Translations under genes and position numbers: made by a program
The notes under the pieces: model-generated
Databases searched by the model: none
What the model was told of the DNA's origin: nothing
Seen by the model: the letters and a program-made list of their open reading frames with translations, nothing else
Shown here: in pieces, positions 1 to 64,000 of the stretch
Numbering within the stretch: the first letter of the stretch is position 1
Layout: each line of letters begins with the position of its first letter
Virus record (IMG/VR): IMGVR_UViG_3300034082_002096
Origin: an uncultured virus (IMG/VR IMGVR_UViG_3300034082_002096)
Lineage: Duplodnaviria > Heunggongvirae > Uroviricota > Caudoviricetes
Direction: 5' to 3' (one strand)
DNA length: 64,000 nucleotides

Positions 1-430
1 TTTCCATTATACATAGCGAAAGAAAATGTTTTGCCATACTTTCATGTAGTGGAAATGCAAATTGTTCAGTATCGCCAGCATAAGATGATAATGCAAAAGC
101 AGATACTTCTGAATTGATAACCAGTTTAAGAAAGTCGTCTTTGTTGAATTCACGAGTTATACAAAAAATTAAAACTTGATTATTTGGAGTAATTAAACTT
201 TTCCATAATTGAAGTTCACTTTCGCTAATAAGCAGTCCAGTTTCTTCTTGCAATTCTCTACGAGCAGCAATTTCAATGCTTTCGCCTTCATCAACAAATC
301 CACCGGGAAGGGCAAACATTCCTTTTTTTGGTTCAATATTACGTTTTACTAACAATAGTCGAGTTCCAAGTTCATCAACAAATGGAACTAATAGCACTGC
401 TACTGGTGTGGGATTTTTATATTCAGTCAT
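1..430 (-). CDS. Nudix hydrolase (partial; runs off the left edge)
   Basis: Manual translation from ATG at 430: MTEYKNPTPVAV...LPGGFVDEGESIEIAARRELQEETG, which contains a Nudix box. No stop before position 1. Confidence 0.9.
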   Translation of the reverse strand, partial: MTEYKNPTPVAVLLVPFVDELGTRLLLVKRNIEPKKGMFALPGGFVDEGESIEIAARRELQEETGLLISESELQLWKSLITPNNQVLIFCITREFNKDDFLKLVINSEVSAFALSSYAGDTEQFAFPLHESMAKHFLSLCIME

Positions 431-441
431 TTTATATCCAA

Positions 442-1128
442 TTATTTTAATAAATTATTTACAAATTCTGGAACAATGACTGTTGCTAGACCTTCAATTT
501 GTTCATCAAAATTCTTAGTATCATTTGTTGCATATAAATTTAGTTCCACTGTTTTTGCCTTTGCCATCTTTGCAGCACGTGCAAAACCAGCAGCGGGATA
601 TACATTTCCAGATGTACCAATAGCAATGAATAAATCTGCGACTTCTATCTTGCTTTCGATATAATCCATCGAATATGGAATCTCACCAAACCATACAATG
701 TCTGGTCTTACTTTTGCTGTATCACATTCAAGACATTTATCGTCAAGCCTCATGATTTCGTTTGCTGGATAAAATGCACCACAATTCGCACACAATGCAT
801 TTGCCAAGCTGCCATGCATATGTATTACTTTTGGTGATCCGCCACGTTCATGCAAATCATCAACATTTTGCGTAATTAGTGTAACATCATGCCGCCCAGA
901 ATTTTGCAATCTTGCAATAGCTTCATGTGCTGCATTTGGCATTGCATTTTTAACATCACTACGACGATTGTTATAAAAATCTAATACAAGTTGTGGATTT
1001 CGCTTATATCCAGCAGGAGTAGCAACATCTTCAACATTGAAGCCGCTCCATAGACCATCATCTGCACGAAATGTTGGAATACCACTTTCAGCAGAAATTC
1101 CTGCACCTGTTAAAATTACAATACGCAT
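442..1128 (-). CDS. cobB: Sir2/CobB-family NAD-dependent deacylase
   Basis: GAGISAESGIPTFR, TQNVDDLHERGG, HMHG, CxxC...CxxC, RPDIVWFGE and IGTSG motifs. Confidence 0.95.
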   Translation of the reverse strand: MRIVILTGAGISAESGIPTFRADDGLWSGFNVEDVATPAGYKRNPQLVLDFYNNRRSDVKNAMPNAAHEAIARLQNSGRHDVTLITQNVDDLHERGGSPKVIHMHGSLANALCANCGAFYPANEIMRLDDKCLECDTAKVRPDIVWFGEIPYSMDYIESKIEVADLFIAIGTSGNVYPAAGFARAAKMAKAKTVELNLYATNDTKNFDEQIEGLATVIVPEFVNNLLK

Positions 1129-1149
1129 TTTATCTTTACCTCTTTATTT

Positions 1150-1225
1150 TGGTTGTCCCAACAAGACTCGAACTTGTATCTGACGATTATCAGTCGCCTG
1201 CACTAACCATTTGTGCTATAGGACA
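1150..1225 (-). tRNA. tRNA-Ile(GAT)
   Basis: Cloverleaf; anticodon arm GGCGA-CT GAT AA-TCGTC; encoded CCA. Confidence 0.9.
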
Positions 1226-1237
1226 ATGATAGCATAA

Positions 1238-1444
1238 CTAAGTTCCACAGTCAATACGCCACGGACACTTACTTAGAAATTCTGTTGAGCAATCATCGTC
1301 GCCCCAACATGGCATTGGTGTATTGCCACGCAATTCTTTAATTTTATTATGAATGTGCGTAACATCTACTACTGTGTTAGTATAATATGCTTCATTTTGA
1401 AGTCTGGCAGATTCATCAAGTAATTTCTGAATTTCCATCATCAT
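1238..1444 (-). CDS. hypothetical protein
   Basis: ORF on the coding strand, tightly packed with neighbours. Confidence 0.5.
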   Translation of the reverse strand: MMMEIQKLLDESARLQNEAYYTNTVVDVTHIHNKIKELRGNTPMPCWGDDDCSTEFLSKCPWRIDCGT

Positions 1445-1640
1445 TTTCTTCCATATTTAAAAAATGTGCCATACCACAAGTGCAATCTTCACAATTATCT
1501 TTTGCATCAAAATCACAGTCACACATATCAATAATAAAATTACCTTTATCCAGAAGATATTTTAGAATTTCAATTGCAGAAGTTTGCTCACCATCTTCTA
1601 ATTCAGATAGTGCAATTTCTATTTCAGCTTTACTAATCAT
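1416..1640 (-). CDS. hypothetical Cys-rich acidic protein
   Basis: ORF preceded by an AGGA-type RBS. Confidence 0.55.
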   Translation of the reverse strand: MISKAEIEIALSELEDGEQTSAIEILKYLLDKGNFIIDMCDCDFDAKDNCEDCTCGMAHFLNMEENDDGNSEIT

Positions 1641-1678
1641 ATTATATTTTTCCTATTAATAATATATTTGTAGGTTTA

Positions 1679-1754
1679 TGGCCCCCAAGGACGGAATCGA
1701 ACCGCCGACACCATGCTCTTCAGGCATGTGCTCTACCAACTGAGCTACTTGGGG
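1679..1754 (-). tRNA. tRNA-Phe(GAA)
   Basis: Anticodon arm CATGC-CT GAA GA-GCATG; GTTCGATT T-loop; CCA. Confidence 0.92.
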
Positions 1755-1758
1755 ATAT

Positions 1759-2106
1759 TTAATGATCGTAATATGAGCAACTATCCGTATCTTCGCATTT
1801 CTGCCAAGGTTTCATCCATTGATTGCAAATGCCACATTTTACATATGAAGTTTTATTCGCATCCATTGTATTGGTGTGGTTTGTGTGATGAGTTATATAA
1901 GATTCAAAATCTTTTGCAGTTTGTTCAGCTTCAAAATAAAATGTATGCTCGTATATGTCTGTATATTGTGAAAAACTCCATCTGTGTCGATCAACATTTT
2001 TACGACACCAAGTTTTACCATCAACGTCCAAATCTTCGTTGACTTGCACAATATGGGCATTTTTTAACCAAGTTGTCTTGTAATCATCTATTTCAATTGG
2101 AGTCAT
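1759..2106 (-). CDS. hypothetical protein (paralog of 13083..13313)
   Basis: MTPIEIDDYK...WCRKNV...W.F..YT..YEHT..FE shared with the paralog. Confidence 0.75.
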   Translation of the reverse strand: MTPIEIDDYKTTWLKNAHIVQVNEDLDVDGKTWCRKNVDRHRWSFSQYTDIYEHTFYFEAEQTAKDFESYITHHTNHTNTMDANKTSYVKCGICNQWMKPWQKCEDTDSCSYYDH

Positions 2107-2125
2107 TGTTTAATTACTTCCATAA

Positions 2126-2335
2126 CTATTCTTTCTTTATCATCTTGTATTGCCACCGTTTACTACCATCACTTCGTGTATCACGATCTTCGTGAATTTT
2201 TAATGCTTTAATTGCATCTTCTTCGGTTTTATATGATTTAACTAATACCCATCTACTACCGTCATATTGTTCGCCACGGATAGCATTTTCTCGGTAAAAC
2301 CTACCTTTACGTTTGTAAATCTGATATTTTGTCAT
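2126..2335 (-). CDS. hypothetical protein
   Basis: ORF between tRNA genes on the coding strand. Confidence 0.55.
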   Translation of the reverse strand: MTKYQIYKRKGRFYRENAIRGEQYDGSRWVLVKSYKTEEDAIKALKIHEDRDTRSDGSKRWQYKMIKKE

Positions 2336-2349
2336 GATAAACCTTAAAA

Positions 2350-2460
2350 TGGTGGAAAAGATTGGATTCGAACCAATGACTTATCGTTGCTCCCGATTAC
2401 TCTGCCTGATTGTCTGCCGTTCAATTAGAACTCAACAACAACTCTCTGAGTTACTTCCCC
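2350..2460 (-). ncRNA. tRNA-like RNA with expanded anticodon arm and no canonical anticodon loop
   Basis: Acceptor GGGGAAG/CTTTTCC-A-CCA; T-arm ATTGG-TTCGAAT-CCAAT; tiny D-arm ACTC-AGA-GAGT; stem TGTTG/CAACG enclosing ~46 nt. Confidence 0.75.
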
Positions 2461-2467
2461 GTAATTT

Positions 2468-2544
2468 TGGTCCCCCGTATCGGTTTCGAACCGATTTCTC
2501 CGCAGTGAAAGTGCAGCGACCATCGCCAAGTAGTCCTACGGGAG
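2468..2544 (-). tRNA. tRNA-Glu(TTC)
   Basis: Anticodon arm CTGCA-CT TTC AC-TGCGG; CCA. Confidence 0.85.
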
Positions 2545-2638
2545 TAATTACATTACTTGGAAGATACATCACGTTCGTCGCCTACTGTTTCACCTTTCGG
2601 TCTACTCCCTCAGCGTTGTAGATGTACCATCAAAATAA

Positions 2639-2715
2639 TGGTGAATCGGATGGGACTCGAACCCATGTTGACGCGGATTAAAAGCCCGCCGCTAAACCAT
2701 CTCAGCTACCGATCC
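2639..2715 (-). tRNA. tRNA-Lys(TTT)
   Basis: Anticodon arm GCGGG-CT TTT AA-TCCGC; CCA. Confidence 0.9.
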
Positions 2716-2725
2716 ATAAGACGAC

Positions 2726-2911
2726 TTAGAGAAAGTTAACTACTTTGTCAAAATCGTCTTGATTTTTATTTTCTTTACGCAATGCTGCTTTATCATCACG
2801 GCGTTGTGCTTTTTTGCTTTTGCCGTGAATGCCGCTGCCGCTTTTGCTAATCAAATGCTGAACAAAAGGGTTACGTTTTATTGGTAGTTTTGCTTTCATA
2901 TTTCGTTTCAT
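2726..2911 (-). CDS. small basic hypothetical protein
   Basis: RNPFVQHL...GSGIHGKSKKAQRR; sigma70-like promoter at 2945-2973. Confidence 0.65.
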   Translation of the reverse strand: MKRNMKAKLPIKRNPFVQHLISKSGSGIHGKSKKAQRRDDKAALRKENKNQDDFDKVVNFL

Positions 2912-2995
2912 TTTAAATATCCTTGTTATCTTTGTATGACATGGATACTAGATCATTCTAATGCCCATGTCAACTATTTTTGTTAAAGCCATATA

Positions 2996-3187
2996 TTATA
3001 GTTCTTCCCAACCTTCTGTATGCAGATCGTATACAATCTTACACAATACAAATGTCACAAATAATAAAACCAATCCTGAAAAAACAATTGTCAGTATTTT
3101 TAGAGAAGAAACAATAGAAAAAATAAAATTGCATAATTGAACTAAAAATATAATTAGCATAATAATAAAATACTTATTTTTCCACAT
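2996..3187 (-). CDS. small membrane protein
   Basis: Two hydrophobic segments. Confidence 0.55.
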   Translation of the reverse strand: MWKNKYFIIMLIIFLVQLCNFIFSIVSSLKILTIVFSGLVLLFVTFVLCKIVYDLHTEGWEEL

Positions 3188-3190
3188 AGT

Positions 3191-3661
3191 TTATTCCAAT
3201 ACATACACAACTGGTGTAAGATGAATTAGTCGATGTTCGATAATAGCGGAAATTACTTCCCACGAACCATTGCCTAGTCCAGCACCAATTTGTGGCATTG
3301 CAATCTGTGTAATTCCATATGTTTCAGTAAATCGGTTAATTCTAGTCATAGCATCATCAATAGCATCATAACTAACATACCTTACATCTTCACGACCAAA
3401 AAATTCTTGTGTGATTGCATTCACAATGATTTTATAATTGGCAAAATCCTTTACTCTATCACCACATGGAACTACAACTAACTTACCAAGTTTAAGCCCA
3501 TTCGTATTATGTTCATTAACATAACGCTCATATGCTTTTGGATATTTTTCACGAATGATCTTTGCAATTCCACTTCCCATTACACCTTGGGCATTGCATC
3601 CATGCACAATAGTTTGAATTTCTGTTTGAAACAGATCGCCTTTTCGATATTCAATTTTCAT
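3191..3661 (-). CDS. macro domain (ADP-ribose binding/hydrolase) protein
   Basis: GDLF...IVHGCNAQGVMGSGIA...AMPQIGAGLGNGSW. Confidence 0.92.
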   Translation of the reverse strand: MKIEYRKGDLFQTEIQTIVHGCNAQGVMGSGIAKIIREKYPKAYERYVNEHNTNGLKLGKLVVVPCGDRVKDFANYKIIVNAITQEFFGREDVRYVSYDAIDDAMTRINRFTETYGITQIAMPQIGAGLGNGSWEVISAIIEHRLIHLTPVVYVLE

Positions 3662-3670
3662 TTTTTTACC

Positions 3671-3862
3671 TCACCAGAGTCCTAAGTTGTGTCCGTTATT
3701 TGCAATAATAAAAAAGCAAGTTACAATGTGAGTAACCCACCAAAATGTTCTGATAAGTGCAACTATATCTGCTTGATTGTCAGTTTCTCCAACTTTTTCA
3801 CCAAGAGATTTACACCAAATTCGCCATATTTTTTTAATCATTTTTATCCCAATTATTAGCAC
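3671..3862 (-). CDS. small membrane protein
   Basis: WRIWCKSLGEK...ADIVALIRT...CFFIIAN. Confidence 0.6.
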   Translation of the reverse strand: MLIIGIKMIKKIWRIWCKSLGEKVGETDNQADIVALIRTFWWVTHIVTCFFIIANNGHNLGLW

Positions 3863-4000
3863 ATTGTGATATGTCTACTTTTTTCCAGAAGTTGATGTAA
3901 CGATATCCAATCATAATGAATAAACCACCTTCTCCGTAGTCTTTTTCATTTAACCATCCAATTCCTATTTGAAAAGTATCACTACTGGCAATATGTATAT

Positions 4001-4237
4001 TCATTTTACATTTCCATCAACGCACAAACGAATTGGTGTTCCTGCTTCATAAGTTTTACACCACAATGCCCAATACAACCGTCCATCTTCGCCATACCAT
4101 CTGTCAAACTTCCCATCTGGATGCTTGTTTATCAGGCATTCAAATGTAGTTCCTTCAACGGTATAATTAGAGTAGCCTTCATCTTTAAATCTTGCAAATC
4201 TACAACTTTCACATTTTTTATTCATAAGTTGCTCCAT
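4001..4237 (-). CDS. hypothetical Cys-containing protein
   Basis: Start moved to MEQLMNKKC because the longer ORF overlaps tRNA-Tyr. Confidence 0.6.
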   Translation of the reverse strand: MEQLMNKKCESCRFARFKDEGYSNYTVEGTTFECLINKHPDGKFDRWYGEDGRLYWALWCKTYEAGTPIRLCVDGNVK

Positions 4238-4249
4238 AGTATATTTTAT

Positions 4250-4335
4250 TGGTGGGTCGATCAAGAATCGAACTTGACGTGAGGTTTCCCTCGGAGGATT
4301 TACAATCCCCTGCCACACCTTGTAGCATCCGACCC
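4250..4335 (-). tRNA. tRNA-Tyr(GTA)
   Basis: Anticodon arm GGGGA-TT GTA AA-TCCTC; long variable arm; CCA. Confidence 0.88.
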
Positions 4336-4418
4336 ATAAGAAACATTAGCACGTTTCGTGTGCTAGTGTCAATATCATTTTGTAGATCATCGGATTTTTT
4401 CCTACTACACATTCCTAA

Positions 4419-4431
4419 TTTTCAAAGAGCA
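4419..4431 (-). promoter_or_regulatory. boxA-like antitermination site
   Basis: TGCTCTTTGAAAA; one of four copies, all in the tRNA region. Confidence 0.65.
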
Positions 4432-4466
4432 TGGGAGATTGATGTTATCGCTTCGTCCCTAATTTT

Positions 4467-4541
4467 TGGTGGCGTGAGTAGGATTCGAACCTACGACCGA
4501 GTGAATATGAGTCACTTGCTCTACCACTGAGCTATCACGCC
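4467..4541 (-). tRNA. tRNA-Met/Ile2(CAT)
   Basis: Anticodon arm AGTGA-CT CAT AT-TCACT; CCA. Confidence 0.88.
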
Positions 4542-4755
4542 GATTTTAAAAAGCAAAACCCCCGAAGATTTCTCTTTGGGGGTTAATTCCGTTTATCATA
4601 TTTGCATACGACTAGAGAACATCACCCCTGATGTTTTTATAAAACTCTTCCATTTTGGAAATATAATTTGTCATAATATAATTCTCGTTTTCTCTTATTC
4701 TATTTAGGTAATATAGCAGATTTTTTTCTGCTTGTCAACACTTATTTATACTTTT

Positions 4756-5130
4756 TTATTCTTTTTGTAGAATTAATGCTTTCATTATTTCATAATCTTT
4801 CATTATTTCTGCAAGTTCTGGATATTTTTTTTGTAATTCTTTTTCTCTTGATTCTGCACGGATAACATCTTTATATTGTTCATATAATATATTAAATGAA
4901 GGACCATTTTTTATATCATTACGAATACTTGCTTCCAGTAATGAATCAATAAATTCTTTTTCTACTGTTATACGATATGAACTATGTATTGTCGCATATT
5001 TTTTATGTGAAGCAAGAGACGAAAATGTATCATCTACAAAGTTATAATCATATGTTTGCGGTTTACGTATTTCTTCTATATCATAGATACCAAATGTTCT
5101 AGATAATTTATCTAAATCGCTGCCATTCAT
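4756..5130 (-). CDS. hypothetical protein
   Basis: 124-aa ORF whose start overlaps the upstream stop. Confidence 0.65.
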   Translation of the reverse strand: MNGSDLDKLSRTFGIYDIEEIRKPQTYDYNFVDDTFSSLASHKKYATIHSSYRITVEKEFIDSLLEASIRNDIKNGPSFNILYEQYKDVIRAESREKELQKKYPELAEIMKDYEIMKALILQKE

Positions 5131-5717
5131 GTGTTATTATATCCTATACGAGAAAACCCAGTCATTTTTTTAATTTCAGTATGCCAATCTTTATCTTTGG
5201 TACTTATTCCATTTCCATAAATGTCAAAATACTTGACATGGGCAAACCCTTCTTCCACCGAAGGCACGACAAAGCTTTCCAGCATATTGTTAATAACATA
5301 TGCTGGAATGGTTTTCCCTTCACGATGTGCCAAACGATACTGCAATTCTTCTTCTTCTTTTTTGTTTTGTGGAGGAAGAACACAAACACAAGTAAGAAGA
5401 TGAGTTTTTTCCAATTTGTGGATAATTTTTTTACGCTTCTTATCACTCATATTGGTCTGATCCCAAATAATATTAACATTATTTGCAATTGCTTCTTTTA
5501 GTTTTTCATCCATGAACTGGGTTGCATACTTAATTTCTGCATCAAAGGTGGCATTATAAGTGCTGTTATTTTCTTTTGCAACAGTTTCAATATAAGAATC
5601 TGTGGAATAGATGAATGGATCAGACAACATCTTAGACAGCAATGAAATCATCGTGCTTTTACCACTAGCTGGCAAACCAACGAACACAATAGCAATAGGA
5701 GCAGGAGGTTTGGTCAT
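5127..5717 (-). CDS. P-loop kinase, polynucleotide-kinase-like (AAA_33)
   Basis: GLPASGKST Walker A, STD, IIWDQTN, and C-terminal PSVEEGF. Confidence 0.85.
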   Translation of the reverse strand: MTKPPAPIAIVFVGLPASGKSTMISLLSKMLSDPFIYSTDSYIETVAKENNSTYNATFDAEIKYATQFMDEKLKEAIANNVNIIWDQTNMSDKKRKKIIHKLEKTHLLTCVCVLPPQNKKEEEELQYRLAHREGKTIPAYVINNMLESFVVPSVEEGFAHVKYFDIYGNGISTKDKDWHTEIKKMTGFSRIGYNNT

Positions 5718-5914
5718 TATGTATTCCTTTATATGTGAATCACACACTATCATCAACGGTAACTGGAGTCAACTGCATAATAAACTATTGTTAGATCATT
5801 GTTTTATCAATTGTCATAATATGAATACTCCGATATTTACAGACGATCTTAAGTGGGTATTTCGAGGTTTCTGACTTTATCGGCTACTACAAACCTTTTT
5901 TCGATAGTATTCAT

Positions 5915-5942
5915 AATAAAGGGGCATTTCTGCCCCTTTATT
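5915..5942. terminator. intrinsic terminator
   Basis: AATAAAGGGGCA-TTTC-TGCCCCTTTATT hairpin. Confidence 0.8.
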
Positions 5943-5948
5943 TTTTAA

Positions 5949-6569
5949 TTAAAATGCAAATCCTAGTTCTAGTTTTGCTTGTGCGTTGTCTGTACCAGTA
6001 TCTAGAGTATGAATAACACTTGGTTGAATATATACAGTATCAGTTACCATATAGCTTGCACCAATTTCTGCATATCCGCCATTTGCGTTCCAGTCATTGG
6101 TTACTTCCCAATCATATCCTGCTTCAACAAACATTGACAATTTTGGGTTCAGATCATGTGCTAGACCAGCATATGGTGCAAAAATCAATGATCCGTCTGT
6201 ATTTACGTCATTGGCGGACATTATATATTCTACACCCACTGCACCATATGCACGAGTATATGGTGTAAGCGATGCTTTCATTTGATAGTCAACATCAACA
6301 TCAAGTGATTCATCCAAACGGGCATATCCAAGTTCAACATACATATTTGTATCTACATACATATTTGTGTCTACGTTGCCCATAGTGGATGGGAATGCAT
6401 AAAAACCAACAGAAAGTCCAGTTAGTTCGTTTGTGGAATCAGCATGAATTTTATAATCCAGTGTATATGAACTTGCAACAATAGTAAATGAAGTATTGTC
6501 AAAGTCGCTAGCAAAAGCTGCGGCAGATAGTCCAAGGAATGCAACAGTTGCAAGTAATAGTTTTTTCAT
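5949..6569 (-). CDS. outer-membrane beta-barrel protein
   Basis: Signal peptide MKKLLLATVAFLGLSAAAFA; alternating beta-strand pattern; C-terminal Phe (LELGFAF). Confidence 0.8.
   Translation of the reverse strand: MKKLLLATVAFLGLSAAAFASDFDNTSFTIVASSYTLDYKIHADSTNELTGLSVGFYAFPSTMGNVDTNMYVDTNMYVELGYARLDESLDVDVDYQMKASLTPYTRAYGAVGVEYIMSANDVNTDGSLIFAPYAGLAHDLNPKLSMFVEAGYDWEVTNDWNANGGYAEIGASYMVTDTVYIQPSVIHTLDTGTDNAQAKLELGFAF
6337..6374. repeat. 18-bp tandem duplication within the OMP gene
   Basis: ACATACATATTTGT(A/G)TCT x2, encoding VDTNMY-VDTNMY. Confidence 0.9.
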
Positions 6570-6600
6570 TTTTAAATCTCCATGATTTGTTTAGAACTCA

Positions 6601-6629
6601 ATACTACCCGATTCTAGTGATATTGTCAA
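6601..6629 (-). promoter_or_regulatory. sigma70-type promoter with GANTC in the spacer
   Basis: TTGACA-ATATCACT-AGAATC-GGG-TAGTAT (17-bp spacer). Confidence 0.7.
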
Positions 6630-6673
6630 TGCATTTCTATCACTTGGTAAAAAGTGTTGCTTTTACGCAACAC

Positions 6674-6946
6674 TTAAATTTCGTGTATTTCTATTATTAA
6701 ATTATCATTTCCTTGAATTACACGATGATAATCATTTTTTGGAATAAAATAACTATGTCCTTGTTCTAATAGCATTGGCAACGAATCATCATATTGTATT
6801 TTCCAATTATTTCCTTCGATAATTTTTATAATTCTGTCATTGCTATCTCTATGCCATACAAGATTATGTTCATCGACATTTTCTTTAAAAATTCTTACAA
6901 ATTTTTCCAGAGTTATATTATTATCTTGGTATGGAATTACCACCAT
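6674..6946 (-). CDS. cupin-like small protein
   Basis: LVWHRD...W..Q.D...P...FIPK..YHRVI.G. Confidence 0.7.
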   Translation of the reverse strand: MVVIPYQDNNITLEKFVRIFKENVDEHNLVWHRDSNDRIIKIIEGNNWKIQYDDSLPMLLEQGHSYFIPKNDYHRVIQGNDNLIIEIHEI

Positions 6947-8133
6947 TGACCGCCTTTTATGCCCAATGATTTATATCTTGGCACACGACAAGACCAATAT
7001 CCTGCTTTTGTTTTATCATTCTTATTTTTACAATCATGCCTAGCAACAAAAGATTTTACTCGTGCTGGATCGTTTGATTTTACACTAAGTCCAGTATCTC
7101 CAAATGATACTTTTTTAATATTTTTAGTTTTTGGGTCACGAACATACACATAGAACTTTTTTGATCCACCACGTTTAGGCTGATTTAGGGTAACTTGTTT
7201 ACCTTTATGTTCAGCTTCGGTAAGATCATCTTCGAAGATCGGCAAATCTAATGGAACCACTGTTCCATCTTTTAATTGTGCAATTTCACCAATATCAGTT
7301 TCTAATATTTCTCTATCAATTTCATCTAATTCAATTTTATGCAAATTTTCTTTTATGTATATAATCATTTCAAAAAAGCTTTTGCTACCTGCTCTTAATA
7401 TTGGTTTACGAAATGGTAGTTTTTCTGCTATATGATGGTCAATTGCTTCTGTAACTAAATTTTTATCTGATTGTAATATATTAAGTTTTTTACGCATCAA
7501 TTCATGAATATGTGGATCATATTCGCCATACAAATCTTTTACTATATAACGTTGTTCACTTGGATTTGCATTACGAAACATATCTCGTATTTCAGTAGCA
7601 CTACTTATTTTTTTATTTGCAACCGTAAATTCATAGACTGGAACGACATAGATATAGCCATGCTTATCCATAGTCTGCAAATTTTTTATATTTCCGTCGA
7701 ATTTCTGATAATAACTTGGAGTTCCATCTTTCTTGGCATCAAATGAGAATCTTGCATTTTTGCCATCCATATCTTTCTGACTAACTGCCATAATCAATTT
7801 AGTTAATGCTGGATCATAATTACTTAGTATTTCAATTGGTTGATATGGTATGTTAACTTGAATTATCTTATCACTTGGCACACCACTATGAGTTATCATT
7901 TCTCTACGTTCGTCAAATGAAAATGGGCTTTTTTCTACATCAGTTTTTCCACTAGTTGCTATATATACATTCGGAAATTTAGCAGCTAAATTATTATAAA
8001 CAGCAGCATGGCCTTTATGCCATGGCTGGAATCTACCAGCATAAATTACAACAATATTTGATTTTTCTTGGTCTAGATCATTCATCTTCATATTTTTATA
8101 CCTTTTGCTTTGCCATGAATTTATAACGGTCAA
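6937..8133 (-). CDS. HIGH-motif cytidylyltransferase-like protein fused to a basic C-terminal domain
   Basis: YAGRFQPWHKGH and ISSATEIR motifs; C-terminal KKFYVYV...KKVSFG...SFVARH.C...YWSC domain. Likely start at 8091 (MKMNDL). Confidence 0.8.
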   Translation of the reverse strand: MTVINSWQSKRYKNMKMNDLDQEKSNIVVIYAGRFQPWHKGHAAVYNNLAAKFPNVYIATSGKTDVEKSPFSFDERREMITHSGVPSDKIIQVNIPYQPIEILSNYDPALTKLIMAVSQKDMDGKNARFSFDAKKDGTPSYYQKFDGNIKNLQTMDKHGYIYVVPVYEFTVANKKISSATEIRDMFRNANPSEQRYIVKDLYGEYDPHIHELMRKKLNILQSDKNLVTEAIDHHIAEKLPFRKPILRAGSKSFFEMIIYIKENLHKIELDEIDREILETDIGEIAQLKDGTVVPLDLPIFEDDLTEAEHKGKQVTLNQPKRGGSKKFYVYVRDPKTKNIKKVSFGDTGLSVKSNDPARVKSFVARHDCKNKNDKTKAGYWSCRVPRYKSLGIKGGQWW

Positions 8134-9193
8134 CCATCTTTATTTTTCCGCTAGGTGTAGAAACAACATATCCTTCATGATTTGGTTCGTTATTAAGTGT
8201 TGCAATTATTTGTGTATTTTGTTGATTATCTAAATTAGTTTTAATCATATTCTTAAATTTAGTTACAACAAGTATTGCTTTCCATAATTCTATATACGAT
8301 TCCATATTATTTTTGATATATTCTTTAATTCTATCTTGCTTTTCAACCGTAGTCTTCGATAATGGTAGCCAACTTAAAAAGTCAGTTGCAGATTTATTAT
8401 TGATAGGATTTCCTTCAACTGCTTTGGTGTTTATATATTTTCCAATCAATAAAGGAAAATCTGATATTTTATATTGTTTTAGATATAATGGATTTAATAT
8501 TTCATCTATTTCAGAAAAGTCAAATTGAGGTTTTCCAACTGTTTCAATTGATATATTTCCCATAGTTGGCGATATTACTAACAAGTCAGAGGTTTTCTGC
8601 AATTCACTGACATCAGATACTGGATCAGGAACTTCTTGTGTCGAATTTTTAAAATAGCTATGAACTACTATTCCGGCTTTACTTTTTGAGACTTTTTGCC
8701 CCATTACTGAATTGGTAGGTATTCTATATTCGATTTTGTTTGGTTTAAATACAAAATAATTATCATTTACCGTTGGTGTTCCTACATATAACAAATCACC
8801 TTGATAAAATCCTCGGGTAGTTTTTGGAACGGCGTTATCTAACATAGGCCACAATGCTGCTATAGTAGCTGCATATTCATGTCTGCCTTCTTCTGTTGGT
8901 TTTCTGCTATAAAGCATTTGATATACTTCTTTTGCAGATTTTGCATGACCATTATATGTTTTTGCACCAAACCCAGATTTATCAGTTACTATAAGTGAGC
9001 CATTATCGTCTCTACCAAAGATTAATGCAGGAGTTCCGTCATACTTTATAGTGATTTGATTTATATTATTTTGAGAATAATCTAGTGCATTAATTGCTGC
9101 AATATAACCACTGGCTCCTTTTCTCCACACCCAGTCTTCGGGATGATCAATTCTAGAACGAACTGCCTCAATGATAATATCTTTTGTTTTCAC
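8096..9193 (-). CDS. nucleotidyltransferase/ligase-like protein (DUF6267-like)
   Basis: HPED, TIKYDG (KxDG), QGDLLY and HEGYV...K.VDR..F motifs. Confidence 0.7.
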   Translation of the reverse strand: MKTKDIIIEAVRSRIDHPEDWVWRKGASGYIAAINALDYSQNNINQITIKYDGTPALIFGRDDNGSLIVTDKSGFGAKTYNGHAKSAKEVYQMLYSRKPTEEGRHEYAATIAALWPMLDNAVPKTTRGFYQGDLLYVGTPTVNDNYFVFKPNKIEYRIPTNSVMGQKVSKSKAGIVVHSYFKNSTQEVPDPVSDVSELQKTSDLLVISPTMGNISIETVGKPQFDFSEIDEILNPLYLKQYKISDFPLLIGKYINTKAVEGNPINNKSATDFLSWLPLSKTTVEKQDRIKEYIKNNMESYIELWKAILVVTKFKNMIKTNLDNQQNTQIIATLNNEPNHEGYVVSTPSGKIKMVDRYKFMAKQKV

Positions 9194-9222
9194 AGCATTA
9201 ATCCTTTATTGAATATTTATAA

Positions 9223-9250
9223 AAAAAGACAGGTTTTATCCTGTCTTTTT
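9223..9250. terminator. intrinsic terminator
   Basis: AAAAAGACAGG-TTTTAT-CCTGTCTTTTT. Confidence 0.8.
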
Positions 9251-9278
9251 ACCACACATAGAGTTTAGTGTCAAGATG

Positions 9279-9767
9279 TTATATAGTTTCAGTATTATAA
9301 AATCTACCATGAGCAACTTGGTCTGCACCATACGAACTAGCCCATGATTCTGGTTTCATCTTTGGTGTCACACCTGTAACTCCCAAAACATATCCTGCTG
9401 CTTGTATAGCAACACAATTTGAACCATGTTTTGGATCGGTATTTACGTCTAGGTGAATTTCGACTTCATATTCATCAATGAATGGAATAAGTTGTGTGTA
9501 TAATTCACATACTTTTATAACTTCGTTCATTAATCGAATATTTGGTCTGTTTTTCTTTACATCAAAGTCTGGTTCTACTGATATATTTGAAAATACTCTG
9601 CATCCTTTGTTTCCATTCATATGAACAATTGCAACGGTTGCGAATCTTGCTTTTTTTTGACCATTTCGAATAAAACGAACGGAGTCACACCCTAGATAAA
9701 TCTTAGTCGATTTATCTAATGTAGATAATAGTTCTACTATATCTTCAATTTGCTTTTGGGTAAACAT
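9279..9767 (-). CDS. RNase H-like YkuK family protein
   Basis: IYLGCDS, RLMNEV, EIHLDVN, KPESWASSYGAD. Confidence 0.85.
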   Translation of the reverse strand: MFTQKQIEDIVELLSTLDKSTKIYLGCDSVRFIRNGQKKARFATVAIVHMNGNKGCRVFSNISVEPDFDVKKNRPNIRLMNEVIKVCELYTQLIPFIDEYEVEIHLDVNTDPKHGSNCVAIQAAGYVLGVTGVTPKMKPESWASSYGADQVAHGRFYNTETI

Positions 9768-9781
9768 TTTATTCTCCGTTT

Positions 9782-10162
9782 TTATTTTTGTGGTAGTCTC
9801 ACAATTATATTGTGTTTTTTATTTAATTCTCTGACAATATGAACTCCATACAATTTGTCATTTTTTGAAAATACATCTGGGGATATATAGTAGTGTATAG
9901 AACTTTCATCTAATATTGATTCTTCTAAATTAGAATTTGTCAAATACCATTCTGCCATAAAAGGCATAGAAACAAATGTAAGAATACTTGCGTTTAAATC
10001 ACGCAATACAAATCCAGAGTAAAGTTTATTTTCACCATAAGTAACAAATGAATATATCCTAGTAGATTTATTTGATATAGAAATATGTTTTGAAATAAAA
10101 CTAGTTTTTATTTTCAATAGGTAATTTGCTTTAATATGGTTTGGTAATTCTATTTTTTCCAT
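9782..10162 (-). CDS. hypothetical protein
   Basis: ORF with a TATAAATA late promoter at 10169-10176. Confidence 0.55.
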   Translation of the reverse strand: MEKIELPNHIKANYLLKIKTSFISKHISISNKSTRIYSFVTYGENKLYSGFVLRDLNASILTFVSMPFMAEWYLTNSNLEESILDESSIHYYISPDVFSKNDKLYGVHIVRELNKKHNIIVRLPQK

Positions 10163-10420
10163 CTATAATATTTATAGATGGAAAAGAATTAACTATTTAA
10201 AATTTTATAATGTGCTTGAACGAATTTTAATATACTACAAGAGGAACGGGTGATCAAATCCGCCTCTTGTAGCATTTAATAATATAGTTTTATAATAAAT
10301 TTAATATATTGATTACTTTTTAATATGATTAATAATATACATATACAACACTTTAGGAAGTAATCAGCCCTTCAAATGCTCATTTAAAGTGAGAGCATAA
10401 CACTCAGTTAAGTATGCATT

Positions 10421-10894
10421 TTATATTTCAAAAAATGGTCCACTTAATAAGTTAAGTGTTTTTTCTGCATAAAGATTAGAATTAACACTTTTAATTATTT
10501 CTTTAGTCAAATGCCTAGCACGAGAAATTCCACCACTAAAGAACAAATGAGTTTCTACTGGATTATCTCCATGTACTCTCATGATCGCAAGCATTCTATT
10601 TCTACCTTCATGCCCAGTTACCGTGGCTGGTGTTGAAGGGTCATTTTCACTCCATTCCATGGGAGTTTTTATATTTAAAAATGGTGAGCCAATTTTGCCA
10701 GAGTTTTTTAAATGATTTGCTATATCAGTTGCAGAGGTTTCAGTATTAAGAGTTGCAGCAAGTGATAAAAAAACAGAAGGTTTCATCTTCACTTTTAGTC
10801 CCATATAATGAATATTCTGATTAAATGGGACTGATCCCCACCCATTTACATTATCTATAAAAGAATCTTGCTCAAATAAATCAATATATCTCAT
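10421..10894 (-). CDS. ParB/Srx-like domain protein, probably virion-packaged
   Basis: GHEGRNRM (GxxR) motif; N-terminus MRYIDLFE; ATAAATA upstream. Confidence 0.6.
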   Translation of the reverse strand: MRYIDLFEQDSFIDNVNGWGSVPFNQNIHYMGLKVKMKPSVFLSLAATLNTETSATDIANHLKNSGKIGSPFLNIKTPMEWSENDPSTPATVTGHEGRNRMLAIMRVHGDNPVETHLFFSGGISRARHLTKEIIKSVNSNLYAEKTLNLLSGPFFEI

Positions 10895-10921
10895 AATAAC
10901 ATCCTTAATTAAAGGTATTTA

Positions 10922-11197
10922 TTATATATTTCTACTATCTGTTATTGCTCTGTTCTTATTAGATACCGTTGTTTTTTTATCAGTATCTAATTGAAACTTG
11001 CGGCCACATTCGTTGCATTGTCTAGATTGTATCATATATGATATTTCACGTTGTTGGACTCTATTTGGAGTATGTTTTTCTGTTTTAACATCATTTATAA
11101 TTTGAAACTTTTCTTTACATCCATTATAATTGCAAGTTACTTGCAATGTTATTGGGTCAACAAAACGAATATCGTTCTTTATATTAGCCTTTGGCAT
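10922..11197 (-). CDS. zinc-ribbon protein
   Basis: CNYNGC...CNECG. Confidence 0.55.
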   Translation of the reverse strand: MPKANIKNDIRFVDPITLQVTCNYNGCKEKFQIINDVKTEKHTPNRVQQREISYMIQSRQCNECGRKFQLDTDKKTTVSNKNRAITDSRNI

Positions 11198-11314
11198 TTT
11201 ATTATTCCTTACTGTAATCTTGGACAGTTGAACCCGCTGTCTTGTTTCAACTTTTCCATCTAAATATGGTTGCGAGAAAATCCCATCCTTGCGGTCTAGG
11301 CTGTCCAAGATAAT

Positions 11315-11390
11315 TGGTCAGTGTGAGAGGACTCAAACCTCCGGTCTATGGTTCCCAAAACCATCGCTTTATCACCTAAGCTACACACTG
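11315..11390 (-). tRNA. tRNA-Pro(TGG)
   Basis: Anticodon arm ATGGT-TT TGG GA-ACCAT; variant T-loop TTTGAGT; CCA. Confidence 0.85.
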
Positions 11391-11426
11391 TTTATCCAGT
11401 TATTTATATAACTATTAGTTAAATTT

Positions 11427-11500
11427 TGGAGCGGGTAGAGAGAATCGAACTCTCGTCATTAGCTTGGAAGGCTAAGGTCTTACCATTACACAATACCCGC
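11427..11500 (-). tRNA. tRNA-Gly(TCC)
   Basis: GCGGGTA acceptor; anticodon arm TTAGC-CT TCC AA-GCTAA; TCCA end. Confidence 0.9.
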
Positions 11501-11524
11501 GTATTGTTATTTATGTATTTATGT

Positions 11525-11614
11525 TGGTTGCTGGCGGGGGATTCGAACCCCACTTCAATAATTCAATAGCCTGCCCGACCTTCAAAGAATTACTAGCACC
11601 TTGCCGTGCCAACA
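11525..11614 (-). ncRNA. tRNA-like RNA with a 22-nt loop in place of the anticodon loop
   Basis: Acceptor TGTTGGC/GCCAGCA-A-CCA; T-arm GGGG-TTCGAAT-CCCC; stem TAATTC/GAATTA enclosing TTTGAAGGTCGGGCAGGCTATT. Confidence 0.75.
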
Positions 11615-11681
11615 TAAGTATTTACTGGAATTTAGTGGTATAGGCACTATCAAATTCCGAATGCTTTCCTATACTGCAACA

Positions 11682-11789
11682 TCAAGGATGGGGTTGATTA
11701 CCCATTGTGATTAATAACCGATTCTGATTTCCAGACTTTGGTAACGGCTACATTAATATCCACATGTGTCCTAATCCACATCGCCTTGA
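11682..11789 (-). ncRNA. cloverleaf-like structured RNA
   Basis: Closing stem TCAAGG/CCTTGA; side hairpins ATGTG/CACAT and ATGGG/CCCAT; long central arm. Confidence 0.5.
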
Positions 11790-11799
11790 ATCTACTATA

Positions 11800-12351
11800 T
11801 CACATTGATGTATGTGTGTCAAGCACCCATTTATCAAATTCTTCGTGAGGTATTGCTTCTTTAATAAGTGAAACTTGTTGAGGTTTTCCTTTTTTCTTAT
11901 AAACTGATCCTGACCTTAGTTTATAAGAACCCAACATTATTCTTGCTTTATCTAATGCAAGTCTTTGATTATGTTTTCGGTTACAATATAAAGAATATGC
12001 TTTTTTATCGTTTGTTAAGGTGGCTATTATATAATCTATACCTTTGTTGTAATAATACTTTTCAACGGTATCAAATCTACGACCTTTTAAAAACGCATTT
12101 AGCATATTGTATGCTCTTGCTTCTGTTTTTTGTTTTGCTAGCTTACTTTGCAAATACCATGCAGCACCAGTATACAAATGCCCCCATTTAACTAATATAT
12201 CATTTGTCATTGTATCCGCAATGTTCTTAGTATCCCCATAATGGGTTATATAATAATTTCCACGTCTAGCAGAAGATTTTCGTTCTTCTTTATTTTCTTT
12301 TATTTCAGCAGCAAGTTGTATATTATTGTATTTTAATTGTAGTTTATCCAT
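11800..12351 (-). CDS. hypothetical basic protein
   Basis: Start MDKLQL after a GGAG RBS. Confidence 0.7.
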   Translation of the reverse strand: MDKLQLKYNNIQLAAEIKENKEERKSSARRGNYYITHYGDTKNIADTMTNDILVKWGHLYTGAAWYLQSKLAKQKTEARAYNMLNAFLKGRRFDTVEKYYYNKGIDYIIATLTNDKKAYSLYCNRKHNQRLALDKARIMLGSYKLRSGSVYKKKGKPQQVSLIKEAIPHEEFDKWVLDTHTSM

Positions 12352-12457
12352 TTTGTTTCTCCATTTATGTGATAAAATCTTATAAAGTATATTAATTATA
12401 AAATCTATTACAGGAGGATAACGACTTCTATGACTCTTAAACGCTATTACTGGCATG

Positions 12458-12721
12458 TTATATTACTTCTATAATAGGAGAAATAATAGCAGTATTTGAT
12501 TCATCAATCTTGAGGTTACACTTTTTAATCTTAATGGCACCTTTTGTGCTTGGATTATCTGGTGTTTCTTTAGTTGACCAACCGACTTGACAATCTACGT
12601 GATTAACGTAATACGATTGTCCTTTTGCTTTAACTATCCACATTGGAATAGCGGAATCTTCTAGATGTTTTTTATTAAAATGAAAAACTATCTCCGAACA
12701 ATTTAAATCAATCTATGACAT
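12458..12721 (-). CDS. hypothetical protein with in-frame TAG at codon 3
   Basis: AGGA RBS then ATG TCA TAG ATT GAT..., in frame with IVFHFNKKHLEDSAIPMWIVKAKG. Confidence 0.7.
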
Positions 12722-12901
12722 TTTTATTTTCCTTTTGTTAAATGTTATATGCAGAGCAGTTTCACAACGTTTGTCTATACTCAGGTTGAAGTTAGTTTTG
12801 CGACCAGTATATTTCGCCTGTTTTAACTTAGGTCGTTTAATACTATCTTGACTAATTTCTTATCTAGAATCAATTAGTTGCTCAGAGGATAATATAAAAG
12901 A

Positions 12902-12978
12902 TGGTGGTCTAGGTGGGACTCGAACCCACGATCAATGATGTTAGGGCACCATCGCATTAGCCGCTATGCTACAAGACC
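12902..12978 (-). tRNA. tRNA with abnormal anticodon loop (CCT or CTA; identity unresolved)
   Basis: Normal D-arm, T-arm and CCA; anticodon arm ATGGT-GCCCTAAC-ATCAT (8-nt loop). Confidence 0.7.
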
Positions 12979-13082
12979 GTAATTATAACACCACATTATG
13001 TGGTGGCTAGGTGTGCATATCTTTTCAGACAGTGGGACTTACCTAGACTTATATCGTGAGAACTAGTCTGACGATATTTAAA

Positions 13083-13313
13083 TTACTGATCATTTAAATA
13101 ATTATTAATAAACTGCAATTTAAATTCTTCTATTTCAAAAGAAATAGTATGTTCGTAGTTACTAGTGTAGCGAGTAAACTGCCATTGATGTTGTTTTAGG
13201 TTTTTTTTGCACCATGCTTTGGCTAGATAATCATTATCTTCATTTATTTCTACATGATTATTACATGATTTTAACCATTTAAATTTATATTCGTATATTT
13301 CTAGAGGAGTCAT
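13083..13313 (-). CDS. hypothetical protein (paralog of 1759..2106)
   Basis: MTPLEIYEYK...; start refined to avoid tRNA-Leu. Confidence 0.75.
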   Translation of the reverse strand: MTPLEIYEYKFKWLKSCNNHVEINEDNDYLAKAWCKKNLKQHQWQFTRYTSNYEHTISFEIEEFKLQFINNYLNDQ

Positions 13314-13335
13314 TTTATAATATCTATCTAATTTT

Positions 13336-13420
13336 TGGTGCCCCATGAGGGACTTGAACCCCCACACCTTTCGGCAACGAAGTTTGAGTTCGCCATGTCT
13401 GCCTGTTCCACCAATGGGGC
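13336..13420 (-). tRNA. tRNA-Leu(CAA)
   Basis: Anticodon arm GCGAA-CT CAA AC-TTCGT; variable arm; CCA. Confidence 0.9.
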
Positions 13421-13428
13421 ATCTTATA

Positions 13429-13614
13429 TTATTTCTCCATAGAAACAATATCTGTAATTGTTTTTACCAAATCATCTACACTGGTTATTACTACTTTTGA
13501 ATTTATCCAATCATCTTCGTCTGTTCTTCCAGAATAGTTAAGAACAAAACCATTATCTGCAATTTCTACATTGAAATCATTAACTTCTTTAATAATCTTT
13601 GCTTTTTTAGTCAT
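13429..13614 (-). CDS. hypothetical protein
   Basis: ORF between tRNAs; ADNGF motif. Confidence 0.65.
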   Translation of the reverse strand: MTKKAKIIKEVNDFNVEIADNGFVLNYSGRTDEDDWINSKVVITSVDDLVKTITDIVSMEK

Positions 13615-13634
13615 TTTATGTTTCCTGTATTATT

Positions 13635-13711
13635 TGGTAGGGGTAGAGGGACTCGAACCCACAAAACTCTTGGGCCTAAACCAAGCGACTTTACCATTTG
13701 CCCATACCCCC
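13635..13711 (-). tRNA. tRNA-Leu(TAG), short variable arm
   Basis: Anticodon arm CTTGG-TT TAG GC-CCAAG; CCA. Confidence 0.8.
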
Positions 13712-13715
13712 AAAG

Positions 13716-14150
13716 TTATTCTATTATCGTAAGCTTTATATTTGCTTCACTTAGCATTATTCTTGCTGCTTCAAAACTTTTACTAAATCGTTCTGCAAAC
13801 GCATCAGTTGGTTTTCGTGTTACTACATGTGATATTCCATTTTGGATTAAACTTCCAGTGCAAGTAGAGCATGGATGATGTGTAACATATGCAGTGTATC
13901 CAGTCAATGATTCTTTAGCAAAGTCGATAGCATTTTCTTCTGCATGTTTGACCATTAAGTATTTCAATTCACGATCATTATATCTTTCTTCGCTGTCATC
14001 AACATTGCGAGGAAATCCATTATATCCAACAGAAACAATAGTTTTATCTGGTCTAACAATAACACAACCAACTTTTGTGCTAGGGTCTTTTGACCATAAT
14101 GAAATATTATCAGCTAGTTCTAAAAATCGTTTATTCCATTTATCGTTCAT
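13716..14150 (-). CDS. dCMP deaminase
   Basis: SKDPSTKVG, GYNGFP, HAEEN and PCSTC motifs. Confidence 0.93.
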   Translation of the reverse strand: MNDKWNKRFLELADNISLWSKDPSTKVGCVIVRPDKTIVSVGYNGFPRNVDDSEERYNDRELKYLMVKHAEENAIDFAKESLTGYTAYVTHHPCSTCTGSLIQNGISHVVTRKPTDAFAERFSKSFEAARIMLSEANIKLTIIE

Positions 14151-14169
14151 TGTATCAATCTTTTTGTTA

Positions 14170-14243
14170 TGGTAGGGAATGACAGGATCGAACTGCCGTA
14201 TGATGCGTGTAAAGCACCTGTTCTACCATTGAACTAATCCCCC
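14170..14243 (-). tRNA. tRNA-Val(TAC)
   Basis: Anticodon arm GGTGC-TT TAC AC-GCATC; CCA. Confidence 0.9.
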
Positions 14244-14247
14244 ATTA

Positions 14248-15030
14248 TTACTTATGTTCGTAATCTATAATTGCAGTTACTAGTTTTTGCATATCACATG
14301 CATAAAATCCAGCACAATTCATAGTATTTAATTCTATAACTTTATAGCCATCATCTGTTAATGCAACATCTATAACATATGGTTGTTCAATATTTTTGTT
14401 CAACATATCAACAAATGTTTGTGCAATGTCTATATTTTGATCAGTTTCGCCATATACTACTCGTTTGCCAAGTTTATATTGTGATCCAGTTACTACTTTG
14501 CCATCGACAACGAAATATCTGTATTCATTATATATTTTTTTCAAACTGGCACACATTACTTCAGTATTTTCAGTTAATGTGGTTCCATTATCAAACAATT
14601 TAAGATTAATAATACGATGTTGCCATTCTTTTAGCTGATTTATAGACTTAATCATTCCTGCAAATTCTTTGCCATCGTGATTAGGACGAATAAAAAATTC
14701 TTCTGAATTAGGAACAATATCACCAAATTTACCGAAAATAGCATCATGATTTAATACATGATCGCCTAATGCGTCAATTAATGAAGTATAAGGAAACCAT
14801 TCAATATCATATACACCGGGATTCCATCCTTTACGAATTGCTAATTTACGCATAGAATATGCACCAAAACATATTACTTTGTTATCAGCAATGTCAACAT
14901 CAGGAATAATTTCTCCTACAAATGGAACAACTTTTACCAGATCAAATGTTTGATCAAACTTTTTAATATTTTCGATCAATGATACAAATTTATCTTCATT
15001 TCCGATATTTTCTTGTATTAGCCAATGCAT
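14248..15030 (-). CDS. ATP-grasp protein (DUF4343/R2K-like)
   Basis: FIRP...K.F.G, EYRYFVV, YVIDVA and VIELN...AGFY motifs. Confidence 0.85.
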   Translation of the reverse strand: MHWLIQENIGNEDKFVSLIENIKKFDQTFDLVKVVPFVGEIIPDVDIADNKVICFGAYSMRKLAIRKGWNPGVYDIEWFPYTSLIDALGDHVLNHDAIFGKFGDIVPNSEEFFIRPNHDGKEFAGMIKSINQLKEWQHRIINLKLFDNGTTLTENTEVMCASLKKIYNEYRYFVVDGKVVTGSQYKLGKRVVYGETDQNIDIAQTFVDMLNKNIEQPYVIDVALTDDGYKVIELNTMNCAGFYACDMQKLVTAIIDYEHK

Positions 15031-15051
15031 ATTATTTCCTTTTTAAATTTT

Positions 15052-15167
15052 ACTGGAACATATTTTTGACGGTTGTTCTACCACTGAACTACATCTATCA
15101 TGTGTGATAAATGGTAGGATTCGAACCTACGACCCACTGTTTGTTTAAAAAATGCTGTAATGTTCCA
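15052..15167 (-). ncRNA. stem-closed RNA carrying a circularly permuted tRNA elbow (Y-RNA-like)
   Basis: TGGAACAT-TACAGCA, then T-arm GTAGG-TTCGAAT-CCTAC, looped acceptor CATTTATCA-CACA-TGATAGATG, D-arm GTTC-AGTGGTA-GAAC, then ATGTTCCA-GT. Confidence 0.85.
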
Positions 15168-15178
15168 AATTGATATAT

Positions 15179-15270
15179 TGGCGGAAGAGGTGGGATTTGA
15201 ACCCACGGGAGGCTTTCACCTCCGTCCGCTTTCAAGGCGGATGCAATCAGCCAGACTCTGCCACCCTTCC
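15179..15270 (-). tRNA. tRNA-Ser(TGA)
   Basis: Anticodon arm TCCGC-CT TGA AA-GCGGA; long variable arm; GCCA end. Confidence 0.92.
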
Positions 15271-15278
15271 ATATTGTT

Positions 15279-15611
15279 TTACTTTTTCCAAAGCGAAGCT
15301 AAGTTTTTTTCTAGTAAAACATTATTAATGTTTATATCTTCACATACAATTTCTGCAAGCCATCTACCAAAAGAATCAGATTTTCTAGTTTCAATAATAA
15401 CTTCTTTATTTAACAAAGTATTTCTTAGATATTCTTTTGCTTCAATAGCAAGTTTTCTTTTTTCTAGATTGGTATCGTGCATTTCTTCTGTGTCAATTCT
15501 ATTAAGTCTTAACCTTTGAGTAGTATGGATTTTAAATCCCATATCTATTATTGCATCAACCGTATCACCATCTATTACATTTATTATAGTTGCTTTGTAT
15601 GTATACATCAT
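15279..15611 (-). CDS. thermonuclease (SNase family)
   Basis: VIDGDT, RLNRIDTEE and DSFGRWLA motifs. Confidence 0.9.
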   Translation of the reverse strand: MMYTYKATIINVIDGDTVDAIIDMGFKIHTTQRLRLNRIDTEEMHDTNLEKRKLAIEAKEYLRNTLLNKEVIIETRKSDSFGRWLAEIVCEDININNVLLEKNLASLWKK

Positions 15612-15988
15612 AATATTCCTTTATGATGTATTTATTACATTAAATTTGTATATTATCCAAATTCAAAATGCTTACCAACTGTCATCCATGTTTGCATAGC
15701 GGATGCTGTCATTTGCACTAATGATTTTTCATCAGTAGTTTCAAGAATTACTGGATTGGTATTTTCTTGTAACATCAATTCTTTGTATGACTCTAAGTCA
15801 GTATTATATATCCATCCACGCATTATGCTTTCCTTATGTCGTTAGCTGATTTGCCTTTTAATTTTTTCTTCATTTTATAAGGCCATTCGCCTTCTGGATA
15901 CCAATGTCTGAAGTTGTATATTGCACCAGAAAGAGAAAGGCTTATTGAGTATCCTTGCTTTCTTAAAAATATATACCATTTGATCATA

Positions 15989-16162
15989 CTATTTTCCAGT
16001 TAATGTATCTGCCATATTATGATTAACATCAGCATGGCCTTGTTCGTCATTTCTTACACAAACTATTACATCACGAAGAGTTGCATTGTTATCTAACTTA
16101 TAATAGTCAATTGCTATTTGTGGTGCAGATACATTTTCTACTCTTCCCGAGTCTATTTCTGT
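15989..16162 (-). pseudogene. C-terminal remnant of alternative oxidase (AOX)
   Basis: TEIDSGRVENVSAPQIAIDYYKLDNNATLRDVIVCVRNDEQGHADVNH...; in-frame TAA immediately upstream and no N-terminal part. Confidence 0.8.
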
Positions 16163-16235
16163 TTAGACTGGGCTGTTTGCAGCTTTGACCTATCACTAGG
16201 GCCACCCTCACAAGGGGTGATTATATCCAGTCTAA
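16163..16235 (-). ncRNA. four-way-junction structured element
   Basis: TTAGACTGG/CCAGTCTAA closing stem with hairpins CACCC/GGGTG, CCTA-GTGA-TAGG and GCTG-CAAA-CAGC. Confidence 0.55.
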
Positions 16236-16238
16236 TTT

Positions 16239-16315
16239 TGGTTGCGGGGGAAGGATTTGAACCTTCGACCTCTTGGTTATGAGCCAAGCGAGCTACCGGA
16301 CTGCTCTACCCCGCA
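16239..16315 (-). tRNA. tRNA-Met(CAT), initiator-like
   Basis: GCGGGGTAGAGCAGTCCGGTAGCTCG...TTCAAATCC..CCCCGCAACCA resembles tRNA-fMet. Confidence 0.88.
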
Positions 16316-16502
16316 AAAATTCTGCTTTCAACTGCATACATATTTACTAACCCAGTTGCACCTGTGCTTTCTATACCTGTAAGGCACTAAAACTTCCATA
16401 CCCATTCGAAGAGGTGCTTAGTGTGTATGCATGTAAAAACAGAATAATTATTATTCTGTTTTTATCGTTCATTATCGGGTTTCCCCTAGAACACATAATA
16501 AA

Positions 16503-16515
16503 TTTTCAAAGAGCA
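16503..16515 (-). promoter_or_regulatory. boxA-like site
   Basis: TGCTCTTTGAAAA just downstream of the promoter at 16532-16560. Confidence 0.7.
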
Positions 16516-16531
16516 ATTAGTTAATATAGTC

Positions 16532-16560
16532 AGTATAGATGATTCGAATGTGGTTGTCAA
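16532..16560 (-). promoter_or_regulatory. sigma70 promoter with CGAATC in the spacer
   Basis: TTGACA-ACCACATT-CGAATC-ATC-TATACT. Confidence 0.8.
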
Positions 16561-16635
16561 GTAGTATTTACCACAGATCAATTATTTTATGTCCATTGAT
16601 CATAGTTAGTGTTTTGTTAAATTGAAGTATAGTAT

Positions 16636-16923
16636 TTATACTATTTTAGTTAATATATAATCAGGATTTTCTCCAGTCATAATATCATGGTATAAAGATG
16701 TTTCATCCAATTGTAGACCATTTAGCCAGAAATAATAATCTAGTTCATATGCAAAGTCCATTTCATTTGCACCCGGTGCATCTGAAAATCCTTCCATGTC
16801 CCATAACATAGCATCTTTCATAGAAAGATCATATTCATTCATCATTGAAATTATTCTGGTAGCAAACGTAAAACGATTATTAATAGTATTCATGGGAGTA
16901 AGCAACGATTTAATGATATTCAT
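16636..16923 (-). CDS. hypothetical protein
   Basis: 95-aa ORF on the coding strand. Confidence 0.6.
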   Translation of the reverse strand: MNIIKSLLTPMNTINNRFTFATRIISMMNEYDLSMKDAMLWDMEGFSDAPGANEMDFAYELDYYFWLNGLQLDETSLYHDIMTGENPDYILTKIV

Positions 16924-16984
16924 ATATTATTCTCTATATAATAGGGGTTATACACTATTATATAACCCCCTATGTTATTTTTAA

Positions 16985-17251
16985 TTATGAAGAAATTCCG
17001 CTATTTTTTGGTAGCTGTTTCCAAATGTCACGTGCGTTTACCCGAATGAAAGGCTTGTTGGTTTCATTCTTGTTTGGATTTTCAATAGTCACAACTACAT
17101 TTTTTCCAGCACGAAATGCTTTAAGCTGATTAATAGGTCGTTCTGAACTTTGCATATAGTCAAGACGCATTGCATTGCGAATCTTGGGGTTTACGTTTGA
17201 GTTTATACCCGACGAAACGTAACCACTAGATTTTCCACCTTTTTTAGCCAT
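16985..17251 (-). CDS. basic hypothetical protein
   Basis: GKNVVVTIENPN..ETNKPFIRV; GGAG RBS. Confidence 0.75.
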   Translation of the reverse strand: MAKKGGKSSGYVSSGINSNVNPKIRNAMRLDYMQSSERPINQLKAFRAGKNVVVTIENPNKNETNKPFIRVNARDIWKQLPKNSGISS

Positions 17252-17334
17252 TGTAAGTTCTCCTTGGTTTTGCTTATGTTATAAGCGGTTGATGATTAAT
17301 AGTATCGTAGGTTCAATGTGTTGTCAAGTGTCAT

Positions 17335-19179
17335 TTACCAGATACCAGATAGTTTCTTCAATTCGGTAATTATTTTTTTATTATTTTCTTCTGATTCATT
17401 ATATTGAACTTCTCGCATAAAATATCTAGATGCCCAATCTGGACTTATATTAAAGTTTGATGGGTCTGTATCGTTTTCACTTGCTTTAACTGATTTAAAT
17501 TTATTGAATAAATTTTCTTCATCTTCGTCAAAATCACCATAAGATTTTTTATTTGATAAACTTTTAATGTTACTTTTTATTTCATAGCTGTCTATGTTAT
17601 ACCAATCTTGGTTAGACATAACATCACTAGCAACCATGAATGCATCTTCATTGTCATATGAATCACTATCATTAAAAGATTCATCTAATACTTCAACAAA
17701 ATCTTCCAAACTCATAGAAATAGTTATAGGTGATTGCATATTAGAAACATCATAATTAATTCCAATTTGATAATTTCTATTTGCACGATAAACTAATTTC
17801 ATTAGCAATTCTATATATTCGCTGAAACCTTGTTCATTTTTTATATTTTTAATTTGGCTACTTTTAATCATTGAGTAAACTAAATCACGATGATACTTGC
17901 TGTTTACTATTTTTTCGGATATTTCTTCTTTAACAAGATATGAACTTATATTCTTTCTTATATTCAAATCATTTGCAATTTTTTGCAAGTATTCGTCTGG
18001 CAATCTTTCTATCACCATTAGATATTCATCAGTACTAAATTTTATTTCGTATGATAGCGTTTCCATTTCTCTGTCATCTAATTCTTCTTTACCAGCAGCT
18101 TGTACAGCATTTTTTAAATAATCAAATGATATATCATCTGCAAATTCTTCAAAATTGTCCCATTCTTTTAATATTACTTCTTGAGTATCTACTTTTATTT
18201 CGTGAATTTCTGGAAGTTGCGATTCATCAATTTTATATTCTATCTTGCTTATAATTTCTGGTGTTGCACCATATTTTCTTAACAAGGGTGATAAAGCCCC
18301 ACCATATACATCTAAATCTGGGTTGGCATCAAATACTTCTTTTTTCTGAGTTTCAGATAAATCAGAAAATTCAAAGTTCATTTCTGGTCTATAACCACCA
18401 CCACGAATTCCTTTTATCAATTTTTTATTTTTTAACAGTTCTATGATATATGGATAAAACTTAGGTATAGGTTTTTGATTGTGTGCACCTTTCATTTCTC
18501 CCAAATATCCATTTTCCCACAAAATAAAAGTCATCATCACTATCCAATTACCATCTTTATTTTTGTTTCTAAAAGATAGTATTCTTTGTCCAGATTTTGC
18601 AGTAGGAACGTTTCCACAATGTCCACCAGCAGATGCTTCATCATCACAACCACCACGAGGCAATAACCACCATGCAGAATTATCCTTGAACTGTATTACT
18701 ATTTTATCTTCTGGTCGGATAACAGCAAAAGGTCTTTTATTTTTCTTCCATTCATTTTCAAATTCATTAAAATCGTTTAATATTTTACCAACAGACTGAT
18801 TTGTAAATGTATAGTTTTGTATTTTTCCTACATCAGACAAACTCATAAAGTGTTCTAAATTTCTTTTGTCATTGTTGGTAATGGTTTCACCGAACCCATC
18901 ATTTTCCAACTGTTGGTTATCTCGAATTAATTTATTTTTTAATTTTGATAGTGTTTCTGGGGTTTCTAATGTAACAATATATTTTATATATCCATATTTT
19001 ACATGCTTCAAATACCATATTATTCTATCTGATTTCTTCAAATGAGTTTTAGCCCATTCTATTTCTTGCTTATAATTTACTAAGTAAGATTGTATTAAAT
19101 TGTTTTCTAGATATGGCAACACAAAATTAAACATGGTTTCATAATCTTGTGCTTCTAGTAAAATACGAATATTTTTCAT
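17335..19179 (-). CDS. large hypothetical protein, probable internal head/ejection protein
   Basis: N-terminus MKNIRILLEA; C-terminus LKKLSGIW; E..AGGHCG...SFR...EMKG..NQKP core; TATAAATA at 19200-19207. Confidence 0.7.
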   Translation of the reverse strand: MKNIRILLEAQDYETMFNFVLPYLENNLIQSYLVNYKQEIEWAKTHLKKSDRIIWYLKHVKYGYIKYIVTLETPETLSKLKNKLIRDNQQLENDGFGETITNNDKRNLEHFMSLSDVGKIQNYTFTNQSVGKILNDFNEFENEWKKNKRPFAVIRPEDKIVIQFKDNSAWWLLPRGGCDDEASAGGHCGNVPTAKSGQRILSFRNKNKDGNWIVMMTFILWENGYLGEMKGAHNQKPIPKFYPYIIELLKNKKLIKGIRGGGYRPEMNFEFSDLSETQKKEVFDANPDLDVYGGALSPLLRKYGATPEIISKIEYKIDESQLPEIHEIKVDTQEVILKEWDNFEEFADDISFDYLKNAVQAAGKEELDDREMETLSYEIKFSTDEYLMVIERLPDEYLQKIANDLNIRKNISSYLVKEEISEKIVNSKYHRDLVYSMIKSSQIKNIKNEQGFSEYIELLMKLVYRANRNYQIGINYDVSNMQSPITISMSLEDFVEVLDESFNDSDSYDNEDAFMVASDVMSNQDWYNIDSYEIKSNIKSLSNKKSYGDFDEDEENLFNKFKSVKASENDTDPSNFNISPDWASRYFMREVQYNESEENNKKIITELKKLSGIW

Positions 19180-19215
19180 TCAACTCTTCCTTTTAGATAT
19201 ATTTATATCTAAATT

Positions 19216-19578
19216 TTATATTAGAGTTAAACCATTTTCTCGGTCTAAGAATTTATATTCTATTTTTATAGGATCAAATATTTTAATTTTTTCAAGAACT
19301 TTATCTATGTCTAGTGATCCACATGTGTAAACATCTAATTGCATAAGGGCTGGATCAGTTTCATCCCAAATATGCATAGCGATATGACTAGTTTCAATTA
19401 TAGTAACACAAGTCAATCCACGGTTTCCAGCAACATCTAAATATTTTGCGTATGGTCCCATCAATATTTTCATATCTATGTCTTTTACCAATTCAGAAAT
19501 CCATTTACATGCCCATTCTTCATTTATGGGTGGATTTTTTACTTCTGCACGAATTATAAGATGCTTGTGTTCTAACAT
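19216..19578 (-). CDS. speD: S-adenosylmethionine decarboxylase proenzyme
   Basis: GLT...IETSHIAMHIW.E...QLDVYTCG. Confidence 0.9.
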   Translation of the reverse strand: MLEHKHLIIRAEVKNPPINEEWACKWISELVKDIDMKILMGPYAKYLDVAGNRGLTCVTIIETSHIAMHIWDETDPALMQLDVYTCGSLDIDKVLEKIKIFDPIKIEYKFLDRENGLTLI

Positions 19579-19613
19579 ATATTATTAACTCCATGTATAA
19601 TACTTTAAATTAT

Positions 19614-19871
19614 TTATCTATTTTGTAAGATATATTGTATCACTATATCATTATGGACTTTTACCATAAAATGTGGATATCGTAAAAAAGAGTTTCTTCC
19701 ATATGATAGTTTTCTAGCAATGGTTTCGAGTTCTACTAATTTTGGATTTAGTTTTATTACTTTGCATACCGCCATAGAGCCTTTTGTTCCACCATCTGCT
19801 GCGACAACAATATCTCCAACTAATAATGGTTCTCCAAAAAAGTCAACGTGTTCTATTATTTTTTTTACCAT
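19614..19871 (-). CDS. hypothetical protein
   Basis: DFFGEPLLVGDIV motif, common in small phage SH3-like proteins. Confidence 0.65.
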   Translation of the reverse strand: MVKKIIEHVDFFGEPLLVGDIVVAADGGTKGSMAVCKVIKLNPKLVELETIARKLSYGRNSFLRYPHFMVKVHNDIVIQYILQNR

Positions 19872-19932
19872 ACAATAACCTTGGTGTTAATTTTTTATAT
19901 TTAATCGTAAATATAATTGAAAGGAATGCACC

Positions 19933-20271
19933 ATGGAGTTTACTATATTACAAGTTGGAGACGTAGCTATAAAGCTGTCTAGTTTATTAACGCCAATTAT
20001 TATGGCATCACTTACTTATATGTTAACTATATGGTTTAAAGACTTTTTAAGCAGAATAGCAAAAGGTTGGCTATTCAAAATGAATGATCAATTTAATGAA
20101 AGCGATAAAGTTATATTAGATAATGAATATGCTATTATCGTAAAAATGGGTGTTACTCATACAGTGTTTGGAATTGAAAAAGCAAATGGTGATTATACTT
20201 GGAGATATGTCCCAAATGAAACAATTCATACTGTTAAGCTTGAAAAGATCGTTTCTCAAAAAGAAACTTAA
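19933..20271 (+). CDS. small membrane protein, MscS-core-like
   Basis: TM helix followed by F...D.V.LD...A.I..MG...T.F...VPN; AAGGA RBS. Confidence 0.6.
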   Translation: MEFTILQVGDVAIKLSSLLTPIIMASLTYMLTIWFKDFLSRIAKGWLFKMNDQFNESDKVILDNEYAIIVKMGVTHTVFGIEKANGDYTWRYVPNETIHTVKLEKIVSQKET

Positions 20272-20275
20272 TAAT

Positions 20276-20366
20276 TGGCGGAACATACAGGATTCGAACC
20301 TGTGGCAGGCTATTAACCTGCGACGGTTTAGCAAACCGCTGGTTTAAACCACTCACCCAATGTTCC
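20276..20366 (-). tRNA. tRNA-Ser(GCT)
   Basis: Anticodon arm GCGGT-TT GCT AA-ACCGT; long variable arm. Confidence 0.92.
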
Positions 20367-20374
20367 GTTATTAA

Positions 20375-20448
20375 TGGTGGAGGCGAAGGGAATTGAACCC
20401 TCTGACAACAATCTTGCAAGGATCATCCGTAACCCCATTACCGCCCCC
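20375..20448 (-). tRNA. tRNA-Ala(TGC), reduced D-arm
   Basis: G3:U70 acceptor GGGGGCG/CGCCTCC; anticodon arm TGATC-CT TGC AA-GATTG. Confidence 0.75.
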
Positions 20449-20454
20449 ATATTT

Positions 20455-20688
20455 TTATTTTTGTGTTTCTAACTTTAAATTCAATATAAAGTTTTCAACT
20501 AATAGTTTTGTCATCGCAGCCATCGCAACATCAAGTTTTTGATCATTTTCAATATTATTGATAATTTGAATGACACTAGATGCCATTAAGCGATATGCTG
20601 TAGTTTCGTCAACTCGAAGATAGCCCCATTCTATGGGGTCAGTTATTTCTACTTGTTGTGCTAAATCTGCTAAATCATTTACATTCAT
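20455..20688 (-). CDS. hypothetical protein
   Basis: DPIEWG...KLLVENFILNLKL. Confidence 0.7.
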   Translation of the reverse strand: MNVNDLADLAQQVEITDPIEWGYLRVDETTAYRLMASSVIQIINNIENDQKLDVAMAAMTKLLVENFILNLKLETQK

Positions 20689-21131
20689 CTTGGATAATAT
20701 ACCATTTCTACTTCATCATAGCCTTCGTAATCGCCATGTTCAATTGCATCATCATCTAAAAACTCATCGTCAACAACAAACCCAAGACTACTATACCACT
20801 TAATTAGTTTAACAGTATCAGTAACATACTTTGGGTCTTTGGAGTAAGCTTTGGCAATCAAATGTAATCTTACATGATGTTTATCTGCAAGATTAGTTAG
20901 TATCTTCATAGCTTCTGTTCCCGCACCAGTTCTTGGTAATAATGATCTTATATCAGATATATGAATATCTTTATCATAAGCTGAAACTTCTATAGAAGCA
21001 TTTTTTAAAATACGTGATCTGCTATCAAATGGATGCTCTGTAGTTATTTTATCAATATCTGCCAAAAATGCAGTAGTATTATCACTTCTTCCGCTACCAA
21101 GCTTTATTCTTGTTACCTCAAATATTTTCAT
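20685..21131 (-). CDS. GNAT acetyltransferase-like protein, probably virion-packaged
   Basis: R.GAGT..M...LADKH...LIKWY..LGF; N-terminus MKIFE; TATAAATA at 21153-21160. Confidence 0.75.
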   Translation of the reverse strand: MKIFEVTRIKLGSGRSDNTTAFLADIDKITTEHPFDSRSRILKNASIEVSAYDKDIHISDIRSLLPRTGAGTEAMKILTNLADKHHVRLHLIAKAYSKDPKYVTDTVKLIKWYSSLGFVVDDEFLDDDAIEHGDYEGYDEVEMVYYPR

Positions 21132-21168
21132 AACTATCTCCAACTATAGTTATATTTATAAAAATATT

Positions 21169-21244
21169 TGGCAGGGGCAGCAGGGCTTGAACCCGCGACC
21201 TACGGTTTTGGAGACCGTCGCTCTACCAACTGAGCTATACCCCT
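21169..21244 (-). tRNA. tRNA-Trp(CCA)
   Basis: Anticodon arm ACGGT-CT CCA AA-ACCGT; GCCA end. Confidence 0.93.
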
Positions 21245-21247
21245 ATT

Positions 21248-21430
21248 ATAGACTTTATTATTGAAAGAACTCTATAGGGTAATTACTCCTATTCGGGGAC
21301 ATTGTTTGCAACCAATGTTTGATCCCAACTTTTGTGTTACAGAGTCGAACTGTCCCTGCCCCGCGAAAGGGGGCTATGCATCCGCTTACAACTTACACTA
21401 CTTGTCTGCTCTCTCAATAATAAAGTCTAT
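21248..21430 (-). ncRNA. ~180-nt RNA closed by a long terminal stem
   Basis: 17-bp IR ATAGACTTTATTATTGA/TCAATAATAAAGTCTAT; internal T-loop-like ACAG-TTCGACT-CTGT. Confidence 0.6.
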
Positions 21431-21516
21431 TATAATAAAACTTTATATTATGTAGTTCACGTTTCATATCCATAGTTTTATTGACATTACTATTTATATA
21501 AAACGTGAACTCTATG

Positions 21517-21589
21517 CTGGGGATGGAGGAATCGAACCTCCGTGTGTCAGGACCAAAGCCTGATGCCTTACCAACTTGGCTAATCCCCA
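21517..21589 (-). tRNA. tRNA-Gln(TTG), no encoded CCA
   Basis: Anticodon arm TCAGG-CT TTG GT-CCTGA. Confidence 0.9.
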
Positions 21590-21595
21590 ATAAAA

Positions 21596-21787
21596 CCATA
21601 TAAAAACACACTAGACCACTTATGCTACATGACCAAGGCCAAGGTAGGTGAACCAATCCTACATCTATCAGATACCACTCCGATCACATTAATCAAAAGT
21701 CGTCAACTACCTTTGATTGGGTTATATTGGTCTATTCAATTAATAATCGTTGACGACATATTATTAATCTAGTGTGCTTATATATGG
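21596..21787 (-). ncRNA. ~190-nt RNA closed by a long terminal stem
   Basis: Imperfect IR CCATATAAAAACACACTAGA / TCTAGTGTGCTTATATATGG; internal GTCGTCAAC/GTTGACGAC stem. Confidence 0.55.
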
Positions 21788-21908
21788 TGCCCCCACGACG
21801 ACTTGAACGCCGGACCCCCTGATTATGGAAATACACCTTGTGAACTTATCGTTAAATATTTCTCGTGTATTTTCAAATCAGGTGCTCTACCAACTGAGCT
21901 ATAAGGGC
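21785..21908 (-). tRNA. tRNA-Thr(TGT) interrupted by a 48-nt insert (21826-21873) within the anticodon
   Basis: Removing the insert gives a canonical 76-mer: GCCCTTATAGCTCAGTTGGTAGAGCACCTGATTTGTAATCAGGGGGTCCGGCGTTCAAGTCGTCGTGGGGGCACCA. Confidence 0.85.
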
Positions 21909-21926
21909 ATAAAAGTATTTATGTTT

Positions 21927-22112
21927 TCACATAATACCTTTTTCTTCCAAAAGTTTTTCATTGGTTTTTCCAACAACTGCTAAGATAAGTATTGCAAAAA
22001 CTCCAAATAAAAACCCACCAAGTGCCCAACCAATTTTATTACGACCACGTGACTCTGCCATTATTGCACCAATTATTGCAAAAATAACAGCAAATATTAA
22101 TATTAATTCCAT
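21927..22112 (-). CDS. small membrane protein
   Basis: A..RGRN..GW..GG..FG..A motif; two TM segments. Confidence 0.7.
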   Translation of the reverse strand: MELILIFAVIFAIIGAIMAESRGRNKIGWALGGFLFGVFAILILAVVGKTNEKLLEEKGIM

Positions 22113-22141
22113 AGTATCCCTTTCTGTAGGACTAAGTTAAG

Positions 22142-22278
22142 ACAGATTGTATTTTCTACTTTTTTAACCAGAAAATCGAAAACTGGTGTGGCATCGTAGA
22201 TTACACCAATACCGAAGTATTCCATAACCGGACGTTGATAGCCTGTGCTAAGTTTTATAGTTTGGCTGTATACAATCT
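22142..22278 (-). ncRNA. stem-closed CAGC-motif RNA (multi-hairpin payload)
   Basis: AGATTGTA-TACAGCCAA ... TACAATCT-GT; internal AATAC-TTCG-GTATT. Confidence 0.7.
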
Positions 22279-22288
22279 TAATTCGTTT

Positions 22289-22415
22289 ACTGGATCAACT
22301 TTTATACGGCGTCCTACCACTAGACGAACTGCCCATAATAATTATGGTGGGCAGTAGAGGAATCGAACCTCTGTTCACGGCTTGGAATGCAATTAATTGT
22401 TGCTGTAATGATCCA
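22289..22415 (-). ncRNA. stem-closed CAGC-motif RNA carrying a permuted tRNA
   Basis: TGGATCA-TTACAGCAA, TTCCAA, T-arm AGAGG-TTCGATT-CCTCT, ACTGCCCA-CCA-linker-TGGGCAGT, D-arm, TGATCCA-GT. Confidence 0.85.
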
Positions 22416-22618
22416 AAATTCTATTATACTGTTTGTCTAATTTTTTCTGCAACATGAGAAGGTTGAACACGCACTTCATAATCATCAATAACATAACCTA
22501 CTTCTGACTTATCCCATGCACCAACGCCTTTTACTTTGACGTGAGTTTTACCAATAACATATTCGTATTCTTTTTCGTCTACTGTAATCTTGCGGTAAGC
22601 CATAGTATTTCCCTTCTT

Positions 22619-23146
22619 TTAAAAATATTTATAAGTTATAAATTTTACTATTTCTAATATTCTATTTTTATCAACACCATATTTTCTACCAAGTGCCCTA
22701 CTTCCAAAATTTTTATCACTCTTGATATAATTTTTTCTAATATATTCTACATCTTCTTCTAATAATGCTCTACTATTATAGGATGCTTTCTTTTTTGAAA
22801 CTATATTATGTTCCATTAGACCATTGCGTAATGCGTGTTGCATATTTTCTTTTGGTGTAACCCATTCTAAATTCGAATAATGATTATTTATTTTATTTCC
22901 ATCAATATGATTTACTTCTATAAAATTGTTAACATTTTCTACAAAACATTTTGCTACTTCTCTATGAAGTCTAAAACATTTATTTGTTCCATTCCTTCCA
23001 CCTATTTTAGTGGATATTAGAACATATCCTGTTTTTGATATAGAAGATGTCAAAATCTTATTTGTTCGTAAAGAAAACAAATTTCCATGATCACTTATAA
23101 GAAATAAATCTTCATATCCTATAACTTTTTTCCAATTTTCATTCAT
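22619..23146 (-). CDS. NUMOD4-HNH homing endonuclease
   Basis: ENWK.V.GYE..F.ISD.G (NUMOD4); HREVA..F; VNHIDGNKINNHYSNLEWVT..EN..H. Confidence 0.92.
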   Translation of the reverse strand: MNENWKKVIGYEDLFLISDHGNLFSLRTNKILTSSISKTGYVLISTKIGGRNGTNKCFRLHREVAKCFVENVNNFIEVNHIDGNKINNHYSNLEWVTPKENMQHALRNGLMEHNIVSKKKASYNSRALLEEDVEYIRKNYIKSDKNFGSRALGRKYGVDKNRILEIVKFITYKYF

Positions 23147-23165
23147 ATTTCATTCTTTGTTTTAA

Positions 23166-23249
23166 TGGTAGCCGTACCCGGACTTGAACCGGGAAGCATA
23201 AAGCGTCAGATTTTAAGTCTGATGTGTTTACCAATTTCACCATACGGCC
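23166..23249 (-). tRNA. tRNA-Leu(TAA)
   Basis: Anticodon arm TCAGA-CT TAA AA-TCTGA; CCA. Confidence 0.92.
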
Positions 23250-23278
23250 ATCGTTAGTAACCTAATCTTTATAAGAAA

Positions 23279-23355
23279 TGGTGGCCCCAGAGCGACTTGA
23301 ACGCCCGACCCAGAGATTAGAAATCTCTTGCTCTATCCAACTGAGCTATGGAGCC
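23279..23355 (-). tRNA. tRNA-Arg(TCT)
   Basis: Anticodon arm AGAGA-TT TCT AA-TCTCT; A20 in the D-loop. Confidence 0.93.
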
Positions 23356-23363
23356 GTATTATA

Positions 23364-23425
23364 TCAGGATGATTGGTTGCTTTTTTGATTACAAGTCAAG
23401 TGCATTGATTTGCTGAAATCATCCT
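23364..23425 (-). ncRNA. stem-closed CAGC-motif RNA carrying a Thr(TGT) anticodon stem-loop
   Basis: AGGATGATT-TCAGCAAA ... TTGA-CT TGT AA-TCAA ... AATCATCCT-GA. Confidence 0.8.
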
Positions 23426-23480
23426 TATAACATTTAATGAGAATAACTAACAGTTAGTCTTATAAAATATTATAGTATTA

Positions 23481-23558
23481 TGGAGGCAGGGGAGGGATTC
23501 GAACCCCCGAAACAACGGATTTGCAATCCGCACCATTAGGCCACTCTGGCACCCTGCC
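23481..23558 (-). tRNA. tRNA-Cys(GCA)
   Basis: Anticodon arm GCGGA-TT GCA AA-TCCGT; TCCA end. Confidence 0.92.
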
Positions 23559-23574
23559 ATTTTAGTTTGTAGTT

Positions 23575-23651
23575 TGGTAGGAGATCAGGGAGTCGAACCC
23601 TAAATTCAGGTTTATGAGACCTGCGTGTTAAACCATTTACACCAATCTCCC
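23575..23651 (-). tRNA. tRNA-Met/Ile2(CAT)
   Basis: Anticodon arm CAGGT-CT CAT AA-ACCTG; CCA. Confidence 0.85.
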
Positions 23652-23670
23652 AAAAGTTTTATTTCTATAT

Positions 23671-23732
23671 TGTCAAAGAGCGATAGTTCGTTTCGTTAAG
23701 CTAGTTATACTTGATTCGCTTAGTGCTGTCAA
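23671..23732 (-). promoter_or_regulatory. GANTC-containing sigma70 promoter (23704-23732) plus boxA-like site (23671-23681)
   Basis: TTGACA-GCACTAAG-CGAATC-AAG-TATAAC, then GCTCTTTGACA. Confidence 0.75.
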
Positions 23733-23741
23733 GAACATTTT

Positions 23742-23818
23742 TGGTAGACCCTTTCGGACTTGAACCGAAATATTCAATCTTATGAGGATTGTTCATTCAC
23801 CAATTATGATAAAGGTCT
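23742..23818 (-). tRNA. tRNA-Met/Ile2(CAT)
   Basis: Anticodon arm CAATC-CT CAT AA-GATTG; CCA. Confidence 0.82.
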
Positions 23819-23886
23819 ACAAAGAATGTTCTTGTTTTCGTATTATCATACTAACTCATATTGAAGTTAGTGTCAAGAGGTATTTT

Positions 23887-23942
23887 ACAGGATCATCTTG
23901 GTTTTTTCAAATAAAAAATTTAAGATTTGCGGAACTGATCCT
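23887..23942 (-). ncRNA. stem-closed CCGC-motif RNA
   Basis: AGGATCA-GTTCCGCAAA ... TTAAA-TTTTTTA-TTTGA ... TGATCCT-GT. Confidence 0.75.
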
Positions 23943-23951
23943 AAGTATTAC

Positions 23952-24003
23952 ACAGAATAATTTTGTTTGTATTTGCGAACATTAATGTTGCTGAAATTAT
24001 TCT
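23952..24003 (-). ncRNA. stem-closed CAGC-motif RNA (short)
   Basis: AGAATAATT-TCAGCAAC ... AATTATTCT-GT. Confidence 0.7.
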
Positions 24004-24016
24004 TAGAATTTTTAAT

Positions 24017-24091
24017 TGGAGCGGGTAGTGGGAATCAAACCCACTTCATTAGCTTGGAAGGCTAAGGCAACAATCAATATACCATACCCGC
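24017..24091 (-). tRNA. tRNA-Gly(TCC), second and atypical copy
   Basis: Same acceptor and anticodon arm as the 11427 copy; D-loop lacks GG; T-loop TTTGATT. Confidence 0.85.
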
Positions 24092-24311
24092 AATTTGCCC
24101 ACCATTTTTGGTTCATAATAAAAATGGTGGAAAAGTAATTTTCATTATGCTAGGATTCGAACCTAGACCATAGTGCTACTATGGAACCGATACAACTACT
24201 AATCACTTCTATTTAATAGCAGGGGCAACCGTCATAGTTTGCACTACGCTGCCGTTGTTATCCCCCGCCCGTGTTCATACCGAGATATGAACAATTTTTT
24301 ATAACATTTTG

Positions 24312-24385
24312 CTCTGGCGGTTGGGGTCGAACCAACGACATTCAGATTAACAATCTGACGCAACTACCAACTGTGCTACGCCAGA
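24312..24385 (-). tRNA. tRNA-Asn(GTT), no CCA, acceptor stem extended by flanking IR
   Basis: Anticodon arm TCAGA-TT GTT AA-TCTGA; flanks TATAACATTTTGC/GCAAAATGTTATA. Confidence 0.88.
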
Positions 24386-24400
24386 GCAAAATGTTATATT

Positions 24401-24460
24401 ACAGGATCATTTGTTTTTCAAACCAAAATTGAATTTTTATAACTTTGCGGAACTGATCCT
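24401..24460 (-). ncRNA. stem-closed CCGC-motif RNA carrying a Gln(TTG) anticodon stem-loop
   Basis: AGGATCA-GTTCCGCAAA ... TTCAA-TT TTG GT-TTGAA ... TGATCCT-GT. Confidence 0.8.
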
Positions 24461-24524
24461 TAACTTTTGTGATAGATTACTCTATCAAATTCTTGCGGTT
24501 TACAGGTTTATCGCCCTACGCTAG

Positions 24525-24639
24525 TAATCTGTTTTCATCTGTGCCTTAACTCGTTTATTCATAAACGAACAGGCTATTCCACGTTAAGTAGGATTTGGCT
24601 AAACACCAATTTTTACCACACACAGATGAAAACAGATTA
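24525..24639. ncRNA. RNA closed by a 19-bp perfect inverted repeat
   Basis: TAATCTGTTTTCATCTGTG / CACAGATGAAAACAGATTA. Confidence 0.55.
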
Positions 24640-24755
24640 GCCAACGATACGATAAATCGTATCTCACAGTCATTACAACTGTGTGGCTATCTATTATAAA
24701 AGCCCATCGCCGTTTCAGCGTTCCTTTCGGAGCATTCACGTAGGGCTTAACCAAA

Positions 24756-24914
24756 TTTTCAAAGAGCGTTTTTATCTTATGTTCGTATCTTACTACGATT
24801 CGTTTTGTTTGTCAAGAACTTTTTTCATCATTCTCAACGTTTTTTTGGACAACTCTGAATTTCTTCTTTGCTTTTCGATGCTTAAACTATAACCGATTCG
24901 GTTAGTATTGTCAA
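24756..24914 (-). promoter_or_regulatory. tandem GANTC-containing sigma70 promoters (24787-24815, 24886-24914) plus boxA-like site (24756-24767), heading the tRNA region
   Basis: TTGACA-N7-CGAATC-N4-TAAGAT; TTGACA-N8-CGAATC-N3-TATAGT; GCTCTTTGAAAA. Confidence 0.8.
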
Positions 24915-25001
24915 GCGTTTCTTTTAGTTTGTAGTTTATTTAGGGATTTTATTTAGTTGTTACTACTTAAAATATCAAATGGTAACAACTTTTTTATATT
25001 A

Positions 25002-25505
25002 TTAAACAGTTTGCGTGGTTTTTGCACGAGAACTTTTCATAGCTTCACGAACAGCTTCAACCATATTATCGTCATGAGTTGCGGTTGCTGCGATCCATGC
25101 ACTGAATTCTACGATTTCAGTTGCAGTTTGAAGCATAGTGTATTTGACAATATTAATTGCCTTTTGTTGTTTATAAAATTTATCCATGTATTGAGAATAC
25201 TTCTCGTTATCATTTTTCAGATCGGCAACCGCATTTTCACCAAGGTTGTAAAATTCGACTTCGGCAGAGGTAAATGCACGATTTTTCTTGAATGCATTGT
25301 GGATCATATACGCACGGAATTCCAGTGACATTTTATATGTTTCCTTGCTGACGTGTTGTGCAATTGCAAATTTGTCAAGAGCATCTGTGTCAAAATCGTT
25401 AATATGATTATCGTAAAACTTGAATGCACGTTGTGCAATTTTACGGTTATGCTTGATCATCTTGGCAAGATGTTTAGCGGTGTATTTTGCTTCCATTCCG
25501 TTCAT
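25002..25505 (-). CDS. hypothetical protein
   Basis: AAGGA RBS; GANTC promoter at 25550-25578. Confidence 0.75.
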   Translation of the reverse strand: MNGMEAKYTAKHLAKMIKHNRKIAQRAFKFYDNHINDFDTDALDKFAIAQHVSKETYKMSLEFRAYMIHNAFKKNRAFTSAEVEFYNLGENAVADLKNDNEKYSQYMDKFYKQQKAINIVKYTMLQTATEIVEFSAWIAATATHDDNMVEAVREAMKSSRAKTTQTV

Positions 25506-25574
25506 TTTGTATTCCTTAGATTGTTTGTTTGTTTGTTTCGTATGTAGACAACTTAGCTGATTCGTTTGGTAGTG

Positions 25575-26084
25575 TCAAGCAGTTTCGTATTTCTCTAGTT
25601 CGGCCAACAAAATATTTTCGATTAGCTGGTTGAACGTAATATCTTCTTTGTGAGCCATTTGCATCAACACAAACAATACGTCATGTGGAAGGTCCAATGA
25701 AATAATAACTCGTTCATCATATGGCTGCCCATTCAAGATGGCAGTTGCTTTTTCAATAAAATCTTCATCAACATCAAGATCAATATAAAGCGTATCATCG
25801 TATGCTTGTGAATGATCTACATTGCGAGATTCTGCCTCGTAAATATAATCGTCTTTGTAATCTGGATTAATAATCCGATAGCAATTGTTTTTTGAATAAT
25901 CACAAATGGTTGCTTCATATACTTCTTGTGTTATACAGTCAAACAGTAAACTGAATGATACCTCATTTGGGTTAGTTTCAAAATCCAAATATCGAGCATT
26001 AGGTCCAAAACATTTCCATTGATATTCGGCTCCACCAGTAATTTGGTATTTTCCGAGTTTTATTGCAGCTTCAAGGGTAATCAT
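25575..26084 (-). CDS. hypothetical protein
   Basis: Y.ITGG.EY.W.CFGPNA motif; AGGAG RBS; GANTC promoter at 26109-26137. Confidence 0.8.
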   Translation of the reverse strand: MITLEAAIKLGKYQITGGAEYQWKCFGPNARYLDFETNPNEVSFSLLFDCITQEVYEATICDYSKNNCYRIINPDYKDDYIYEAESRNVDHSQAYDDTLYIDLDVDEDFIEKATAILNGQPYDERVIISLDLPHDVLFVLMQMAHKEDITFNQLIENILLAELEKYETA

Positions 26085-26152
26085 AATTAATCTCCTATGT
26101 TGTTTTTTATCTTACTTGATTCGGTAATATTTGTCAACTGATAAATAACGGT

Positions 26153-26437
26153 ATGTTCATATATGTAATCGGAAATAAAACAAATCGTCAAAAAATTGGG
26201 TTCAGTCAAGATGTTCACAAAAGGCTGTCTTCTATTCAAACTGGTAATCCAGAAAAACTATACTTACATCATTATGTAAGTGTTCCTAAAGATCGCGTTA
26301 GATTATTAGAAAAGAAAATACACACAGAAATGAGTTACAAAAGAATAAGTGGAGAATGGTTTAATATGTCTCCATCAGAAGCAATAGCATTTTTGGATTT
26401 TTCAGTTATACGTTGGTTAGAAGATACTCTACTTTAA
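26153..26437 (+). CDS. GIY-YIG / T5orf172-like nuclease domain protein
   Basis: FIYVIG...KIGFS....RL..IQTGNP...E...H......GEWF. Confidence 0.88.
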   Translation: MFIYVIGNKTNRQKIGFSQDVHKRLSSIQTGNPEKLYLHHYVSVPKDRVRLLEKKIHTEMSYKRISGEWFNMSPSEAIAFLDFSVIRWLEDTLL

Positions 26438-26847
26438 CTTTCTAATAGGCACATAACTTGTTCTTGTTTGAAATACTTATCGTCGTTAACTAGTCTTTTA
26501 ATATGCGGAACAATATATCCAACTTCTTTACTATATTTTACCACAGTATTATAATCTGGGTGTATTCCCAATACATATACAATATTTGGGTAATCTTTAA
26601 GCATAGCATCTTTAGAAAATAAAAAACGTTTTCTATCTACGCGATATATTCCTGTTGGTGTTGGGTATACATCAAATCCTATATATTTACTTTGTGCCCT
26701 AACTTTTATCATAGTATCTTCGTAATCGTAAATTTTACGGTGATCAATCTTTATACTAAGATGTTTTTTAAATGTCTTTAACAATTTATTTGTTAAGTCA
26801 GTGAATTGGGATTCTGAAATATATTCATATTCTTCCATTATTTTCAT
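26434..26847 (-). CDS. hypothetical protein
   Basis: 137-aa ORF. Confidence 0.6.
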   Translation of the reverse strand: MKIMEEYEYISESQFTDLTNKLLKTFKKHLSIKIDHRKIYDYEDTMIKVRAQSKYIGFDVYPTPTGIYRVDRKRFLFSKDAMLKDYPNIVYVLGIHPDYNTVVKYSKEVGYIVPHIKRLVNDDKYFKQEQVMCLLES

Positions 26848-27054
26848 TCTTGTTTTTGATATTTTTCGTAAATTGGATTGTATTTGTCGCTGAATGTGAA
26901 AAGGTCTTCATCACTATATCCAGAATCAGAAATTGCTTCAATGACAATAGTTTCGTCATCGTCATGGCAAAAATCTTCGCAAGCAATGTCGTTTTCCATA
27001 GTATACTCCATTCTACTGTTAACTAGGTATATGTGATTCGGTAGGTGATGTCAA

Positions 27055-27531
27055 CTACCAATGTGGGTTTGCTTCTTGATGTGTTCCTAAAAAAATCCAT
27101 CGTAGCGTATTTGGATTTCCGCTTTCTACATAAAATAGAGTAATAATTTTTTTACCCATTAGGTGTGCACTATATGATCCAGCAAACTTAGGATCACGTC
27201 TAATTATATGAACATTAAATTGGGGAGGATAAATTTCATGTGATGGTTTTTTATCTTGTGAAATTATAAACTGTTCTAACTGTTTTAATTCTTCGATTAC
27301 CCTTGGATTATTAATATGTTTCTTAATACCTTTTTTAAAAGCATTAGAATAGTCTACGTCCCATTTTTCAGTTTTTAATGGTTGTAAATTTTCCATATCT
27401 TCTGTAATAGTATTTTCAAAAGTAAATAATTCATCTAAAGAATATTCTTCTGTTATTTGTTTAATTAATGATGTTTTTAATTCTATATTTTCTAGTATAT
27501 TAATTAAATTTCTTATATAATCTGATGACAT
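27055..27531 (-). CDS. RelE/YafQ-like ribonuclease domain with N-terminal leader
   Basis: YSNAFKK..KK, H......GSYSAHL and LRWIFLGTHQE match the YafQ pattern; leader IRNLINILE. Confidence 0.65.
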   Translation of the reverse strand: MSSDYIRNLINILENIELKTSLIKQITEEYSLDELFTFENTITEDMENLQPLKTEKWDVDYSNAFKKGIKKHINNPRVIEELKQLEQFIISQDKKPSHEIYPPQFNVHIIRRDPKFAGSYSAHLMGKKIITLFYVESGNPNTLRWIFLGTHQEANPHW

Positions 27532-27535
27532 ATTA

Positions 27536-28480
27536 TTATCTTTCTCTTTTAGAAGGTTCTTGAATCATTTTTCCATCTGGAGTCATTAATCCAGGAAAAT
27601 CACCGATTCTACTATGCCATTGATCTACGAATTTAGATGGCAAAGGTGATTTTCCATAATGTAATTTAAGTGGTATATTATGTAATTTCTTATCACGTTC
27701 AATAACAAAGAGAATTTTATTAGCACCACTGTATGTTACTGGTTCTGTTATTCTAAGGACGTGATTAAATTGGTTTGGTTGTTCAATTGCAGTTTCATTA
27801 TAATATTTTGTTACTTTATCTTTTTGTGCTAGTAGATTATTTTCAGCTTCATTTACTGATGGGATATTATCTGGTTTATTTTTTACACGATATAAAGGTG
27901 AATACCATTCTTTACCACCAGATTCTTTTTCCCCATGAGCAATTATTCTCATTACAAAAGAATCAAATAAATCGTCTAATATTTTTTCTGGAATTGGCTT
28001 TTTTTCATTTTTTGTTAGATTATTATGAAGTATTGTTTTAAATTTTTCTTTTGCTTGTTGGATATGACTTGGATTATCAAAAAATGTTTGGGCTAATATA
28101 TCTGCTCTTTCGGAATATATTCCGCTTCCCATCGCATTAGAAAATGAAGCATTTATGGTATAAGTAACACTATCTTCATCTGCATGTGCTTGCTGTTGCT
28201 GTATTTGTGCAATTATTATTAACTCTTCACCTTTGAATTTGTTTGATGTTCTCCATGCAGATGAAGTCGCTGTTAGTAAATTACTAGTCCAATATGATCC
28301 TTCAAGGCTAACTCTAGATTGAGAAATCATACTAACGTCAGGGTCTACGCCCCATGATTTAGATTTTGGAGTAGGAACCAAGCCATTTTTTAATATTGAT
28401 TGTAAAAATGCAGTTGATGTTCCATGAAACATTATGTTTGGTTTGCGAAATTTCGCTTCTACTAATTCATGATATCTCAT
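27536..28480 (-). CDS. ADP-ribosyltransferase-fold protein (HGT motif), probably virion-packaged
   Basis: MFHGTS...SILKNGL...G.YWT....A; N-terminus MRYHELVEA; ATAAATA upstream. Confidence 0.6.
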   Translation of the reverse strand: MRYHELVEAKFRKPNIMFHGTSTAFLQSILKNGLVPTPKSKSWGVDPDVSMISQSRVSLEGSYWTSNLLTATSSAWRTSNKFKGEELIIIAQIQQQQAHADEDSVTYTINASFSNAMGSGIYSERADILAQTFFDNPSHIQQAKEKFKTILHNNLTKNEKKPIPEKILDDLFDSFVMRIIAHGEKESGGKEWYSPLYRVKNKPDNIPSVNEAENNLLAQKDKVTKYYNETAIEQPNQFNHVLRITEPVTYSGANKILFVIERDKKLHNIPLKLHYGKSPLPSKFVDQWHSRIGDFPGLMTPDGKMIQEPSKRER

Positions 28481-28541
28481 TATAAATCCTTTTCCTTTTA
28501 TTTATCAAGAAAAGAAAAAACCCACACTAGGTGGGTTTAGT

Positions 28542-28763
28542 TTAAAATCCTACATTTTTTACTTGTTCTTTTAACATATTACAAAACTCATCAATATCTT
28601 TAATATCAAAAGCCCATCGTTCAGTCGAAATAATAACATATGGTCCTGCACCACCATCGTTGATTTCAACAAGTAGTATTTGATCATTATATCCATCTTG
28701 TAGTGTATCTTTATCTTGAATGAATTCAAGTTTTTTACTACATAGTTTTGCACCAGCATACAT
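28542..28763 (-). CDS. hypothetical protein
   Basis: DGGAGPYVIISTERWAFD. Confidence 0.7.
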   Translation of the reverse strand: MYAGAKLCSKKLEFIQDKDTLQDGYNDQILLVEINDGGAGPYVIISTERWAFDIKDIDEFCNMLKEQVKNVGF

Positions 28764-28782
28764 ATTATATTCTCCATGTTAG

Positions 28783-28808
28783 AAAAAGCGGGATTTCTCC
28801 CGCTTTTT
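28783..28808. terminator. intrinsic terminator after rIIB
   Basis: AAAAAGCGGGA-TTTC-TCCCGCTTTTT. Confidence 0.85.
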
Positions 28809-28812
28809 ATTA

Positions 28813-29640
28813 TTACGAGTTTGCTGTTTCCATTACAACTTCATCAAATGCTTCATCTGGATTTACTCCAAGTTCAGCAATGACTTCGTAGCTACATGCA
28901 CGACCTTTACTACGATTGTAGTCAGATGGAATGCTTACTACATCACGTGGATTAATCTTTAGGATCATAACACGTTCTCCACCAAAGCTACCAAGATACT
29001 CTTTAGAGCAGAAATGCAATCCTTCGCTACAAGTTTGATTTTTATCATCATTTACTTCATTGCGAGGCATAGAAATAACAGTAACGCCATTTTCAACGTT
29101 TACAGTAACTTCTTTTTTCTTTCCACTTACGAGCGGAAGTGATGCGGTTTCTTCTGGGGTAAAAGTAGCTGCTACTTTGTTTAGAACAGTTCCGCTATGA
29201 ACATCTAGGTAATCAGTGCGAACTTTCTTGTAAGCAAGGAATTGACCATCTGGCGTAATAGGCAGAGTATTCTTTTCAAGGAATTCATACAGTTCATTGA
29301 CTGCACGATAGCTTGGGTTTTGCATCAGGTTTTCCATGAAAAGAACCAGTGGTTCAATTGGGAAACCATCTTGGAACATCTGGATCATGCGGCGAGATAG
29401 TGAATTGTGGAATTCACGACCTTTCCAATATAGAGTTTCGCCTTTGATACTGATATTACCAGCACCATAAGAAAGAATAACTTTCTTTGGTTCTACTGTA
29501 TTTTTTACAGTTTCCCAGTCACCAATTTTGATTGCATCTAGGACTTTGTTAAAAGCAATATGTCCCTTGTTAATAGTATGGGAATTTGCCCCAATCACTA
29601 CAACAATGTTATTGCCTTGAATAATATATGGATATGACAT
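28813..29640 (-). CDS. rIIB: rIIB lysis inhibitor-like protein
   Basis: NPS....ELY.FL, ITPDG.FLAYK.V, MPR..V.DD...TCS.GLHFCS, P.DVVSIP.DY..SKGR.C.Y. Confidence 0.92.
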   Translation of the reverse strand: MSYPYIIQGNNIVVVIGANSHTINKGHIAFNKVLDAIKIGDWETVKNTVEPKKVILSYGAGNISIKGETLYWKGREFHNSLSRRMIQMFQDGFPIEPLVLFMENLMQNPSYRAVNELYEFLEKNTLPITPDGQFLAYKKVRTDYLDVHSGTVLNKVAATFTPEETASLPLVSGKKKEVTVNVENGVTVISMPRNEVNDDKNQTCSEGLHFCSKEYLGSFGGERVMILKINPRDVVSIPSDYNRSKGRACSYEVIAELGVNPDEAFDEVVMETANS

Positions 29641-29680
29641 GTTTTATCTCCGTTTCATGTTTGTTTGAGTTTAGTTAGTT

Positions 29681-31855
29681 TTAGTTATCAATCATATTGA
29701 TGTATTCTGCAACGAATTGATGTTTTGCTTTATAATCAATGTGTTCTAGTAGTGGATATTTTGTAGTAAAGTCTTTAATTTGGGTAGTTATTTTTTGCAT
29801 AAACGTATCAGTAGTGACATTACCACCATAAATCTTACAAAGTTTTGACAATGAATGTGTGTCCATTGATCCTGTTGCGTTTTTACATTTAGCCATAAAC
29901 TTAACATAATCACTGTCTGCGTTGTTTACTATCTTTGCTACAGATTCACCGAAATTAAACAAATTTGAACTCAATGTTTTCTTTGCATATGATCCGATAA
30001 GAGATTCCACATCTACTGATGTAATTGCAGAAACCAGATGATCTTGAATGTTAATCCAATTTTTCATAGTTTTTACTTCATCAATGTCTGCTTTACGAAT
30101 TCCATAGATAGTGCCAACATTAGAAAGAGTTGACATTCCACAACTTTTAATATCTTCCAACAACTCTTTAATATCAGTTAGTGGGTAGTTATCATGGTGT
30201 ATAGGAGTATACCCTTTCACTGGAATATAGTAGTAATTTTTACTTTTGTCAAGTGTTTTTATATCTTGGATTGGCTCCCACACATAATTTTTATTACGAT
30301 ACGCACTAGTAGTAGTTAGTTTCATCGCAGTAACAATATATGTATTCTTTTCGCGTGATTCGCGGGGTTTTTCGATCATATCACTTCCAGCAATTATACA
30401 TGATTTTGGTGGATTGTAAATATCTTCGAAAAACTTATCAAACAAAGCAGGATTATCAGACTTAACTGGTGATAGAATGTATACACATGTTGTTACACCT
30501 CTTACACCAGAAGCGTTTACAGATTCTTTGTAATGATATTTAGCATGTTCAAGACCACCACGGAACTTATCATATTTAACAAAATTTATGTTTTTGCTAA
30601 TATTCAATGACCATAATTCTATATATTCTCTTAGCGTATGGTCATATTCTTTTGACATTTTAAGTGGAGTAACCCGATCACCATGATAAGTTGGTGGGCA
30701 AAATCCAGAGATTTTAATATTGTATTCACTTTCTAACTTTTTTTCTGTAAATTTAACAGATTTAAAATCTACTCCATAACTATTTGCATCCAAAATAGAA
30801 TTAAGTGCGTTATTTGAACGGATATAGTTTTTGATACTGTTTTGCCATAATCCAATAGAATACTTCTTCTTTAGAAAATTCCCACGTTCCCAAAGATTTA
30901 CAATAGCATTTGCTTCTATAATAAGTAGTCCATCGAGTTTGTCTTGCAGAACTTGCAGTTTTTTACGAATTGCATTAATAGTTTCTTTGGTATATGACAA
31001 GCCTTCACGCGAAGCTTGAAAATCAAGTTCACCAATATCAAAACGAATTTCAATACCTTTTTTAAGGTGAACAGCAAGTGTGCCCAAGTTTGAATCAATA
31101 TTTGGAACATCAATTGGATAGGGAATATTTCCCATTACTGCAATACTATTATAATCATATCCATAATAATTATCATAATCAATGACATTGATTCCTTTAA
31201 CAACGTCAACTTCAAGATATTTCAATTGACGAATAGTACATGATGCACCAGTCATGTTTGGTTTTATTGGAAAATATGCCAATACTTCTGATGTTTCGCT
31301 ACGGAATTTATCATAATCACTACGAATGTCTACAGCAAATTTTACTTCAACCCCATCTGGTTCATCTGTTTCTGCATCTGCCATACGGGCAACAGAAGGA
31401 ACTCCATATTCATTAATAAACGCAGAGTAAATTCCTTTAATACCATTAAAGATAGCAGTGACTGTAAAATTATCAGTATATGAAAATGGAGACTTTGAAC
31501 CAAGACCAAGTGCACCAATAAATTCATTAGAGTTTGTTTTTGTTGATTCAAAATATGTGGTATAGATATTGATTACTTGTTCATGCGAAAGACCAGTGCC
31601 ATAATCACGAATTGCAAAATATGGTTCAAAGGTAGTTGGCAAATGCAGATCAAAAGGAACATCTTTTTTACCTGCTGCAATATGGCTATCTACTGCATTG
31701 CACGACAATTCTCGAATAATTGCCCGAATTTTGTTTGCATAAAGTCCTGATGATAGAATAGCAAATGCTTTTGCAGAATTCTTAATTTTGAATTCTCCAA
31801 TTTCACTCACATTTCCTAATACTGCGATATTATCTGGTGCTGAATTGATAATCAT
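29681..31855 (-). CDS. rIIA: rIIA protein (N-terminal GHKL ATPase)
   Basis: LY.NKIRA.IREL..NA.DSH, DYGTG, STK, GALGLGSKSPF.Y and SREGLSY; adjacent to rIIB. Confidence 0.93.
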   Translation of the reverse strand: MIINSAPDNIAVLGNVSEIGEFKIKNSAKAFAILSSGLYANKIRAIIRELSCNAVDSHIAAGKKDVPFDLHLPTTFEPYFAIRDYGTGLSHEQVINIYTTYFESTKTNSNEFIGALGLGSKSPFSYTDNFTVTAIFNGIKGIYSAFINEYGVPSVARMADAETDEPDGVEVKFAVDIRSDYDKFRSETSEVLAYFPIKPNMTGASCTIRQLKYLEVDVVKGINVIDYDNYYGYDYNSIAVMGNIPYPIDVPNIDSNLGTLAVHLKKGIEIRFDIGELDFQASREGLSYTKETINAIRKKLQVLQDKLDGLLIIEANAIVNLWERGNFLKKKYSIGLWQNSIKNYIRSNNALNSILDANSYGVDFKSVKFTEKKLESEYNIKISGFCPPTYHGDRVTPLKMSKEYDHTLREYIELWSLNISKNINFVKYDKFRGGLEHAKYHYKESVNASGVRGVTTCVYILSPVKSDNPALFDKFFEDIYNPPKSCIIAGSDMIEKPRESREKNTYIVTAMKLTTTSAYRNKNYVWEPIQDIKTLDKSKNYYYIPVKGYTPIHHDNYPLTDIKELLEDIKSCGMSTLSNVGTIYGIRKADIDEVKTMKNWINIQDHLVSAITSVDVESLIGSYAKKTLSSNLFNFGESVAKIVNNADSDYVKFMAKCKNATGSMDTHSLSKLCKIYGGNVTTDTFMQKITTQIKDFTTKYPLLEHIDYKAKHQFVAEYINMIDN

Positions 31856-31911
31856 TTACGTCCTCATAGGTTTCTAATATGGTTATACACTACATCATGA
31901 TTCGAATGTTG

Positions 31912-32358
31912 TCAAGTGTTATGTTTGCTTTTGGTTTTTTCGTAGTTTGTAAGTGTTTCTGTTATTTTTATTTCTGTTAGCATTTTGTCATAGTTCTCAT
32001 AAGATAATTGTTTCAAATCTGGGTATAGATTTTCTCGTCTATTATCACGATTATCTATTTTTATTTTGTGATTTATAGAATTATACAAAAATTTATTATC
32101 GGTATATTCGTTATATGGAACATGCTCTACTGTTTTTTCTGGACGGATAAATATTGTTCTAGTATGTTCTACTATTCTGCCATCCCCTTTGCATTTATCG
32201 CATATATGCCGTGTGGTTTCGTAGTCTCCTTTATGATAGTCAACTAATTCTTCGGTTATATATGTGCCAATGCCATTGCATTTGTTGCATATAATTACTT
32301 CTGCTTTTTCTTCGAATGTCAAAGAAGTATATTTTAGAAGTTCTTCAAATGTTTTCAT
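31912..32358 (-). CDS. DnaJ-type zinc-finger protein
   Basis: CNKCNGIG and CDKCKGDG. Confidence 0.7.
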   Translation of the reverse strand: MKTFEELLKYTSLTFEEKAEVIICNKCNGIGTYITEELVDYHKGDYETTRHICDKCKGDGRIVEHTRTIFIRPEKTVEHVPYNEYTDNKFLYNSINHKIKIDNRDNRRENLYPDLKQLSYENYDKMLTEIKITETLTNYEKTKSKHNT

Positions 32359-32579
32359 TATATGCCTAATATCTTTTCACAACTTTCACTTAATCCTTTA
32401 TGTGGATTTTGCTGAATAAATTCTTTTACTTGTCCAAAATAAAAGGCAGCGTCGTTATTTTCATTTTTTTCTAATGCAATTTCACATTTTTCCATGAAAT
32501 CAATTAGTGCTTTTAATGAAATCATGCCATCATTTGGCATTGCTGCACGATGCATGTTAGCTGGTCGTTGATTGCTCAT
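32358..32579 (-). CDS. hypothetical protein
   Basis: ORF coupled to the downstream start. Confidence 0.65.
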   Translation of the reverse strand: MSNQRPANMHRAAMPNDGMISLKALIDFMEKCEIALEKNENNDAAFYFGQVKEFIQQNPHKGLSESCEKILGI

Positions 32580-32591
32580 AAGTTATCCTTA

Positions 32592-33023
32592 TTATCCATA
32601 TTGTAATATTATTTCAATTTTTTCTTGTTTATTGAGAGTTGCAATTATACTCCATCTTTCGAAATCATATTGCTTGCCTTTCCACCAGTATTCTTTTATA
32701 TTACCGTTAATTACTGCTGGTCCACTATTTCTATGGCGATCACCATTAAAATACCATTCTTCATCGGTATCGTTGCGAATAATTGCTGGATTATTTTCCC
32801 TATGAAGTTTACCATTTTTATACCAAAATTTTATATTAAAATAAGATAATGCTGGATAATCATTTGGACTATCCAGTTTTCCTAATCTACGCCATTCATA
32901 TCCTATATTACCATTAATATGATATTGATATTTGTAATATGTTTTTAAAAAACCATTAGTGTCTAAAAATTCTTTAGATTCTAACATAATTTTATTTTCC
33001 ATAGCTATACCTAGTTGATACAC
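32592..33023 (-). CDS. MORN-like repeat protein
   Basis: Repeats WY.NG..HR...PA.I. Confidence 0.75.
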   Translation of the reverse strand: MYQLGIAMENKIMLESKEFLDTNGFLKTYYKYQYHINGNIGYEWRRLGKLDSPNDYPALSYFNIKFWYKNGKLHRENNPAIIRNDTDEEWYFNGDRHRNSGPAVINGNIKEYWWKGKQYDFERWSIIATLNKQEKIEIILQYG

Positions 33024-33054
33024 CTTATAGTATAGACCAATTGGCCCTTTAATT

Positions 33055-33294
33055 TTATGCAGTAATGCTATGGTTCAGATATTCAATCAACGTTTTGTGA
33101 TTAAAGTTAGAACCTTTCAGTGGCTTGGTTGGCATACCAAGGTGAATCCAAAGTTTGAAATCATCATCGGACATTTCTTCATAAGAGGACCAATGAATAT
33201 GTTTGCGTTCCCCCGTTGGAGTAATCACATAGTGGTAAATCTTACGAACATCTTCTTCTTTGTCGTGTTCGTATGCATAGGTATAGCCGTTCAT
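33055..33294 (-). CDS. hypothetical protein
   Basis: AAGGA RBS; promoter at 33333-33361. Confidence 0.7.
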   Translation of the reverse strand: MNGYTYAYEHDKEEDVRKIYHYVITPTGERKHIHWSSYEEMSDDDFKLWIHLGMPTKPLKGSNFNHKTLIEYLNHSITA

Positions 33295-33778
33295 TTTGAA
33301 ATTCCTTGGTTTGTTACTTATCAGATAGGTTATTAATACAGTGATTCTACTTACTTGTCAAGTAGATAGTAGCATCAGGCATACGTTTTTATGTTTACTG
33401 ATTCCGCCCAAATTCGCTTTGTCATAATGTTTTTTTCTTTTGCTTCTTGCTTTGTGATAAAAATACCATCTTCTTTGTGTCCAGTCCATGTTTTGACCAG
33501 AACAATTTCACCCATAATATTTTCAACATAGATAATAAACATTTGACTTTCCTTTATATTATTCTACTACATCATATATACGATTTTTTCGCATATACGA
33601 CACAAGCCGTTCGACATCATAAATATTATATTTTTCACAATCTATATTATCATATATGTCCATTGCAATTTCTATATCAGAACTATTTGCAAATAATTCT
33701 GCAATATCTTCTATTGAATATTCGTTTTCATTAGTTAGATAGTTATTTATTTTTTCTTCTATGTGTTTCATACATCTC

Positions 33779-34183
33779 TCAATATAAATTTAATTTTTTA
33801 AGAATCATCTTGATCATAGGGTGTTCACGATCAGATGTATATACATATGCACATGTATCAACTGGGATCAAATGCATAATTTTTCCATCCCTAACAGGAT
33901 AAGATGGATCATGAACAATACCAGCAATAAACGATTTTGATAGAATTTCTACACAATCACGCATTTCTTGTTCTGTAACACCAAGAACAATAGTAGTTCC
34001 GAACCCTTGATCAGTATGTGATTCCCAGAATGAGAAATCCTCAATAGTAACTTTATCTGTAATTTTTGTCATTACATGATGCTTGGCAGCATTAGATGCA
34101 TGTGCAGCTTGGGCACATGCTTTTCCTGCGGTCATTGACTCCATGTCGTTTCGCATCAGAATATATAGTGTTTCTTTAGACAT
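33779..34183 (-). CDS. peptidyl-tRNA hydrolase, PTH2 type
   Basis: LYILMR.D...M..GKA.AQAAHA motif. Confidence 0.8.
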   Translation of the reverse strand: MSKETLYILMRNDMESMTAGKACAQAAHASNAAKHHVMTKITDKVTIEDFSFWESHTDQGFGTTIVLGVTEQEMRDCVEILSKSFIAGIVHDPSYPVRDGKIMHLIPVDTCAYVYTSDREHPMIKMILKKLNLY

Positions 34184-34206
34184 ATTTTTCTCCTTAGTTT
34201 TTGTGT

Positions 34207-35457
34207 TCACTTCTTTGCTTCTGATGCTGCTGCAATTCGTGCTTTCAGCAAACCTTGTTTGATTTTGTCTGCATTTGTTTCGCCATTTGGAAAAACGTTA
34301 GCAAACTTAACACCATTTACTGCTTTCCACACAGTATACAACATATCCAATGGTTGCAAGCTGTTATTTTCACTACCAAGCCGACCACGTTCATCGCACA
34401 CACCTACACGATACAGCACATCAACAGTTTCTGGATCATTCCAAGAACCCATATCCATAAACATATGGACAAAAGTTTTTGGATTTAGTGTGTCCAACTT
34501 GTGCATTGACATATGATAACGTGTTGCTTTCATTGCACGATCACGCATTTTCGTAGGAACAGTCAACCGATTGCAGAAATTTTCTACAACAGGAACACCA
34601 TTAACATCATGCCCATAATGACGTGGAAAGTTTTCTTTTTTCGTCAATCCTTTTCCAAAATCATGAACAAGTGCAGCCAAACGGCTTTCCAAATCATAAT
34701 CATGCAATGCAGATTGTGTCAATACCAGCATAGTATGTTCGTATGCATTTCCTTCTGGATGCCATTTGCGGCTTTCCATTGCACTGCACAGTGAATATAC
34801 TTCTGGAAACAATACATGCAATGCATCACATTCCAACAGTGTATCAAAGAACAACCGAGGAAATGGTTCCATCAATGCACGAGAAAGTTCTTTCCAAACA
34901 CGTTCAGCTTGCAGTTCTCCCAATACACCTTTTTTAGCCATATCATGAACTAAGTTTTTGGTTTCACTTGCAACACTCCAATCTGCACCAAACCTTGCAC
35001 GAAAACGAGCAAGACGCAATACACGAACAGGGTCTTCACTAAATGCATTAGAAGTATGACGCAGTACTTTTGCAGTCATATCATCCTTACCACCGTAAGG
35101 GTCAAAGACCGCATAATGTCCTTCATCGCCAGACACAAAGAATTCTGTATCTTCCATGCGTTCCATTGATATACTATTGATAGTCAGATCACGACGCCCC
35201 AAATCTTCTTCCAGAGTTACATCAACTCCAAATTCACTTTCGAAACCAAGATAGCCAACGCCAGTTTTCTTTTCACGACGAGCCAATGCATATTCTTCAC
35301 CATCTTTCAGAAAGACAGGAAAATCTGCACCAACTTGTGTAAAGCCATTTGCCAACATTTCTTCCACCGTAGAACCAACTACAACATAGTCATGATCTTT
35401 TGGCGTAACACCCATGAGCATGTCACGCACTGCACCACCTACGAGAAATTTTTTCAT
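34207..35457 (-). CDS. cca: multifunctional CCA-adding tRNA nucleotidyltransferase with HD domain
   Basis: LVGGAVRD, DHDYVV, EYALAR.E, DL.RRDLTIN, EDPVRVLR, ERVWKE, HPE...H and HDFGK motifs. Confidence 0.96.
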   Translation of the reverse strand: MKKFLVGGAVRDMLMGVTPKDHDYVVVGSTVEEMLANGFTQVGADFPVFLKDGEEYALARREKKTGVGYLGFESEFGVDVTLEEDLGRRDLTINSISMERMEDTEFFVSGDEGHYAVFDPYGGKDDMTAKVLRHTSNAFSEDPVRVLRLARFRARFGADWSVASETKNLVHDMAKKGVLGELQAERVWKELSRALMEPFPRLFFDTLLECDALHVLFPEVYSLCSAMESRKWHPEGNAYEHTMLVLTQSALHDYDLESRLAALVHDFGKGLTKKENFPRHYGHDVNGVPVVENFCNRLTVPTKMRDRAMKATRYHMSMHKLDTLNPKTFVHMFMDMGSWNDPETVDVLYRVGVCDERGRLGSENNSLQPLDMLYTVWKAVNGVKFANVFPNGETNADKIKQGLLKARIAAASEAKK

Positions 35458-36215
35458 TTGTCGATTCCTTATCTGTTGACTATACATAACATATTGACAG
35501 CATCATGTCAACAACTACTTCATGCTTATTTCACAGCATGGATTATTAGAATGGATAATTAGACTCTATGTCAAAAACATATGTTACTTCTTGTTTAGTA
35601 GTCATTTTGTTCCAAAATTCATATTCAGCTTTTGCTCTTGTTACAATAGCAATCTCTTCGGCAGTAAAATCGTCAGTAAATTCTAATACAGAATAAGTTC
35701 CATAAGTATCATCCAAATAAGTTGTTAGTTTACCGATGATATGCAATAAATCATTTTCGTTCATTTCTAACGTCCTCACTAGCAGATTGTAGCAATAGTC
35801 GTTCTTCCATATCAATCCATTTGCTAGGAATATGATGCCTGCTTAGAAAGTCAATTCCTTCACAATCACCAACATGATTGATATATTTTCCAACAATTTT
35901 CCAAAGCTGTTCTTTGGTAACAGAATGTTTGTTCATAGTAATTTCCATTTTCGGTGTATGGTTTGTTTCATATGCGTAAAGAAGTTTTAGTGAACCATCA
36001 CGACGAACCCGATACAAATAAATTGCATTTTCCGAAAGCATATCAATATATGTATTTGCTTCTTTTCTTGAGCAAAATGTCAAAATACGCTTTACAAAAT
36101 TATCATTTAGATAATGGACTTCATATTTATGGACTGGCATATTGTTTCTCGCGTGGTTAGATTAATCCTATTAATAATCATACAGAATGAAAATCATCGT
36201 GTCAAGTGGATAATG

Positions 36216-38234
36216 TTACAAACCAGCAAGTTTTTTTAATCTGTTAATGCTTTCAACATTTACCACTTTTTTCACAGAAACCATATTATAAATTTCACGT
36301 GGAATTTCTTCTTCAAATCTCTCAATAGCCGATTCATCGTCAAACCCACTCCATCCGTAATATGGTTCATCTATATCAGATAAATCCATATCATTTGTAA
36401 AACTGTCATTCATATAATTATCAAAATCAAATGTGTCATTATCATCTTCATCATAATAATTTATTACTATATCAGTAAGCTGTTTTATAGAAAACATTAA
36501 CGCATATCTGTCTTTTACATTATATTTTTTTTTATCAGCATCATTTAATTCAGAAAATGGACTATCGTTTAACCATTTTTCCATATCTTCGTACATTTCA
36601 CTAGATGTGCCTACTTCTACACCAGTATATGCTGCACTACTAATAGCCGAACTTAATTCATCACTATCACTTATCATATCCTGAAAAGTTTTAGAATCAT
36701 ATTCATCTTCATCCATATTTCCATTTTCTAAATCAGCAGAATAAAGATATTTTCTAAATGCTTCTATATATTTTCTTTCTACTAGTTCAGCTACTCTTTC
36801 TTCATCTGCATCACCAGATTCAACATTATAATTATCGACATTTCCTTCGTATTGTCTTGCCACATACTTTAAGGTTTTAAAACTTAATTCGATTGCTATA
36901 TCTTCTAAATCGCCAAATGTTTTTGTTATTATTTTTTTATTTTCTTTATCTATATATATTGGCTTATTATCTTTCATGTATATAGACAATGCTTTTTCTT
37001 CTGCAAAATCTCTTATTTTGCTATCCTTATCTCTATCCTTAATAAACTTAAATGCACCTAAGCTATTTGATACTGCTATTCTTTGCAAATCATAACTAGG
37101 ACTGTCAATTATAGAAATTATACTTGGAGTAGTAGTAACCGCAGCAGCTAATAGTCTTTTGTCAACATTTTGTTCATTTACTTTTCCTTGTGGAACTTTA
37201 ATAAACTGTAATGCATTTCCATTTTCTCTAACTGCGGTCATTTGAACTTCAAAAGATGGATTATCAAAATATTGTATAAGTTTTCCATCGTTTGCAACAG
37301 CTATTTTTTGTAATATTTCACTTGGATTTTCTATGTCTTTTATCATCCATGGGTTTGCCACAATAAGTTCAATTTGTTCTTTTTCACTTGCTGGCATTTT
37401 TCCAGTTACTATTTCTTTTGATGATATTGAACTATCATCATAAAATTTAGGGTTCCATTTGAATATGGCAATATTTTCTAAATCATTACTTGCATTTACT
37501 TCTTTTGTCCATTTTTCAACAGCATCATTAAATCCATCAACGCCAGTTCCATAACAATAACTTTCTGGAACAAGATATATTCTATCACTTCCTAATGAAT
37601 CTATAAAAGGTTTTATTAAAATTCTACCAACTGGATTACTTATATTCTTGTCTTCTTGTTTGACAACATATGCTACGATAGTTCCCTCTTTAATATCTAT
37701 AGGAACATATTTTCTATATTGTCCTGTATTCAGATTCATACAACTAGTCCAGCCTCTATTAGTAGACATACCAGCAATGTCATAAGGATGCCTAGAAATA
37801 ACAACAATATGTTCAGACTTTACTGCTTCTCGTGTTTTATCCACATTAAATGCATCAAGCAATGATAAATTCTGTGTAATTCCCTTATCATTTGTTACAC
37901 TAACTGTTTCAGTTGGTTTTAATGTATTCAGAACTTTACCAATTTTTATTGTTTGATTTTTTTTATGATTATAAGCGATACCTTTAATATAATCTCTAAT
38001 TGAAAATCCATTATTGTTTAAAAATATTTCAATAGCAAGGTGAGTATTACTCCACGGAGACTTAATGATACCATTACTTTTTGCCGTTATAGGAATATAG
38101 ATTCTAAATGCATTTCTATCTTTTTTATATTTTGAATTGGAAAATATGGATTTGTATCTAGACTTATCCCAATCCTTTAAAAATGTTCTTACTTGGCTAA
38201 ATTTTAATGCTTCCATTATTTCATTGATAATCAT
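36216..38234 (-). CDS. large hypothetical protein, probable internal head/ejection protein
   Basis: N-terminus MIINEIMEA; ISRHPYDIAGMST.RGWTSCM; helical repeats I.NPS...Q..AV; C-terminus ESINRLKKLAGL; ATAAATA upstream. Confidence 0.7.
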   Translation of the reverse strand: MIINEIMEALKFSQVRTFLKDWDKSRYKSIFSNSKYKKDRNAFRIYIPITAKSNGIIKSPWSNTHLAIEIFLNNNGFSIRDYIKGIAYNHKKNQTIKIGKVLNTLKPTETVSVTNDKGITQNLSLLDAFNVDKTREAVKSEHIVVISRHPYDIAGMSTNRGWTSCMNLNTGQYRKYVPIDIKEGTIVAYVVKQEDKNISNPVGRILIKPFIDSLGSDRIYLVPESYCYGTGVDGFNDAVEKWTKEVNASNDLENIAIFKWNPKFYDDSSISSKEIVTGKMPASEKEQIELIVANPWMIKDIENPSEILQKIAVANDGKLIQYFDNPSFEVQMTAVRENGNALQFIKVPQGKVNEQNVDKRLLAAAVTTTPSIISIIDSPSYDLQRIAVSNSLGAFKFIKDRDKDSKIRDFAEEKALSIYMKDNKPIYIDKENKKIITKTFGDLEDIAIELSFKTLKYVARQYEGNVDNYNVESGDADEERVAELVERKYIEAFRKYLYSADLENGNMDEDEYDSKTFQDMISDSDELSSAISSAAYTGVEVGTSSEMYEDMEKWLNDSPFSELNDADKKKYNVKDRYALMFSIKQLTDIVINYYDEDDNDTFDFDNYMNDSFTNDMDLSDIDEPYYGWSGFDDESAIERFEEEIPREIYNMVSVKKVVNVESINRLKKLAGL

Positions 38235-38292
38235 AGTGCATATTCCCGTTTATATGCATGTATTTATTCTATAAATGTAATTTAATAATAGT

Positions 38293-38372
38293 AATACTTA
38301 CTTCGTAAGTATTTTAATAATTATGATAGATTATGTTTCGTATTCACTCCACATAATCTATCATAATTATTA
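38293..38372. repeat. AT-rich palindromes, including a 22-bp perfect inverted repeat
   Basis: TAATAATTATGATAGATTATGT (38315-38336) / ACATAATCTATCATAATTATTA (38351-38372); AATACTTAC-TTC-GTAAGTATT. Confidence 0.9.
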
Positions 38373-38429
38373 TTTAAAGATTCTAATATCGTTAATTAGA
38401 ATGGAATCTAAGATACTATATATACATCA

Positions 38430-38858
38430 TTTCCAGAGTCCAGATACACTTTGCCTGTCAGGACAAAATGTATCTAGAAAACAGAATCTTTTCCGTCGCC
38501 TTTGATACTTTATACAGAACAACCTTGTAATGTCAGGTTATGGTGGTCACGCGGTGCCATTTTATGTTCTAACTTATATGACGCAGGCATTTGCTGATAG
38601 CAGTATAAATTACATTCAGCAGCCTTGCAAGTTTCCGGGGTGTCGTGAAGAGCTTGCTCATTTTCCAAGTGGTCAGCCTGATACATCAACCAACTCACAT
38701 AATGGTAAATTATGTGAGTGCACATTACTACTATATCTTGTCAGCTAAATAAACTAATATAAAGCTGAAACGTAGCAGAAAAATTCATTCCATCAACTGT
38801 GCTATACGTTTTATTACCTATGACAGTCCAGCACACGTATTATTGCTCATCTGACCTA
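38430..38858 (-). ncRNA. candidate large structured non-coding RNA
   Basis: No credible ORF; locally raised GC; several hairpins (e.g. 11-bp IR at 38693-38719); TATAAATA at 38860-38867. Confidence 0.5.
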
Positions 38859-38899
38859 GTATTTATAACACATCTTTTAGTGATTCGTCAAGATAATAA

Positions 38900-39211
38900 T
38901 TAAGTATGTTCGATAATTTTAATTCCAACCTTTTCGATTGCACTTGCACAAATTGGACAAGGTGCAGCTTTCATTGGTTTTCCATCAGTATCAAACCTAT
39001 ACACTACAATCTTGTGTGCCTTGGAAAGATCACGACAACGCAAAATAGCATGAATTTCAGCATGTAAATAAATTTTGTGAGGCAATCCAACAGACTTCGC
39101 CATTGCTGCCTGATAAGGATGCGACTTTACATAAGAGTTTTTCCCAATCGACAAAACACGACCTTTTTTATCGTAAATCATCGCAGTAAGACTATAGCGT
39201 TTCTTTTCCAT
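38900..39211 (-). CDS. cytidine/deoxycytidylate deaminase-fold protein
   Basis: HAEI.A and PCPIC motifs. Confidence 0.85.
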   Translation of the reverse strand: MEKKRYSLTAMIYDKKGRVLSIGKNSYVKSHPYQAAMAKSVGLPHKIYLHAEIHAILRCRDLSKAHKIVVYRFDTDGKPMKAAPCPICASAIEKVGIKIIEHT

Positions 39212-39486
39212 GCTTCTCTCAGATTTGAATAGGGCTGTGACCAGTTATCATTCTAAGCTTCATCATTATCAGCTTTACTTCTGATTCGTCAAGTCTGTCT
39301 CTTGTGATGTTGTCTGTTATGCCAATAAAAGGTGTTTCCATTCCATGATGAAACAAACAAATTTCATATCCTTCAATTGATCCACCATGAACAACACTAA
39401 GTTCGTAATGCTCACCAAAACCATAAACCGCCTGATGAGTAAAATCTTTATCTAGTACTGGTAACATATCATTTGAATTAAACATT

Positions 39487-39873
39487 TTAAATAGGTTCCT
39501 TTGTGTCATTCATTGTTTTCCAGAAGAATTTTTCTTCCATTTGTTTTTTATATGCAGATCGAATGCCATCTGTATCTTTAACCCAGTTTCTTACATTTTC
39601 TATATTTCCGTAGCTTTCTGATGGTGCATTATGTGAAATCCATAATGCAATATTACCAATTGCATTAAAATTTTCACTATCTCCAGAGTAAGCTGCAGCA
39701 AACAAATCACCACATAACATAGAAGTCATGAAATGACCAGGCATATATCCATGCAATAGATAATATTCTAATGGTTGATTATTATGTGATGGAATATTAC
39801 TATTCCGAAAATCAAGAATAAGTGTTGTCATTATGCATCCTTTAAATAAAAAGAATGAGGCAAAATGCCTCAT
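39487..39873 (-). CDS. hypothetical protein
   Basis: Y...G..PG.F...L..DLF.A...D..N...AP..SYG...V..W. Confidence 0.7.
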   Translation of the reverse strand: MRHFASFFLFKGCIMTTLILDFRNSNIPSHNNQPLEYYLLHGYMPGHFMTSMLCGDLFAAAYSGDSENFNAIGNIALWISHNAPSESYGNIENVRNWVKDTDGIRSAYKKQMEEKFFWKTMNDTKEPI

Positions 39874-40175
39874 TCAAATTGTTCTTTCCAGTATTGATTT
39901 GCAAGGTCTTGCGGCAGCATACTCATTGCTGCAATCCCATACTTTCTTACAGCCCATTCGCTGATGTCTGTAAGAATTTGTTCTTCTAGATCGCCCATCA
40001 TATCATTCATCCTCATCATTTGCATCATTCCAACCGTCTAGCCATGCTGCTGACATTTCCAAGTCGTCATATGGACAATCTAGCTTTGCAACATTTTTAA
40101 GATAGTCTCGGTATCCTTCGTTGTATGCTGCTTTAAGATCAGCATCATCATATCCCGACATATTACTCTCCTTTG

Positions 40176-40556
40176 CTAGATATTTTCTTTTTCAAGATAT
40201 TTTTTCAAGTTGACTTTTTTTCGATTGTGAAACATGCTCCATTCGTTATTTTCACGAACATAAACATATTCTTCCCACGCGGCGGTTCCTTCGTCAAGCA
40301 GAATCTGAATGTTTTTGCTCACCATTGGACCAGTATCGGCTTCGTCATAGTCACGACCATAATACCGATTTTCTTCGATGGTTTCGTTCCAACTTAAACA
40401 TTCACCAAGTTCGATAGCTTTATGAATGATAGAATCATCATTCCAATGATCGTTTAGTGTTTTCCCCAGACAGTCTGGCCCAGAATCGCTATTATTGTAT
40501 GTAGAAAGATACGAGCCATCTTTACGTTTGATAGCGATCCGCCCGCGAGTAGCCAT
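40176..40556 (-). CDS. hypothetical protein
   Basis: MATRGRIA start; AGGAG RBS; promoter at 40592-40620. Confidence 0.75.
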   Translation of the reverse strand: MATRGRIAIKRKDGSYLSTYNNSDSGPDCLGKTLNDHWNDDSIIHKAIELGECLSWNETIEENRYYGRDYDEADTGPMVSKNIQILLDEGTAAWEEYVYVRENNEWSMFHNRKKVNLKKYLEKENI

Positions 40557-40628
40557 TATAATCTCCTGTTATGTTCTACCTCAGTAAGATCAATATAGCG
40601 ATTCGCGGGCGGATAGTCAATAGGAAAA

Positions 40629-41288
40629 TTACTGGACGTTACTCATGATATTGTTTAAATCTCTATCATATTGTTCCATACGTGCGACAACTTTTTGTTC
40701 ATAATTATTAAACCAATTGCTAAATTCGTTAGTATCTTCATTTATTGATTCAATCTTTGGCTCTTTAGTTCTAACCATAACTTTTGTAGCAGAACCTTTT
40801 TTTACTTTTTGTATTACTTTTGTGTTATTTTTTACTATTAATTCTATTTCTGGAATTAGCTTTTTACTCACTAGTTTATATATTTCTTGTAATACTTTTT
40901 CATAGTCAACTGACTCTTCGGCGTATGCAATATCTTGAGTTTCTTTTGATAATGTAATAATAGCTTTGCTAGTTTCGATATATCTAGTTAATACTGCATC
41001 GGATGCATCAAATATTGATTTTGATCCTTCTCCGATAGTTGCATGTAGTTTTATTCTTTCATCTTCTAATGATTCAATAGTATTTTTTAACTCTAGTGAT
41101 TTTTCGGCTAGTTTGTTTGGAATTTTTTCTTTCATCCCACTTAGCTGTGCAGTTACTGAATCAAAATCACCAGACCCTTCTGCTTTTTTTGTTTTCGCCC
41201 CCATTGTATAGGAAATGTCAGGGTCTCCACCAATTCGTGCTTCATTAAGAATATTTTTGTATTTTTTCATTTCATCAATAACAGACAT
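40629..41288 (-). CDS. hypothetical protein, probable head-associated
   Basis: MKKYKNILNEA leader; ATAAATA upstream. Confidence 0.65.
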   Translation of the reverse strand: MSVIDEMKKYKNILNEARIGGDPDISYTMGAKTKKAEGSGDFDSVTAQLSGMKEKIPNKLAEKSLELKNTIESLEDERIKLHATIGEGSKSIFDASDAVLTRYIETSKAIITLSKETQDIAYAEESVDYEKVLQEIYKLVSKKLIPEIELIVKNNTKVIQKVKKGSATKVMVRTKEPKIESINEDTNEFSNWFNNYEQKVVARMEQYDRDLNNIMSNVQ

Positions 41289-41328
41289 ATTATAATCTCC
41301 AAATATGCAACTATTTATGAAAAAAACG

Positions 41329-41778
41329 CTACTCTGTGCGAATAGCGTTTTTTGGTATTTTATTTATATAACTTCTAGTTGGCTTGGTATATTCTTCAAT
41401 AATTACTATAGACGTATATGGTGATATTGCACATTTCCATAGTGGAACAACATTTGACAAATTAAATTTTAACCATTTACTTTTGCTATTAAATAATTCA
41501 GATAATTCAATTATACCTAATTTCCATTCACAACAATCATTTGCAGATATTTCAAATCCTACCCGCAACGAGTATTTGTTTTTTACAATTGGCAATATAT
41601 AATATTTTGGATTTTCTTCGTTCGTGGTTATTTCTACCAAGTCTACTGGATTCTCCATACAGTATTCTTTATTTGGATCAACATTTTTTAAATCGGGAAT
41701 ATACACTGTGCAGTTTATAAATTCTTTAACTGGTTCTGTATATATTCTAGATTTTAACTTTGTCAAGATTTCCACCAA
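41329..41778 (-). CDS. hypothetical protein
   Basis: Tightly packed ORF. Confidence 0.55.
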   Translation of the reverse strand: MVEILTKLKSRIYTEPVKEFINCTVYIPDLKNVDPNKEYCMENPVDLVEITTNEENPKYYILPIVKNKYSLRVGFEISANDCCEWKLGIIELSELFNSKSKWLKFNLSNVVPLWKCAISPYTSIVIIEEYTKPTRSYINKIPKNAIRTE

Positions 41779-42119
41779 TATGTGCTATTTCTCGTTTTGA
41801 ATTTAACATTTAATCTGTTTTGATCATCTGTAAATTCTTCTAATATTTCAGTAACTGGGGTAGTCGTCCAATAATCTTGGTTACTATATGATCTACTATA
41901 TGGTGATCCTACCCGCATGGATGCACCAACTCGTGGTTTTACATTATGTTTATAAGCAATTACACTATCAGACTCATTATCTTCCTGAATATAATATTCA
42001 ATATTATTTTTTTCACATTCGGAAATAGTAGTAGTCCAATATGCTGTTGACATTGGGCCACTGTCTCCCTTCCATTCATTAATAGAACCATTTTTATCTA
42101 TTGCATACATCCAAGCCAT
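41763..42119 (-). CDS. hypothetical protein
   Basis: GDSGPMS...P.VG..MRVGS...QDYW.TT.VTEILEE...F.T.NS.Y.W. Confidence 0.75.
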   Translation of the reverse strand: MAWMYAIDKNGSINEWKGDSGPMSTAYWTTTISECEKNNIEYYIQEDNESDSVIAYKHNVKPRVGASMRVGSPYSRSYSNQDYWTTTPVTEILEEFTDDQNRLNVKFKTRNSTYWWKS

Positions 42120-42120
42120 T

Positions 42121-42429
42121 TTACCACCCCGGTTCGTTATAATCTGTAGTTTTTGTATATGTTGCTGTTCCTGCTAATCCATATGTAGGACAAATATGAA
42201 TTCTTTCTGGTAGACCCATATCATCACGTTCACCACCAACCCCACATAGGAAAAGTGCACCAGTTTTTTCTGGTGTTTGTGTTTGCATAGTAACTGCAAC
42301 TCTGCGAAGTATTTTCGCAGCAGCAATCACATCACTTTGTCGGCAATCCTTGACAACAGTTTCAGGATCATATCCTATTGCATCTACCAATTCATAAAAT
42401 AAAGTTTTATAATCTATTACATCAGTCAT
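42121..42429 (-). CDS. hypothetical protein
   Basis: FLCG..GE.D..GLPE.I.ICP.YG. Confidence 0.7.
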   Translation of the reverse strand: MTDVIDYKTLFYELVDAIGYDPETVVKDCRQSDVIAAAKILRRVAVTMQTQTPEKTGALFLCGVGGERDDMGLPERIHICPTYGLAGTATYTKTTDYNEPGW

Positions 42430-42649
42430 AATATGTCATCCGGTGTTCCAGTTGTTGCTGCATTATATCCAAATTCTAATCCAATGGCAAATGCAGATAC
42501 TAGCCATTGTTCTACTTCGTATTGTTTGTCGTGTGGTATGTCTTTTACGAGAGAAATAAATCTATCTTTTCGCACTGATCCATTTTCTTCTTCACGCATC
42601 CATTTCAAATACATATCATGGATATTTTCTGTTGTAAATATTGAATTTT

Positions 42650-43381
42650 TTACCATTTAAAGTAATCTGGCTTTCCATACCTATAAGTATATTTTGTTGT
42701 CTTGTTGTTTAGTATTGCATCTTCTGCCATGCGATGTTTATGCAATTTATACAATTCAGGCCAATCATTTGCAAAAAAAGTAACATCATATCCGTAGCGA
42801 TTATCACTACGCCCGCCACCACTGCCAGTATTCATTCTAAGATGTGAAAATACATTGCTTCCTTCTGACATTGGACAATTTAGTTTGAATTCTATATTTC
42901 CAGTCCAGCCAGCATATCCACTCGGTGCATCTGTTCCATCTTTTAATTTTTCTTTACCACCCCAGTTAGTAACACCATTATGTGGCTTACGGTGAGTATT
43001 GCTACACCGCTCAGACCATGTTACATCTAAATTTGTAATTTCAACCATAAAGGTATTGCGATATTTTTCTAATTTTGCTTTGTCATGATGCCATGCTTGA
43101 TTCATAAAAAGATCAAACATAAATTCAGGATGAATAGAAACCCATTTGATGATGTCATCAAATGAGCTTTGGCTCCACAAATCTTGCTTTACTCTATCTT
43201 TAATAATGGCACGGGCACGAGTATGCATACGAGTTTCACGTAGAAGTTTAAGATGCTTTACATAATCGCGTTTTGTTGAATAAATTTTATCCGTCCAAGG
43301 ACATTGATATGCCTTCGCTTTTTTAGCTTCGGATACAGGAATCATAACACGATTGCCTTTATAAACTTCTATTTTTGGCAT
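42650..43381 (-). CDS. hypothetical protein
   Basis: 243-aa ORF; AYQCPWT...H motif. Confidence 0.75.
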   Translation of the reverse strand: MPKIEVYKGNRVMIPVSEAKKAKAYQCPWTDKIYSTKRDYVKHLKLLRETRMHTRARAIIKDRVKQDLWSQSSFDDIIKWVSIHPEFMFDLFMNQAWHHDKAKLEKYRNTFMVEITNLDVTWSERCSNTHRKPHNGVTNWGGKEKLKDGTDAPSGYAGWTGNIEFKLNCPMSEGSNVFSHLRMNTGSGGGRSDNRYGYDVTFFANDWPELYKLHKHRMAEDAILNNKTTKYTYRYGKPDYFKW

Positions 43382-44305
43382 GATTAAATCTCATTATTTA
43401 ATTTGTTTTGTTCTAATTGATAAATCAAATTGTCCCGAACACTAAACGCAAGTTCTCGGTTAGTAAGTTGAACGATCCTATTTAATTCTTCATTTTCCAA
43501 TACTTCTACTACATGCCACATGCCAAAGTTATCACAAATTGCTAAAATTTTATTATTCGTGCTATCTGCCATTTCATGTACTCAATATTTCTGTTATTTT
43601 AATAATTGTAGAAACAATCATTATTGCCATATTATCTGAATTGATATATTGATGTAGGTATAACATAATTTGTTCTCCATTGTAACTTATAACTGTATCA
43701 TACGCCTTATGATACGCAAAGTCAAGCAATTATTGATCTAAGCGTGATTGAATGCTTTGTAGTTTTTTAATGATTTCATCTAACTCATAATTTATTGTTT
43801 TTTGAACAATATCACTAGTAGCGATTATTTCATTTCCAACAGTATGTTCGCTACTTGGTCCATATGAATATGCACTATTCCATAATTTCCCAATTATTTC
43901 TTTAATTTCATCTGCAATCATATTTTCAACATTAATACGGTTGCTTGCTTCTTTTAGCCTATTTTTTAATTGATACCAACTTAGTTGATCCAACTCAGAA
44001 ACATTATTAGGATAAGGCATCCCTAATACGCCAATTAACATTATATCACTCATTATGAATACTCAAACTCTATTTCTCCATCACGTATCCTACAATATTG
44101 TGGCATGTTATACAATTTAGGACCATAATGTTTATATTTTACATCAATGAGATAATTAATAGGATTACCTGTAGCCATATTAATTGCTTGCCATGTCCAT
44201 TGTCCATCTGCAAGCACAGGCGAAGTAATCGCCTGTGCCATTATATTCATGCCGCTACTGCATTCATAGAATACATCACCAGCCGTTAATTTCGTAAAAT
44301 CAAAA

Positions 44306-45340
44306 TTACTCATTCTTAAGCAACCACTTGTTAGAAATTCCTTTATAAGTGATAGTATTATCAGTTGTACATTTGAATACCAAACCTTCACGTTCAGTCC
44401 CATTGATAACACTTTTTCCTTCTGCAAATGCGATAATTTCGGCTACATTAGCAAAATCATTAATATCCATTTCTTCTGCAATAATAGGAGCATGAAGTAG
44501 TCCCAACGCTTCGCAAATTTCTTTACGTTTTGTAGGATTCATATATCCGTGATTTTCAATATCGTAAATATTGAATACCCGCAGTTCTGGTGGAATTTTA
44601 AATTGCCCACTTTGAACGCTTTGCCCAATAATCTCACCTTGAATTGAAATATTTAAATTAAGTGCTTCCACTTTATTGATAATATCATATTTTCGTGCAA
44701 TTTGCCAGTAAAGATTTCCTTCTGTTTCTTCAAGGCTTAAATTACGTGAGCAAACATGAGATTCATAATGATCATCATTTGGTTTGAAGCGAACATAAGT
44801 AAATGACGTTCCATCTAGCTTTTCGGTGACTTCAAACTTTAGACCACGATCTTTCCAACCTTGAATACGATTGGTGAGATTTTGAATACGCTCTGCATCC
44901 GTCTTTGGAGAAATATGCGTTGGGAAGTTACCTTTAGCAACACCACTCAGTTGTGCAGGAAGCGGTTTTTCCCACTTTTGAATCCCAAGAAGTTCAGTAA
45001 CATCCCAACCCTCAATCGCATCCCATGTAGTATCAATTTGAATGCAAGTCAAAGGCAACAGAAGTCCTTGTGAAACCACTCCACGCATTTTCTTACTACG
45101 TAGACGCTCACCTTTTACTCCATTATATTCACGCGGCTCTTTATCCCCAGAAAGGAATGCTGCCAATTCATGTGGAATCCAAGAATCAATTTCGAAATAT
45201 ACAGCAAGATCATTTGCATGATATTCACCTTTTTTCACAATTACATGCCATCCGCCAATAACTACGATTTCAATTAAGTCTGCCCCTTCGATGGGACGAA
45301 TTTCGTCAACACGACGAATACTTGCTAGTTTACGTTCCAT
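44306..45340 (-). CDS. RNA ligase, Rnl2 / DRB0094 family
   Basis: MERKLAS, ADLIE, YFEIDSW, RGVVSQG, TEKLDGTS, SRN, QGE, EGLVFK and K.ISNKWLLK motifs. Confidence 0.93.
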   Translation of the reverse strand: MERKLASIRRVDEIRPIEGADLIEIVVIGGWHVIVKKGEYHANDLAVYFEIDSWIPHELAAFLSGDKEPREYNGVKGERLRSKKMRGVVSQGLLLPLTCIQIDTTWDAIEGWDVTELLGIQKWEKPLPAQLSGVAKGNFPTHISPKTDAERIQNLTNRIQGWKDRGLKFEVTEKLDGTSFTYVRFKPNDDHYESHVCSRNLSLEETEGNLYWQIARKYDIINKVEALNLNISIQGEIIGQSVQSGQFKIPPELRVFNIYDIENHGYMNPTKRKEICEALGLLHAPIIAEEMDINDFANVAEIIAFAEGKSVINGTEREGLVFKCTTDNTITYKGISNKWLLKNE

Positions 45341-45740
45341 TATGTTTCCTTACTGGTCTTGAGTTTTCAATGTATTCTTCAATTGTATAAATTTCAAGGC
45401 AAGAATCCTTGATAGCTTTTTCTTTCCCTGATTCCATAATTTCATCAAATGGATATAAGATAAAATCATAAACTTGGAATGGTGGCGTGGACCCATATTC
45501 TTGTATGAATTCTTTTATTTTTTGATAATATTCTTGCCATTGTTTTTGACCAGACATTTTACCTTCTGGTCTATGTGTGCTATCTAACACATTGCGTCTA
45601 GATTTATATACTATAAACTCATCTACTGCTTTTTCAAGTTCTTTTACAATTTCATCTTTTGAAATAGCATCAATTGAATATACGTGATCAGAATATGAGT
45701 CATATTCACCAGTGTTATATGTAATAAAAAATGTTTGCAT
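45330..45740 (-). CDS. hypothetical protein
   Basis: Packed ORF. Confidence 0.6.
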   Translation of the reverse strand: MQTFFITYNTGEYDSYSDHVYSIDAISKDEIVKELEKAVDEFIVYKSRRNVLDSTHRPEGKMSGQKQWQEYYQKIKEFIQEYGSTPPFQVYDFILYPFDEIMESGKEKAIKDSCLEIYTIEEYIENSRPVRKHNGT

Positions 45741-46308
45741 AATTTTTCCTAATTAGATACGAATACCAGCAGCCTTGAAATCAAAGTCTTCATCAACGGT
45801 AAGAGTAACCGCAGGAGAACCTTCATTCATGTAGTAACGATTATAGTCTTCGTCTTCGCATTCGTCAAGCAGAAGTTTGTCAACTTCCTCTTTATTATCA
45901 TACCAATGCAAGCTGGCCGATCCATCGCCACCATCACAGATTAGCCCATAAATTGTTTTTTTATTCATTTTGTTTCTCCATCAATCAACACCATTTCTGC
46001 AACCGCTGATTTTACCCCGTCCATCAATTTGATGAGACGTTTATTAATCTTTTTCTGTTCTTCAAGTTCTTTTTTTAATTCTATGATCTCGTCACGATAC
46101 CTTGTAACAGAACTTTGGTATCCAGTATTATAGGCATTATAATAATGCTTATACTGAGAATGTAGCCATAAAATACGAGCATGTGCTTCTTTGAGTAATT
46201 TGGCTTCTTTGATTTTGCCTTTTTCAACCAACCACATACCATCATCTGCAAGATAATGCTTTTTAATCTCATCTTCAACATTCAGATTTGTTATCATTAT
46301 ATACCCTA

Positions 46309-46692
46309 TTATTTCTGTTGGTGAAACAATACAATTTCAAGTTTAGTTAAATCATATCCGCCTTTAGCATCCATGATGGTTATAGAAATGGGCATAGGAC
46401 CATTCTCTGTTTCCATCATAACAGTAAGCTTTCCGGCAATATTTTCTTTTTCTTGTAAAAAAGAAATAAGTTCAGAAAGAGTAAAGGTATGGCGAATTGG
46501 AGACGCATTTTGGTATGGACCGATATGGTGTTTTTGCATAAACAAGTCAGCTTGTTCATCAGTATGAAATTTAATATCACTATAAAATTTTGATTGATCA
46601 TAGTCATATTCATCAAACCATTGCATAGTCACAATGTTCCAATCACCACCTGATTTGTAAATACGATAATATGGGTCGCTCTGATCGTCCAT
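46309..46692 (-). CDS. hypothetical protein
   Basis: Packed ORF. Confidence 0.6.
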   Translation of the reverse strand: MDDQSDPYYRIYKSGGDWNIVTMQWFDEYDYDQSKFYSDIKFHTDEQADLFMQKHHIGPYQNASPIRHTFTLSELISFLQEKENIAGKLTVMMETENGPMPISITIMDAKGGYDLTKLEIVLFHQQK

Positions 46693-46747
46693 AATTCTTA
46701 CCTATTTTGATCTTCTATCATATGGATACCATGATTATAGAAGTTAG

Positions 46748-47293
46748 TCAAGTCCTAAAATAATTCTCGACACGAGTAGCATTCAATTGCGGAACTAGTG
46801 TTAAAACGATCCAGTTAGCCATGCCTTGTCCATCATGTTCTTCTTTCACCATTACTGCACATTTTTCATTTTTAAAATACCCAACAAAATAGTCCCATAT
46901 CTCTTGGAATTCTGCATTTCTTTTTTGTGCAGAACGAATCCATTCTTGTAGGGTATAATCTGTTATTTTTGTATATGGAACTTTATTATTTTCAATTTGT
47001 TCAACAAATTTTTCTTTAATCTTATTAATCAAATCAGTTTTTTCTTGTTTTGCTTTACGAATTTTTTCTAAGTCAGCATTAGCTTGATCTCCAATGTTTT
47101 TAATTTTTGCATCTTCCAATTCGTCTAATGTTTTTTTTAATTTATTTCCAAGCGTATCGTCAGTCTGGGCTTTTACATGATTATACATTTTTATACTTCT
47201 CCATATTTCATGATTATACATTTTTATATTTTTCCATAATGGTTTGTAGATCAGAAAGAATACGATCAATTGGTACTTGAACTTTAACAGCAT
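46748..47293 (-). CDS. hypothetical protein (true start probably at one of the duplicated MYNH sites)
   Basis: EEHDGQG...W motif; 33-bp duplication at the start region. Confidence 0.65.
   Translation of the reverse strand: MLLKFKYQLIVFFLIYKPLWKNIKMYNHEIWRSIKMYNHVKAQTDDTLGNKLKKTLDELEDAKIKNIGDQANADLEKIRKAKQEKTDLINKIKEKFVEQIENNKVPYTKITDYTLQEWIRSAQKRNAEFQEIWDYFVGYFKNEKCAVMVKEEHDGQGMANWIVLTLVPQLNATRVENYFRT
47176..47238. repeat. 33-bp tandem duplication
   Basis: CATGATTATACATTTTTATA(C/T)TT(C/T)TCCATA x2. Confidence 0.9.
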
Positions 47294-48110
47294 CTGTTAA
47301 TGAACCATAGTGATGTTCTAGACAATTCATCAATAATTCTTTTATTTTATCTTCGTTGGGTGAATGTTGTAACTCTGATTTTGTATAAAGTTCTTCTAGA
47401 TGTTTTTCTTTATCGTCAAACCAACTACGTAGCTTTTCTTCACTCCAATCACCACGGCGAATTGATTTAAGAATTTCACGATTGCGTTCAATATCTAAAT
47501 CATGCTCTAGAAGGATTTGTTCTCCTTCTAGTGCCAACCTAACAACATGATACGCAAACTTAACATCATAGCCAAATTCTTCAATAGAAGCGTTACGTTT
47601 TGGATTCGATGAGTTTGCCTTGGTTTCAATTTTATGTAATTGGGCATAAGCATATCCGCGAAATTTGTGATATGAACCTTTATGCAAAAACATATGGCGA
47701 TTATCACGAATCATTTGTGCAACAGGTGTGCAGAATAAAACACATCGCTGTGGAACAAAGAGGCTGTCCAACATATTTGGATTGTTTTCCATACATAGTT
47801 GAATATATTTAACAATAGAATAGATCGTCAAATCATATTCTTGTCTAGTAGACGCATCTTTGATATGATGTTCTTGATATTGTTCAAATCGTTGAATTTG
47901 TTGACCAAACCCACTGATTTCTCCACGCAAATGTGGAAATATATCTTCCTTGGGTGGAATACAAAATCCGTAAATATCCATGTCAGATGTATCATTCGAC
48001 ACTGCGTATGCAGTTGAACCCATGATAACTTCATAGTGCATATTTTGTGGCAACCATTTTGGTGGGTGTGCCAATCCTTTTTGTGCTAATGTAACAACTC
48101 TGCCAGCCAT
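47214..48110 (-). CDS. DNA polymerase beta-superfamily nucleotidyltransferase
   Basis: GS.AY......SDMDIYG, NPN..D.LF, F.GYA..Q and YD.K.AYH.VRL motifs. Confidence 0.88.
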   Translation of the reverse strand: MAGRVVTLAQKGLAHPPKWLPQNMHYEVIMGSTAYAVSNDTSDMDIYGFCIPPKEDIFPHLRGEISGFGQQIQRFEQYQEHHIKDASTRQEYDLTIYSIVKYIQLCMENNPNMLDSLFVPQRCVLFCTPVAQMIRDNRHMFLHKGSYHKFRGYAYAQLHKIETKANSSNPKRNASIEEFGYDVKFAYHVVRLALEGEQILLEHDLDIERNREILKSIRRGDWSEEKLRSWFDDKEKHLEELYTKSELQHSPNEDKIKELLMNCLEHHYGSLTDAVKVQVPIDRILSDLQTIMEKYKNV

Positions 48111-48199
48111 AATGTTTACCTCGTTTATTCATTGTAACCTAACATAATTTTACTAGTCTGTCAACACCTAAATATTAAGATCATAAAGGATTTAATAAT

Positions 48200-48610
48200 A
48201 TGAAAAAAGTATTTTGGTATATAGCAGGTATGTTTAATCTAGGAATGGCGTATATTGGTTTGGTCACTCCAGGAATTCCATTTTCTATATTTTTAGTAAT
48301 GGCAGCATTTTGCTTTAGTAAGAGCAGTGAACGTATGCATAATTGGATTTATAATCATAAAATTTTCGGACCATTTTTAACTAATTGGAAAGATAAAAGA
48401 ATATTTCCAAAAAAAATGAAATATGTAATGGTTTTAATGATGGCATCAACTGTTATATTAACCTATATATTCACAGGTAATTTGAATGCAGTTCTTTATA
48501 GTGGACTATTCATGGCATTAGTAGCAATTTGGGCATGGAAATATCCTAGTTCAGTAGAAGAATATAATCATAGAAAAGAAAATGGAAAAAAGATTGCATG
48601 GCTAAGATGA
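48200..48610 (+). CDS. YbaN/DUF454 inner-membrane protein
   Basis: IG...PG.P...FL..AAFCFSKSSERMHNW...H..FGP.L.NW. Confidence 0.88.
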   Translation: MKKVFWYIAGMFNLGMAYIGLVTPGIPFSIFLVMAAFCFSKSSERMHNWIYNHKIFGPFLTNWKDKRIFPKKMKYVMVLMMASTVILTYIFTGNLNAVLYSGLFMALVAIWAWKYPSSVEEYNHRKENGKKIAWLR

Positions 48611-48779
48611 ATTCTTACCATGCAATCTTATAGATAATTTTGCAATTTCATCCATATACTGAGAAATCAATAATGCATAATTTTTTTCGGTGATCGGTGA
48701 ATTTAATTTCTCTTGAATAAGTTCATTTAATTCGATGAACTTATTCTTGAGTTCGATTGCCAGAACATTAAATTCTGTT

Positions 48780-49238
48780 TTACTTATATTCAACACGCGG
48801 ACAATATCTTTGCTTCCACGATTTGTATTTGGTTGCAATTATACCATCTGGGATATTATCCTTTTCTCTACGTTCACGGCGATTTTCTGCAAGGGTTTTA
48901 AAGTAGTCGTAACCATATACCAAAGAAATAATAAATCCTATAAAGAGCAAAATAGAACTTACTATTATCAACGATGTGATGGGATTAGTTACCACTTGAG
49001 TTACAAGAGCAGTAGATAGCAAGCCAATGACCAATGTTAAAACAACAAGCCAAAATGCACTAAAGAATGTCATTCTCCAATACGAACAGAAGTCGCTTGG
49101 TAGTCGATATTCGAACATTCGTTTATCTAGATTACCAACAGTTGTTTTCATAAAGTAGTTTAGCTTATAGTGGAAAGAGTTTTTATTTACAACAAAATTA
49201 TTCATATCATACTCCAAATTTTTCTGTGACCATTTCAC
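48780..49238 (-). CDS. membrane protein
   Basis: DFCSYW...two TM segments...KQRYCP.VEY. Confidence 0.7.
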   Translation of the reverse strand: MKWSQKNLEYDMNNFVVNKNSFHYKLNYFMKTTVGNLDKRMFEYRLPSDFCSYWRMTFFSAFWLVVLTLVIGLLSTALVTQVVTNPITSLIIVSSILLFIGFIISLVYGYDYFKTLAENRRERREKDNIPDGIIATKYKSWKQRYCPRVEYK

Positions 49239-49647
49239 CAGAACGTTTCATATCAACTTTTGCACCAAACTGATCACGAATTGCTTTCATGATTTCACCT
49301 TTTTTTGGAGTTTCCCCCATCTTTGTGCGAGTGGTCATGTAATTATCAAGATAAACAGAAACTTCTTCTTCTGATGCCATTTGTGGCAATACAGAGGAAA
49401 GAATTTGTTTTTCAAAATTAAACGCAATTTTCCGACCATCATCTGCTGCCAAGTTGATGTTTCCATCAATAGTAACAATCAACTTTTGCACAACTTTAAT
49501 TGCTTCATCTTCTGTTGTTTGACGATTTCCATTATTTTTACCAACCTTTTCGACTTCGCTTAGTGCGAACGTAATAGATGCGGCAATAGGATTACGTTCT
49601 TTACGGAGACGCATTGATTCTGATTTTAATTTTTCAATTATTGACAT
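49207..49647 (-). CDS. YqeY/GatB-domain protein
   Basis: E..IL..VLPQM.SEEE and G.IMK......G..VD motifs. Confidence 0.8.
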   Translation of the reverse strand: MSIIEKLKSESMRLRKERNPIAASITFALSEVEKVGKNNGNRQTTEDEAIKVVQKLIVTIDGNINLAADDGRKIAFNFEKQILSSVLPQMASEEEVSVYLDNYMTTRTKMGETPKKGEIMKAIRDQFGAKVDMKRSGEMVTEKFGV

Positions 49648-49664
49648 TTTATTTCTCTACTTTG

Positions 49665-50195
49665 TTAAACAATATATATATCGGTTTCTATACTTGCGGT
49701 AAACTCGTCAAATGTATTACACAGTTTAATTCCATGATGATTACAAAACATAACCACATTTCCTTTTCGCCAAAATCCATCTGGGCAACAGACTATCACT
49801 TTATCTGGATGCAACGATCCATATGACCCCAACTCTAATAGAGTAATGGGAGATTTAGTATTCGGATCAAAGTAATAAACTATAATATCACTTATATCTT
49901 GATGTTCTAATTCCCAAGATACTTGTTCGTAAAACTTAGTTCCTTCTTCTGGAATTTGTTCCCATGAAGAATCCCAGTCGTCCCTACGCGGATTCAAGAA
50001 AAATAGATTACTATCATTTTCAAAGTGTTTGCAAAGACGATCTTGCCAATTTTCAGCAGCACCCATTTCAATACTTCCGCCTAAGAAAATGGTAATACCA
50101 AATTCAGTTAGACCTTCAATCTTATTAGGTGCTTTTATAATATTACATTTCATATTCAATCTCCTAAAATCATAGTAGCATACTGTGTTACTCAT
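49665..50195 (-). CDS. nucleoside 2-deoxyribosyltransferase-like protein
   Basis: IFLGGSI....A..WQ, NPRR..WD, QV.WEL, SPITLLELG and GFWRKGNV motifs. Confidence 0.88.
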   Translation of the reverse strand: MSNTVCYYDFRRLNMKCNIIKAPNKIEGLTEFGITIFLGGSIEMGAAENWQDRLCKHFENDSNLFFLNPRRDDWDSSWEQIPEEGTKFYEQVSWELEHQDISDIIVYYFDPNTKSPITLLELGSYGSLHPDKVIVCCPDGFWRKGNVVMFCNHHGIKLCNTFDEFTASIETDIYIV

Positions 50196-50196
50196 G

Positions 50197-51345
50197 TCAA
50201 GAAATTTTTTCTGGCATAGCCGTTAATGATTCAAATATAATATCGTTAACATCATCTATTCTGGTTGTATCTTTTCCAACATTTTTTTCTTTTTTGAATT
50301 CTCCATATACGTTTAATCCGTATATTCTAGAAATTTTATCCATGTCTACTGATGATAACATAATATTATTATCAGTAGAATTCGTAAATTTAGATTTATC
50401 TGGTGAAAATTCTTTACCACTTGAAAAACCAAAATTAGGCTTTTCTATGCTATATCCAAATATTTTCCCAAATGTTTTTTCTTTGTAGTTTGGCTTTGGG
50501 TCTAGCTTAGAAAATACTATTTTATTGAATTTTTCTTTGATAAAGTATCCATCTTCGATAATGTATGCATTATTTGCATCATCTTTCAATGAAAAATATT
50601 CAACATCTTCTTCTTCTATAAAACAATTTAGCAATTCATCTACTTTAACTGCTTCTAATTTAGTGGTATCTTCACTATCATAAACTGGTTCAAAATTCAT
50701 ATCACTTAATACCGACAAGGCATTTTCTAAATTGAATTCAATGTCTTTTGTATGAAGTTTAATTGTTTTCCCATATGCACCGCCTAGTTGATTTTCTAGT
50801 TCTTCCCATGAATTTGGCAATCCTACATTTGCAATGCTTAGTGCAATTTTCGCATTTTCAAACTTATTGATATAATATCCTTTTGATTGATATTTTGTAA
50901 CTCTGATAAGACTATTCAGTGGATACTTTGTTTTTGGATTAAATCGAATAGTTTTAGATGCAATATCTGAATAAAAATCTGGATGGAATGTGTATTCTTT
51001 AGTATCACAGTCAAATGCTGCCATACATACAGTAAAATCAAAATGCTCAAATATATAATTAGTAGTGGGGAAAAAGTCAAAGATCATGACTTGAAATAGC
51101 ATACGTTTGCCATCATTGTTCAATATATCATTTGATTTAAATGTCAATGCCCTATTTGATACATTAATAAGATGACAACCATTTTCCATAAGAATTATAA
51201 CAGCATCCTCAAAGCCTTTTCTGCTTTTTGGATAAATGTCGTAATCGTTTATTGTAGCTTTTGTTGCAGTGGATAAGATAGAGCCACCAGCGATAAAACA
51301 TTCAGTTAATCCAATAGGATCAAAATCTTTAGGTAATCTAGACAT
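50197..51345 (-). CDS. nucleotidyltransferase-like protein
   Basis: IAGG.I......INDYDIY, FDFTVCM and R..KY..KGY motifs. Confidence 0.65.
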   Translation of the reverse strand: MSRLPKDFDPIGLTECFIAGGSILSTATKATINDYDIYPKSRKGFEDAVIILMENGCHLINVSNRALTFKSNDILNNDGKRMLFQVMIFDFFPTTNYIFEHFDFTVCMAAFDCDTKEYTFHPDFYSDIASKTIRFNPKTKYPLNSLIRVTKYQSKGYYINKFENAKIALSIANVGLPNSWEELENQLGGAYGKTIKLHTKDIEFNLENALSVLSDMNFEPVYDSEDTTKLEAVKVDELLNCFIEEEDVEYFSLKDDANNAYIIEDGYFIKEKFNKIVFSKLDPKPNYKEKTFGKIFGYSIEKPNFGFSSGKEFSPDKSKFTNSTDNNIMLSSVDMDKISRIYGLNVYGEFKKEKNVGKDTTRIDDVNDIIFESLTAMPEKIS

Positions 51346-51778
51346 ATGCGTATCCTAGTTTATTATATTATTGTAAAAATATGATTTCTCTACAGTCTTA
51401 GACATACTGATTAGCTTTGCATCCATTGCCCTTAGTTGTGTAGAAAGTGCTTTCTTTTTTAATTCATTGGTTTCTGCATCAATTCTTTTAACAAGCTTTG
51501 CTCGTTCTTCGCCAATTGCCCAGAACTTACTTTCTAATTTTCTGTGGTTCTTGACTTTTTTCTTTCGTTCTGACTTACTTTCTCTCATTTGGGTTCCTTA
51601 ACAATATGATTATACCAAATATATTTTATAAAATCTAAAATAATTGTATTTCCTAATCCTGCGATTAATCCAACAATTATTGGAAATAGCAGTGAGTCAA
51701 ATGTAGCAGCACCGATACCTCCCATAATAGAAAATAATACAATTAGGATCATTCGTTGTGGAAAAGTGTGATGATACA

Positions 51779-52402
51779 TTATTTTACCTCAATATCAATG
51801 TGTTGTAGTTCTTCCAAGCATATGAACTTAGTTCCATTAAAATCCATATTTCGATGTGAGTGCCAATGACCAAATACCCACAACTCTGGTTTGTGAATTT
51901 CAAACATTGCTTGTAGTGCTTGTCTAGTAATAGAACTTTCTAACAGTTTATATTTGCCATAGAAAAAATCTTGTGCAACTTCTTGTGGACAATCATGTGT
52001 CAGCATAATGCGTGGTTTTGTTTTTTCATATGCATCCATAACAATACTGAAATCTCGTTGAGACAATTCTTCATCAGCCCACCAACTAATTCCTTCTACA
52101 TTGTAGAAACGATCAATAGACATCGCACCACCACATACAAAAATTCCTGTTGCTGGATCATATGTTCCATCACTAACGAAGTTAGGCATATGTTTGCATA
52201 CTGAAAGATTGTCGTGATTACCACGAAAAAATTTATGTGTTGGATTGGCTAATTGCCAATCCATTACAGATTTATCCCAATCTTGTGCGTTTCCATAACC
52301 TACACCGAAATCGCCAAGTTGAATAGAATAATCAGTATTTGAAACTACAGTTTTGTATTTTTCAAACTTTCGGTGAATGTCTCCAACTATGCGAATCTTC
52401 AT
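51779..52402 (-). CDS. calcineurin-like metallophosphoesterase
   Basis: GDIH, GDFG, GNHD, THDCP and FGHWH motifs. Confidence 0.92.
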   Translation of the reverse strand: MKIRIVGDIHRKFEKYKTVVSNTDYSIQLGDFGVGYGNAQDWDKSVMDWQLANPTHKFFRGNHDNLSVCKHMPNFVSDGTYDPATGIFVCGGAMSIDRFYNVEGISWWADEELSQRDFSIVMDAYEKTKPRIMLTHDCPQEVAQDFFYGKYKLLESSITRQALQAMFEIHKPELWVFGHWHSHRNMDFNGTKFICLEELQHIDIEVK

Positions 52403-52455
52403 GATGAACTCCTTTGTATGTATTCTACCTTATGGCTATACCAGAGTCAAGTGTG

Positions 52456-53040
52456 TTATGATTCCTCGGAATCTAAATAAACGTCCCACAACACATCATA
52501 ACTTAATGGTGTGCGACCAATTTTTTCAGTATATATTTTATATTCTCTATATGTTGTTTTTCCATCTGGAAGAATACGATTATCTAGTTTTTCTTTTTCA
52601 ATTTCTTTATTGCGAAGATCATTAAGACGCCATACATTAGACATCCATTCGACATATTCTTTTGAACTAGTGTCATGAATTTCATCATGTTTTTCTGTAT
52701 CAGTAGTTTTGCTATCATCAGTTGACAATATATCTAAAAGATCATCGTCCATGATGCCATCATGATTCCCTAACAGAGAAATTGCATTTTCTACGCTTTT
52801 TATAATTTCTTCTGGCGTCAAATTATTTTGCCAGTCGTTCCACTTATCATGATCAGGTGCTAACTCTATCTCTGTCCAGTGAGTATAACCCTGAGTTACA
52901 CCATACTTGATAGCATAATGCGGATTGCTTGCAGTATACAGAATACCGCAATCTGTCTTGCAAGGAAATAGAATAATAGCATATTCATTTCCTGTTGGTG
53001 GATTAGTAATTAAATCATTCCATTTCATTGTTTTCTCCAT
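52456..53040 (-). CDS. hypothetical protein
   Basis: 194-aa ORF. Confidence 0.65.
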   Translation of the reverse strand: MEKTMKWNDLITNPPTGNEYAIILFPCKTDCGILYTASNPHYAIKYGVTQGYTHWTEIELAPDHDKWNDWQNNLTPEEIIKSVENAISLLGNHDGIMDDDLLDILSTDDSKTTDTEKHDEIHDTSSKEYVEWMSNVWRLNDLRNKEIEKEKLDNRILPDGKTTYREYKIYTEKIGRTPLSYDVLWDVYLDSEES

Positions 53041-53047
53041 ATGTTTT

Positions 53048-53071
53048 GAGGGACAGGTTTCCCTGTCCCTC
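53048..53071. terminator. intrinsic terminator after NAMPT
   Basis: GAGGGACAGG-TTTC-CCTGTCCCTC. Confidence 0.75.
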
Positions 53072-53079
53072 GTTTAATC

Positions 53080-54528
53080 TTACAAAATCAATTTAGCACG
53101 ATCACGAATTTCTTCTAAACTGTCATCTATCAGAAGTTTGCCGTTAAGATATACAGAACGAAGAAGATTAGTAGCACCAAATTTAGTAGCATAATCTTCT
53201 GATACTGTAATAACAGATGGACCTTTAGTAATACCTGTTTCGGTGATTTCAACAGAATTTGTATTATCAATTAGGACAAGACGACCTTTTTTAGAAGTTT
53301 TGCCTTTATCGGTAATTGGGTCTTTGTATACATCAACCCATTCTCCATTAATCAACGCCGCAGAACATTTCATAGCAAACTTTTGATCATCACGTTGTGG
53401 TGCTTGTAACAATGCCCCACCCATGCCAAATGCTACGTTATCTGCAGAAAATCCATTTTGTTTTAGACTTTCTAGAATATCTGTTACTGTGTCGATATTG
53501 ATACCATCGCCTTGGATGATACGAACAACATTCAATACTTTATAGCCTTTGTCGTTAATTGTAGAACCAAATGTTTTGTCCAGAAGTTTTGCAACTTTAG
53601 TTACAACTTCTACTGGATCGCCAGAGTCTGGACGAATTACAATAGTTGCACCACTGTCTATTACTTCTTGGCGTAGTTCACCACCCCATAGATTTTCAAC
53701 AGCATTAAAAATATCATAAGAATCAGATACTACAGCTACGATACTTCCCGGTTTTGCAAAGTTACGCAGCATATTGCGATATGCTTGTACTTCATTTTCA
53801 CGGCCCCACGAAGTAATAGTAGAATGTTCAGCAGCAGGAATACTAAACCCTGCCATACGAGTATTGTAATATTTCCTATGGCCTACAATAGCACCAATAG
53901 TATCAGTTCCCATAAAGTTTACAAGATGGGCCATACCACCAATTTTTGCAGATTCTTTACTGGAAGCACCACGTGCACCAAAATCATGCAGTTTGAAGTT
54001 GATCAACGAAATATCACCAGTGTCCATTAGGTATTTTGCAATTACTTTTTTGATTTCTCGTGAAGTAGTAGCAACTGTTACTGGATACCAAATTGCACGA
54101 AGTAGTGCAGTTTCCAAGAAAGTGGTTAATGGAAAGCAAATTGGATCAGTATTTTCGATAGTTACCATAACATTGTGAACAGGAATTACTGTCCCTTCTG
54201 GAATAGCTTTGATTTCAACAGGCATAAAGCCATCATGAACTTTTACGATATGTTCCCACATTGCACGATTGAATGGTTCCCCATGTTCAGTCCAAATTTC
54301 TTCTGCAAAATCAATATCTTCCATAGTGATTCTTTTTAGCAGATATTCTTTGATGAACATTTGAATACCAAAGAATACGGTTTCATCATATTTGCCACCC
54401 CGGCTTTCGATGTAACTATATACTTTTGTTGTGCCTGTTGGGTATTGGACCGTCATTGATCCTTTATAGCTATCGCTGTCTACAATGATGCTATCAAAAA
54501 TAGCATTGTTATTAAAAAAATCAAACAT
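53080..54528 (-). CDS. nadV: nicotinamide phosphoribosyltransferase
   Basis: DSYK, YIESRGG, HDFGARG, GTDT, SIPAAEHS, VSDSYD, IRPDSGDP, GMGGALLQ and KDPITD.GK.SKKG motifs. Confidence 0.95.
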   Translation of the reverse strand: MFDFFNNNAIFDSIIVDSDSYKGSMTVQYPTGTTKVYSYIESRGGKYDETVFFGIQMFIKEYLLKRITMEDIDFAEEIWTEHGEPFNRAMWEHIVKVHDGFMPVEIKAIPEGTVIPVHNVMVTIENTDPICFPLTTFLETALLRAIWYPVTVATTSREIKKVIAKYLMDTGDISLINFKLHDFGARGASSKESAKIGGMAHLVNFMGTDTIGAIVGHRKYYNTRMAGFSIPAAEHSTITSWGRENEVQAYRNMLRNFAKPGSIVAVVSDSYDIFNAVENLWGGELRQEVIDSGATIVIRPDSGDPVEVVTKVAKLLDKTFGSTINDKGYKVLNVVRIIQGDGINIDTVTDILESLKQNGFSADNVAFGMGGALLQAPQRDDQKFAMKCSAALINGEWVDVYKDPITDKGKTSKKGRLVLIDNTNSVEITETGITKGPSVITVSEDYATKFGATNLLRSVYLNGKLLIDDSLEEIRDRAKLIL

Positions 54529-54616
54529 TTTAGAACTCCTCTAAATTATATTACATGTCCTCACTGGACTCGATTTTTACTAGCACTATACTAGTAATTC
54601 TTATTTATGGTAACGA

Positions 54617-55585
54617 TTACTCATCACCAAAAAGTTTTTTCGCTGCTTCTTTCACAGCTTTATTCATAATCACTCGTTTCGCTGCAGCTATCAATTCTTC
54701 TACACTATATGATTTTTCTGCAATTTCTACGAAATCAGAAAGTGTCATATCAGAATCCAATAATGCTTTTGCCGCATCTACCATATGCTTATATTCGTAA
54801 ACTGATATTACTTCTTTGTATTCAGATTTTCCATCAGCAACATATACCACTGACGTATTGCGATAATTTGCAACTTTTTCTTCATAACTTTTTTGTTCTG
54901 CAAGTTCAGTTTCTTTTGCTTTATCAATTAGCTTATCAAGCTTTGACAAATCAATTGATTTAGTATATTCGCCTTCCAATAGAATTCGTGATTCAATATC
55001 TTTACGGATAGCGACATTATCAATACCTAATAGTTGGTAGGCATTATCAATATCATCTTCTGAGTCACCATTAATAGTAATACCTAGTGCAACCAGCCCT
55101 TTACGACGCAATTCTATTTCATCATCGGCATCATCTAATTCAGCGTGTTCACTTCCAAAGGCAGTTTTGGTAACTGGATTAAAAGTGTTTCCTTTAGTTG
55201 GAATATATCCACGAAATGTTTTTCCATCGTGATAAATGATTGCGTAAACAGGGTGTTCCCAATCTCCACCAGCCATTACACCAATGTAAGTAAAGCCTGT
55301 TCCTAGCTGTTGGAACCCAAGTTGCCATTCAGACCCACTAAAATCTGCTTGACTAGTATATAGATTTTCAAGATCAAACTCAATCTTTTTCCAATCTTCA
55401 CTTACTTTTGTAAGTAAATCGTGCATCAATAGATTATTCAATAGTGGAAAAATATTTCCATTTTTTGCGTCAGTCAAACATTCAGAATCGATTTCTTCCA
55501 ACTGATCATCTTTTAAGTTCGATGCATATTGAATAACAAGATTTTTAAATTGTACTTCTGTGACTAGTTGTGCTTTACGTGCCAT
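54617..55585 (-). CDS. hypothetical protein
   Basis: AGGDWE.PV..IIY.DG..RGYIP..GN. Confidence 0.75.
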   Translation of the reverse strand: MARKAQLVTEVQFKNLVIQYASNLKDDQLEEIDSECLTDAKNGNIFPLLNNLLMHDLLTKVSEDWKKIEFDLENLYTSQADFSGSEWQLGFQQLGTGFTYIGVMAGGDWEHPVYAIIYHDGKTFRGYIPTKGNTFNPVTKTAFGSEHAELDDADDEIELRRKGLVALGITINGDSEDDIDNAYQLLGIDNVAIRKDIESRILLEGEYTKSIDLSKLDKLIDKAKETELAEQKSYEEKVANYRNTSVVYVADGKSEYKEVISVYEYKHMVDAAKALLDSDMTLSDFVEIAEKSYSVEELIAAAKRVIMNKAVKEAAKKLFGDE

Positions 55586-55881
55586 TATTTTAATCCAATA
55601 TGTTCATTAGCAATAATTGTATCTTCTGGTCGGGACTTTATATCCAACGAAACGCTTTCGCCATAACAGTTCCATTTTCCATCTACGACTTCAATGAAAC
55701 CTGCACCAAGTAATTTTCCTAAACTTCCAATTTCACTATGCTTTGTATATGCTGGAAATATTACAATACAGTCATATAATCCAGTATCAAATGTGATATA
55801 TTTTATTTTCATTATGATCTTTTCATCTACTGTATCAGGTTGGTTCTATATTAGCATGGTGACATAACAGTGTCAAGCAGG

Positions 55882-57015
55882 TTATTTTCCTATAGTGTTT
55901 CGCTCAAAAACTCGATTATGAGTATCATTACACCGTATGAAAGTTGCACGTTTTGGCAATTCTTTAATGCTACTTGCACCAACGTAAGTGCAAGTGCTTC
56001 TAATGCCGCCCAAGATTTCTTGCAATACTATATTAATATCGCCTTTATATGGAACTAATACAGTGCGTCCTTCGCTAGTTCTATAATCTTTCAATCCGCC
56101 AAAATGTTTATCATTGGCAGTTTGGCTACTCATTCCATAAAATTGCACAAACTTTTTTTCAATTAATGCATCGGTTTGATTGCCAATATCATCAATATAT
56201 ACTTCACCAGTTTTATATAATTTTGTAATCACATTGCCGCCGCCTTGATCGGTTCCTGCAAACATACCTCCAAGCATAACAAAGTCGGCACCTGCAGCAT
56301 ACGCTTTTGAAATATCACCAGAGGTAGAACAACCACCATCTGCTATTACATGTCCACCTAATCCATGTGCCGCGTCTGCACATTCAATTATAGCACTTAA
56401 CTGCGGATACCCAACACCAGTTTGAATGCGGGTAGTGCATACACTGCCGGGACCAATACCAACTTTTACAATGTCAGCACCACTTAAAATTAGTTCTTCG
56501 GTCATTTCTCCAGTTACTACATTTCCTGCAATAATAATTACATTCGGAAACTCTCCTCTGAACTTTTTAACGAATTCAACAAAAGTTTGACTATACCCAT
56601 TAGCAACATCAATACATACATATTTTATATTAACATCAATATGACTATAAACTCTTTTAAACTTATTATAATCTTTTTCAGTTATGCCTATGCTCATTGC
56701 CGTGTATTCGGTTCTACGATCATTATGCGAACCAAAGTAATCAATTAATTGTTGATCTTCATATGTTTTCACTAAACAAGTAAAAATGCATTCTTTTGAT
56801 AATGTATTTGCTACTTGAATAGTTCCGACTCCATCCATATTTGACGCCATGATACTAATGCCATCAAAATCGTAAGACACTGTTTCTGGATTTAGATAGT
56901 TTTTAAACTTTAACTTTCTAAAAAGATCAACATCTTTTCTGCTTGAAAGAGTAGAACGTTTTGGACGTATTAAAACATCTTTGAAGTCTAACTTAATTTC
57001 TTGTTCAATTCTCAT
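55882..57015 (-). CDS. guaC: GMP reductase
   Basis: KLDFKDVLIRPKRSTLSSR, DVANGYS, GIGPGSVCTTR, GYPQLSA and YRTSEG motifs. Confidence 0.95.
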   Translation of the reverse strand: MRIEQEIKLDFKDVLIRPKRSTLSSRKDVDLFRKLKFKNYLNPETVSYDFDGISIMASNMDGVGTIQVANTLSKECIFTCLVKTYEDQQLIDYFGSHNDRRTEYTAMSIGITEKDYNKFKRVYSHIDVNIKYVCIDVANGYSQTFVEFVKKFRGEFPNVIIIAGNVVTGEMTEELILSGADIVKVGIGPGSVCTTRIQTGVGYPQLSAIIECADAAHGLGGHVIADGGCSTSGDISKAYAAGADFVMLGGMFAGTDQGGGNVITKLYKTGEVYIDDIGNQTDALIEKKFVQFYGMSSQTANDKHFGGLKDYRTSEGRTVLVPYKGDINIVLQEILGGIRSTCTYVGASSIKELPKRATFIRCNDTHNRVFERNTIGK

Positions 57016-57072
57016 ACAATGTATCCAATTTATGGTATGGTTGGGGAATTTGATTCCCCAACCATTATTTTA

Positions 57073-57789
57073 TTATAGTTCGGAAGTTTGGACACGAAGT
57101 CCCTTAAATGCCTTGGTGGCACCTTTGTTTTTGGTGTCAATTGCAGTAACGTATGCAAATTGTGCATTATCTGCACCTTCACCAGTATAGAGCAAAACAT
57201 CACCTTTTACGACTTTTTCGGGTTCACCTTGGAAATGAACAGTTTTACCATTCAAGCGAACAGCGAATGTATAAGGCAGAACTTCTTCAAGTTGTGACTT
57301 ATTGGCAAGAATGATTTTGCCAGTTCCTTTTTCTTCAATTAGATATTGATTTGAAGAATTTGTTCCAACGTGGGTTCCATATGTAACACCACCATCATCT
57401 AGTTTGATTTGAAATAGAGTATTTGAAGTTGTCATTGCGTTTTGATCCTCATAATGTTTAACATCACTTTTGTAAAATGATTTGGTTGTGTTATTGTGTA
57501 AATATCTTGCATGTATTTGACTTGAGTATACATCTGTAACTTTTAGTGGCATTTTTCCGTAGTTGGAAATAATTATATCACCAACTTCAAATTTATCTTT
57601 ATCTGCCATTTTGGCTCCTACATCTTGGGTTATGTTTGCATCGTATAGTATAACTTGTGACTTGTCAAGTAAAAAGTTATTTGCTCCAATTTTTATTTTC
57701 ATATGGGCATATTTCTTGCACAGGGCATTTATCACAATACCAATTTTTTTTGTCAAAAATACAACCCCATGGTGATAGCGTATTATCAT
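57073..57789 (-). CDS. hypothetical protein (likely start at MADKDKF)
   Basis: EEVLPYTF...NK.ATK.F.G. Confidence 0.65.
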   Translation of the reverse strand: MIIRYHHGVVFLTKKIGIVINALCKKYAHMKIKIGANNFLLDKSQVILYDANITQDVGAKMADKDKFEVGDIIISNYGKMPLKVTDVYSSQIHARYLHNNTTKSFYKSDVKHYEDQNAMTTSNTLFQIKLDDGGVTYGTHVGTNSSNQYLIEEKGTGKIILANKSQLEEVLPYTFAVRLNGKTVHFQGEPEKVVKGDVLLYTGEGADNAQFAYVTAIDTKNKGATKAFKGLRVQTSEL

Positions 57790-58708
57790 ATTTTTTTATT
57801 GGCATTGTATTACATACAGTAATACAAAGTTCTTGTAGTTTTTGATTATCTATTGCTAATTTAACTTTTTTATTATCTACTAAACTATAATATTCTTCTT
57901 GTGTTAATATATATTGCATTATTTTATCCCCATCTTATAGCAAAATCTTCTGCAAAGTCTTTTCTGTCAAAAACGAAGTTTGATCCATACCAAGTATAAT
58001 TATCACTTCCAATATTTTCATTACACCATTTATGTACTTCTGACCAATACAAGTGAGAACCTAATTCTATAATAATATATCCATCTTTTTCTAATTCTTT
58101 GAGAGAAAATGATGCACCATGAAATTTTTCTGACAATGATTTTTTAGGAGGATATTTTGGATTAATCATGATCAATCTTTTGGATGACCTTCTGTGCCAT
58201 TTTTCCATGCATCTGAATATGGTATCAACTCTCTTGTATTTTTCGGCCAATCCTTTTTAGCCAAATCAGTTAGAGTGTCACAAATTGGGCATTTAAACAA
58301 TATTGCTTCGTCACAATCTCCCCAACTTCCAGTATTGCGTGATGGATAATGACGCAAATCAGACTTTTCTACTTCTAGTAAAGCTTCGCAACCATTTCCA
58401 CCATTGCCACTACCAGTGCAAAGATGTTGAATATTCCATTTATCAGTGAACTTACCAAACTCTAATACTTTCATTTTACATTTCTTTATGCTAGAATTAA
58501 ATCTTCTATTTTTATAGTATATTTTCTATTATCGCTAACCGACTCACAGAATGCTAGGTTTTCATCGTCGTTAATTGCGGTAACTTTTAAAATTTTTGAC
58601 ATTCTTGGATTTAGGCATTTAACTAATGCACCTACTGTAATTACATCTTGCATAACATATTCCTCTAATATAGTAAGAAATTGATCTTACTATACTAGTT
58701 ATCCTTGG

Positions 58709-59041
58709 TCACATGTTAGCCGTATTTTTCCATTTTTCTAACTTTTTGGAAAGAACCATAGATAAATCATGTTCTATCAATGATGGATCGTATTGAGAAA
58801 TAATATCAATGGCACAAGCAATTACGTCAATTGCTTCTCCAACGACCCCATCAGCACCGCATTCTTTATAAGATTTGCCTTCTGCAATTTGAATTTCTTG
58901 TGCAAGTTCGCCAACCTCAGTCATAAGGTGAGTAAGAATGTCTTGCATAGTTCTGTCATTTTTTACTTCTTTTGTAGTATCTAGTGCATATTGTATAAAC
59001 ATAATTATATTACCTATTATACCAAAGAATATATTTTGCAT
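58709..59041 (-). CDS. MazG-like NTP pyrophosphohydrolase
   Basis: EVGELA.E...GEAIDV. Confidence 0.8.
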   Translation of the reverse strand: MQNIFFGIIGNIIMFIQYALDTTKEVKNDRTMQDILTHLMTEVGELAQEIQIAEGKSYKECGADGVVGEAIDVIACAIDIISQYDPSLIEHDLSMVLSKKLEKWKNTANM

Positions 59042-59369
59042 TTTCTGGTATTTCTTTACGACCTTCGGTATAGTCGGAAGGACGACGAGTCACACCAATT
59101 AGTTTGAATTCGGAATTTACCAGATCACCATAACCATCATAGTCAATAAATGCTTCACAATCACAGTTACTTTTCCATTCTTCAATTGACATTAGTTTAC
59201 CACTATGTCCTTCTAGAATGTGATCAATCCAGCAATCTTCGAAATTGGCATAGCCCCAATCTTCTGCTTCCTGAACAGACGCAAATTTATCGTCAGTAAC
59301 GTTCTTTTCATCTTTTTCGTTTTTAATACACCAGCCATCATCAAAGTATACTTCGAGGTATGTAGTCAT
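59010..59369 (-). CDS. hypothetical protein
   Basis: FIDYDGYG...ILWYNR. Confidence 0.7.
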   Translation of the reverse strand: MTTYLEVYFDDGWCIKNEKDEKNVTDDKFASVQEAEDWGYANFEDCWIDHILEGHSGKLMSIEEWKSNCDCEAFIDYDGYGDLVNSEFKLIGVTRRPSDYTEGRKEIPENAKYILWYNR

Positions 59370-59475
59370 TTAAGATATTCCTTATTGATATAAATTTTTA
59401 GAAAAAAGCTTCATGATGTACCTTCTAGAGTGAGATAACTTTCTTACCTCACTCTAGTAGATGTTTATCACACTG

Positions 59476-60306
59476 TCAACATGAATATGCAACAGGCCAA
59501 TTTCTTTTGTGGCGAGTTTTTTCATACTGTGCGACAATTTTAGCAACTACTTCATCACTAACAGATTTTCCTTCTAGAAAATCATCTAGATCATCATATG
59601 AAAAACCAAGAGCAACTTCGTCTGCAAGTTGTGGGCGAATTTCTTCTAAGTCAGCAGTTGGTGTCTTCGAATAAAGTTTTTCTGGAACCCCAATTGCTTC
59701 TGCTAATTTACGAACTTGCCTTTTGCTAAGACCATTTAATACAGTGATATCACATGCTTGATCGCCCCATTTGGTATAAAATGCAGGAACTAATTCAGAA
59801 TTATGATCAGTTCCTACTACAAGACAATTCCGCAAACCTGCAATTTCATATTGAGCAAGCATACGCATTCGTGCTTTGACGTTTCCTTTGTGGAAGTCAA
59901 GTAATCCACGATCAGAACATAAACCAGTCAATTGTGAATGAATAGAGTTAGTTGCAAGTTCGATACCAACTGTTATACGATAGTCTGGATTAATAAACTT
60001 CAATGCAGATTGTGCATCATCTTCGTCTTTTTGAATATCATAAGGAAGTCGAACTGCATAAAAATATGCAGCATATCCTTCATTCTGTAATTCAATGCAA
60101 GCAATCTGACATAGTTTTCCGGCAGTGGTAGAATCTACTCCACCACTAATACCTAAAACATATCCATTTAATTTTGAAGATTTTAGGTATTCTTTTAGAT
60201 AATCAATACGAAGTCTTGCTTCTTGTTTAAAGTCTATTGTTTCTGTTTCTCGCACTCCGTGAAGTGCGAGAATTTCCTGTGTTATTGTATTCATAATCTT
60301 ATCCAA
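59476..60306 (-). CDS. nadE: NH3-dependent NAD+ synthetase
   Basis: LGISGGVDS, RLPY..Q.DE.D, GNVKARMRM, GTDH, FYTKWGD and PTADLE motifs. Confidence 0.95.
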   Translation of the reverse strand: MDKIMNTITQEILALHGVRETETIDFKQEARLRIDYLKEYLKSSKLNGYVLGISGGVDSTTAGKLCQIACIELQNEGYAAYFYAVRLPYDIQKDEDDAQSALKFINPDYRITVGIELATNSIHSQLTGLCSDRGLLDFHKGNVKARMRMLAQYEIAGLRNCLVVGTDHNSELVPAFYTKWGDQACDITVLNGLSKRQVRKLAEAIGVPEKLYSKTPTADLEEIRPQLADEVALGFSYDDLDDFLEGKSVSDEVVAKIVAQYEKTRHKRNWPVAYSC

Positions 60307-60315
60307 TCTTCTAAA

Positions 60316-61359
60316 TTAATATGTTGGAATAAAACGTTTGATGATATGGTAATGGTCAAATGCCATCATTTCGCTAGTAACATCACTTAGTTTAACCCAT
60401 TCTGCATGTTTTGCATCATCCGAACCTTTTACTTTTGGCAACTTTTCATCGGGATATCCCAAATCAATATGGAAACCATGTGTAATAACACGTCCACGAG
60501 GATCGCGGTCAGGATGATCAAAAACTTCTATCGCTTTGATAGAACCTTTAAGAACCTTGTCAGGAACTTTTAGTTTTGTTTCTTCACGAAGTTCTTTAAT
60601 CATATTTTCTACGATAAATTTACCTTTATCAAGATACCCACCAGGGAGTGCCCAACAATCTTTGAATGGGAAACCTCCGCGTTTGATTAGAAGAACATAT
60701 CCACTTTGTGTAATAACCGCATCGGTAGTAACAAATACAGAAGGAAAGTTAAATCCCTTCATTTGTGACTTTTCACGGTATTCTTTGATTTGGTTATATT
60801 CTGCCTTCAACGATGGAAACCAATCGCCTTTAAGAAGAATACTATCTAATTCATGCCGTGTAGCAAGATGCATTTTATCTGCACTCATGAAAAACCGTTC
60901 ATCAGAAAAAAGGTCTTCACGAATATCAGTTGCATTAATGCCATCGACATTTGCAACTTCAACATGATCCCGCCAATCTGGAAAAATGTTTAGATAATAT
61001 GAAGAACTATCTTTGGAATGACCAATCAATCCAGCTTTTGTGCCAGTTTTAATTCCATTTACTACCGATTGAACCGCAGAAACCCAAGCATTATCGTCGT
61101 ATGGATAATCCATTACGCCTACGATCTTGATTCTGCTTGTATGAATATCAGAACGCAATGAGTAGGCAGATTCAATCATTGCCTTACGTTCTTGAAATGT
61201 AAATGGATTTTTTGTGCTACGTGGTTGAAAACTTGAACCCACGACTAGAACAACTTCTTTTGCTTGTTCTAGAGCGGCATCAATTACCGCTTTGTGTCCA
61301 TTGTGGAAAGGTTGAAACCTTCCACAAAAAACTAATGTATCATATTTTTCTTTTGCCAT
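60316..61359 (-). CDS. nadM: bifunctional NMN adenylyltransferase / Nudix ADP-ribose pyrophosphatase
   Basis: GRFQPFHNGH, KNPFT..ER, GH.KD.SS.YL, WALPGG...EL.EET, R..RGR.ITH and DDA motifs. Confidence 0.93.
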   Translation of the reverse strand: MAKEKYDTLVFCGRFQPFHNGHKAVIDAALEQAKEVVLVVGSSFQPRSTKNPFTFQERKAMIESAYSLRSDIHTSRIKIVGVMDYPYDDNAWVSAVQSVVNGIKTGTKAGLIGHSKDSSSYYLNIFPDWRDHVEVANVDGINATDIREDLFSDERFFMSADKMHLATRHELDSILLKGDWFPSLKAEYNQIKEYREKSQMKGFNFPSVFVTTDAVITQSGYVLLIKRGGFPFKDCWALPGGYLDKGKFIVENMIKELREETKLKVPDKVLKGSIKAIEVFDHPDRDPRGRVITHGFHIDLGYPDEKLPKVKGSDDAKHAEWVKLSDVTSEMMAFDHYHIIKRFIPTY

Positions 61360-61762
61360 CCTAAAACTCCTTTAGCAGATGTATTACTATTTATAGCACG
61401 TTTTGGTGCCAGTGTCAAGACTTTTTTATTTTTTTAGAGATTGATATGCATTGTTCGCTAGGCTTTTTCTTCCCAGATACAGCACATATTCATACGCCAC
61501 TGTTAGGACAATAAAAATCTTTTCCATTTAATTTCATTGTTTGTTAATCTTTGTATATTCTTTATAAACATACATTACTGCACGGAAAACAAGATATGCT
61601 ACCGTAGAAATCACTTCCATAAAACCGATAAGCAGCAATGTCAAGAACAATGCAGAAATAGGATCAAAAGGATCAAATCCTATAAAAAAACAACACAAGA
61701 ATATCAGAAAATAGACTAGCAGGTTCCAGCCTGATTCAACCAGTTTTTGATTATCAAACATT

Positions 61763-62782
61763 TTATTCATCCTCTTCTTCATAATCTTCGTCATATTCGC
61801 GTTCACGTTCTTTGACGATATCCGCAGTGATTTTATTCAGAAGTTTATATTCTGCATATTCTTCACTTTGAGAACCTTGATGCATAACAGGCAACCAGAC
61901 CTTGCGAGTGCTTTCCATGAAAGAATTAACCATAGAACCAATCATAGCCTCACGCATAAGAGCATATGCTAGTTCTTTGTCACCCTCCATATATTCGACA
62001 ATGATCGCATCACGAACATCTGCAATGTCAGAAAACCCACCATCTGAATAGCCGTTACCAAATGCATGACCAAAAATATCACCTAGAATATGGCTAAAAC
62101 GTGGTCCAAAAAAGCCTCTATATTTAATAGATGCAAAAGCACGTTTGAATTCTGCAAGTTCTTCTTCGCTAAGATTTTCCTTTGGTTGAATAGATGTAAA
62201 TTCTTTCAATTCGCTAGCACATACAGCCATATATTCTGGAATGAACTCTGCCAGCTTTGCATACGTCACGTTTTTGAAATAGTATTGATCAGTCTCAAAT
62301 CCATCTGGAATTGGAACCTCTTTCATTTTATACATATCAAAGGTCCATTCGTTCCAAAGACGATCAACTGCATCTTTCCGAATCATAGTAAAGAAAACAT
62401 CTTTAGTCTTTGATTGGCCTTCATAACCACGAAGAGGATTTGTAAACATAAGACGTTTTTCATGACATGCTTCAAAGAACATATCAACATCAAAACCTTC
62501 ACGTTTTACCGCAATGTCATGATATTGATTTTCGCCAACATCAAGTTCAACAAGTTGTTCACGAATACCTTCAATCAGATATGGAAGTGCAACACCACTG
62601 CAATCTTCGCCTGCACCGTAGTCATTATATTTTGCACGAAATGGCAAAACACTAGGACGATAAAGTGCACTAGAATAGCAAAAGCTATCACGATAAGATT
62701 CTACAATAGGAAAGACAAAAATATCTGTTCCTACAACAATAGGCAGTTCAGTAAGTCCGCAAGTTCCGTTCCAGCAACCCAT
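61763..62782 (-). CDS. hypothetical protein
   Basis: MGCWNGTCG...Y.DYG motif; 339 aa. Confidence 0.8.
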   Translation of the reverse strand: MGCWNGTCGLTELPIVVGTDIFVFPIVESYRDSFCYSSALYRPSVLPFRAKYNDYGAGEDCSGVALPYLIEGIREQLVELDVGENQYHDIAVKREGFDVDMFFEACHEKRLMFTNPLRGYEGQSKTKDVFFTMIRKDAVDRLWNEWTFDMYKMKEVPIPDGFETDQYYFKNVTYAKLAEFIPEYMAVCASELKEFTSIQPKENLSEEELAEFKRAFASIKYRGFFGPRFSHILGDIFGHAFGNGYSDGGFSDIADVRDAIIVEYMEGDKELAYALMREAMIGSMVNSFMESTRKVWLPVMHQGSQSEEYAEYKLLNKITADIVKEREREYDEDYEEEDE

Positions 62783-62806
62783 AGTATTTTCCTTTTCTAT
62801 ATTCCA

Positions 62807-63538
62807 TTACTTATTCATAGCATCCTTGATTGCTTGTGTCAAGTCAGAAACCTTAACAAGCAAATCATTCAGTTCATTTCGTCTTGCAATTTCTTCATCA
62901 ATTATGTCTTGTGCCCATTGAATAGTATAATTAATTCCAATAATAACATCATCCCAAAACTGGACATGATCTTTATCGCTTTTTTTATTTTTCTCAATAT
63001 TATTAATAAATGATTTCATAAAATTGAGAGAACCTTCGGCAGCTTTTACTTTCTCACATTTATAAAGACTTATACTTTCACGCAAAATGTTTTCAAAGTT
63101 TTTCCTAGCTTCTTCTGGGTAACGCAATGCATCTAGATCAGCCCTGATTATAGGAGAAAAACTAGAATAAATTACACGATGATCTTGTGTTGCCATGATC
63201 AACGCAACTACATGCCCTTCATTTAGAGCATTTAAATTGCATCCGCTATACATTTCTTTCATATCTGAAAACATAATTGCACTACGATATTCTTTTTCTG
63301 GTTTTTCGTCATATACAATATCATGAAACAAAACTGCCCAATCTAGGCATTCGTCATAAGGATGATTGATAGAATCCAAATACTCATACATTCGCTCAAT
63401 ATGTGAAAGATTGTGGTAGAACAGACCGCGTTCACAAAAATTATCAAGAATTGTTTGAATAGCTTTTTGTGCTAGTTCTGTATGAGTTATTTTAGACCAT
63501 TTAAACAATTTCATCTTCCTTTTTAATAAATTCTTCAC
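62807..63538 (-). CDS. HD-domain phosphohydrolase
   Basis: YHNLSHI, FHDIVYD, E..SA, I.AT..H and DLD.L motifs. Confidence 0.88.
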   Translation of the reverse strand: MKNLLKRKMKLFKWSKITHTELAQKAIQTILDNFCERGLFYHNLSHIERMYEYLDSINHPYDECLDWAVLFHDIVYDEKPEKEYRSAIMFSDMKEMYSGCNLNALNEGHVVALIMATQDHRVIYSSFSPIIRADLDALRYPEEARKNFENILRESISLYKCEKVKAAEGSLNFMKSFINNIEKNKKSDKDHVQFWDDVIIGINYTIQWAQDIIDEEIARRNELNDLLVKVSDLTQAIKDAMNK

Positions 63539-64000
63539 GTTCTTTGTGTGTCATCGTTGAACAAAAATCAGTAGGATCAATTTGTTTAATTTTTGTTCTA
63601 ATGGCAGGACCATATTCTGTGGCAACTTCTGTTGAAACTCGTTTGTAAATAGTCCCATATTGGTAATTATATTGAAGATCATCCCATTTGGTATTAAAAT
63701 TCACAATAAGATCAGCAATCATTTCTTGCTGATTTTTATTCTTCATTCTTGAATGACCAGCAGTCCACCGATACAAACAGCTTACGCTATTCTTTCGACA
63801 GTCATGAATACGCCATAGCAGCGTATTTGCAGCTTCTGTAAGGCTAGAAACAGCCCAACTACGACAATCAAAAAATGCAAGCTTTTCATAAGCAACATGC
63901 TCATTTGAGTGCATATAATTATTGAAATACGCAGTAGCCATTGATGCCAAAATCGAATTGATTTTGCTTACTTTTCCACCAAAGATATGTTCATCACCAG
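63501..64000 (-). CDS. tRNA-His guanylyltransferase (Thg1-like), C-terminal part; extends beyond the window
   Basis: FGGK..KI.S..AS, FDCR, WR..DC.KNSV and W.......GT motifs. Confidence 0.88.
   Translation of the reverse strand, partial: GDEHIFGGKVSKINSILASMATAYFNNYMHSNEHVAYEKLAFFDCRSWAVSSLTEAANTLLWRIHDCRKNSVSCLYRWTAGHSRMKNKNQQEMIADLIVNFNTKWDDLQYNYQYGTIYKRVSTEVATEYGPAIRTKIKQIDPTDFCSTMTHKEREEFIKKEDEIV

What the first reader, a model, noticed from the sequence alone, without database searches (positions are those of the whole stretch)
15052..24460. Family of seven stem-closed small RNAs with one conserved handle and interchangeable tRNA-derived payloads
Seen in sequence: seven minus-strand elements (15052-15167, 22142-22278, 22289-22415, 23364-23425, 23887-23942, 23952-24003, 24401-24460) share one architecture. 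A 7-9 bp terminal stem varies in sequence but always pairs (TGGAACAT, TGGATCA, AGATTGTA, AGGATGATT, AGGATCA x2, AGAATAATT). The 5' side carries an unpaired T[AT]C[AC]GC[AC] motif, and G(T/A) follows the 3' stem strand. The interior differs: a permuted tRNA elbow, an anticodon stem-loop, or other hairpins. Known: bacterial Y RNAs (YrlA) combine a terminal Ro60/Rsr-binding stem with a permuted tRNA-like module. Inference: this is a phage-encoded modular RNP with one protein-binding handle and a library of tRNA mimics. It may decoy or tether host anticodon nucleases or tRNA repair/decay enzymes. No Ro60/TROVE gene is visible in this window.
Basis: partly seen in the sequence, partly recalled or inferred. 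Interest (0 to 1): 0.92.

Follow-up and report, generated by a model that had tools for sequence, protein, structure and literature searches.

The report
Phage tRNA-mimic RNAs sharing one handle
A large family of small phage RNAs encoded among tRNA genes joins one conserved closing "handle" to different pieces of tRNA shape, and the handle resembles an enigmatic class of amoeba RNAs rather than the Ro60-binding Y RNAs first suspected.

Summary
The seven elements are real and lie at the stated coordinates. All are on the tRNA strand of a T4-like lake phage. They share a fixed geometry: a 7-9 bp closing stem, exactly 10 nt from the 5' end to C[AC]GC, and G after the 3' strand (7 hits against 0.22 expected). 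They belong to a phage-specific family found in hundreds of viral contigs and in cultured phages KVP40, BUCT-ZZ01, DLP_6 and Milchi. The stem covaries and the unpaired motif stays fixed. Payloads are tRNA parts. Short members carry a 5-bp/7-nt-loop anticodon-arm mimic (45 of 81 against 6.3 expected). Long members carry a circularly permuted tRNA body supported by covariation. The Ro60 reading fails: true-like handle-bearing records encode TROVE in 0 of 19, and cultured genomes in 0 of 3. The Rsr-binding motif is present in 0 of 136 members. A canonical control phage has both motif and TROVE. The handle instead mirrors Dictyostelium Class I RNAs (Rfam RF01414, sub-threshold). Function is inferred: stable tRNA-part mimics acting as decoys or adaptors. 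No partner protein was found.

The parts
15052..15167 (-). Element 1, long class A-i: handle + permuted tRNA body with no anticodon loop. 5' strand 15160-15167, motif 15152-15160, T arm 15114-15130, acceptor-like hairpin 15092-15113, D arm 15075-15089, 3' strand 15054-15061, tail GT 15052-15053.
   Evidence: Rfam YrlA 30.9 bits, below the gathering score of 69. Member of alignment A2, whose helices covary.
22142..22278 (-). Element 2, large-interior class: 9-bp stem (22270-22278 with 22144-22152), motif AUACAGCCA, structured non-tRNA interior with a T-loop-like hairpin at 22168-22186.
   Evidence: A related element is G006 36673-36778. KVP40 has 213- and 247-nt elements with the same handle type. 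Exact RNA-library contig over 22196-22381.
22289..22415 (-). Element 3, long class A-ii: handle with the exact UUACAGCAA motif (22400-22408), small 7-nt-loop hairpin 22380-22390, T arm 22356-22372, 7-bp acceptor hairpin with encoded ACCA 22328-22355, D arm 22311-22325, 3' strand 22291-22297.
   Evidence: Interior 77.8% identical over 85 nt to a Ro-type element of phage Phosso. RNA-library contigs 22196-22381 and 22390-22540 with 0 mismatches.
23364..23425 (-). Element 4, short class: 9-bp stem, motif UUUCAGCAA, anticodon-arm-like hairpin UUGA-CUUGUAA-UCAA at 23385-23399, tail GA. Ends 8 nt upstream of tRNA-Arg.
   Evidence: Seed of alignment A1 and model R1, 52.3 bits. Related elements G002 68847 and G003 10083.
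23887..23942 (-). Element 5, short class: stem AGGAUCA/UGAUCCU, motif GUUCCGCAA, A/U-rich hairpin interior.
   Evidence: R1 60.6 bits. Related G003 7559 and 7977, the latter with a compensatory stem change AGGGUCA/UGACCCU.
23952..24003 (-). Element 6, short class: stem AGAAUAAUU/AAUUAUUCU, motif UUUCAGCAA. Starts 13 nt after tRNA-Gly and ends 9 nt before element 5.
   Evidence: R1 46.2 bits.
24401..24460 (-). Element 7, short class: stem AGGAUCA/UGAUCCU, motif GUUCCGCAA, anticodon-arm-like hairpin UUCAA-UUUUGGU-UUGAA at 24417-24433. Ends 15 nt upstream of tRNA-Asn.
   Evidence: R1 60.4 bits. Related elements in G006 38930 and G002 34012, the latter with stem GGGAUCA/UGAUCCC.

Best explanation
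These are genes for a phage-specific family of small structured RNAs. They are transcribed with the tRNA cluster and released by the processing of neighbouring tRNAs. Each RNA has two modules. Module 1 is a conserved handle: a 7-9 bp stem joining the 5' and 3' ends, an unpaired K-U-W-C-M-G-C-A-A next to the 5' strand, an A-rich 3' side, and a G after the stem. Module 2 is a payload that copies part of a tRNA. It can be an anticodon stem-loop (short class), a whole tRNA body with sealed or CCA-bearing acceptor end and swapped halves (long class), a lone T arm, or a larger unknown fold. Shown: the family, its structure, its tRNA linkage, its restriction to phages, and the absence of Ro60. Inferred: the handle gives every member the same stability and the same docking site for one conserved factor, still unidentified. 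The payload then presents a tRNA part to tRNA-recognising proteins. The RNAs would therefore act as decoys or adaptors for host anticodon nucleases or for tRNA repair, modification and decay enzymes. In layout and sequence the handle matches Dictyostelium Class I RNAs, not Y RNAs.
For: Real and non-random: 7 against 0.22 expected. 36 elements on the tRNA strand of six contigs have invariant unselected positions. Stem covariation: 5 of 7 pairs change on both sides; 98% of cells pair against 34-54% in slid controls. Model R1 recovers all 17 seeds plus new copies. Widespread: at least 122 and 95 viral loci, giving 177 distinct sequences. Of those, 123 have a Watson-Crick first pair and 125 a trailing G, neither required by the pattern. 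Linked to tRNAs: 127 of 236 element instances had a tRNA within the 1.5-kb flanks; in 126 of those 127 the nearest tRNA is on the same strand, at a median of 9 nt. G-U pairs occur on that strand. Phage-specific: 1 genuine hit among 6 in 185,579 species genomes, and that one looks like a phage fragment. tRNA-part payloads: a 7-nt loop in 45 of 81 (6.3 expected, maximum 14), a 5-bp stem in 31 of 45, U at loop position 2 in 36 of 45. The permuted tRNA body parses in 36 of 52, with NCCA after the acceptor in 14 of 36. Its helices pair in 92% of cells against 31-49% slid, and 18 of 28 pairs change on both sides. Class I likeness: RF01414 aligns end to end on two members at 27.4 and 30.6 bits. UUACAGCAA occurs in 15 of 136 and a 3' CUG in 85 of 136. 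The family definition comes from PMC7919456 (passages read). Weak expression hint: exact RNA-library contigs over elements 2 and 3. Context: the window encodes a CCA-adding enzyme, RNA ligase, RlaP, PTH2 and a kinase.
Against: No function was tested and no partner was found. TROVE and RRM domains are absent. The three locally linked candidates failed. PF04308 tracks tRNA clusters whether or not a handle is present. The 61-aa ORF has a handle nearby in only 8 of 55 full-flank loci. The best associated ORF (20 of 28 against 3 of 29) is missing from the window. The RF01414 hits are below the gathering score of 41.5, and none of the window's own elements hit RF01414 at E<=10. The phage linker is 3 nt where Class I has 4. 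Many payload loops do not match a canonical anticodon loop: 14 of 45 lack a purine at position 6. tRNA-likeness could reflect descent from tRNA genes and not mimicry. The RNA evidence consists of assembled contigs, which cannot show RNA ends or rule out DNA carry-over. Members were selected by requiring closure, which inflates the pairing percentages.
Confidence: 0.5

Rival explanations
1. Y RNA / Ro60 system, the first reader's view: the handle is a divergent Ro60 (Rsr) binding stem, and the RNAs tether host or phage Ro60 to tRNA-binding effectors as YrlA does.
For: The long class has the YrlA module order of T arm, acceptor-like hairpin, D arm. Sub-threshold RF02553 hits fall on element 1 (30.9 bits) and on 11 of 20 related elements. 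Element 3's interior is 77.8% identical to a bona fide Ro-type element of phage Phosso. A host-encoded Ro60 cannot be excluded because most hosts are unknown.
Against: No hit reaches the gathering score of 69, and 7 of the 11 hits cover only the tRNA-like part of the model. GNCGAAN0-1G is in the 5' strand of 0 of 136 members, and no CUUG precedes the 3' strand in any of the 136. TROVE is found in 0 of 5 records, 0 of 19 true-like records (0 of 6 that are >=90% complete) and 0 of 3 cultured genomes. Phosso, with canonical stems, encodes TROVE. Short members have no tRNA body at all.
Confidence: 0.08
2. Maturation cassettes for permuted or split tRNAs: the closing stem brings the ends together for cutting and ligation by phage enzymes, RNase P and CCA addition open the acceptor cap, and working tRNAs result.
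For: 7-bp acceptor stems, with NCCA encoded directly after the acceptor 3' strand in 14 of 36 (about 1 in 64 expected). Two members have tRNA-trailer-like 69- and 102-nt caps. The phage encodes RNA ligase, a kinase, a phosphoesterase and a CCA-adding enzyme. The same clusters hold tRNA genes with short inserts. M. smegmatis YrlA is cut by RNase P and receives CCA (PMC4201824, passages read).
Against: Class A-i has no anticodon loop: the handle takes its place, with a conserved non-Watson-Crick position in 13 of 17. Short members have no acceptor, T or D arm. No splicing endonuclease was seen in Pfam scans of the window. The same handle closes non-tRNA interiors (element 2 and the KVP40 213/247-nt elements). 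These phages already carry 22-51 ordinary tRNAs.
Confidence: 0.12
3. Cis-acting punctuation only: the elements are spacers that guide folding, processing or stability of the polycistronic tRNA precursor and have no role once released.
For: They lie a median of 9 nt from a tRNA. No promoter enrichment was found around them (10 found against 12.4 expected). Phage T4 also has stable by-product-like RNAs in its tRNA cluster (annotation).
Against: An unpaired 9-nt motif is conserved across phages of Vibrio, Synechococcus, Stenotrophomonas and Pseudomonas and across contigs of 33-45% GC. The payloads are themselves under structural selection. Many dense phage tRNA clusters do without them, so they are not needed for tRNA processing as such.
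Confidence: 0.2
4. DNA-level elements such as miniature inverted-repeat transposons, recombination sites or origins: the inverted repeats act in DNA.
For: Terminal inverted repeats flank variable cargo, with several copies per genome.
Against: Strand bias of 126 of 127 with the tRNAs. G-U pairs that would be C-A mismatches on the other strand. tRNA-type internal helices covary. Copies within one genome have different stems, and no target-site duplications are visible in the flanks.
Confidence: 0.02

Closest known systems
Dictyostelid Class I RNAs (Rfam RF01414; Kjellin et al. 2021, PMC7919456, passages read)
   Same: A short covarying stem joins the 5' and 3' ends. A conserved unpaired motif lies next to the 5' strand: the Rfam consensus is C-CUUACAGCAA, and the phage motif is K-U-W-C-M-G-C-A-A, with UUACAGCAA exact in 15 of 136. 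G is conserved at the start of the stem. The 3' end is CUG (85 of 136). The interior is variable and A/U-rich. Length is 42-65 nt against 49-66 nt for the phage short class. Genes occur in clusters of different copies. Two phage members align to the whole model.
   Different: Scores of 27.4 and 30.6 bits are below the gathering score of 41.5, and the window's own copies do not hit. The phage linker is one nucleotide shorter, and the phage stem has an extra first pair. The phage genes lie in tRNA operons, not behind their own DUSE promoter. Phage payloads are tRNA parts and can exceed 200 nt. The Class I partner Rnp1A is an RRM protein, and RRM domains are found in 0 of 5 phage genomes. The paper reports the class as unique to Dictyostelia, but it searched only eukaryotes plus Myxococcus.
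YrlA / bacterial Y RNAs (Rfam RF02553; Chen et al. 2014, PMC4201824, passages read)
   Same: Two-module design of a terminal stem plus a tRNA-like domain with T arm, acceptor-like hairpin and D arm in permuted order. [quoted passage not shown] They also occur in phages.
   Different: No rsr/TROVE gene, no GNCGAAN0-1G motif, a different handle sequence, scores of at most 40.3 against 69, and most family members carry no tRNA body at all.
Canonical phage Y RNAs with Ro60 (Sinorhizobium phage Phosso, found here; Thermus phage phiLo Ro60, PMC12135203, listing only)
   Same: A permuted tRNA body 77.8% identical to element 3's interior over 85 nt. Unannotated small RNA genes in a large phage.
   Different: Phosso's closing stems carry GCCGAUGG... 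and ACACUUG and its genome encodes a 590-aa TROVE protein. The family studied here has neither.
Phage T4 stable RNAs C and D (species 1 and 2)
   Same: Small stable RNAs of unknown function encoded inside a T4-type tRNA cluster. rnaC ends with a T-arm-like hairpin.
   Different: No closing stem with the CAGCAA motif, and no R1 hit in the T4 tRNA region.
Permuted and split tRNA genes of Cyanidioschyzon merolae and Nanoarchaeum (recalled; PMC4090602 seen in a search listing only)
   Same: The 3' half of a tRNA is encoded upstream of the 5' half, with the termini held together by a helix.
   Different: Those mature into working tRNAs through a bulge-helix-bulge endonuclease and a ligase. Here class A-i has no anticodon loop and no such endonuclease was seen.

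Membership tests
YrlA / Y RNA (RF02553) | Encoded beside, or in a genome with, a Ro60/Rsr (TROVE) gene | tested here: not met
   No TROVE among 72 window ORFs. 0 of 5, 0 of 19 true-like and 0 of 3 cultured records. Positive controls: Phosso and D. radiodurans. The window's own full genome is not held.
YrlA / Y RNA (RF02553) | GNCGAAN0-1G motif in the 5' strand of the terminal stem (Rsr-binding module) | tested here: not met
   0 of 136 members within the first 25 nt. Both Phosso controls carry GCCGAUG(G) plus ACACUUG.
YrlA / Y RNA (RF02553) | tRNA-like domain: T arm, acceptor-like stem-loop, D arm in that order | tested here: met
   Met for the long class only: 36 of 52 parse strictly and covariation supports all helices. 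Not met for elements 2 and 4-7.
YrlA / Y RNA (RF02553) | Score at or above Rfam's gathering threshold (69 bits) | tested here: not met
   Element 1 scores 30.9 bits. 11 of 20 related long elements score 26.6-40.3 bits and 9 of 20 have no hit at E<1. The model also misses the bona fide Phosso elements, so this test is weak.
YrlA / Y RNA (RF02553) | Physical binding to Rsr/Ro60 | not testable with these tools
   Needs immunoprecipitation.
Dictyostelid Class I RNA (RF01414) | Short stem joining the 5' and 3' ends, with structure but not sequence conserved | tested here: met
   5 of 7 stem pairs change on both sides. 19 or more different stems all pair. Members were chosen by closure.
Dictyostelid Class I RNA (RF01414) | Conserved 11-nt motif next to the 5' strand (Rfam consensus C-CUUACAGCAA) | tested here: inconclusive
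   The 9-mer UUACAGCAA is exact in 15 of 136. The majority variants are GUUCAGCAA (58), GUUCCGCAA (12) and UUUCAGCAA (11). The spacing is 1 nt shorter.
Dictyostelid Class I RNA (RF01414) | Invariant 5' G and conserved 3' end | tested here: inconclusive
   G2 was imposed by my scans. It is G in all R1 hits that I printed. The 3' end is CUG in 85, CAG in 28 and CCG in 22 of 136. True RNA ends are unknown.
Dictyostelid Class I RNA (RF01414) | Length 42-65 nt with a variable interior | tested here: met
   The short class is 49-66 nt. The long and large classes (82-247 nt) fall outside this range.
Dictyostelid Class I RNA (RF01414) | Score at or above Rfam's gathering threshold (41.5 bits) | tested here: not met
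   27.4 bits (KVP40) and 30.6 bits (L293), each over the full model. No hit on the window's elements at E<=10.
Dictyostelid Class I RNA (RF01414) | Own upstream DUSE promoter, independent transcription, and Rnp1A (RRM) partner | tested here: not met
   The elements lie 4-20 nt from tRNAs inside operons. RRM_1 is found in 0 of 5 phage genomes. Binding itself is not testable here.
Functional (permuted) tRNA | Anticodon arm with a 7-nt loop in a complete cloverleaf able to decode | tested here: not met
   ARAGORN calls none of the seven. Class A-i has a helix leading to the handle where the anticodon arm should be.

The most novel reading that the evidence does not exclude
The closing stem plus CAGCAA handle is the same functional module as in Dictyostelium Class I RNAs. 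It would be a portable RNA tag read by a factor conserved, or convergently targeted, in bacteria and amoebae. T4-like phages use it to display a library of tRNA parts (anticodon arms, tRNA bodies) as a new RNP class that intercepts tRNA-directed host defences or repair enzymes. Under this reading Class I RNAs are not unique to social amoebae. Their long-unknown molecular role would become testable in phage-bacterium systems, and an old transfer between bacterivorous amoebae and phages becomes possible.
Probability: 0.2. Interest if true: 0.92.

Novelty: new variant of a known kind. Interest (0 to 1): 0.8.

Why it matters
Phage tRNA clusters have been read almost entirely as tRNA supplies. This family shows that, across hundreds of T4-like phages, the same operons also encode a second, unannotated set of small RNAs. 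These are built on one conserved handle and carry separate pieces of tRNA architecture. In KVP40, a model phage sequenced two decades ago, they sit in gaps with no annotated feature in the tRNA cluster. If they are decoys or adaptors, they add an RNA-based layer to the current picture of phage tRNAs versus anticodon nucleases. The recurring tRNA-Lys(UUU)-type loops point that way. The handle's likeness to Dictyostelium Class I RNAs is unexpected. That RNA class is abundant, affects development, and has no known mechanism. A bacterial-virus counterpart would offer a tractable system for finding what the motif binds.

Tried and rejected
1. A second helix pairing UUC...AA with a downstream UUGAA. 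The TTGAA enrichment (18 of 81 against 3.5) turned out to be the 3' strand of the anticodon-arm-like hairpins.
2. A universal 4-bp helix abutting the stem (NCUU/AAGN'). It is present in only 47 of 136 against 22 expected and a maximum of 34, so it is a subfamily trait.
3. Partner proteins by synteny. PF04308 RNase H-like: 54 of 67 loci have tRNAs but only 24 of 67 have a handle. The 61-aa ORF P0001: a handle in 8 of 55 full-flank loci. An unknown 125-160-aa ORF: 20 of 28 against 3 of 29, but many loci are near-duplicates, it is absent from the window and G001, and it has no Pfam or PHROG match.
4. TROVE and RRM searches were negative.
5. T4 rnaC and rnaD do not carry the handle.
6. Rfam gathering-level scan: only tRNAs. 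No Rfam family matches the KVP40 large elements at E<=0.1.
7. Megablast and blastn against cultured phages found only tRNA-level matches plus the Phosso lead.
8. Promoter and terminator scan: 10 promoter-like sites against 12.4 expected and 1 terminator against 1.7. No inference drawn.
9. Read laying: stretches without cover, and the low-identity contigs of X23 and X24, carry no weight.
10. Literature searches found no description of this family. Supplements were not opened.
11. Our-findings look-ups by place and by sequence returned nothing.

Full report
CONTEXT. The window is an AT-rich (33% GC) piece of a T4-like phage. It encodes rIIA at 29681-31855. The DNA occurs in lake-water metagenomes. 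All 25 ARAGORN tRNAs lie on the minus strand between 1150 and 24385. Rfam at gathering level finds only tRNAs. The window also encodes a CCA-adding enzyme, PTH2, an RNA ligase with an N-terminal OB domain, an RlaP nucleotidyltransferase, an AAA_33 kinase, a metallophosphoesterase, Sir2, a Macro domain and NAD-salvage enzymes. The window's own genome is not held. A 28.5-kb viral contig, G001, is identical over the region tested.

OBSERVATION. Each has a perfectly paired 7-9 bp closing stem. C[AC]GC falls at positions 11-14 counted from the 5' end in 7 of 7. The tail is G plus T (6) or A (1). A scan for this architecture finds 7 on the minus strand and 0 on the plus strand. In 100 shuffles the mean was 0.22 and the maximum 2. 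That pattern is post hoc, so the real test is other genomes.

A FAMILY, NOT A LOCAL ODDITY. The 16-mer of elements 5 and 7 occurs in 43 viral-contig loci. Twelve copies in 11 of those loci (two in the window's near-identical twin contig) are closed by the matching 3' strand, around quite different interiors. The rest look like chance matches in coding sequence. I fetched six handle-bearing contigs whole and scanned them. After keeping only hits on the tRNA strand in or near the tRNA cluster, 36 elements remain: G002 11, G003 5, G006 8, G005 3, G004 2, window 7. Positions I did not constrain are nearly invariant: U9 in 36 of 36, A15 in 35 of 36, A16 in 31 of 36, G3 in 33 of 36, and A at -12 and -13 in 32 and 30 of 36. 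Stem pairs 1, 3, 4, 5, 6 and 7 each take 2-4 Watson-Crick types.

In an alignment of 17 short members, 5 of 7 stem pairs change on both sides. 98% of cells pair, against 34-54% when partners are slid. RNAalifold predicts the same stem unaided. Because members were chosen by closure, the pairing percentage is partly built in. The informative point is many different stems around one fixed unpaired motif. Related elements also show compensatory changes: AGGAUCA/UGAUCCU against GGGAUCA/UGAUCCC and against AGGGUCA/UGACCCU. A covariance model, R1, recovers all 17 seeds and further copies in 664 kb. It finds none in the Phosso or T4 control loci.

Among 177 distinct sequences, the unconstrained first pair is Watson-Crick in 123 and the base after the stem is G in 125. 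About 70% are therefore genuine. 127 of 236 element instances had a tRNA within the 1.5-kb flanks; in 126 of those 127 the nearest tRNA is on the same strand, at a median of 9 nt. A stricter pattern over 185,579 species genomes gives 6 hits. Only one is genuine: a 1.7-kb low-coverage contig with a Met-element-Cys-Leu-Arg run, the same four tRNA species and relative order as in the window's cluster, which I read as a mis-binned phage fragment.

Cultured phages carry the family too. KVP40 has 58-, 213- and 247-nt elements in stretches of its tRNA cluster that have no annotated feature. Synechococcus phage BUCT-ZZ01, Stenotrophomonas phage DLP_6 and Pseudomonas phage Milchi carry variants with a CAGCA(A/C) core.

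PAYLOADS. Short class, 49-66 nt. In 45 of 81 true-like members the best interior hairpin has exactly a 7-nt loop, against 6.3 in shuffles with a maximum of 14. The stem is exactly 5 bp in 31 of 45. Loop position 2 is U in 36 of 45, although interiors are only 27% T. Position 6 is a purine in 31 of 45. Loops include CUUUUAA, CUCUUAA, CUGUAAA, CUUGUAA and AUUUGGA. This is the shape of an anticodon arm. In Milchi, a member with UUUGA-CUUUUAA-UCAAA lies between tRNA-Asp and the phage's own tRNA-Lys.

Long class, about 105-135 nt. 36 of 52 parse strictly as T arm, 7-bp acceptor-like hairpin and D arm. The cap is 4-17 nt, with two outliers of 69 and 102 nt. NCCA follows the acceptor 3' strand in 14 of 36. 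For the subclass in which the handle replaces the anticodon arm (17 sequences including element 1), RNAalifold finds the stem, T arm, acceptor hairpin and D arm. My explicit count gives 92.4% of cells paired against 31-49% slid. 18 of 28 pairs change on both sides. There is also a 5-bp anticodon-stem analogue whose outer pair is CG 9 / GC 7 / AU 1 and whose central position is non-Watson-Crick in 13 of 17. A second subclass, which includes element 3, adds a small hairpin with a 7-nt loop and often an encoded ACCA. Other payloads are a lone T arm (G002 29239, G003 9989) and large folds of unknown kind (element 2, KVP40 213 and 247 nt, BUCT-ZZ01 178 nt).

NOT A Ro60 SYSTEM. Chen et al. (PMC4201824; passages read) define YrlA by adjacency to rsr, the 5'-strand motif GNCGAAN0-1G, and the tRNA-like domain. 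Only the last is met here. Element 1 scores 30.9 bits on RF02553, where the gathering score is 69. The alignment draws its score from the tRNA-like part and mis-pairs the stem. Among 20 loci with long members, 11 elements score 26.6-40.3 bits, 7 of them over model positions ~23-89 only, and 9 score nothing at E<1. The motif is in the first 25 nt of 0 of 136 members.

TROVE is absent from 72 window ORFs and from 5 of 5 handle-bearing records, including one rated 100% complete. Among 21 further large records, 1 is positive, but its pattern match is a doubtful chance hit, as is one other. That leaves 0 of 19, of which 0 of 6 are at least 90% complete. TROVE is also absent from KVP40, BUCT-ZZ01 and DLP_6.

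A positive control came by accident. Blastn with element 3 found two unannotated permuted-tRNA elements in Sinorhizobium phage Phosso. Their stems carry GCCGAUGG... and ACACUUG, which resemble metazoan Y RNA as I recall it. Phosso's genome encodes a 590-aa TROVE protein (E 7.5e-34). Rfam's YrlA model misses these elements, so the Rfam score alone is a poor membership test. The motif and gene tests carry the argument.

THE HANDLE RESEMBLES DICTYOSTELIUM CLASS I RNA. KVP40's 58-nt element hits RF01414 at 27.4 bits over the whole model (E 0.092 in 9.2 kb; E 8e-4 in 81 nt). Another member, L293 2033-2087, hits at 30.6 bits. It has the handle plus a UUCAA-CUUUUAA-UUGAA hairpin. The printed consensus is a 6-bp stem, C-UUACAGCAA, an A/U-rich interior, the 3' strand, then UG. 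The phage layout is (A)GGAUCA, K-U-W-CMGCAA, interior, UGAUCC(U)G. Infernal needs one deletion in the linker.

Kjellin et al. (PMC7919456; passages read) define Class I RNAs as follows. They are 42-65 nt. A short stem joins the ends and shows compensatory changes. An 11-nt motif lies next to the 5' strand. The 5' G is invariant and both ends are conserved. The rest is variable. One tested Class I RNA (DdR-21) binds the RRM protein Rnp1A directly. Genes sit behind a DUSE promoter. The authors report no example outside Dictyostelia, but they searched eukaryotes plus Myxococcus xanthus only.

In the phage family, UUACAGCAA is exact in 15 of 136, GUUCAGCAA is the majority form (58), and the 3' end is CUG in 85. 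Against membership: both scores are below 41.5; the window's own elements give no RF01414 hit at E<=10; the genomic setting differs; and RRM domains are absent from 5 of 5 phage genomes. I therefore file the family under neither Rfam family. It works like a hybrid of a Class I-type handle and YrlA-type or anticodon-arm payloads.

EXPRESSION. In one freshwater metatranscriptome (X22), contigs with 0 mismatches cover 22196-22381 and 22390-22540, which span elements 2 and 3. A third contig with 0 mismatches covers 16833-16983 and one with a single mismatch covers 17019-17236. Other cover of the 9.9 kb is at lower identity, largely over tRNA genes. This is a weak hint of transcription. Assembled contigs cannot show ends or strand, and DNA carry-over is possible.

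MECHANISM. Shown: the structure, the tRNA-strand linkage, the restriction to phages, and the tRNA-part payloads. Inferred: the RNAs are released when RNase P and 3' processing free the adjacent tRNAs. The closing stem then protects both ends. The invariant unpaired motif is a docking site common to all members. The payload engages proteins that recognise anticodon arms or the tRNA body. From my own knowledge, tRNA-Lys(UUU) loops are the targets of PrrC- and PARIS-type nucleases. The papers on phage tRNAs evading such defences were seen only as search listings. Members with a 7-bp acceptor stem and an encoded CCA are probably opened at the cap, as shown for M. smegmatis YrlA. No partner protein emerged from synteny or association tests.

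EARLIER NOTES. Other agents of this scan recorded handle-less permuted tRNA mimics in soil-phage tRNA arrays, and a canonical Y RNA array beside rsr. I did not test those notes. They suggest that permuted tRNA bodies are common in phage tRNA clusters, and that the conserved handle and the anticodon-arm payloads are what is specific here.

VERDICT. The modular reading is supported and the Ro60 reading is not. The family is unannotated, absent from Rfam at threshold, and not found in eight literature searches. I rate it a new variant of known kinds of tRNA-mimicking small RNA. There is a real chance of about 0.2 that it is the first non-amoebal counterpart of Class I RNAs.

Noticed in passing
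window 21785-21908 (-) and 2350-2460 (-); L491 7020-7132, 7143-7266, 8817-8932: tRNA genes with short intervening sequences. ARAGORN with the intron option calls a 48-nt insert at the canonical 37/38 position (encoded CCA, a 9-bp hairpin inside the insert) and a 37-nt insert in a second gene. KVP40's annotated 'tRNA-Pseudo-3/4/5' (113-124 nt) are of the same kind. The inserts are too short for group I introns, and the phage encodes RNA ligase and a kinase.
   Followed up: partly
L075 about 2465-2625 and 2700-2860 (Sinorhizobium phage Phosso, PV764938.1 about 24.17-24.57 kb): Two unannotated Y RNA-like genes: a permuted tRNA body closed by a stem with GCCGAUGG... and ACACUUG. The phage encodes a 590-aa TROVE protein at about 290.3-291.4 kb. 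Rfam YrlA does not detect them at E<1.
   Followed up: partly
window 9279-9767 (-): The PF04308 (DUF458/YkuK, RNase H-like) gene is tightly linked to phage tRNA clusters. 54 of 67 viral loci with a relative have tRNAs within 10 kb, all but one of them on the gene's strand, whether or not the handle is present.
   Followed up: partly
window 12458-12643 (-): A 61-aa ORF (P0001) has 216 or more relatives in viral contigs at 53-76% identity. In many loci exactly one tRNA is called within the 6-kb flanks. No Pfam or PHROG family.
   Followed up: partly
L343 8322-8780; L363 82-453; L460 6229-6603: An unknown 125-160-aa ORF family is present in 20 of 28 handle-positive against 3 of 29 handle-negative tRNA-cluster loci. 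The loci are not independent. It is absent from the window and G001, with no Pfam or PHROG match.
   Followed up: partly
window 12902-12978 (-): ARAGORN reports a tRNA with an undetermined identity and a two-base anticodon ('ct'). Rfam scores it as a tRNA at 50.7 bits.
   Followed up: no
window about 24520-24660 (-): A long inverted repeat (about 19-25 nt arms, ...UAAUCUGUUUUCAUCUGUG ... CACAGAUGAAAACAGAUUA...) lies just upstream of element 7 at the head of this part of the tRNA cluster.
   Followed up: no
window 442-1128, 3191-3661, 44306-45340, 47214-48110, 53080-54528, 59476-61359: A dense set of RNA-repair and NAD genes: Sir2, Macro, RNA ligase with an OB domain, RlaP, NAMPT, NAD synthase and NMNAT-Nudix. 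This is typical of large T4-like phages and may be functionally connected to the tRNA cluster.
   Followed up: no
L490 29405-29470 (Pseudomonas phage Milchi): A handle element whose hairpin loop is CUUUUAA (tRNA-Lys UUU type) lies between tRNA-Asp and the phage's own tRNA-Lys gene. Another element (29057-29118) is overlapped by an annotated 'hypothetical protein' CDS.
   Followed up: no

Follow-up and report, generated by a model that had tools for sequence, protein, structure and literature searches.

To our knowledge, bacterial and phage Y RNAs are known solely as partners of TROVE-type Ro60 proteins. Among described RNAs we compare the present locus mainly with YrlA (Rfam RF02553). According to the accessible text of its description (PMC4201824), a closed "AS" stem-loop separates its conserved T and D stem-loops, and it has the nucleotides of the tRNA tertiary pairs, carries GNCGAAN0-1G near its 5' end as a putative Rsr site, is encoded about 4 kb or less from a TROVE-domain Ro60 orthologue and on that gene's strand, is bound by Rsr and bears Psi55 and D modifications, occurs with module-less companions (YrlB), and is found in phages and bacteria. 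Table S2 of Chen et al., 2014 (PMC4201824) gives 22 phages, of which 20 are mycobacteriophages whose Ro has 552 aa and the other two are phage G and CcrColossus. Thermus phage phiLo has a Ro60-type ring protein and Y-like RNAs (Yrl1 and Yrl2) beside its gene; these RNAs were selected for having a stem-bulge-stem shape and the motif CGAA, and the available text of that paper (PMC12135203) does not mention a tRNA-like domain in them. For a protein named "Ro-like RNA-binding protein", gp53 of mycobacteriophage LeBron, toxicity on overexpression is described in the available text of PMC13148394.

The sequence analysed here is a 64,000-nt stretch of DNA from an uncultured virus (IMG/VR IMGVR_UViG_3300034082_002096), hereafter called the window. 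On its minus strand at 15048..15169 it contains an RNA (copy 1) that shares with YrlA the stem-loops of the T and D arms, the closed stem-loop between them and the tertiary-pair nucleotides, but has (U)ACAGCA instead of the putative Rsr site and no TROVE gene in the window. Unlike YrlA, copy 1 is embedded in a tRNA array, and its class co-occurs with proteins of the DUF2828/DUF7788 family. We consider it likely that copy 1, at about 120 nt, is a noncoding RNA of the Y-RNA/YrlA type, that it represents a distinct handle class, and that the probable partner of this class is a DUF2828/DUF7788 protein of Ro60 fold and not a TROVE-type Rsr. With its different handle and different Ro60-like family, the class appears to be new relative to the known Y-RNA/YrlA kind, and within a partial coverage of the literature we found no paper describing CAGCA-handle RNAs or pairing them with DUF2828/DUF7788.

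Architecture of the tRNA-like RNA

The initial annotation placed a circularly permuted tRNA with a loop-closed acceptor stem at 15052..15167, and every arm it named was found in the claimed order when the minus strand was read. By direct reading, the minus-strand order is terminal stem, UACAGCA bulge, 3' strand of the anticodon-stem-like helix, variable region, T-arm, acceptor stem, D-arm, 5' strand of the anticodon-stem-like helix, and terminal stem again. The 5' strand of copy 1 reads UUGGAACAUUACAGCAUUUUUUAAACAA. The terminal (handle) stem has 9 bp in the MFE fold, in which its 5' strand UUGGAACAU (15160..15168) pairs with 15061-15053; the 3' strand AUGUUCCAG with the tail UAAAA occupies 15048..15061, as placed by the MFE fold, aligned relatives and covariance model R2. 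Next to the 5' strand lies the bulge UACAGCA (15153..15159), which is conserved in aligned relatives. The anticodon-stem-like helix is formed by ACAGU (3' strand, 15136..15140) and ACCGU (5' strand, 15069..15073), with four of five positions paired and one C.A.

Between these two strands, direct reading and the YrlA alignment place the variable region GGGUC (15131..15135), the T-arm GUAGG-UUCGAAU-CCUAC (15114..15130), U8 A9 (15090..15091), the D-arm GUUC-AGUGGUA-GAAC (15075..15089) and A26 (15074). The acceptor stem, CAUUUAUCA-CACA-UGAUAGAUG (15092..15113), is closed as had been claimed: its 3' strand CAUUUAUCA (15105..15113) and 5' strand UGAUAGAUG (15092..15100) form 9 bp, one of them G.U, around the 4-nt loop CACA (15101..15104), which has no CCA. 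Positions U8, A14, G15/C48, G18 G19, U54-A58 and G53-C61 can be read directly, and we take them to be the nucleotides of the tRNA tertiary pairs. The folding z-score of copy 1 is only -2.17; modest z-scores are usual in A+T-rich tRNA-like RNA. The minus strand, the terminal stem, a second tRNA-like copy and four handle-only RNAs in the window had received no comment in the initial annotation.

The likeness to YrlA that had been pointed out, together with a suggested cmscan, held for the topology: besides the direct reading, the Rfam YrlA model aligned to copy 1 over its full length (model 1-114) at 30.9 bits (E 7e-5, 421 bases searched). Membership in YrlA did not follow, as this score compares with a gathering cut-off of 69 bits, and the scan at Rfam gathering thresholds reported nothing at copy 1. 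The expectation of a different handle was borne out, with no GNCGAA motif over the 65 nt that precede the T-loop. It is very unlikely that copy 1 is a canonical YrlA whose binding protein, a TROVE-type Rsr/Ro60, comes from the host or from another part of the phage genome. Such a reading would agree with the topology and full-length alignment, and RNAs of this shape do adjoin TROVE genes in six of 15 other phage records and in CcrColossus. Those TROVE-linked RNAs, however, bear another 5' motif, GUUACUUCG-like or GNCGAA; in CcrColossus, where gp139 is TROVE by Pfam, the RNAs are without the CAGCA motif. TROVE (PF05731) was found neither among the 72 window ORFs of at least 85 aa, which leaves copy 1 without such a gene within 64 kb, nor in any of eight near-complete records bearing the CAGCA-handle class (G004, G005, G017, G018, G019, G021, G022 and G023).

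Conservation and further members of the class

Members of the class are recognised by a terminal stem and a 5' bulge (U/A)(A/U)CAGCA(A), with an A-rich linker and a GU(U)A tail on the 3' side; a tRNA-like insert may be present or absent. Copy 1 reached 95.4 bits (E 4.7e-14 with the full window searched) under model R2, for which 27 relatives from other phages and no window sequences were used, and 102.6 bits under model R1, whose 20 seeds include copy 1 and which guided alignment A5. Both tRNA-like copies in the window exceed 85 bits under R2 and have the stem, bulge, insert, linker and tail of the class. A crude handle scan by regular expression plus stem had a background of 1.4 per shuffled strand and overlooked known members, and the covariance models were used instead.

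All helices are retained through compensatory changes in the 28 relatives, with both-sided changes in 26 of 28 pairs. The alignments A4 and A5 being model-fitted, pairing in the 28 aligned sequences was 88.3% vs 39-46% in slid controls, and the covariation score was 0.753 vs at most 0.15, a value matched by none of 500 shuffles. Compensatory changes were seen in all seven modelled pairs of the terminal helix and in 7/7 pairs of the acceptor helix (95.4% paired); the T and D helices were 99.3% and 94.6% paired, and the anticodon-stem-like helices (2/3) were 68-82% paired with every pair covarying. When only MAFFT and RNAalifold were used, the T, acceptor and D helices came out but register shifts hid the terminal stem. 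The terminal stem, the (U)ACAGCA bulge and the GU(U)A tail are common to the 28 relatives, whose tails have a similar ...CC(U/A)GU(U)AA ending. CAGCA is present in 27-28 of the 28; part of the set was gathered by a pattern requiring CAGCA, and members found otherwise carry it too, including seven from a CAGCA-free pattern that have a covarying terminal stem with (U/A)ACAGCA or UUCAGCA. We conclude that copy 1 is more than a chance arrangement and that its handle class is distinct and separate from canonical YrlA.

That copy 1 is a functionless, decayed relic of two neighbouring tRNA genes, left as a deletion or recombination scar, is hardly credible against this record. It does sit in a dense tRNA array, and its T-arm half best matches the window tRNA-Met at 4467-4541 (score 22/27), but a scar does not account for the 9-bp complementary acceptor hairpin and terminal stem or for the compensatory changes across relatives. 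Truly adjacent tRNAs from a similar pattern are without such complementarity. A stricter pattern with the T- and D-arms of copy 1 itself returned only the same phage fragment and seven adjacent tRNA-Arg/tRNA-Gly pairs, which are ordinary adjacent tRNAs.

The second tRNA-like copy (minus strand, 22285..22417), which is absent from the R1 seed, scored 83.2 bits under R1 and 85.9 bits under R2 (E 2e-12). Its handle has the stem GGAUCA/UGAUCC and the bulge UUACAGCA, and its acceptor part reads ACUGCCC-A-CCA-UAAUUAUUAU-GGGCAGU, with N-CCA in the loop. A discriminator, CCA and spacer are found in the acceptor loop of 10 of the 28 members, this copy among them, an indication that in many members this loop is opened. 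For copy 1, the claim that the RNA could not be aminoacylated unless cleaved is apt.

In the permuted tRNA genes of Cyanidioschyzon merolae and in two-piece (permuted) tmRNA genes, the T-arm and acceptor 3' strand precede the acceptor 5' strand; the algal genes contain both halves and have a 7-nt anticodon loop after re-joining. The present class resembles them in the intervening loop and, in some members, in the CCA within it, but differs in having no anticodon loop, no mRNA-like domain, and ends closed by a protein-type handle. On copy 1 the Rfam model tmRNA_permuted (RF04321) gave a partial match of 14.2 bits against a cut-off of 47. A red-alga-type permuted tRNA gene that matures through a circular intermediate into a functional tRNA is highly improbable here, although the 3' half precedes the 5' half, the second copy and some relatives have the discriminator and CCA followed by a spacer at the expected place, and genes for an RNA ligase and a CCA-adding enzyme are present in the phage. 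The "anticodon stem" runs on as a bulged helix that the RNA's own ends close, copy 1 has its 4-nt loop, and the same handle exists with no tRNA part at all. Neither ARAGORN, which may not cover permuted genes, nor the Rfam tRNA model called copy 1 as a tRNA.

Such RNAs with the handle and no tRNA module are located at four places on the minus strand of the window. The one at 23358..23430 (stem AGGAUGAU/AUCAUCCU, bulge UUCAGCAA) was supported by R2 (29.3 bits) and alignment A6, and by R3 at 63.7 bits, a score to be read with its membership in the R3 seed. Those at 23881..23947 and 24395..24465 both have the stem AGGAUCA/UGAUCCU and the bulge GUUCCGCAA and were supported by R2, alignment A6 and R3. 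The one at 23946..24008 (stem AGAAUAAU/AUUAUUCU, bulge UUCAGCAA) was supported by R2 (28.1 bits) and alignment, and the R3 search did not list it though it is in the R3 seed. With these four as the model, handle-only RNAs were also found next to the Ro-like gene of other phages, and in G004 one lies directly upstream of that gene (R3 model). This recurrence is counted as support for the handle being an autonomous module.

Genomic setting in the window

Copy 1 is located in a phage tRNA gene cluster, and all 25 tRNA genes of the window are on the minus strand. A tRNA-Ser(UGA) gene with encoded CCA (minus strand, 15179..15270; tRNA calling and direct reading) ends 9 nt upstream of copy 1. Promoter and terminator scans showed no excess over shuffles and nothing specific at copy 1. 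Besides the RNA ligase and CCA-adding enzyme, the window encodes RlaP and PTH2. In metatranscriptomes, one run contained just one contig, 209 nt long, from a relative with 93% identity; it spans 14865-15070 only and reveals neither transcription of copy 1 nor its termini. Near-identical DNA in deposited phages was limited to tRNA-sized matches, and a search with exact 30-mers from the window end found no extending contig among viral or metagenome contigs.

As a matter of context only, an R2K ATP-grasp gene (minus strand, 14248..15030; Pfam R2K_3/R2K_2) starts 17 nt after copy 1. In the synteny check, two distant relatives of this gene (L125 and L126) had no such RNA nearby.

A Ro-like protein family as candidate partner

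In eight of 16 loci, a protein of about 470 aa is encoded on the same strand at most 2.5 kb from the RNA. This neighbour is DUF2828+DUF7788 (PHROG 850), a family named "Ro-like RNA-binding protein" by SEA-PHAGES. The family is present in 8/8 near-complete class-bearing records, seven through PF25043 and G022 through a divergent member, and absent in 3/3 records without the RNA class (G003, G031 and G032). Among cultured phages, a CAGCA-handle RNA was found in 10 of 14 DUF7788-positive ones, mostly 0.1-5 kb from the gene, and in 0 of 6 negative ones, the positives and negatives having been chosen by different routes. Three of the four exceptions gave no RNA match (Campylobacter F355, Staphylococcus S-CoN_Ph11 and Listeria LP-083-2), and the fourth, FNU2, gave a match without the motif. 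Model R2 was without hits in Firmicutes and Campylobacter phages. In mycobacteriophage Lolly9, whose gp54 is DUF2828+DUF7788 like the protein of the metagenomic phages, a tRNA-like RNA with the CAGCA handle lies about 100 nt downstream of the gp54 gene ("Ro-like RNA binding protein"); its GenBank record annotates the protein alone, with no RNA feature in that gap. The linkage is loose, since about 17-47 kb separate the gene from the tRNA-like copies in G004, G005 and G017, the largest distance (up to 47 kb) being in G004, and co-occurrence in large tRNA-rich phages is confounded by shared ancestry.

A six-frame hmmsearch found no DUF2828/DUF7788-like ORF in the 64-kb window, and the gene is absent from the 28.5-kb fragment G001. 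Two orphan ORFs of 614 and 672 aa were considered as hidden Ro-like proteins and rejected (hhalign probability 0.25%; Atlas neighbours PcfJ-like and DUF4116-like). As the window has no partner gene and is only part of the genome, a partner encoded outside it in this phage would be an extrapolation from the other genomes. The missing gene would suit a free-standing tRNA mimic that acts with no Ro-like protein, either diverting, as decoy or sponge, host enzymes that bind tRNA or defence nucleases that target it, or serving as structured RNase P/RNase E punctuation that aids the processing of the polycistronic tRNA-array transcript. We regard this as unlikely, though the tRNA core is intact, copy 1 lies between a tRNA 9 nt away and an ORF 17 nt away and lacks its own promoter or terminator signals, ten members have N-CCA and a spacer in the acceptor loop, and M. 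smegmatis YrlA is an RNase P substrate according to the available text of PMC4201824. It would leave unexplained the conserved, covarying handle with its ACAGCA bulge, the handle-only RNAs, and the co-occurrence with the Ro-like gene.

The predicted fold of the DUF2828/DUF7788 protein is that of full-length Ro60, a helical ring with a vWA/MIDAS domain. An AlphaFold2 model of the G004 protein, based on 12 sequences, had a pLDDT of 77.9. With this model, the best 13 Foldseek matches listed were all Ro60/TROVE (E 4e-9 to 3e-6), and by VIA-align ten Ro60 entries had Z 18.5-13.1 with 379-392 residues aligned, above the vWA-only matches (Z at most 12.6). The best structural match was phiLo Ro60 (PDB 9KOP and 9L5Y; Z 18.5). 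The Ro60-like match covers residues from about 27 to 486 of the predicted model, and the columns of the DxSxS signature (D291, S293 and S295) are invariant in alignment A2. In sequence the families are far apart: none of the eight neighbour proteins matched Pfam TROVE (PF05731) at E of 0.01 or below, one gave a weak vWA_Ro60 match (E 0.0022), and the DUF2828/DUF7788 profile matched PDB Ro60 sequences, including that of phiLo, which is a TROVE protein, only at E 0.6.

By analogy with Ro60 and Y RNA, the ring protein would bind the handle, in which the paired 5' and 3' ends and the conserved UACAGCA bulge come together, through the base of the stem, the ACAGCA bulge and the GU(U)A tail. Where a free anticodon loop would be, the RNA has a whole tRNA elbow (T-arm, D-arm and acceptor stem), and the exposed module could then draw tRNA-recognising enzymes or an exoribonuclease to the particle, with RNase P, the phage CCA-adding enzyme, RNA ligase or RlaP, and host PNPase as candidates. 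The purpose might be to monitor or mend tRNA and other structured RNAs while infection proceeds, and handle-only RNAs of the same array may serve as module-less competitors or regulators, like YrlB.

A wider proposal, which we hold to be doubtful, is that many large phages have a second, unrecognised Ro/Y-RNA system, made of a DUF2828/DUF7788 ring and CAGCA-handle RNAs seeded through the tRNA array, in which RNase P and 3' processing open the acceptor loop to give a ring-held split tRNA with a free CCA and no anticodon. If so, the protein-anchored acceptor arm could be charged, or could bait host toxins or repair enzymes directed at acceptor ends, and the system would be an organiser of tRNA defence or repair rather than a general cofactor of RNA decay. 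Annotation pipelines probably meet orphan YrlA-like tRNA mimics in phages without Ro60; such RNAs now gain a candidate partner in a family of predicted Ro60 fold, and can be recognised by their handle; two covariance models detect the tRNA-like and handle-only RNAs that Rfam thresholds miss. Of 50,697 deposited phage records, 710 contain the DUF2828/DUF7788 family. Laboratory strains are among the hosts of several such phages, and its carriers include Felix O1-like phages, KVP40-like vibriophages and mycobacteriophages.

Structure and covariation of the tRNA-like RNA

On the minus strand of the window, a tRNA-like RNA of Y type lies at 15048-15169, and the arms listed in the initial annotation, together with their permuted order, are read there exactly. 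These are the anticodon-stem 3' strand ACAGU (15140-15136) with the variable region GGGUC, the T-arm GUAGG-UUCGAAU-CCUAC (15130-15114), the acceptor 3' strand CAUUUAUCA, the loop CACA (15104-15101), the acceptor 5' strand UGAUAGAUG, U8 and A9, the D-arm GUUC-AGUGGUA-GAAC (15089-15075), A26, and the anticodon-stem 5' strand ACCGU (15073-15069). In the MFE fold, the element has a terminal stem of 9 bp, UUGGAACAU (15168-15160) with AUGUUCCAG (15061-15053). When the list of tRNA tertiary pairs is used as a check, a complete set of elbow nucleotides is present (U8, A14, G15 with C48, G18 G19, U54/A58, and G53-C61). The upstream neighbor is tRNA-Ser(UGA), with a gap of 9 nt from its encoded CCA, and an R2K ATP-grasp gene has its start codon 17 nt past the end of the element. 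Neither ARAGORN nor the Rfam tRNA model called the element a tRNA.

The YrlA-like topology proposed earlier was confirmed in that the Rfam YrlA alignment spans the full length of the model, but the score of 30.9 bits falls short of the Rfam gathering score (69). This model fits the handle poorly and the T, acceptor, and D parts well. The earlier remark that the handle motif appears different from that of YrlA also holds.

A covariance model (R1) was built from 20 elements and used for realigning 28 sequences. In this alignment, which is fitted to its own model and thus biased in the model's favor, 88.3% of cells are paired versus 39-46% with partners slid by 1-3 columns, the covariation score is 0.753 versus at most 0.15 for slid partners, and the observed value was reached by none of 500 shuffles. 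Changes on both sides are found in 26 of the 28 pairs, and all seven pairs of the terminal stem show covariation. The CAGCA motif is conserved in 27-28 of the 28 sequences, part of which had been gathered using the motif; it was found too in members collected without it in the pattern. A second model (R2), for which 27 sequences from outside the window were used, detected the element with 95.4 bits (E 4.7e-14); its alignment was guided by R1, whose 20 seeds include the element. A second tRNA-like RNA of the same handle, unmentioned in the initial annotation, was found by R2 just past a small ORF at 22285-22417 on the minus strand (85.9 bits, E 2e-12), and this copy was never in any seed.

Relatives, acceptor loops, and handle-only RNAs

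A search of IMG/VR with the pattern "T-loop, 18-42 nt, D-loop" gave at least 120 loci, and a loop-closed acceptor (spacer hairpin of 7 bp or more) is present in 21 of 122 among the matches listed (120 loci plus locus L123). Rfam YrlA matches were obtained in 17 of 20 chosen loci, each below threshold (29-48 bits). Among 15 parent records, seven encode a protein with TROVE, the Pfam domain of Ro60/Rsr, and in six of these the RNA adjoins it. In a side-by-side comparison of handles, the TROVE-linked RNAs have a 5' motif that is GUUACUUCG-like or GNCGAA, while in the window element and seven RNAs from records without TROVE a terminal stem with covarying pairs leads into (U/A)ACAGCA or UUCAGCA. 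Searching with a second pattern, which contained CAGCA, gave 46 loci, from which about 23 distinct true elements were taken. RNAs of this CAGCA-handle class lie mostly within tRNA arrays, with up to five per 5 kb. In the IMG/VR contig with this density (L149), and likewise in the related L172 and L188, five tRNA-like RNAs of the class are interspersed with 12 tRNA genes in 5 kb; the acceptor stems of the five are all different, and this suggests module diversification.

In 10 of the 28 aligned members, the 3' strand of a 7-bp acceptor is followed by exactly N-CCA and then a spacer of at most 22 nt (about 0.4 of 28 expected by chance). The second window copy has discriminator A-CCA-UAAUUAUUAU with a 10-nt spacer, and the first copy is not of this type, having C-ACA inside an 8-nt closure. 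For YrlA of M. smegmatis, Chen et al. (PMC4201824) reported cleavage by RNase P and the addition of CCA, and the loop of the present RNAs may plausibly be opened in a like manner.

Within the tRNA array of the window, R2 gave weak full-model matches of 58-68 nt (24.5-29.3 bits). These matches are four handle-only RNAs, each about 60-70 nt long, in spacers of the array on the minus strand (23358-23430, 23881-23947, 23946-24008, and 24395-24465); every one is built of a stem AGGAUxx, a bulge reading UUCAGCAA or UUCCGCAA, a linker rich in A, and a CUGUAA tail. A model built from these four (R3) recovered RNAs of this design, their stems covarying, in other phages, often directly beside a gene of the Ro-like DUF2828/DUF7788 family: three matches surround this gene in L164, matches lie directly upstream of it in L148 and in phage record G004 (L198), and others were found in LAh_8, RSP15, and FBKp34. 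Salmonella and M. smegmatis have a comparable pair of tRNA-like and other RNAs in YrlA and YrlB. This arrangement argues for the handle as the protein-binding module and for the tRNA-like domain as an optional effector module. Separately, a region whose perfect T-arm (CUAGGUUCGAAUCCUAG) comes after a hairpin and before a long insert is found beside tRNA-Gly at 24077-24202 (minus strand), with a weak R1/R2 match (25 bits).

A candidate protein partner and its occurrence in phages

When the ORFs lying no more than 2.5 kb from each of 16 class members were clustered, one family of about 470 aa was found to be encoded on the strand of the RNA at 8 of 16 loci; this family corresponds to Pfam DUF2828 plus DUF7788 and to PHROG 850 "RNA-binding protein". 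All eight near-complete (90% or more) class-bearing records encode this family, seven by PF25043 and one (G022) by a divergent 573-aa member; TROVE was found in none of these eight, and the family in none of three records without the class. In some records the gene is distant from the tRNA-like copies: some 17-20 kb separate them in G005 and G017, and about 47 kb in G004. The G004 protein, modeled with AlphaFold2 from an alignment of 12 sequences (pLDDT 77.9), has a predicted fold resembling Ro60 along its whole length. The best 13 Foldseek matches listed are all Ro60/TROVE structures (E 4e-9 to 3e-6), from Thermus phage phiLo, Xenopus, human, and Deinococcus. By VIA-align, ten Ro60 entries gave Z of 18.5-13.1 with 379-392 residues aligned, and vWA-only matches, with Z of 12.6 or less, are below all ten. 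The link is barely visible by sequence (profile versus PDB, E 0.6; one weak vWA_Ro60 match).

By tblastn, the family was found in 710 of 50,697 deposited phage records, with annotations including "RNA-binding protein", "vWFA protein", "DUF2828", and, in mycobacteriophages, "Ro-like RNA binding protein". Complete genomes of 20 cultured phages were screened with both R2 and PF25043, and we inspected the matches. Eleven of the 14 DUF7788-positive phages have an R2 match at E 1e-3 or better, and 10 have a CAGCA-type handle (Lolly9, UAB_Phi87, FBKp34, phiM12, RSP15, VRE9_2, LPCS28, PX29, LAh_8, and, in a variant form, ValKK3), mostly 0.1-5 kb from the Ro-like gene. The R2 match in FNU2 is without the motif, and R2 gave no match in Campylobacter F355, Staphylococcus S-CoN_Ph11, and Listeria LP-083-2. 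None of the six DUF7788-negative phages has the CAGCA handle; in two of these, CcrColossus (TROVE by Pfam) and RcXuper, permuted tRNA-like RNAs are present, but their handles are of other kinds. The comparison of 10/14 with 0/6 (one-sided exact p about 0.005) is only indicative, because positive and negative phages were selected in different ways and are not independent of one another.

The RNA of Lolly9 is about 100 nt past gene 54, and that of Felix O1-like UAB_Phi87 (NC_027360.1) is flanked by tRNA-Asp and tRNA-Lys and follows the Ro-like gene at a distance of about 1 kb downstream. A hypothetical CDS on the opposite strand, Phi87_08, covers the latter RNA (6386-6519) and may be mis-called. 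Shorter variants in Aeromonas phages LAh_8 and PX29 and Klebsiella phage FBKp34 have the handle, T-arm, and acceptor 3' strand plus ACCA/GCCA, with the acceptor 5' strand and D-arm not clear, and look like "half-tRNA" forms of the class.

Genomic setting and possible role

Y RNA with a tRNA-like module is already known as a kind, phages included: the 22 phages in Table S2 of Chen et al. (PMC4201824) are all TROVE-annotated (phage G, CcrColossus, and 20 mycobacteriophages with a 552-aa Ro). Our literature searches found no description of the CAGCA handle, the handle-only companions, or the pairing with DUF2828/DUF7788 proteins. By analogy with Ro60/Y RNA (PMC4201824, PMC12135203, and PMC7824862), the Ro-like ring would probably bind the handle, and the tRNA-like module would then recruit tRNA-recognizing enzymes or an exoribonuclease. 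In phages equipped with tRNA sets and RNA-repair genes of their own, such a particle would organize the surveillance or repair of tRNA and other structured RNA.

The source phage is A+T-rich and has rIIA and rIIB (PHROGs), the former with at most 43% identity to the rIIA of any deposited phage; a 28.5-kb fragment carries an identical copy of the element. Gene products of the window include Sir2, Macro, NAD-salvage enzymes, RNA ligase, RlaP nucleotidyltransferase, CCA-adding enzyme, and PTH2. No TROVE domain was detected in the 72 window ORFs scanned and no DUF2828/DUF7788 gene within the 64 kb, and a partner gene of this phage would lie elsewhere in its genome. The genes for Sir2, Macro, NAMPT-like, NAD synthase, and NMNAT-Nudix proteins (442-1128, 3191-3661, 53080-54528, 59476-60306, and 60316-61359, all minus strand) constitute a module of the phage for NAD salvage and ADP-ribose, next to the tRNA array. 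ARAGORN found 25 tRNA genes, all on the minus strand, including at 12902-12978 a "tRNA-???" with the two-letter anticodon "ct" (Rfam tRNA, 50.7 bits). Rfam tRNA matches of 121 and 108 nt at 21788-21908 and 2353-2460 (minus strand; 50.1 and 37.9 bits), absent from the ARAGORN list, could represent tRNA genes that carry insertions or introns.

Follow-up and report, generated by a model that had tools for sequence, protein, structure and literature searches.

The window analysed here, a 64,000-nucleotide stretch of DNA from an uncultured lake-water phage, carries on the minus strand an array of tRNA genes in which four short elements (E1-E4; 53-63 nt) lie in the same orientation as the tRNAs. The neighbouring co-oriented tRNA genes (23279-24385, minus strand), identified with ARAGORN and the Rfam tRNA model, are Asn (24311-24385), Gly (24017-24091), two Met (23742-23818 and 23575-23651), Cys (23481-23558) and Arg (23279-23355), and a gene for an HNH-NUMOD4 protein is located inside the array (22619-23146). 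E1-E4 themselves are called neither by ARAGORN nor by the Rfam tRNA model (RF00005). These elements, which we denote handle RNAs, share a layout consisting of a 7-bp closing stem (P1), a nearly invariant motif on the 5' side, N-U-U-C-M-G-C-A-A-A, and C-U-G-U at the 3' end. Upstream of E3, the sequence most like a promoter (TTGACA-17-TATAGT, 24886-24914, minus strand) and further such sites at 24787-24815 and 23848-23876 are only consistent with minus-strand transcription because the total number of these sites is not above that in shuffled sequences. When two metatranscriptomes and two doubtful 'RNA' runs were compared with positions 21000-25000, the coverage consisted mostly of tRNA cross-matches, the exact contigs lay elsewhere in the array, and no contig from the RNA libraries clearly spanned the elements.

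The window also codes for an RNA ligase, an RlaP nucleotidyltransferase, a CCA-adding enzyme, a PNK-like kinase, a Thg1-like enzyme and PTH2, and the phage possesses rIIA/rIIB. The RNA repair and tRNA-processing genes were counted as conflict context for the decoy proposal discussed below. In a tblastn comparison of 112 window ORFs with four related records, the only widely shared genes were those of the tRNA toolkit, namely, the CCA enzyme, the Thg1-like enzyme, the kinase and a Macro-domain protein.

E3 (24401-24461, minus strand), located 16 nt upstream of tRNA-Asn, carries a Gln(UUG)-type anticodon-arm mimic. The 5' strand of its P1, AGGAUCA (24454-24460), pairs with UGAUCCU (24403-24409); the single-stranded conserved motif GUUCCGCAAA spans 24444-24453, and the mimic, UUCAA-UUUUGGU-UUGAA, occupies 24417-24433, with the loop at 24422-24428 and the UUG triplet at 24424-24426. 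A sequence-only reading of this DNA had noticed that this loop nearly matches that of the tRNA-Gln in the window (CTTTGGT), and indeed, six of the seven positions agree; furthermore, TTTTGGT is exactly the tRNA-Gln loop of a related record (G002).

E1 (23364-23426, minus strand), 9 nt upstream of tRNA-Arg, mimics the anticodon arm of tRNA-Thr(UGU). Here, P1 is formed by 23419-23425 and 23366-23372, the motif UUUCAGCAAA is at 23409-23418, and the mimic UUGA-CUUGUAA-UCAA, which includes U36-A-A-U-C-A41, spans 23385-23399 (loop 23389-23395, triplet UGU 23391-23393). The proposed Thr anticodon arm proved accurate: the minus-strand sequence TTGA-CTTGTAA-TCAA is identical, at 15 of 15 positions, to the arm core of the tRNA-Thr(UGU) in another locus (L077). 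The GCA taken for a D-stem remnant, in contrast, belongs to an outer helix of the element itself, TGC/GCA, that is kept in relatives (L029, L057, L066). The accompanying suggestion that the only Thr tRNA in the window has a disrupted anticodon is not established because UGU is an alternative register in an intron-bearing tRNA (21785-21908) that ARAGORN -i identifies as Ser(tga) with a 48-nt insert.

E2 (23887-23943, minus strand) consists of P1 (23936-23942 paired with 23889-23895), the motif (23926-23935), a P2 helix UCUU/AAGA (23922-23925 paired with 23896-23899) and a hairpin (23902-23918). It is a genuine homologue of the other handle RNAs, as originally described, but its 'TTT-like' loop TTTTTTA is merely one possible register; the AU-UUG-AA reading is backed by homologues (L007, L066 and G002), and those with unambiguous stems (L007, L066) point to A-U-UUG-R-A, that is, a Gln-like loop without C32. 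P2 was tried as a feature of the family and rejected given that it shows no consistent single register (46.7% paired). E4 (23952-24004, minus strand; 33.3 bits, E 2.3e-5) is a divergent copy without an anticodon arm that was picked up by a covariance model (R1) built from relatives; its P1, AGAAUAA/UUAUUCU (23997-24003 paired with 23954-23960), departs from the consensus through compensatory changes, and its motif, UUUCAGCAA, is at 23988-23996. Thus, E1 (CU-UGU-AA) and E3 (UU-UUG-GU) have a 5-bp stem and a 7-nt loop with Y32-U33 and a purine at position 37 that occurs in real tRNAs, E2 is ambiguous in these respects, and E4 lacks an arm.

The three elements originally reported, E1, E2 and E3, are real, map to the positions given for them and occur above chance. 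The pattern AGGATSA-N35-60-TSATCCT has three matches in the window compared with 0.04 expected, and none of 100 shuffles reached three; the 17-mer AGGATCAGTTCCGCAAA with at most three mismatches also has three matches, against 0.11 expected; and R1 scores E3, E2 and E1 at 62.3, 61.2 and 52.3 bits, respectively.

These elements belong to a conserved family of putative non-coding RNAs of about 60 nt that occupy tRNA slots in phage arrays. Two sets of homologues were used: 66 members found by pattern, which are 50-70 nt long with a mode of 60-61, and 97 distinct sequences among 114 R1 matches from 98 sources, all in phage-type tRNA arrays. All 265 tRNA calls around members lie on the strand of the element, with none on the other. 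A tRNA ends at most 8 nt upstream of 23 of the 66 members and starts at most 11 nt downstream of 25, and the spacers between elements and tRNA genes in phage arrays are 1-11 nt long. In the model-fitted alignment of the 97 distinct sequences, six of the seven P1 pairs show compensatory changes, with 99.9% pairing, as do all five head-stem pairs (87.9% paired); an independent MAFFT alignment yields covariation in four of the five head pairs. Whole-element folding energies are weak (z-scores of -1.3 to -2.0), so the structural support comes from covariation. The motif is nearly invariant among the 97 sequences (U10 in 97, C12 in 96, G14, C15 and A16 in 97, A17 in 95), and so are the ends (G3 and C147 in 97, U148 in 96, G149 in 97), with U150 in 72.

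The family is present in many uncultured phages. Among 185,579 bacterial species genomes, the pattern produced 26 matches, and those that look genuine come only from short MAG contigs (L160, L161, L179), with no genuine-looking match in isolate genomes. R1 had no match at E <= 0.01 in any of the four cultured phage genomes scanned, the single match scoring 20.5 bits (E 0.06), and a BLAST search with two elements in 50,697 phage records returned only noise; no cultivable carrier was found in these searches or in an R1 scan of the T4 tRNA region. A literature search found no earlier description of the family. With R1, handle RNAs are easy to annotate, and in many tRNA arrays of phages they account for slots that seem 'empty'.

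The handle RNAs present anticodon arms. The conserved scaffold bears an exchangeable head that is, in most cases, a 5-bp hairpin with a 7-nt loop copying the anticodon loop of a specific tRNA; the head of E1 copies the entire arm core, and in some long relatives, a complete, sealed tRNA body is nested inside the handle. In 42 of the 66 members, there is a hairpin of 5 bp or more capped by a 7-nt loop, compared with a mean of 13.9 and a maximum of 21 in shuffles. At loop position 2, 83% have U, compared with a T content of 30% across the inner regions; at position 1, 50% have C, compared with 15%; and at position 6, 70% have a purine, compared with 56%. Hence, the loops of the homologues are not random but enriched for the 7-nt size and biased toward U33 and R37, and their composition tracks that of real anticodon loops, although in the model-fitted set, position 2 is not U in 9 of the 40 distinct 7-nt loops. 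Among 32 distinct loops, 10 are exact copies of real anticodon loops, compared with 0.54 in permuted controls (maximum 4). The head triplets are mostly A/U-rich anticodons (UUU, UGU, GUU, GAU, UAU, CAU, UCU, GCU, UGA, CAA, GUA, UUG), with the Gln(UUG)-like head being the most common type. Near-identical members form just five pairs, with six differences altogether, one of these in the triplet, which is too few for a test of triplet change.

Bacteria commonly defend themselves by cleaving tRNAs, and phages are known to respond with replacement tRNAs and with RNA repair. From the sequence evidence, we tentatively favor, at a confidence somewhat short of an even chance, the possibility that E1-E4 are non-coding RNAs in tRNA slots whose heads act as decoys for anticodon nucleases. 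Under this scenario, the handle RNAs would be transcribed together with the tRNAs and freed by the same processing enzymes that cut the neighbouring tRNAs; the scaffold might confer stability or bind some protein, and the head would compete with genuine tRNAs for anticodon-arm-reading factors. The likeliest of these would be host defence nucleases that cut the anticodon arm (PARIS AriB-, PrrC- or Cas13-like), with the handle RNAs serving as sacrificial or inhibitory decoys beside the phage tRNAs and RNA-repair genes. If so, arm-only small RNAs would represent a third, RNA-based phage answer to tRNA-cleaving immunity.

One of these systems is PARIS. AriB is reported to cleave tRNA-Lys(UUU), Thr(UGU) and Asn(GUU) at U36-AAUC/A41 (the slash marks the cut), and in the same report, in vitro cleavage of tRNA-Gln(UUG) was not detectable (PMC12409363). 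The exact U36-AAUC-A41 context is present in 5 of the 97 elements, E1 among them, solely with the triplets UUU, UGU and GUU; this is expected of any arm copied from Lys, Thr or Asn tRNAs because the same context is found in 13 of 353 real tRNAs, all of these three types. Given that the most common head is Gln(UUG)-like, PARIS cannot be the general target. Moreover, a stable stem would suffice for a decoy, so this reading leaves the near-invariant motif and the CUGU end unexplained. Also counting against a decoy are the AU-rich, weak head hairpins (mostly about -0.5 to -3 kcal/mol), the 24 of 66 members that lack the canonical hairpin and the armless E4.

The conservation of the scaffold sequence, far beyond the needs of a plain closing stem, would be accommodated if the handle RNAs were tethers, similar to the Y RNAs that link Ro60 to effectors. 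The scaffold would then bind a host or phage protein involved in RNA quality control or repair, and the head, as a part of a tRNA, would recruit a tRNA-binding enzyme or substrate. Compatible with such a role, the long members contain YrlA-type heads within the handle, and an RRM protein is described as directly binding the Dictyostelid Class I RNAs, whose architecture is the same (PMC7919456). We nevertheless consider a tether unlikely. The handle lacks the motif GNCGAAN0-1G given for YrlA (PMC4201824), and no partner protein emerged from the searches of records and window ORFs: TROVE/Ro60 (PF05731) was detected in none of 10 related phage records, one of these a complete 264-kb genome, and in none of the 89 scanned window ORFs; RRM (PF00076) was found in none of five related phage records or in the scanned window ORFs; and Pfam scans of these 89 ORFs, supplemented with PHROGs for 16 of them, revealed nothing resembling a dedicated partner.

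The placement of the elements in tRNA slots, with spacers of 4-11 nt, and the closing stem of 7 bp with an invariant G after it, resembling an acceptor stem with its discriminator base, are also what would be expected if the elements solely cut, insulate or stabilize the array transcript, like the t-elements that serve as processing signals in plant mitochondria. The likeness to the anticodon arm would then be a relic of descent from tRNA genes. We regard this explanation as improbable because exact loops are retained while the stems change. The loop CTTTTAA is carried by five stems; CTTGTAA and CTTATTC by three each; and CCGTTAA, CTCAAAA, CTGCTAA, CTTCTAA and TTTTGGT by two each, so that, for example, the E3 loop UUUUGGU also sits on a CUUUU/AAAAG stem. 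Together with the excess of real anticodon loops over the permuted controls, this retention argues for selection on the loop itself. In addition, in many arrays, the tRNAs directly adjoin one another, with no handle elements in between.

The same mimicry statistics, that is, the hairpins, the loop biases and the real loops, fit a sponge or regulator of anticodon-loop modification enzymes or of aminoacyl-tRNA synthetases just as they fit decoys, and anticodon-arm mimics do occur in the thrS operator. The prevalence of A/U-rich triplets is in line with such a function, but it is predicted as well by the base composition of the inner regions (A 47%, T 30%); there is no linked enzyme gene, and a literature search found no phage precedent. 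Accordingly, a sponge seems to us quite improbable. Still further down, we find it very hard to envisage the handle RNAs as minimal, CCA-tailed adaptors. Within 50-70 nt, they combine a terminal stem of 7 bp with an unpaired G, an anticodon arm and connecting segments, a layout similar to that of armless mitochondrial tRNAs, and the phage encodes a CCA-adding enzyme. However, CCA follows the stem in 0 of 66 members, compared with 194 of 228 neighbouring tRNAs; the terminal stem does not differ between 'anticodons'; the long members already hold a complete sealed tRNA body within the handle; and the tRNA search programs do not call the elements. Finally, a DNA-level element, such as a homing-endonuclease or recombination site or a miniature mobile element, as could be imagined from the inverted-repeat ends and the HNH-NUMOD4 gene in the array, is scarcely credible in view of the strict co-orientation with tRNAs, the asymmetric conserved motif and the two helices kept paired by compensatory changes.

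Among the known systems, the T4 RNAs rnaC and rnaD (species 1 and 2) are likewise small phage RNAs in or beside a tRNA cluster, annotated in the T4 record as 'small, stable RNA', and rIIA/rIIB in the window phage are a further point in common. An R1 search of the 5-kb T4 region gave nothing at rnaC or rnaD; the best match (11.8 bits, E 0.16) lies elsewhere. Phage-encoded RNAs that neutralize RNA-recognising immune effectors are also familiar from the RNA anti-CRISPRs. The tRNAs of phage T5 acting against PARIS offer an analogous case of phage RNA countering an RNA-recognising immune effector (PMC12409363, PMC11464382), a role that for the handle RNAs is only proposed. As described there, T5 supplies cleavage-resistant, functional tRNAs, whereas the handle elements cannot decode and retain a cleavable context, with E1-type arms sharing the AriB site in combination with UUU, UGU or GUU.

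With YrlA (RF02553), the handle RNAs share the logic of an end-to-end stem combined with a tRNA-mimicking module (PMC4201824). The resemblance is closest in the long members, where the handle encloses a T arm, a sealed acceptor stem and a D arm (L010); the YrlA model reaches 37 bits there (model positions 23-87) and 31.5 bits elsewhere in L029, both under the 69-bit cut-off, and YrlA-type heads are also present in L018:2208, L215:11431 and L029:712. Identity of the handle with YrlA was rejected because the putative Ro60 motif described for YrlA is absent from AGGAUSA-NUUCMGCAAA and the 10 records contain no TROVE gene. E1-E4 lack the tRNA-like body of YrlA, and the arm-bearing copies hold precisely what YrlA lacks, the anticodon loop.

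The closest architectural parallel is with the Dictyostelid Class I RNAs, which we compared through their published description and the Rfam model RF01414. That description reports Class I RNAs as unique to social amoebas, of unknown function and directly bound by the RRM protein Rnp1A (CIBP) (PMC7919456). Their length, about 42-65 nt with a median of about 60 according to the same source, is similar to that of the handles. In both families, as far as the description goes, there is a short terminal stem in which compensatory changes keep the pairing rather than the sequence, a conserved single-stranded motif directly 3' of the 5' strand of the stem, followed by a variable middle, and an invariant 5' G and 3' CUGU, the handle ends being predicted from sequence. 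The near-invariant U3, C6, C9, A10 and A11 of the Class I motif, C-C-U-U-A-C-A-G-C-A-A, are all matched in the handle motif N-U-U-C-M-G-C-A-A-A, which aligns with CUUACAGCAA with one gap and is usually 1 nt shorter. RF01414 is the sole Rfam family whose model matches the short elements from end to end of the model: all 11 matches coincide with elements, and 8 of about 30 elements in 20 loci are hit, with scores (33.1, 33.1 and 24.8 down to 21.0) that are all under the 41.5-bit gathering cut-off; E1-E4 are not matched.

The two families differ in that Class I RNAs are described as stand-alone Dictyostelia genes with a DUSE promoter about 60 nt upstream, whereas handles sit in phage tRNA arrays; in the mimicry of anticodon arms by the handle heads; and in the RRM partner reported for a Class I RNA, compared with no RRM gene found in the five handle-phage records. 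The likeness may stem from either homology or convergence. The handle family is the first with the Class I architecture outside Dictyostelia. A more ambitious scenario, which appears rather unlikely to us but is worth stating, is that of a modular phage platform in which one scaffold carries exchangeable arms, and sometimes entire sealed tRNA bodies, whose target is switched by changing single bases of the triplet so that tRNA-cleaving immune nucleases are baited or blocked, with the scaffold being an ancient fold kept as the Class I RNAs of Dictyostelium. Such a platform would indicate a tRNA-related role for the Class I RNAs themselves.

Three stretches on the minus strand of the window, E1 (23364-23426), E2 (23887-23943) and E3 (24401-24461), share a common plan: a closing stem A-GGAUSA/USAUCC-U with the 5' single-stranded motif GUUCCGCAAA or UUUCAGCAAA, followed by an A-rich spacer, an inner hairpin, a second A-rich spacer and C-U-G-U. 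These stretches, reported in the sequence-only reading, stand above chance, with 3 matches to the plan in the window against 0.04 expected and 3 against 0.11 in a 17-mer search. A covariance model built from relatives (R1) scores them at 52-62 bits and adds a fourth, divergent copy, E4 (23952-24004), which lacks an anticodon arm and whose stem, GAAUAA/UUAUUC, departs from the consensus by compensatory changes. The folding energy of the elements is modest (z -1.3 to -2.0). The inner part, or head, of E1 has a 15-nt core (UUGA-CUUGUAA-UCAA) identical to that of the anticodon arm in a genuine tRNA-Thr(UGU) from a related contig. The loop of the E3 head (UUCAA-UUUUGGU-UUGAA) is one base off that of the tRNA-Gln in the window and identical to the tRNA-Gln loop of a related phage record. 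The E2 stem is a homopolymer, so that its register is ambiguous; the loop had been described as TTT-like, but homologues with clear stems carry AU-UUG-RA instead, which is Gln-like with A32.

An exact 17-mer search yielded 15 IMG/VR loci: the matching 3' strand is present in 10, one is cut by the contig end, and the remaining four are apparent chance matches in coding sequence. With a degenerate pattern, 17 viral loci were retrieved, along with at least 121 from metagenomes and 26 from species genomes; of these 26, just three appear genuine, all on short MAG contigs. Requiring a complementary S:S pair, an upstream A and inner G+C below 36% retained 66 of the 110 unique matches among those listed; the 44 filtered out are mostly G+C-rich and coding-like. 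R1 produced 114 hits, 97 of them distinct, in 98 sources, and 37 of the distinct hits lie beyond the original search pattern. R1 finds 2-5 copies in each of the five large records to which it was applied, and four of these records (27-43% G+C) share few proteins with the window.

These elements constitute a conserved structured RNA family, a scaffold with anticodon-arm heads that occupies tRNA slots. Compensatory changes are found in 6 of the 7 pairs of the closing stem and all 5 pairs of the head stem in the alignment fitted to the model, and a MAFFT alignment shows covariation in 4 of 5 head pairs. G3, U10, C12, G14, C15, A16 and A17, and then C-U-G after the stem, are near-invariant. All 265 tRNA calls around the elements are on the same strand, with 0 on the opposite strand; an upstream tRNA ends within 8 nt in 23 of the 66 members, and a downstream one begins within 11 nt in 25.

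The proposed bias of the heads toward anticodon-like loops is borne out. In 42 of the 66 members, the head contains a hairpin with a 7-nt loop and a stem of 5 bp or more, compared to a mean of 13.9 (maximum 21) in 200 shuffles, and no other loop size is comparably enriched; the count of 7-nt loops in 66 of the 97 distinct R1 hits is model-fitted and biased by the model. The 30 distinct loops have C at position 1 in 50%, U at position 2 in 83%, a purine at position 6 in 70% and A at position 7 in 60%, on an inner-region composition of 47% A, 15% C, 8.5% G and 30% T. In 284 real tRNAs from the same loci, the respective values are C 60%/U 39%, U 99%, A 85%/G 12% and A 80%. Different stems bear identical loops, and 10 of 32 distinct loops are exact matches to the anticodon loop of a real tRNA, where permuted loops give 0.54 (maximum 4). 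Against the anticodon-arm reading, 24 of the 66 members lack such a hairpin, and no tRNA matches one subclass of loops, those that end in UUC or UCC. Two orthologous elements in related contigs (L009:1068-1125 and L018:995-1052) differ by one base, in the middle of the anticodon-like triplet (UUU vs UGU).

Some relatives carry larger heads. At L010 and L207:3809, the head within the same handle is a permuted, sealed tRNA, made up of an anticodon arm, variable loop, T arm, loop-sealed acceptor stem and D arm. Other heads combine an anticodon arm with a T arm (L016:264, L031:1043) or a T arm with an acceptor hairpin (L053, L206:15629), or have the topology of YrlA, a bacterial Y RNA (L018:2208, L215:11431, L029:712). 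The YrlA module match of L010 reaches 37 bits (cut-off 69). A full-length YrlA-like RNA that has a separate stem in place of the handle lies at L029:5867-5972 (sub-threshold 31.5 bits, model 1-114); the 318-kb phage record that holds it has no TROVE, the Ro60 domain.

The window itself (33% G+C, AT-rich) comes from a lake-water phage that encodes rIIA/rIIB, and every gene is on the minus strand. ARAGORN finds 25 tRNAs, to which two with inserts in or near the anticodon loop are added, at 21785-21908 (-; 48 nt) and 2350-2460 (-; 37 nt), the inserts being far too small for group I introns. The former is called Ser(tga) with the insert at position 37 (ARAGORN -i); an alternative register gives UGU. 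The tRNA at 12902-12978 (-) has a 6-nt anticodon loop with a two-base 'anticodon' in ARAGORN and scores 50.7 bits as a tRNA in Rfam. Two related records, G007 and G010, each carry a CTA-anticodon, amber-reading tRNA (ARAGORN), and stop codons may be reassigned or suppressed in these phages. An HNH-NUMOD4 homing endonuclease gene lies within the array (22619-23146, -), as segB does in T4. The long non-coding inter-tRNA stretches (21245-21515, 21590-21787, 22114-22330, 24092-24310 and 24470-24950), which contain no Rfam family above threshold, may encode further array-borne RNAs; metatranscriptome contigs match without mismatches at 22196-22381, 22390-22540, 21604-21754 and 22229-22379.

The handle RNAs would be co-transcribed with the array tRNAs, released by tRNA processing and compete with tRNAs for anticodon-arm-reading factors. 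The best, if tentative, candidates for the factor bound by such putative decoys are host nucleases that cleave tRNAs, because a toolkit of RNA-repair and tRNA-related genes is present in the window, because isolated anticodon stem-loops are described as possible substrates (PMC13692257), and because E1-type arms have the cleavage context of AriB, the anticodon nuclease of PARIS defence, with exactly the three target triplets reported for it (PMC12409363). The dense tRNA/RNA-repair and NAD gene set (442-1128, 3191-3661, 5127-5756, 33779-35487, 44306-45340, 47214-48110, 53080-54528, 59476-61359 and 63501-63950) includes SIR2, Macro, a PNK-like kinase, PTH2, CCA-adding enzyme, RNA ligase, RlaP nucleotidyltransferase, NAMPT, NAD synthase, NMNAT-Nudix and a Thg1-like enzyme. 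We rate the nuclease assignment, though the leading one, as slightly less likely than not because the same AriB context is expected of any arm copied from a Lys, Thr or Asn tRNA, Gln-type heads are not among the AriB targets reported there (PMC12409363), and the conserved motif is left unexplained.

The handle family is absent from Rfam 15, and full-text literature searches found no published description of it. Comparison rules out T4 rnaC and rnaD. The elements are not tRNAs: they lack both D and T arms, and the stem is followed by CCA in 0 of 66 members, compared to 194 of 228 neighboring tRNAs. Nor is the handle a YrlA stem, the reported YrlA motif GNCGAAN0-1G (PMC4201824) being absent from it; TROVE was found in none of 10 related records, including a complete 264-kb genome. 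The sole Rfam family to match short elements full-length is Dicty_Class_I_RNA, in 11 places, each exactly on an element (33.1, 33.1, 23.9 and eight at 21.0-24.8 bits; cut-off 41.5), none of them a copy in the window. As described by Kjellin et al. (PMC7919456), Class I RNAs are ~60 nt long, with a 6-bp terminal stem maintained by compensatory change, an invariant 5' G, a 3' CUGU and, beside the 5' stem strand, an unpaired 11-nt motif with near-invariant U3, C6, C9, A10 and A11. The likeness, which may reflect either homology or convergence, extends to all the defining features in that description, with a motif that is usually one base shorter in the phage family. The two groups differ in host, gene organization and score, which is below the cut-off for the phage RNAs.
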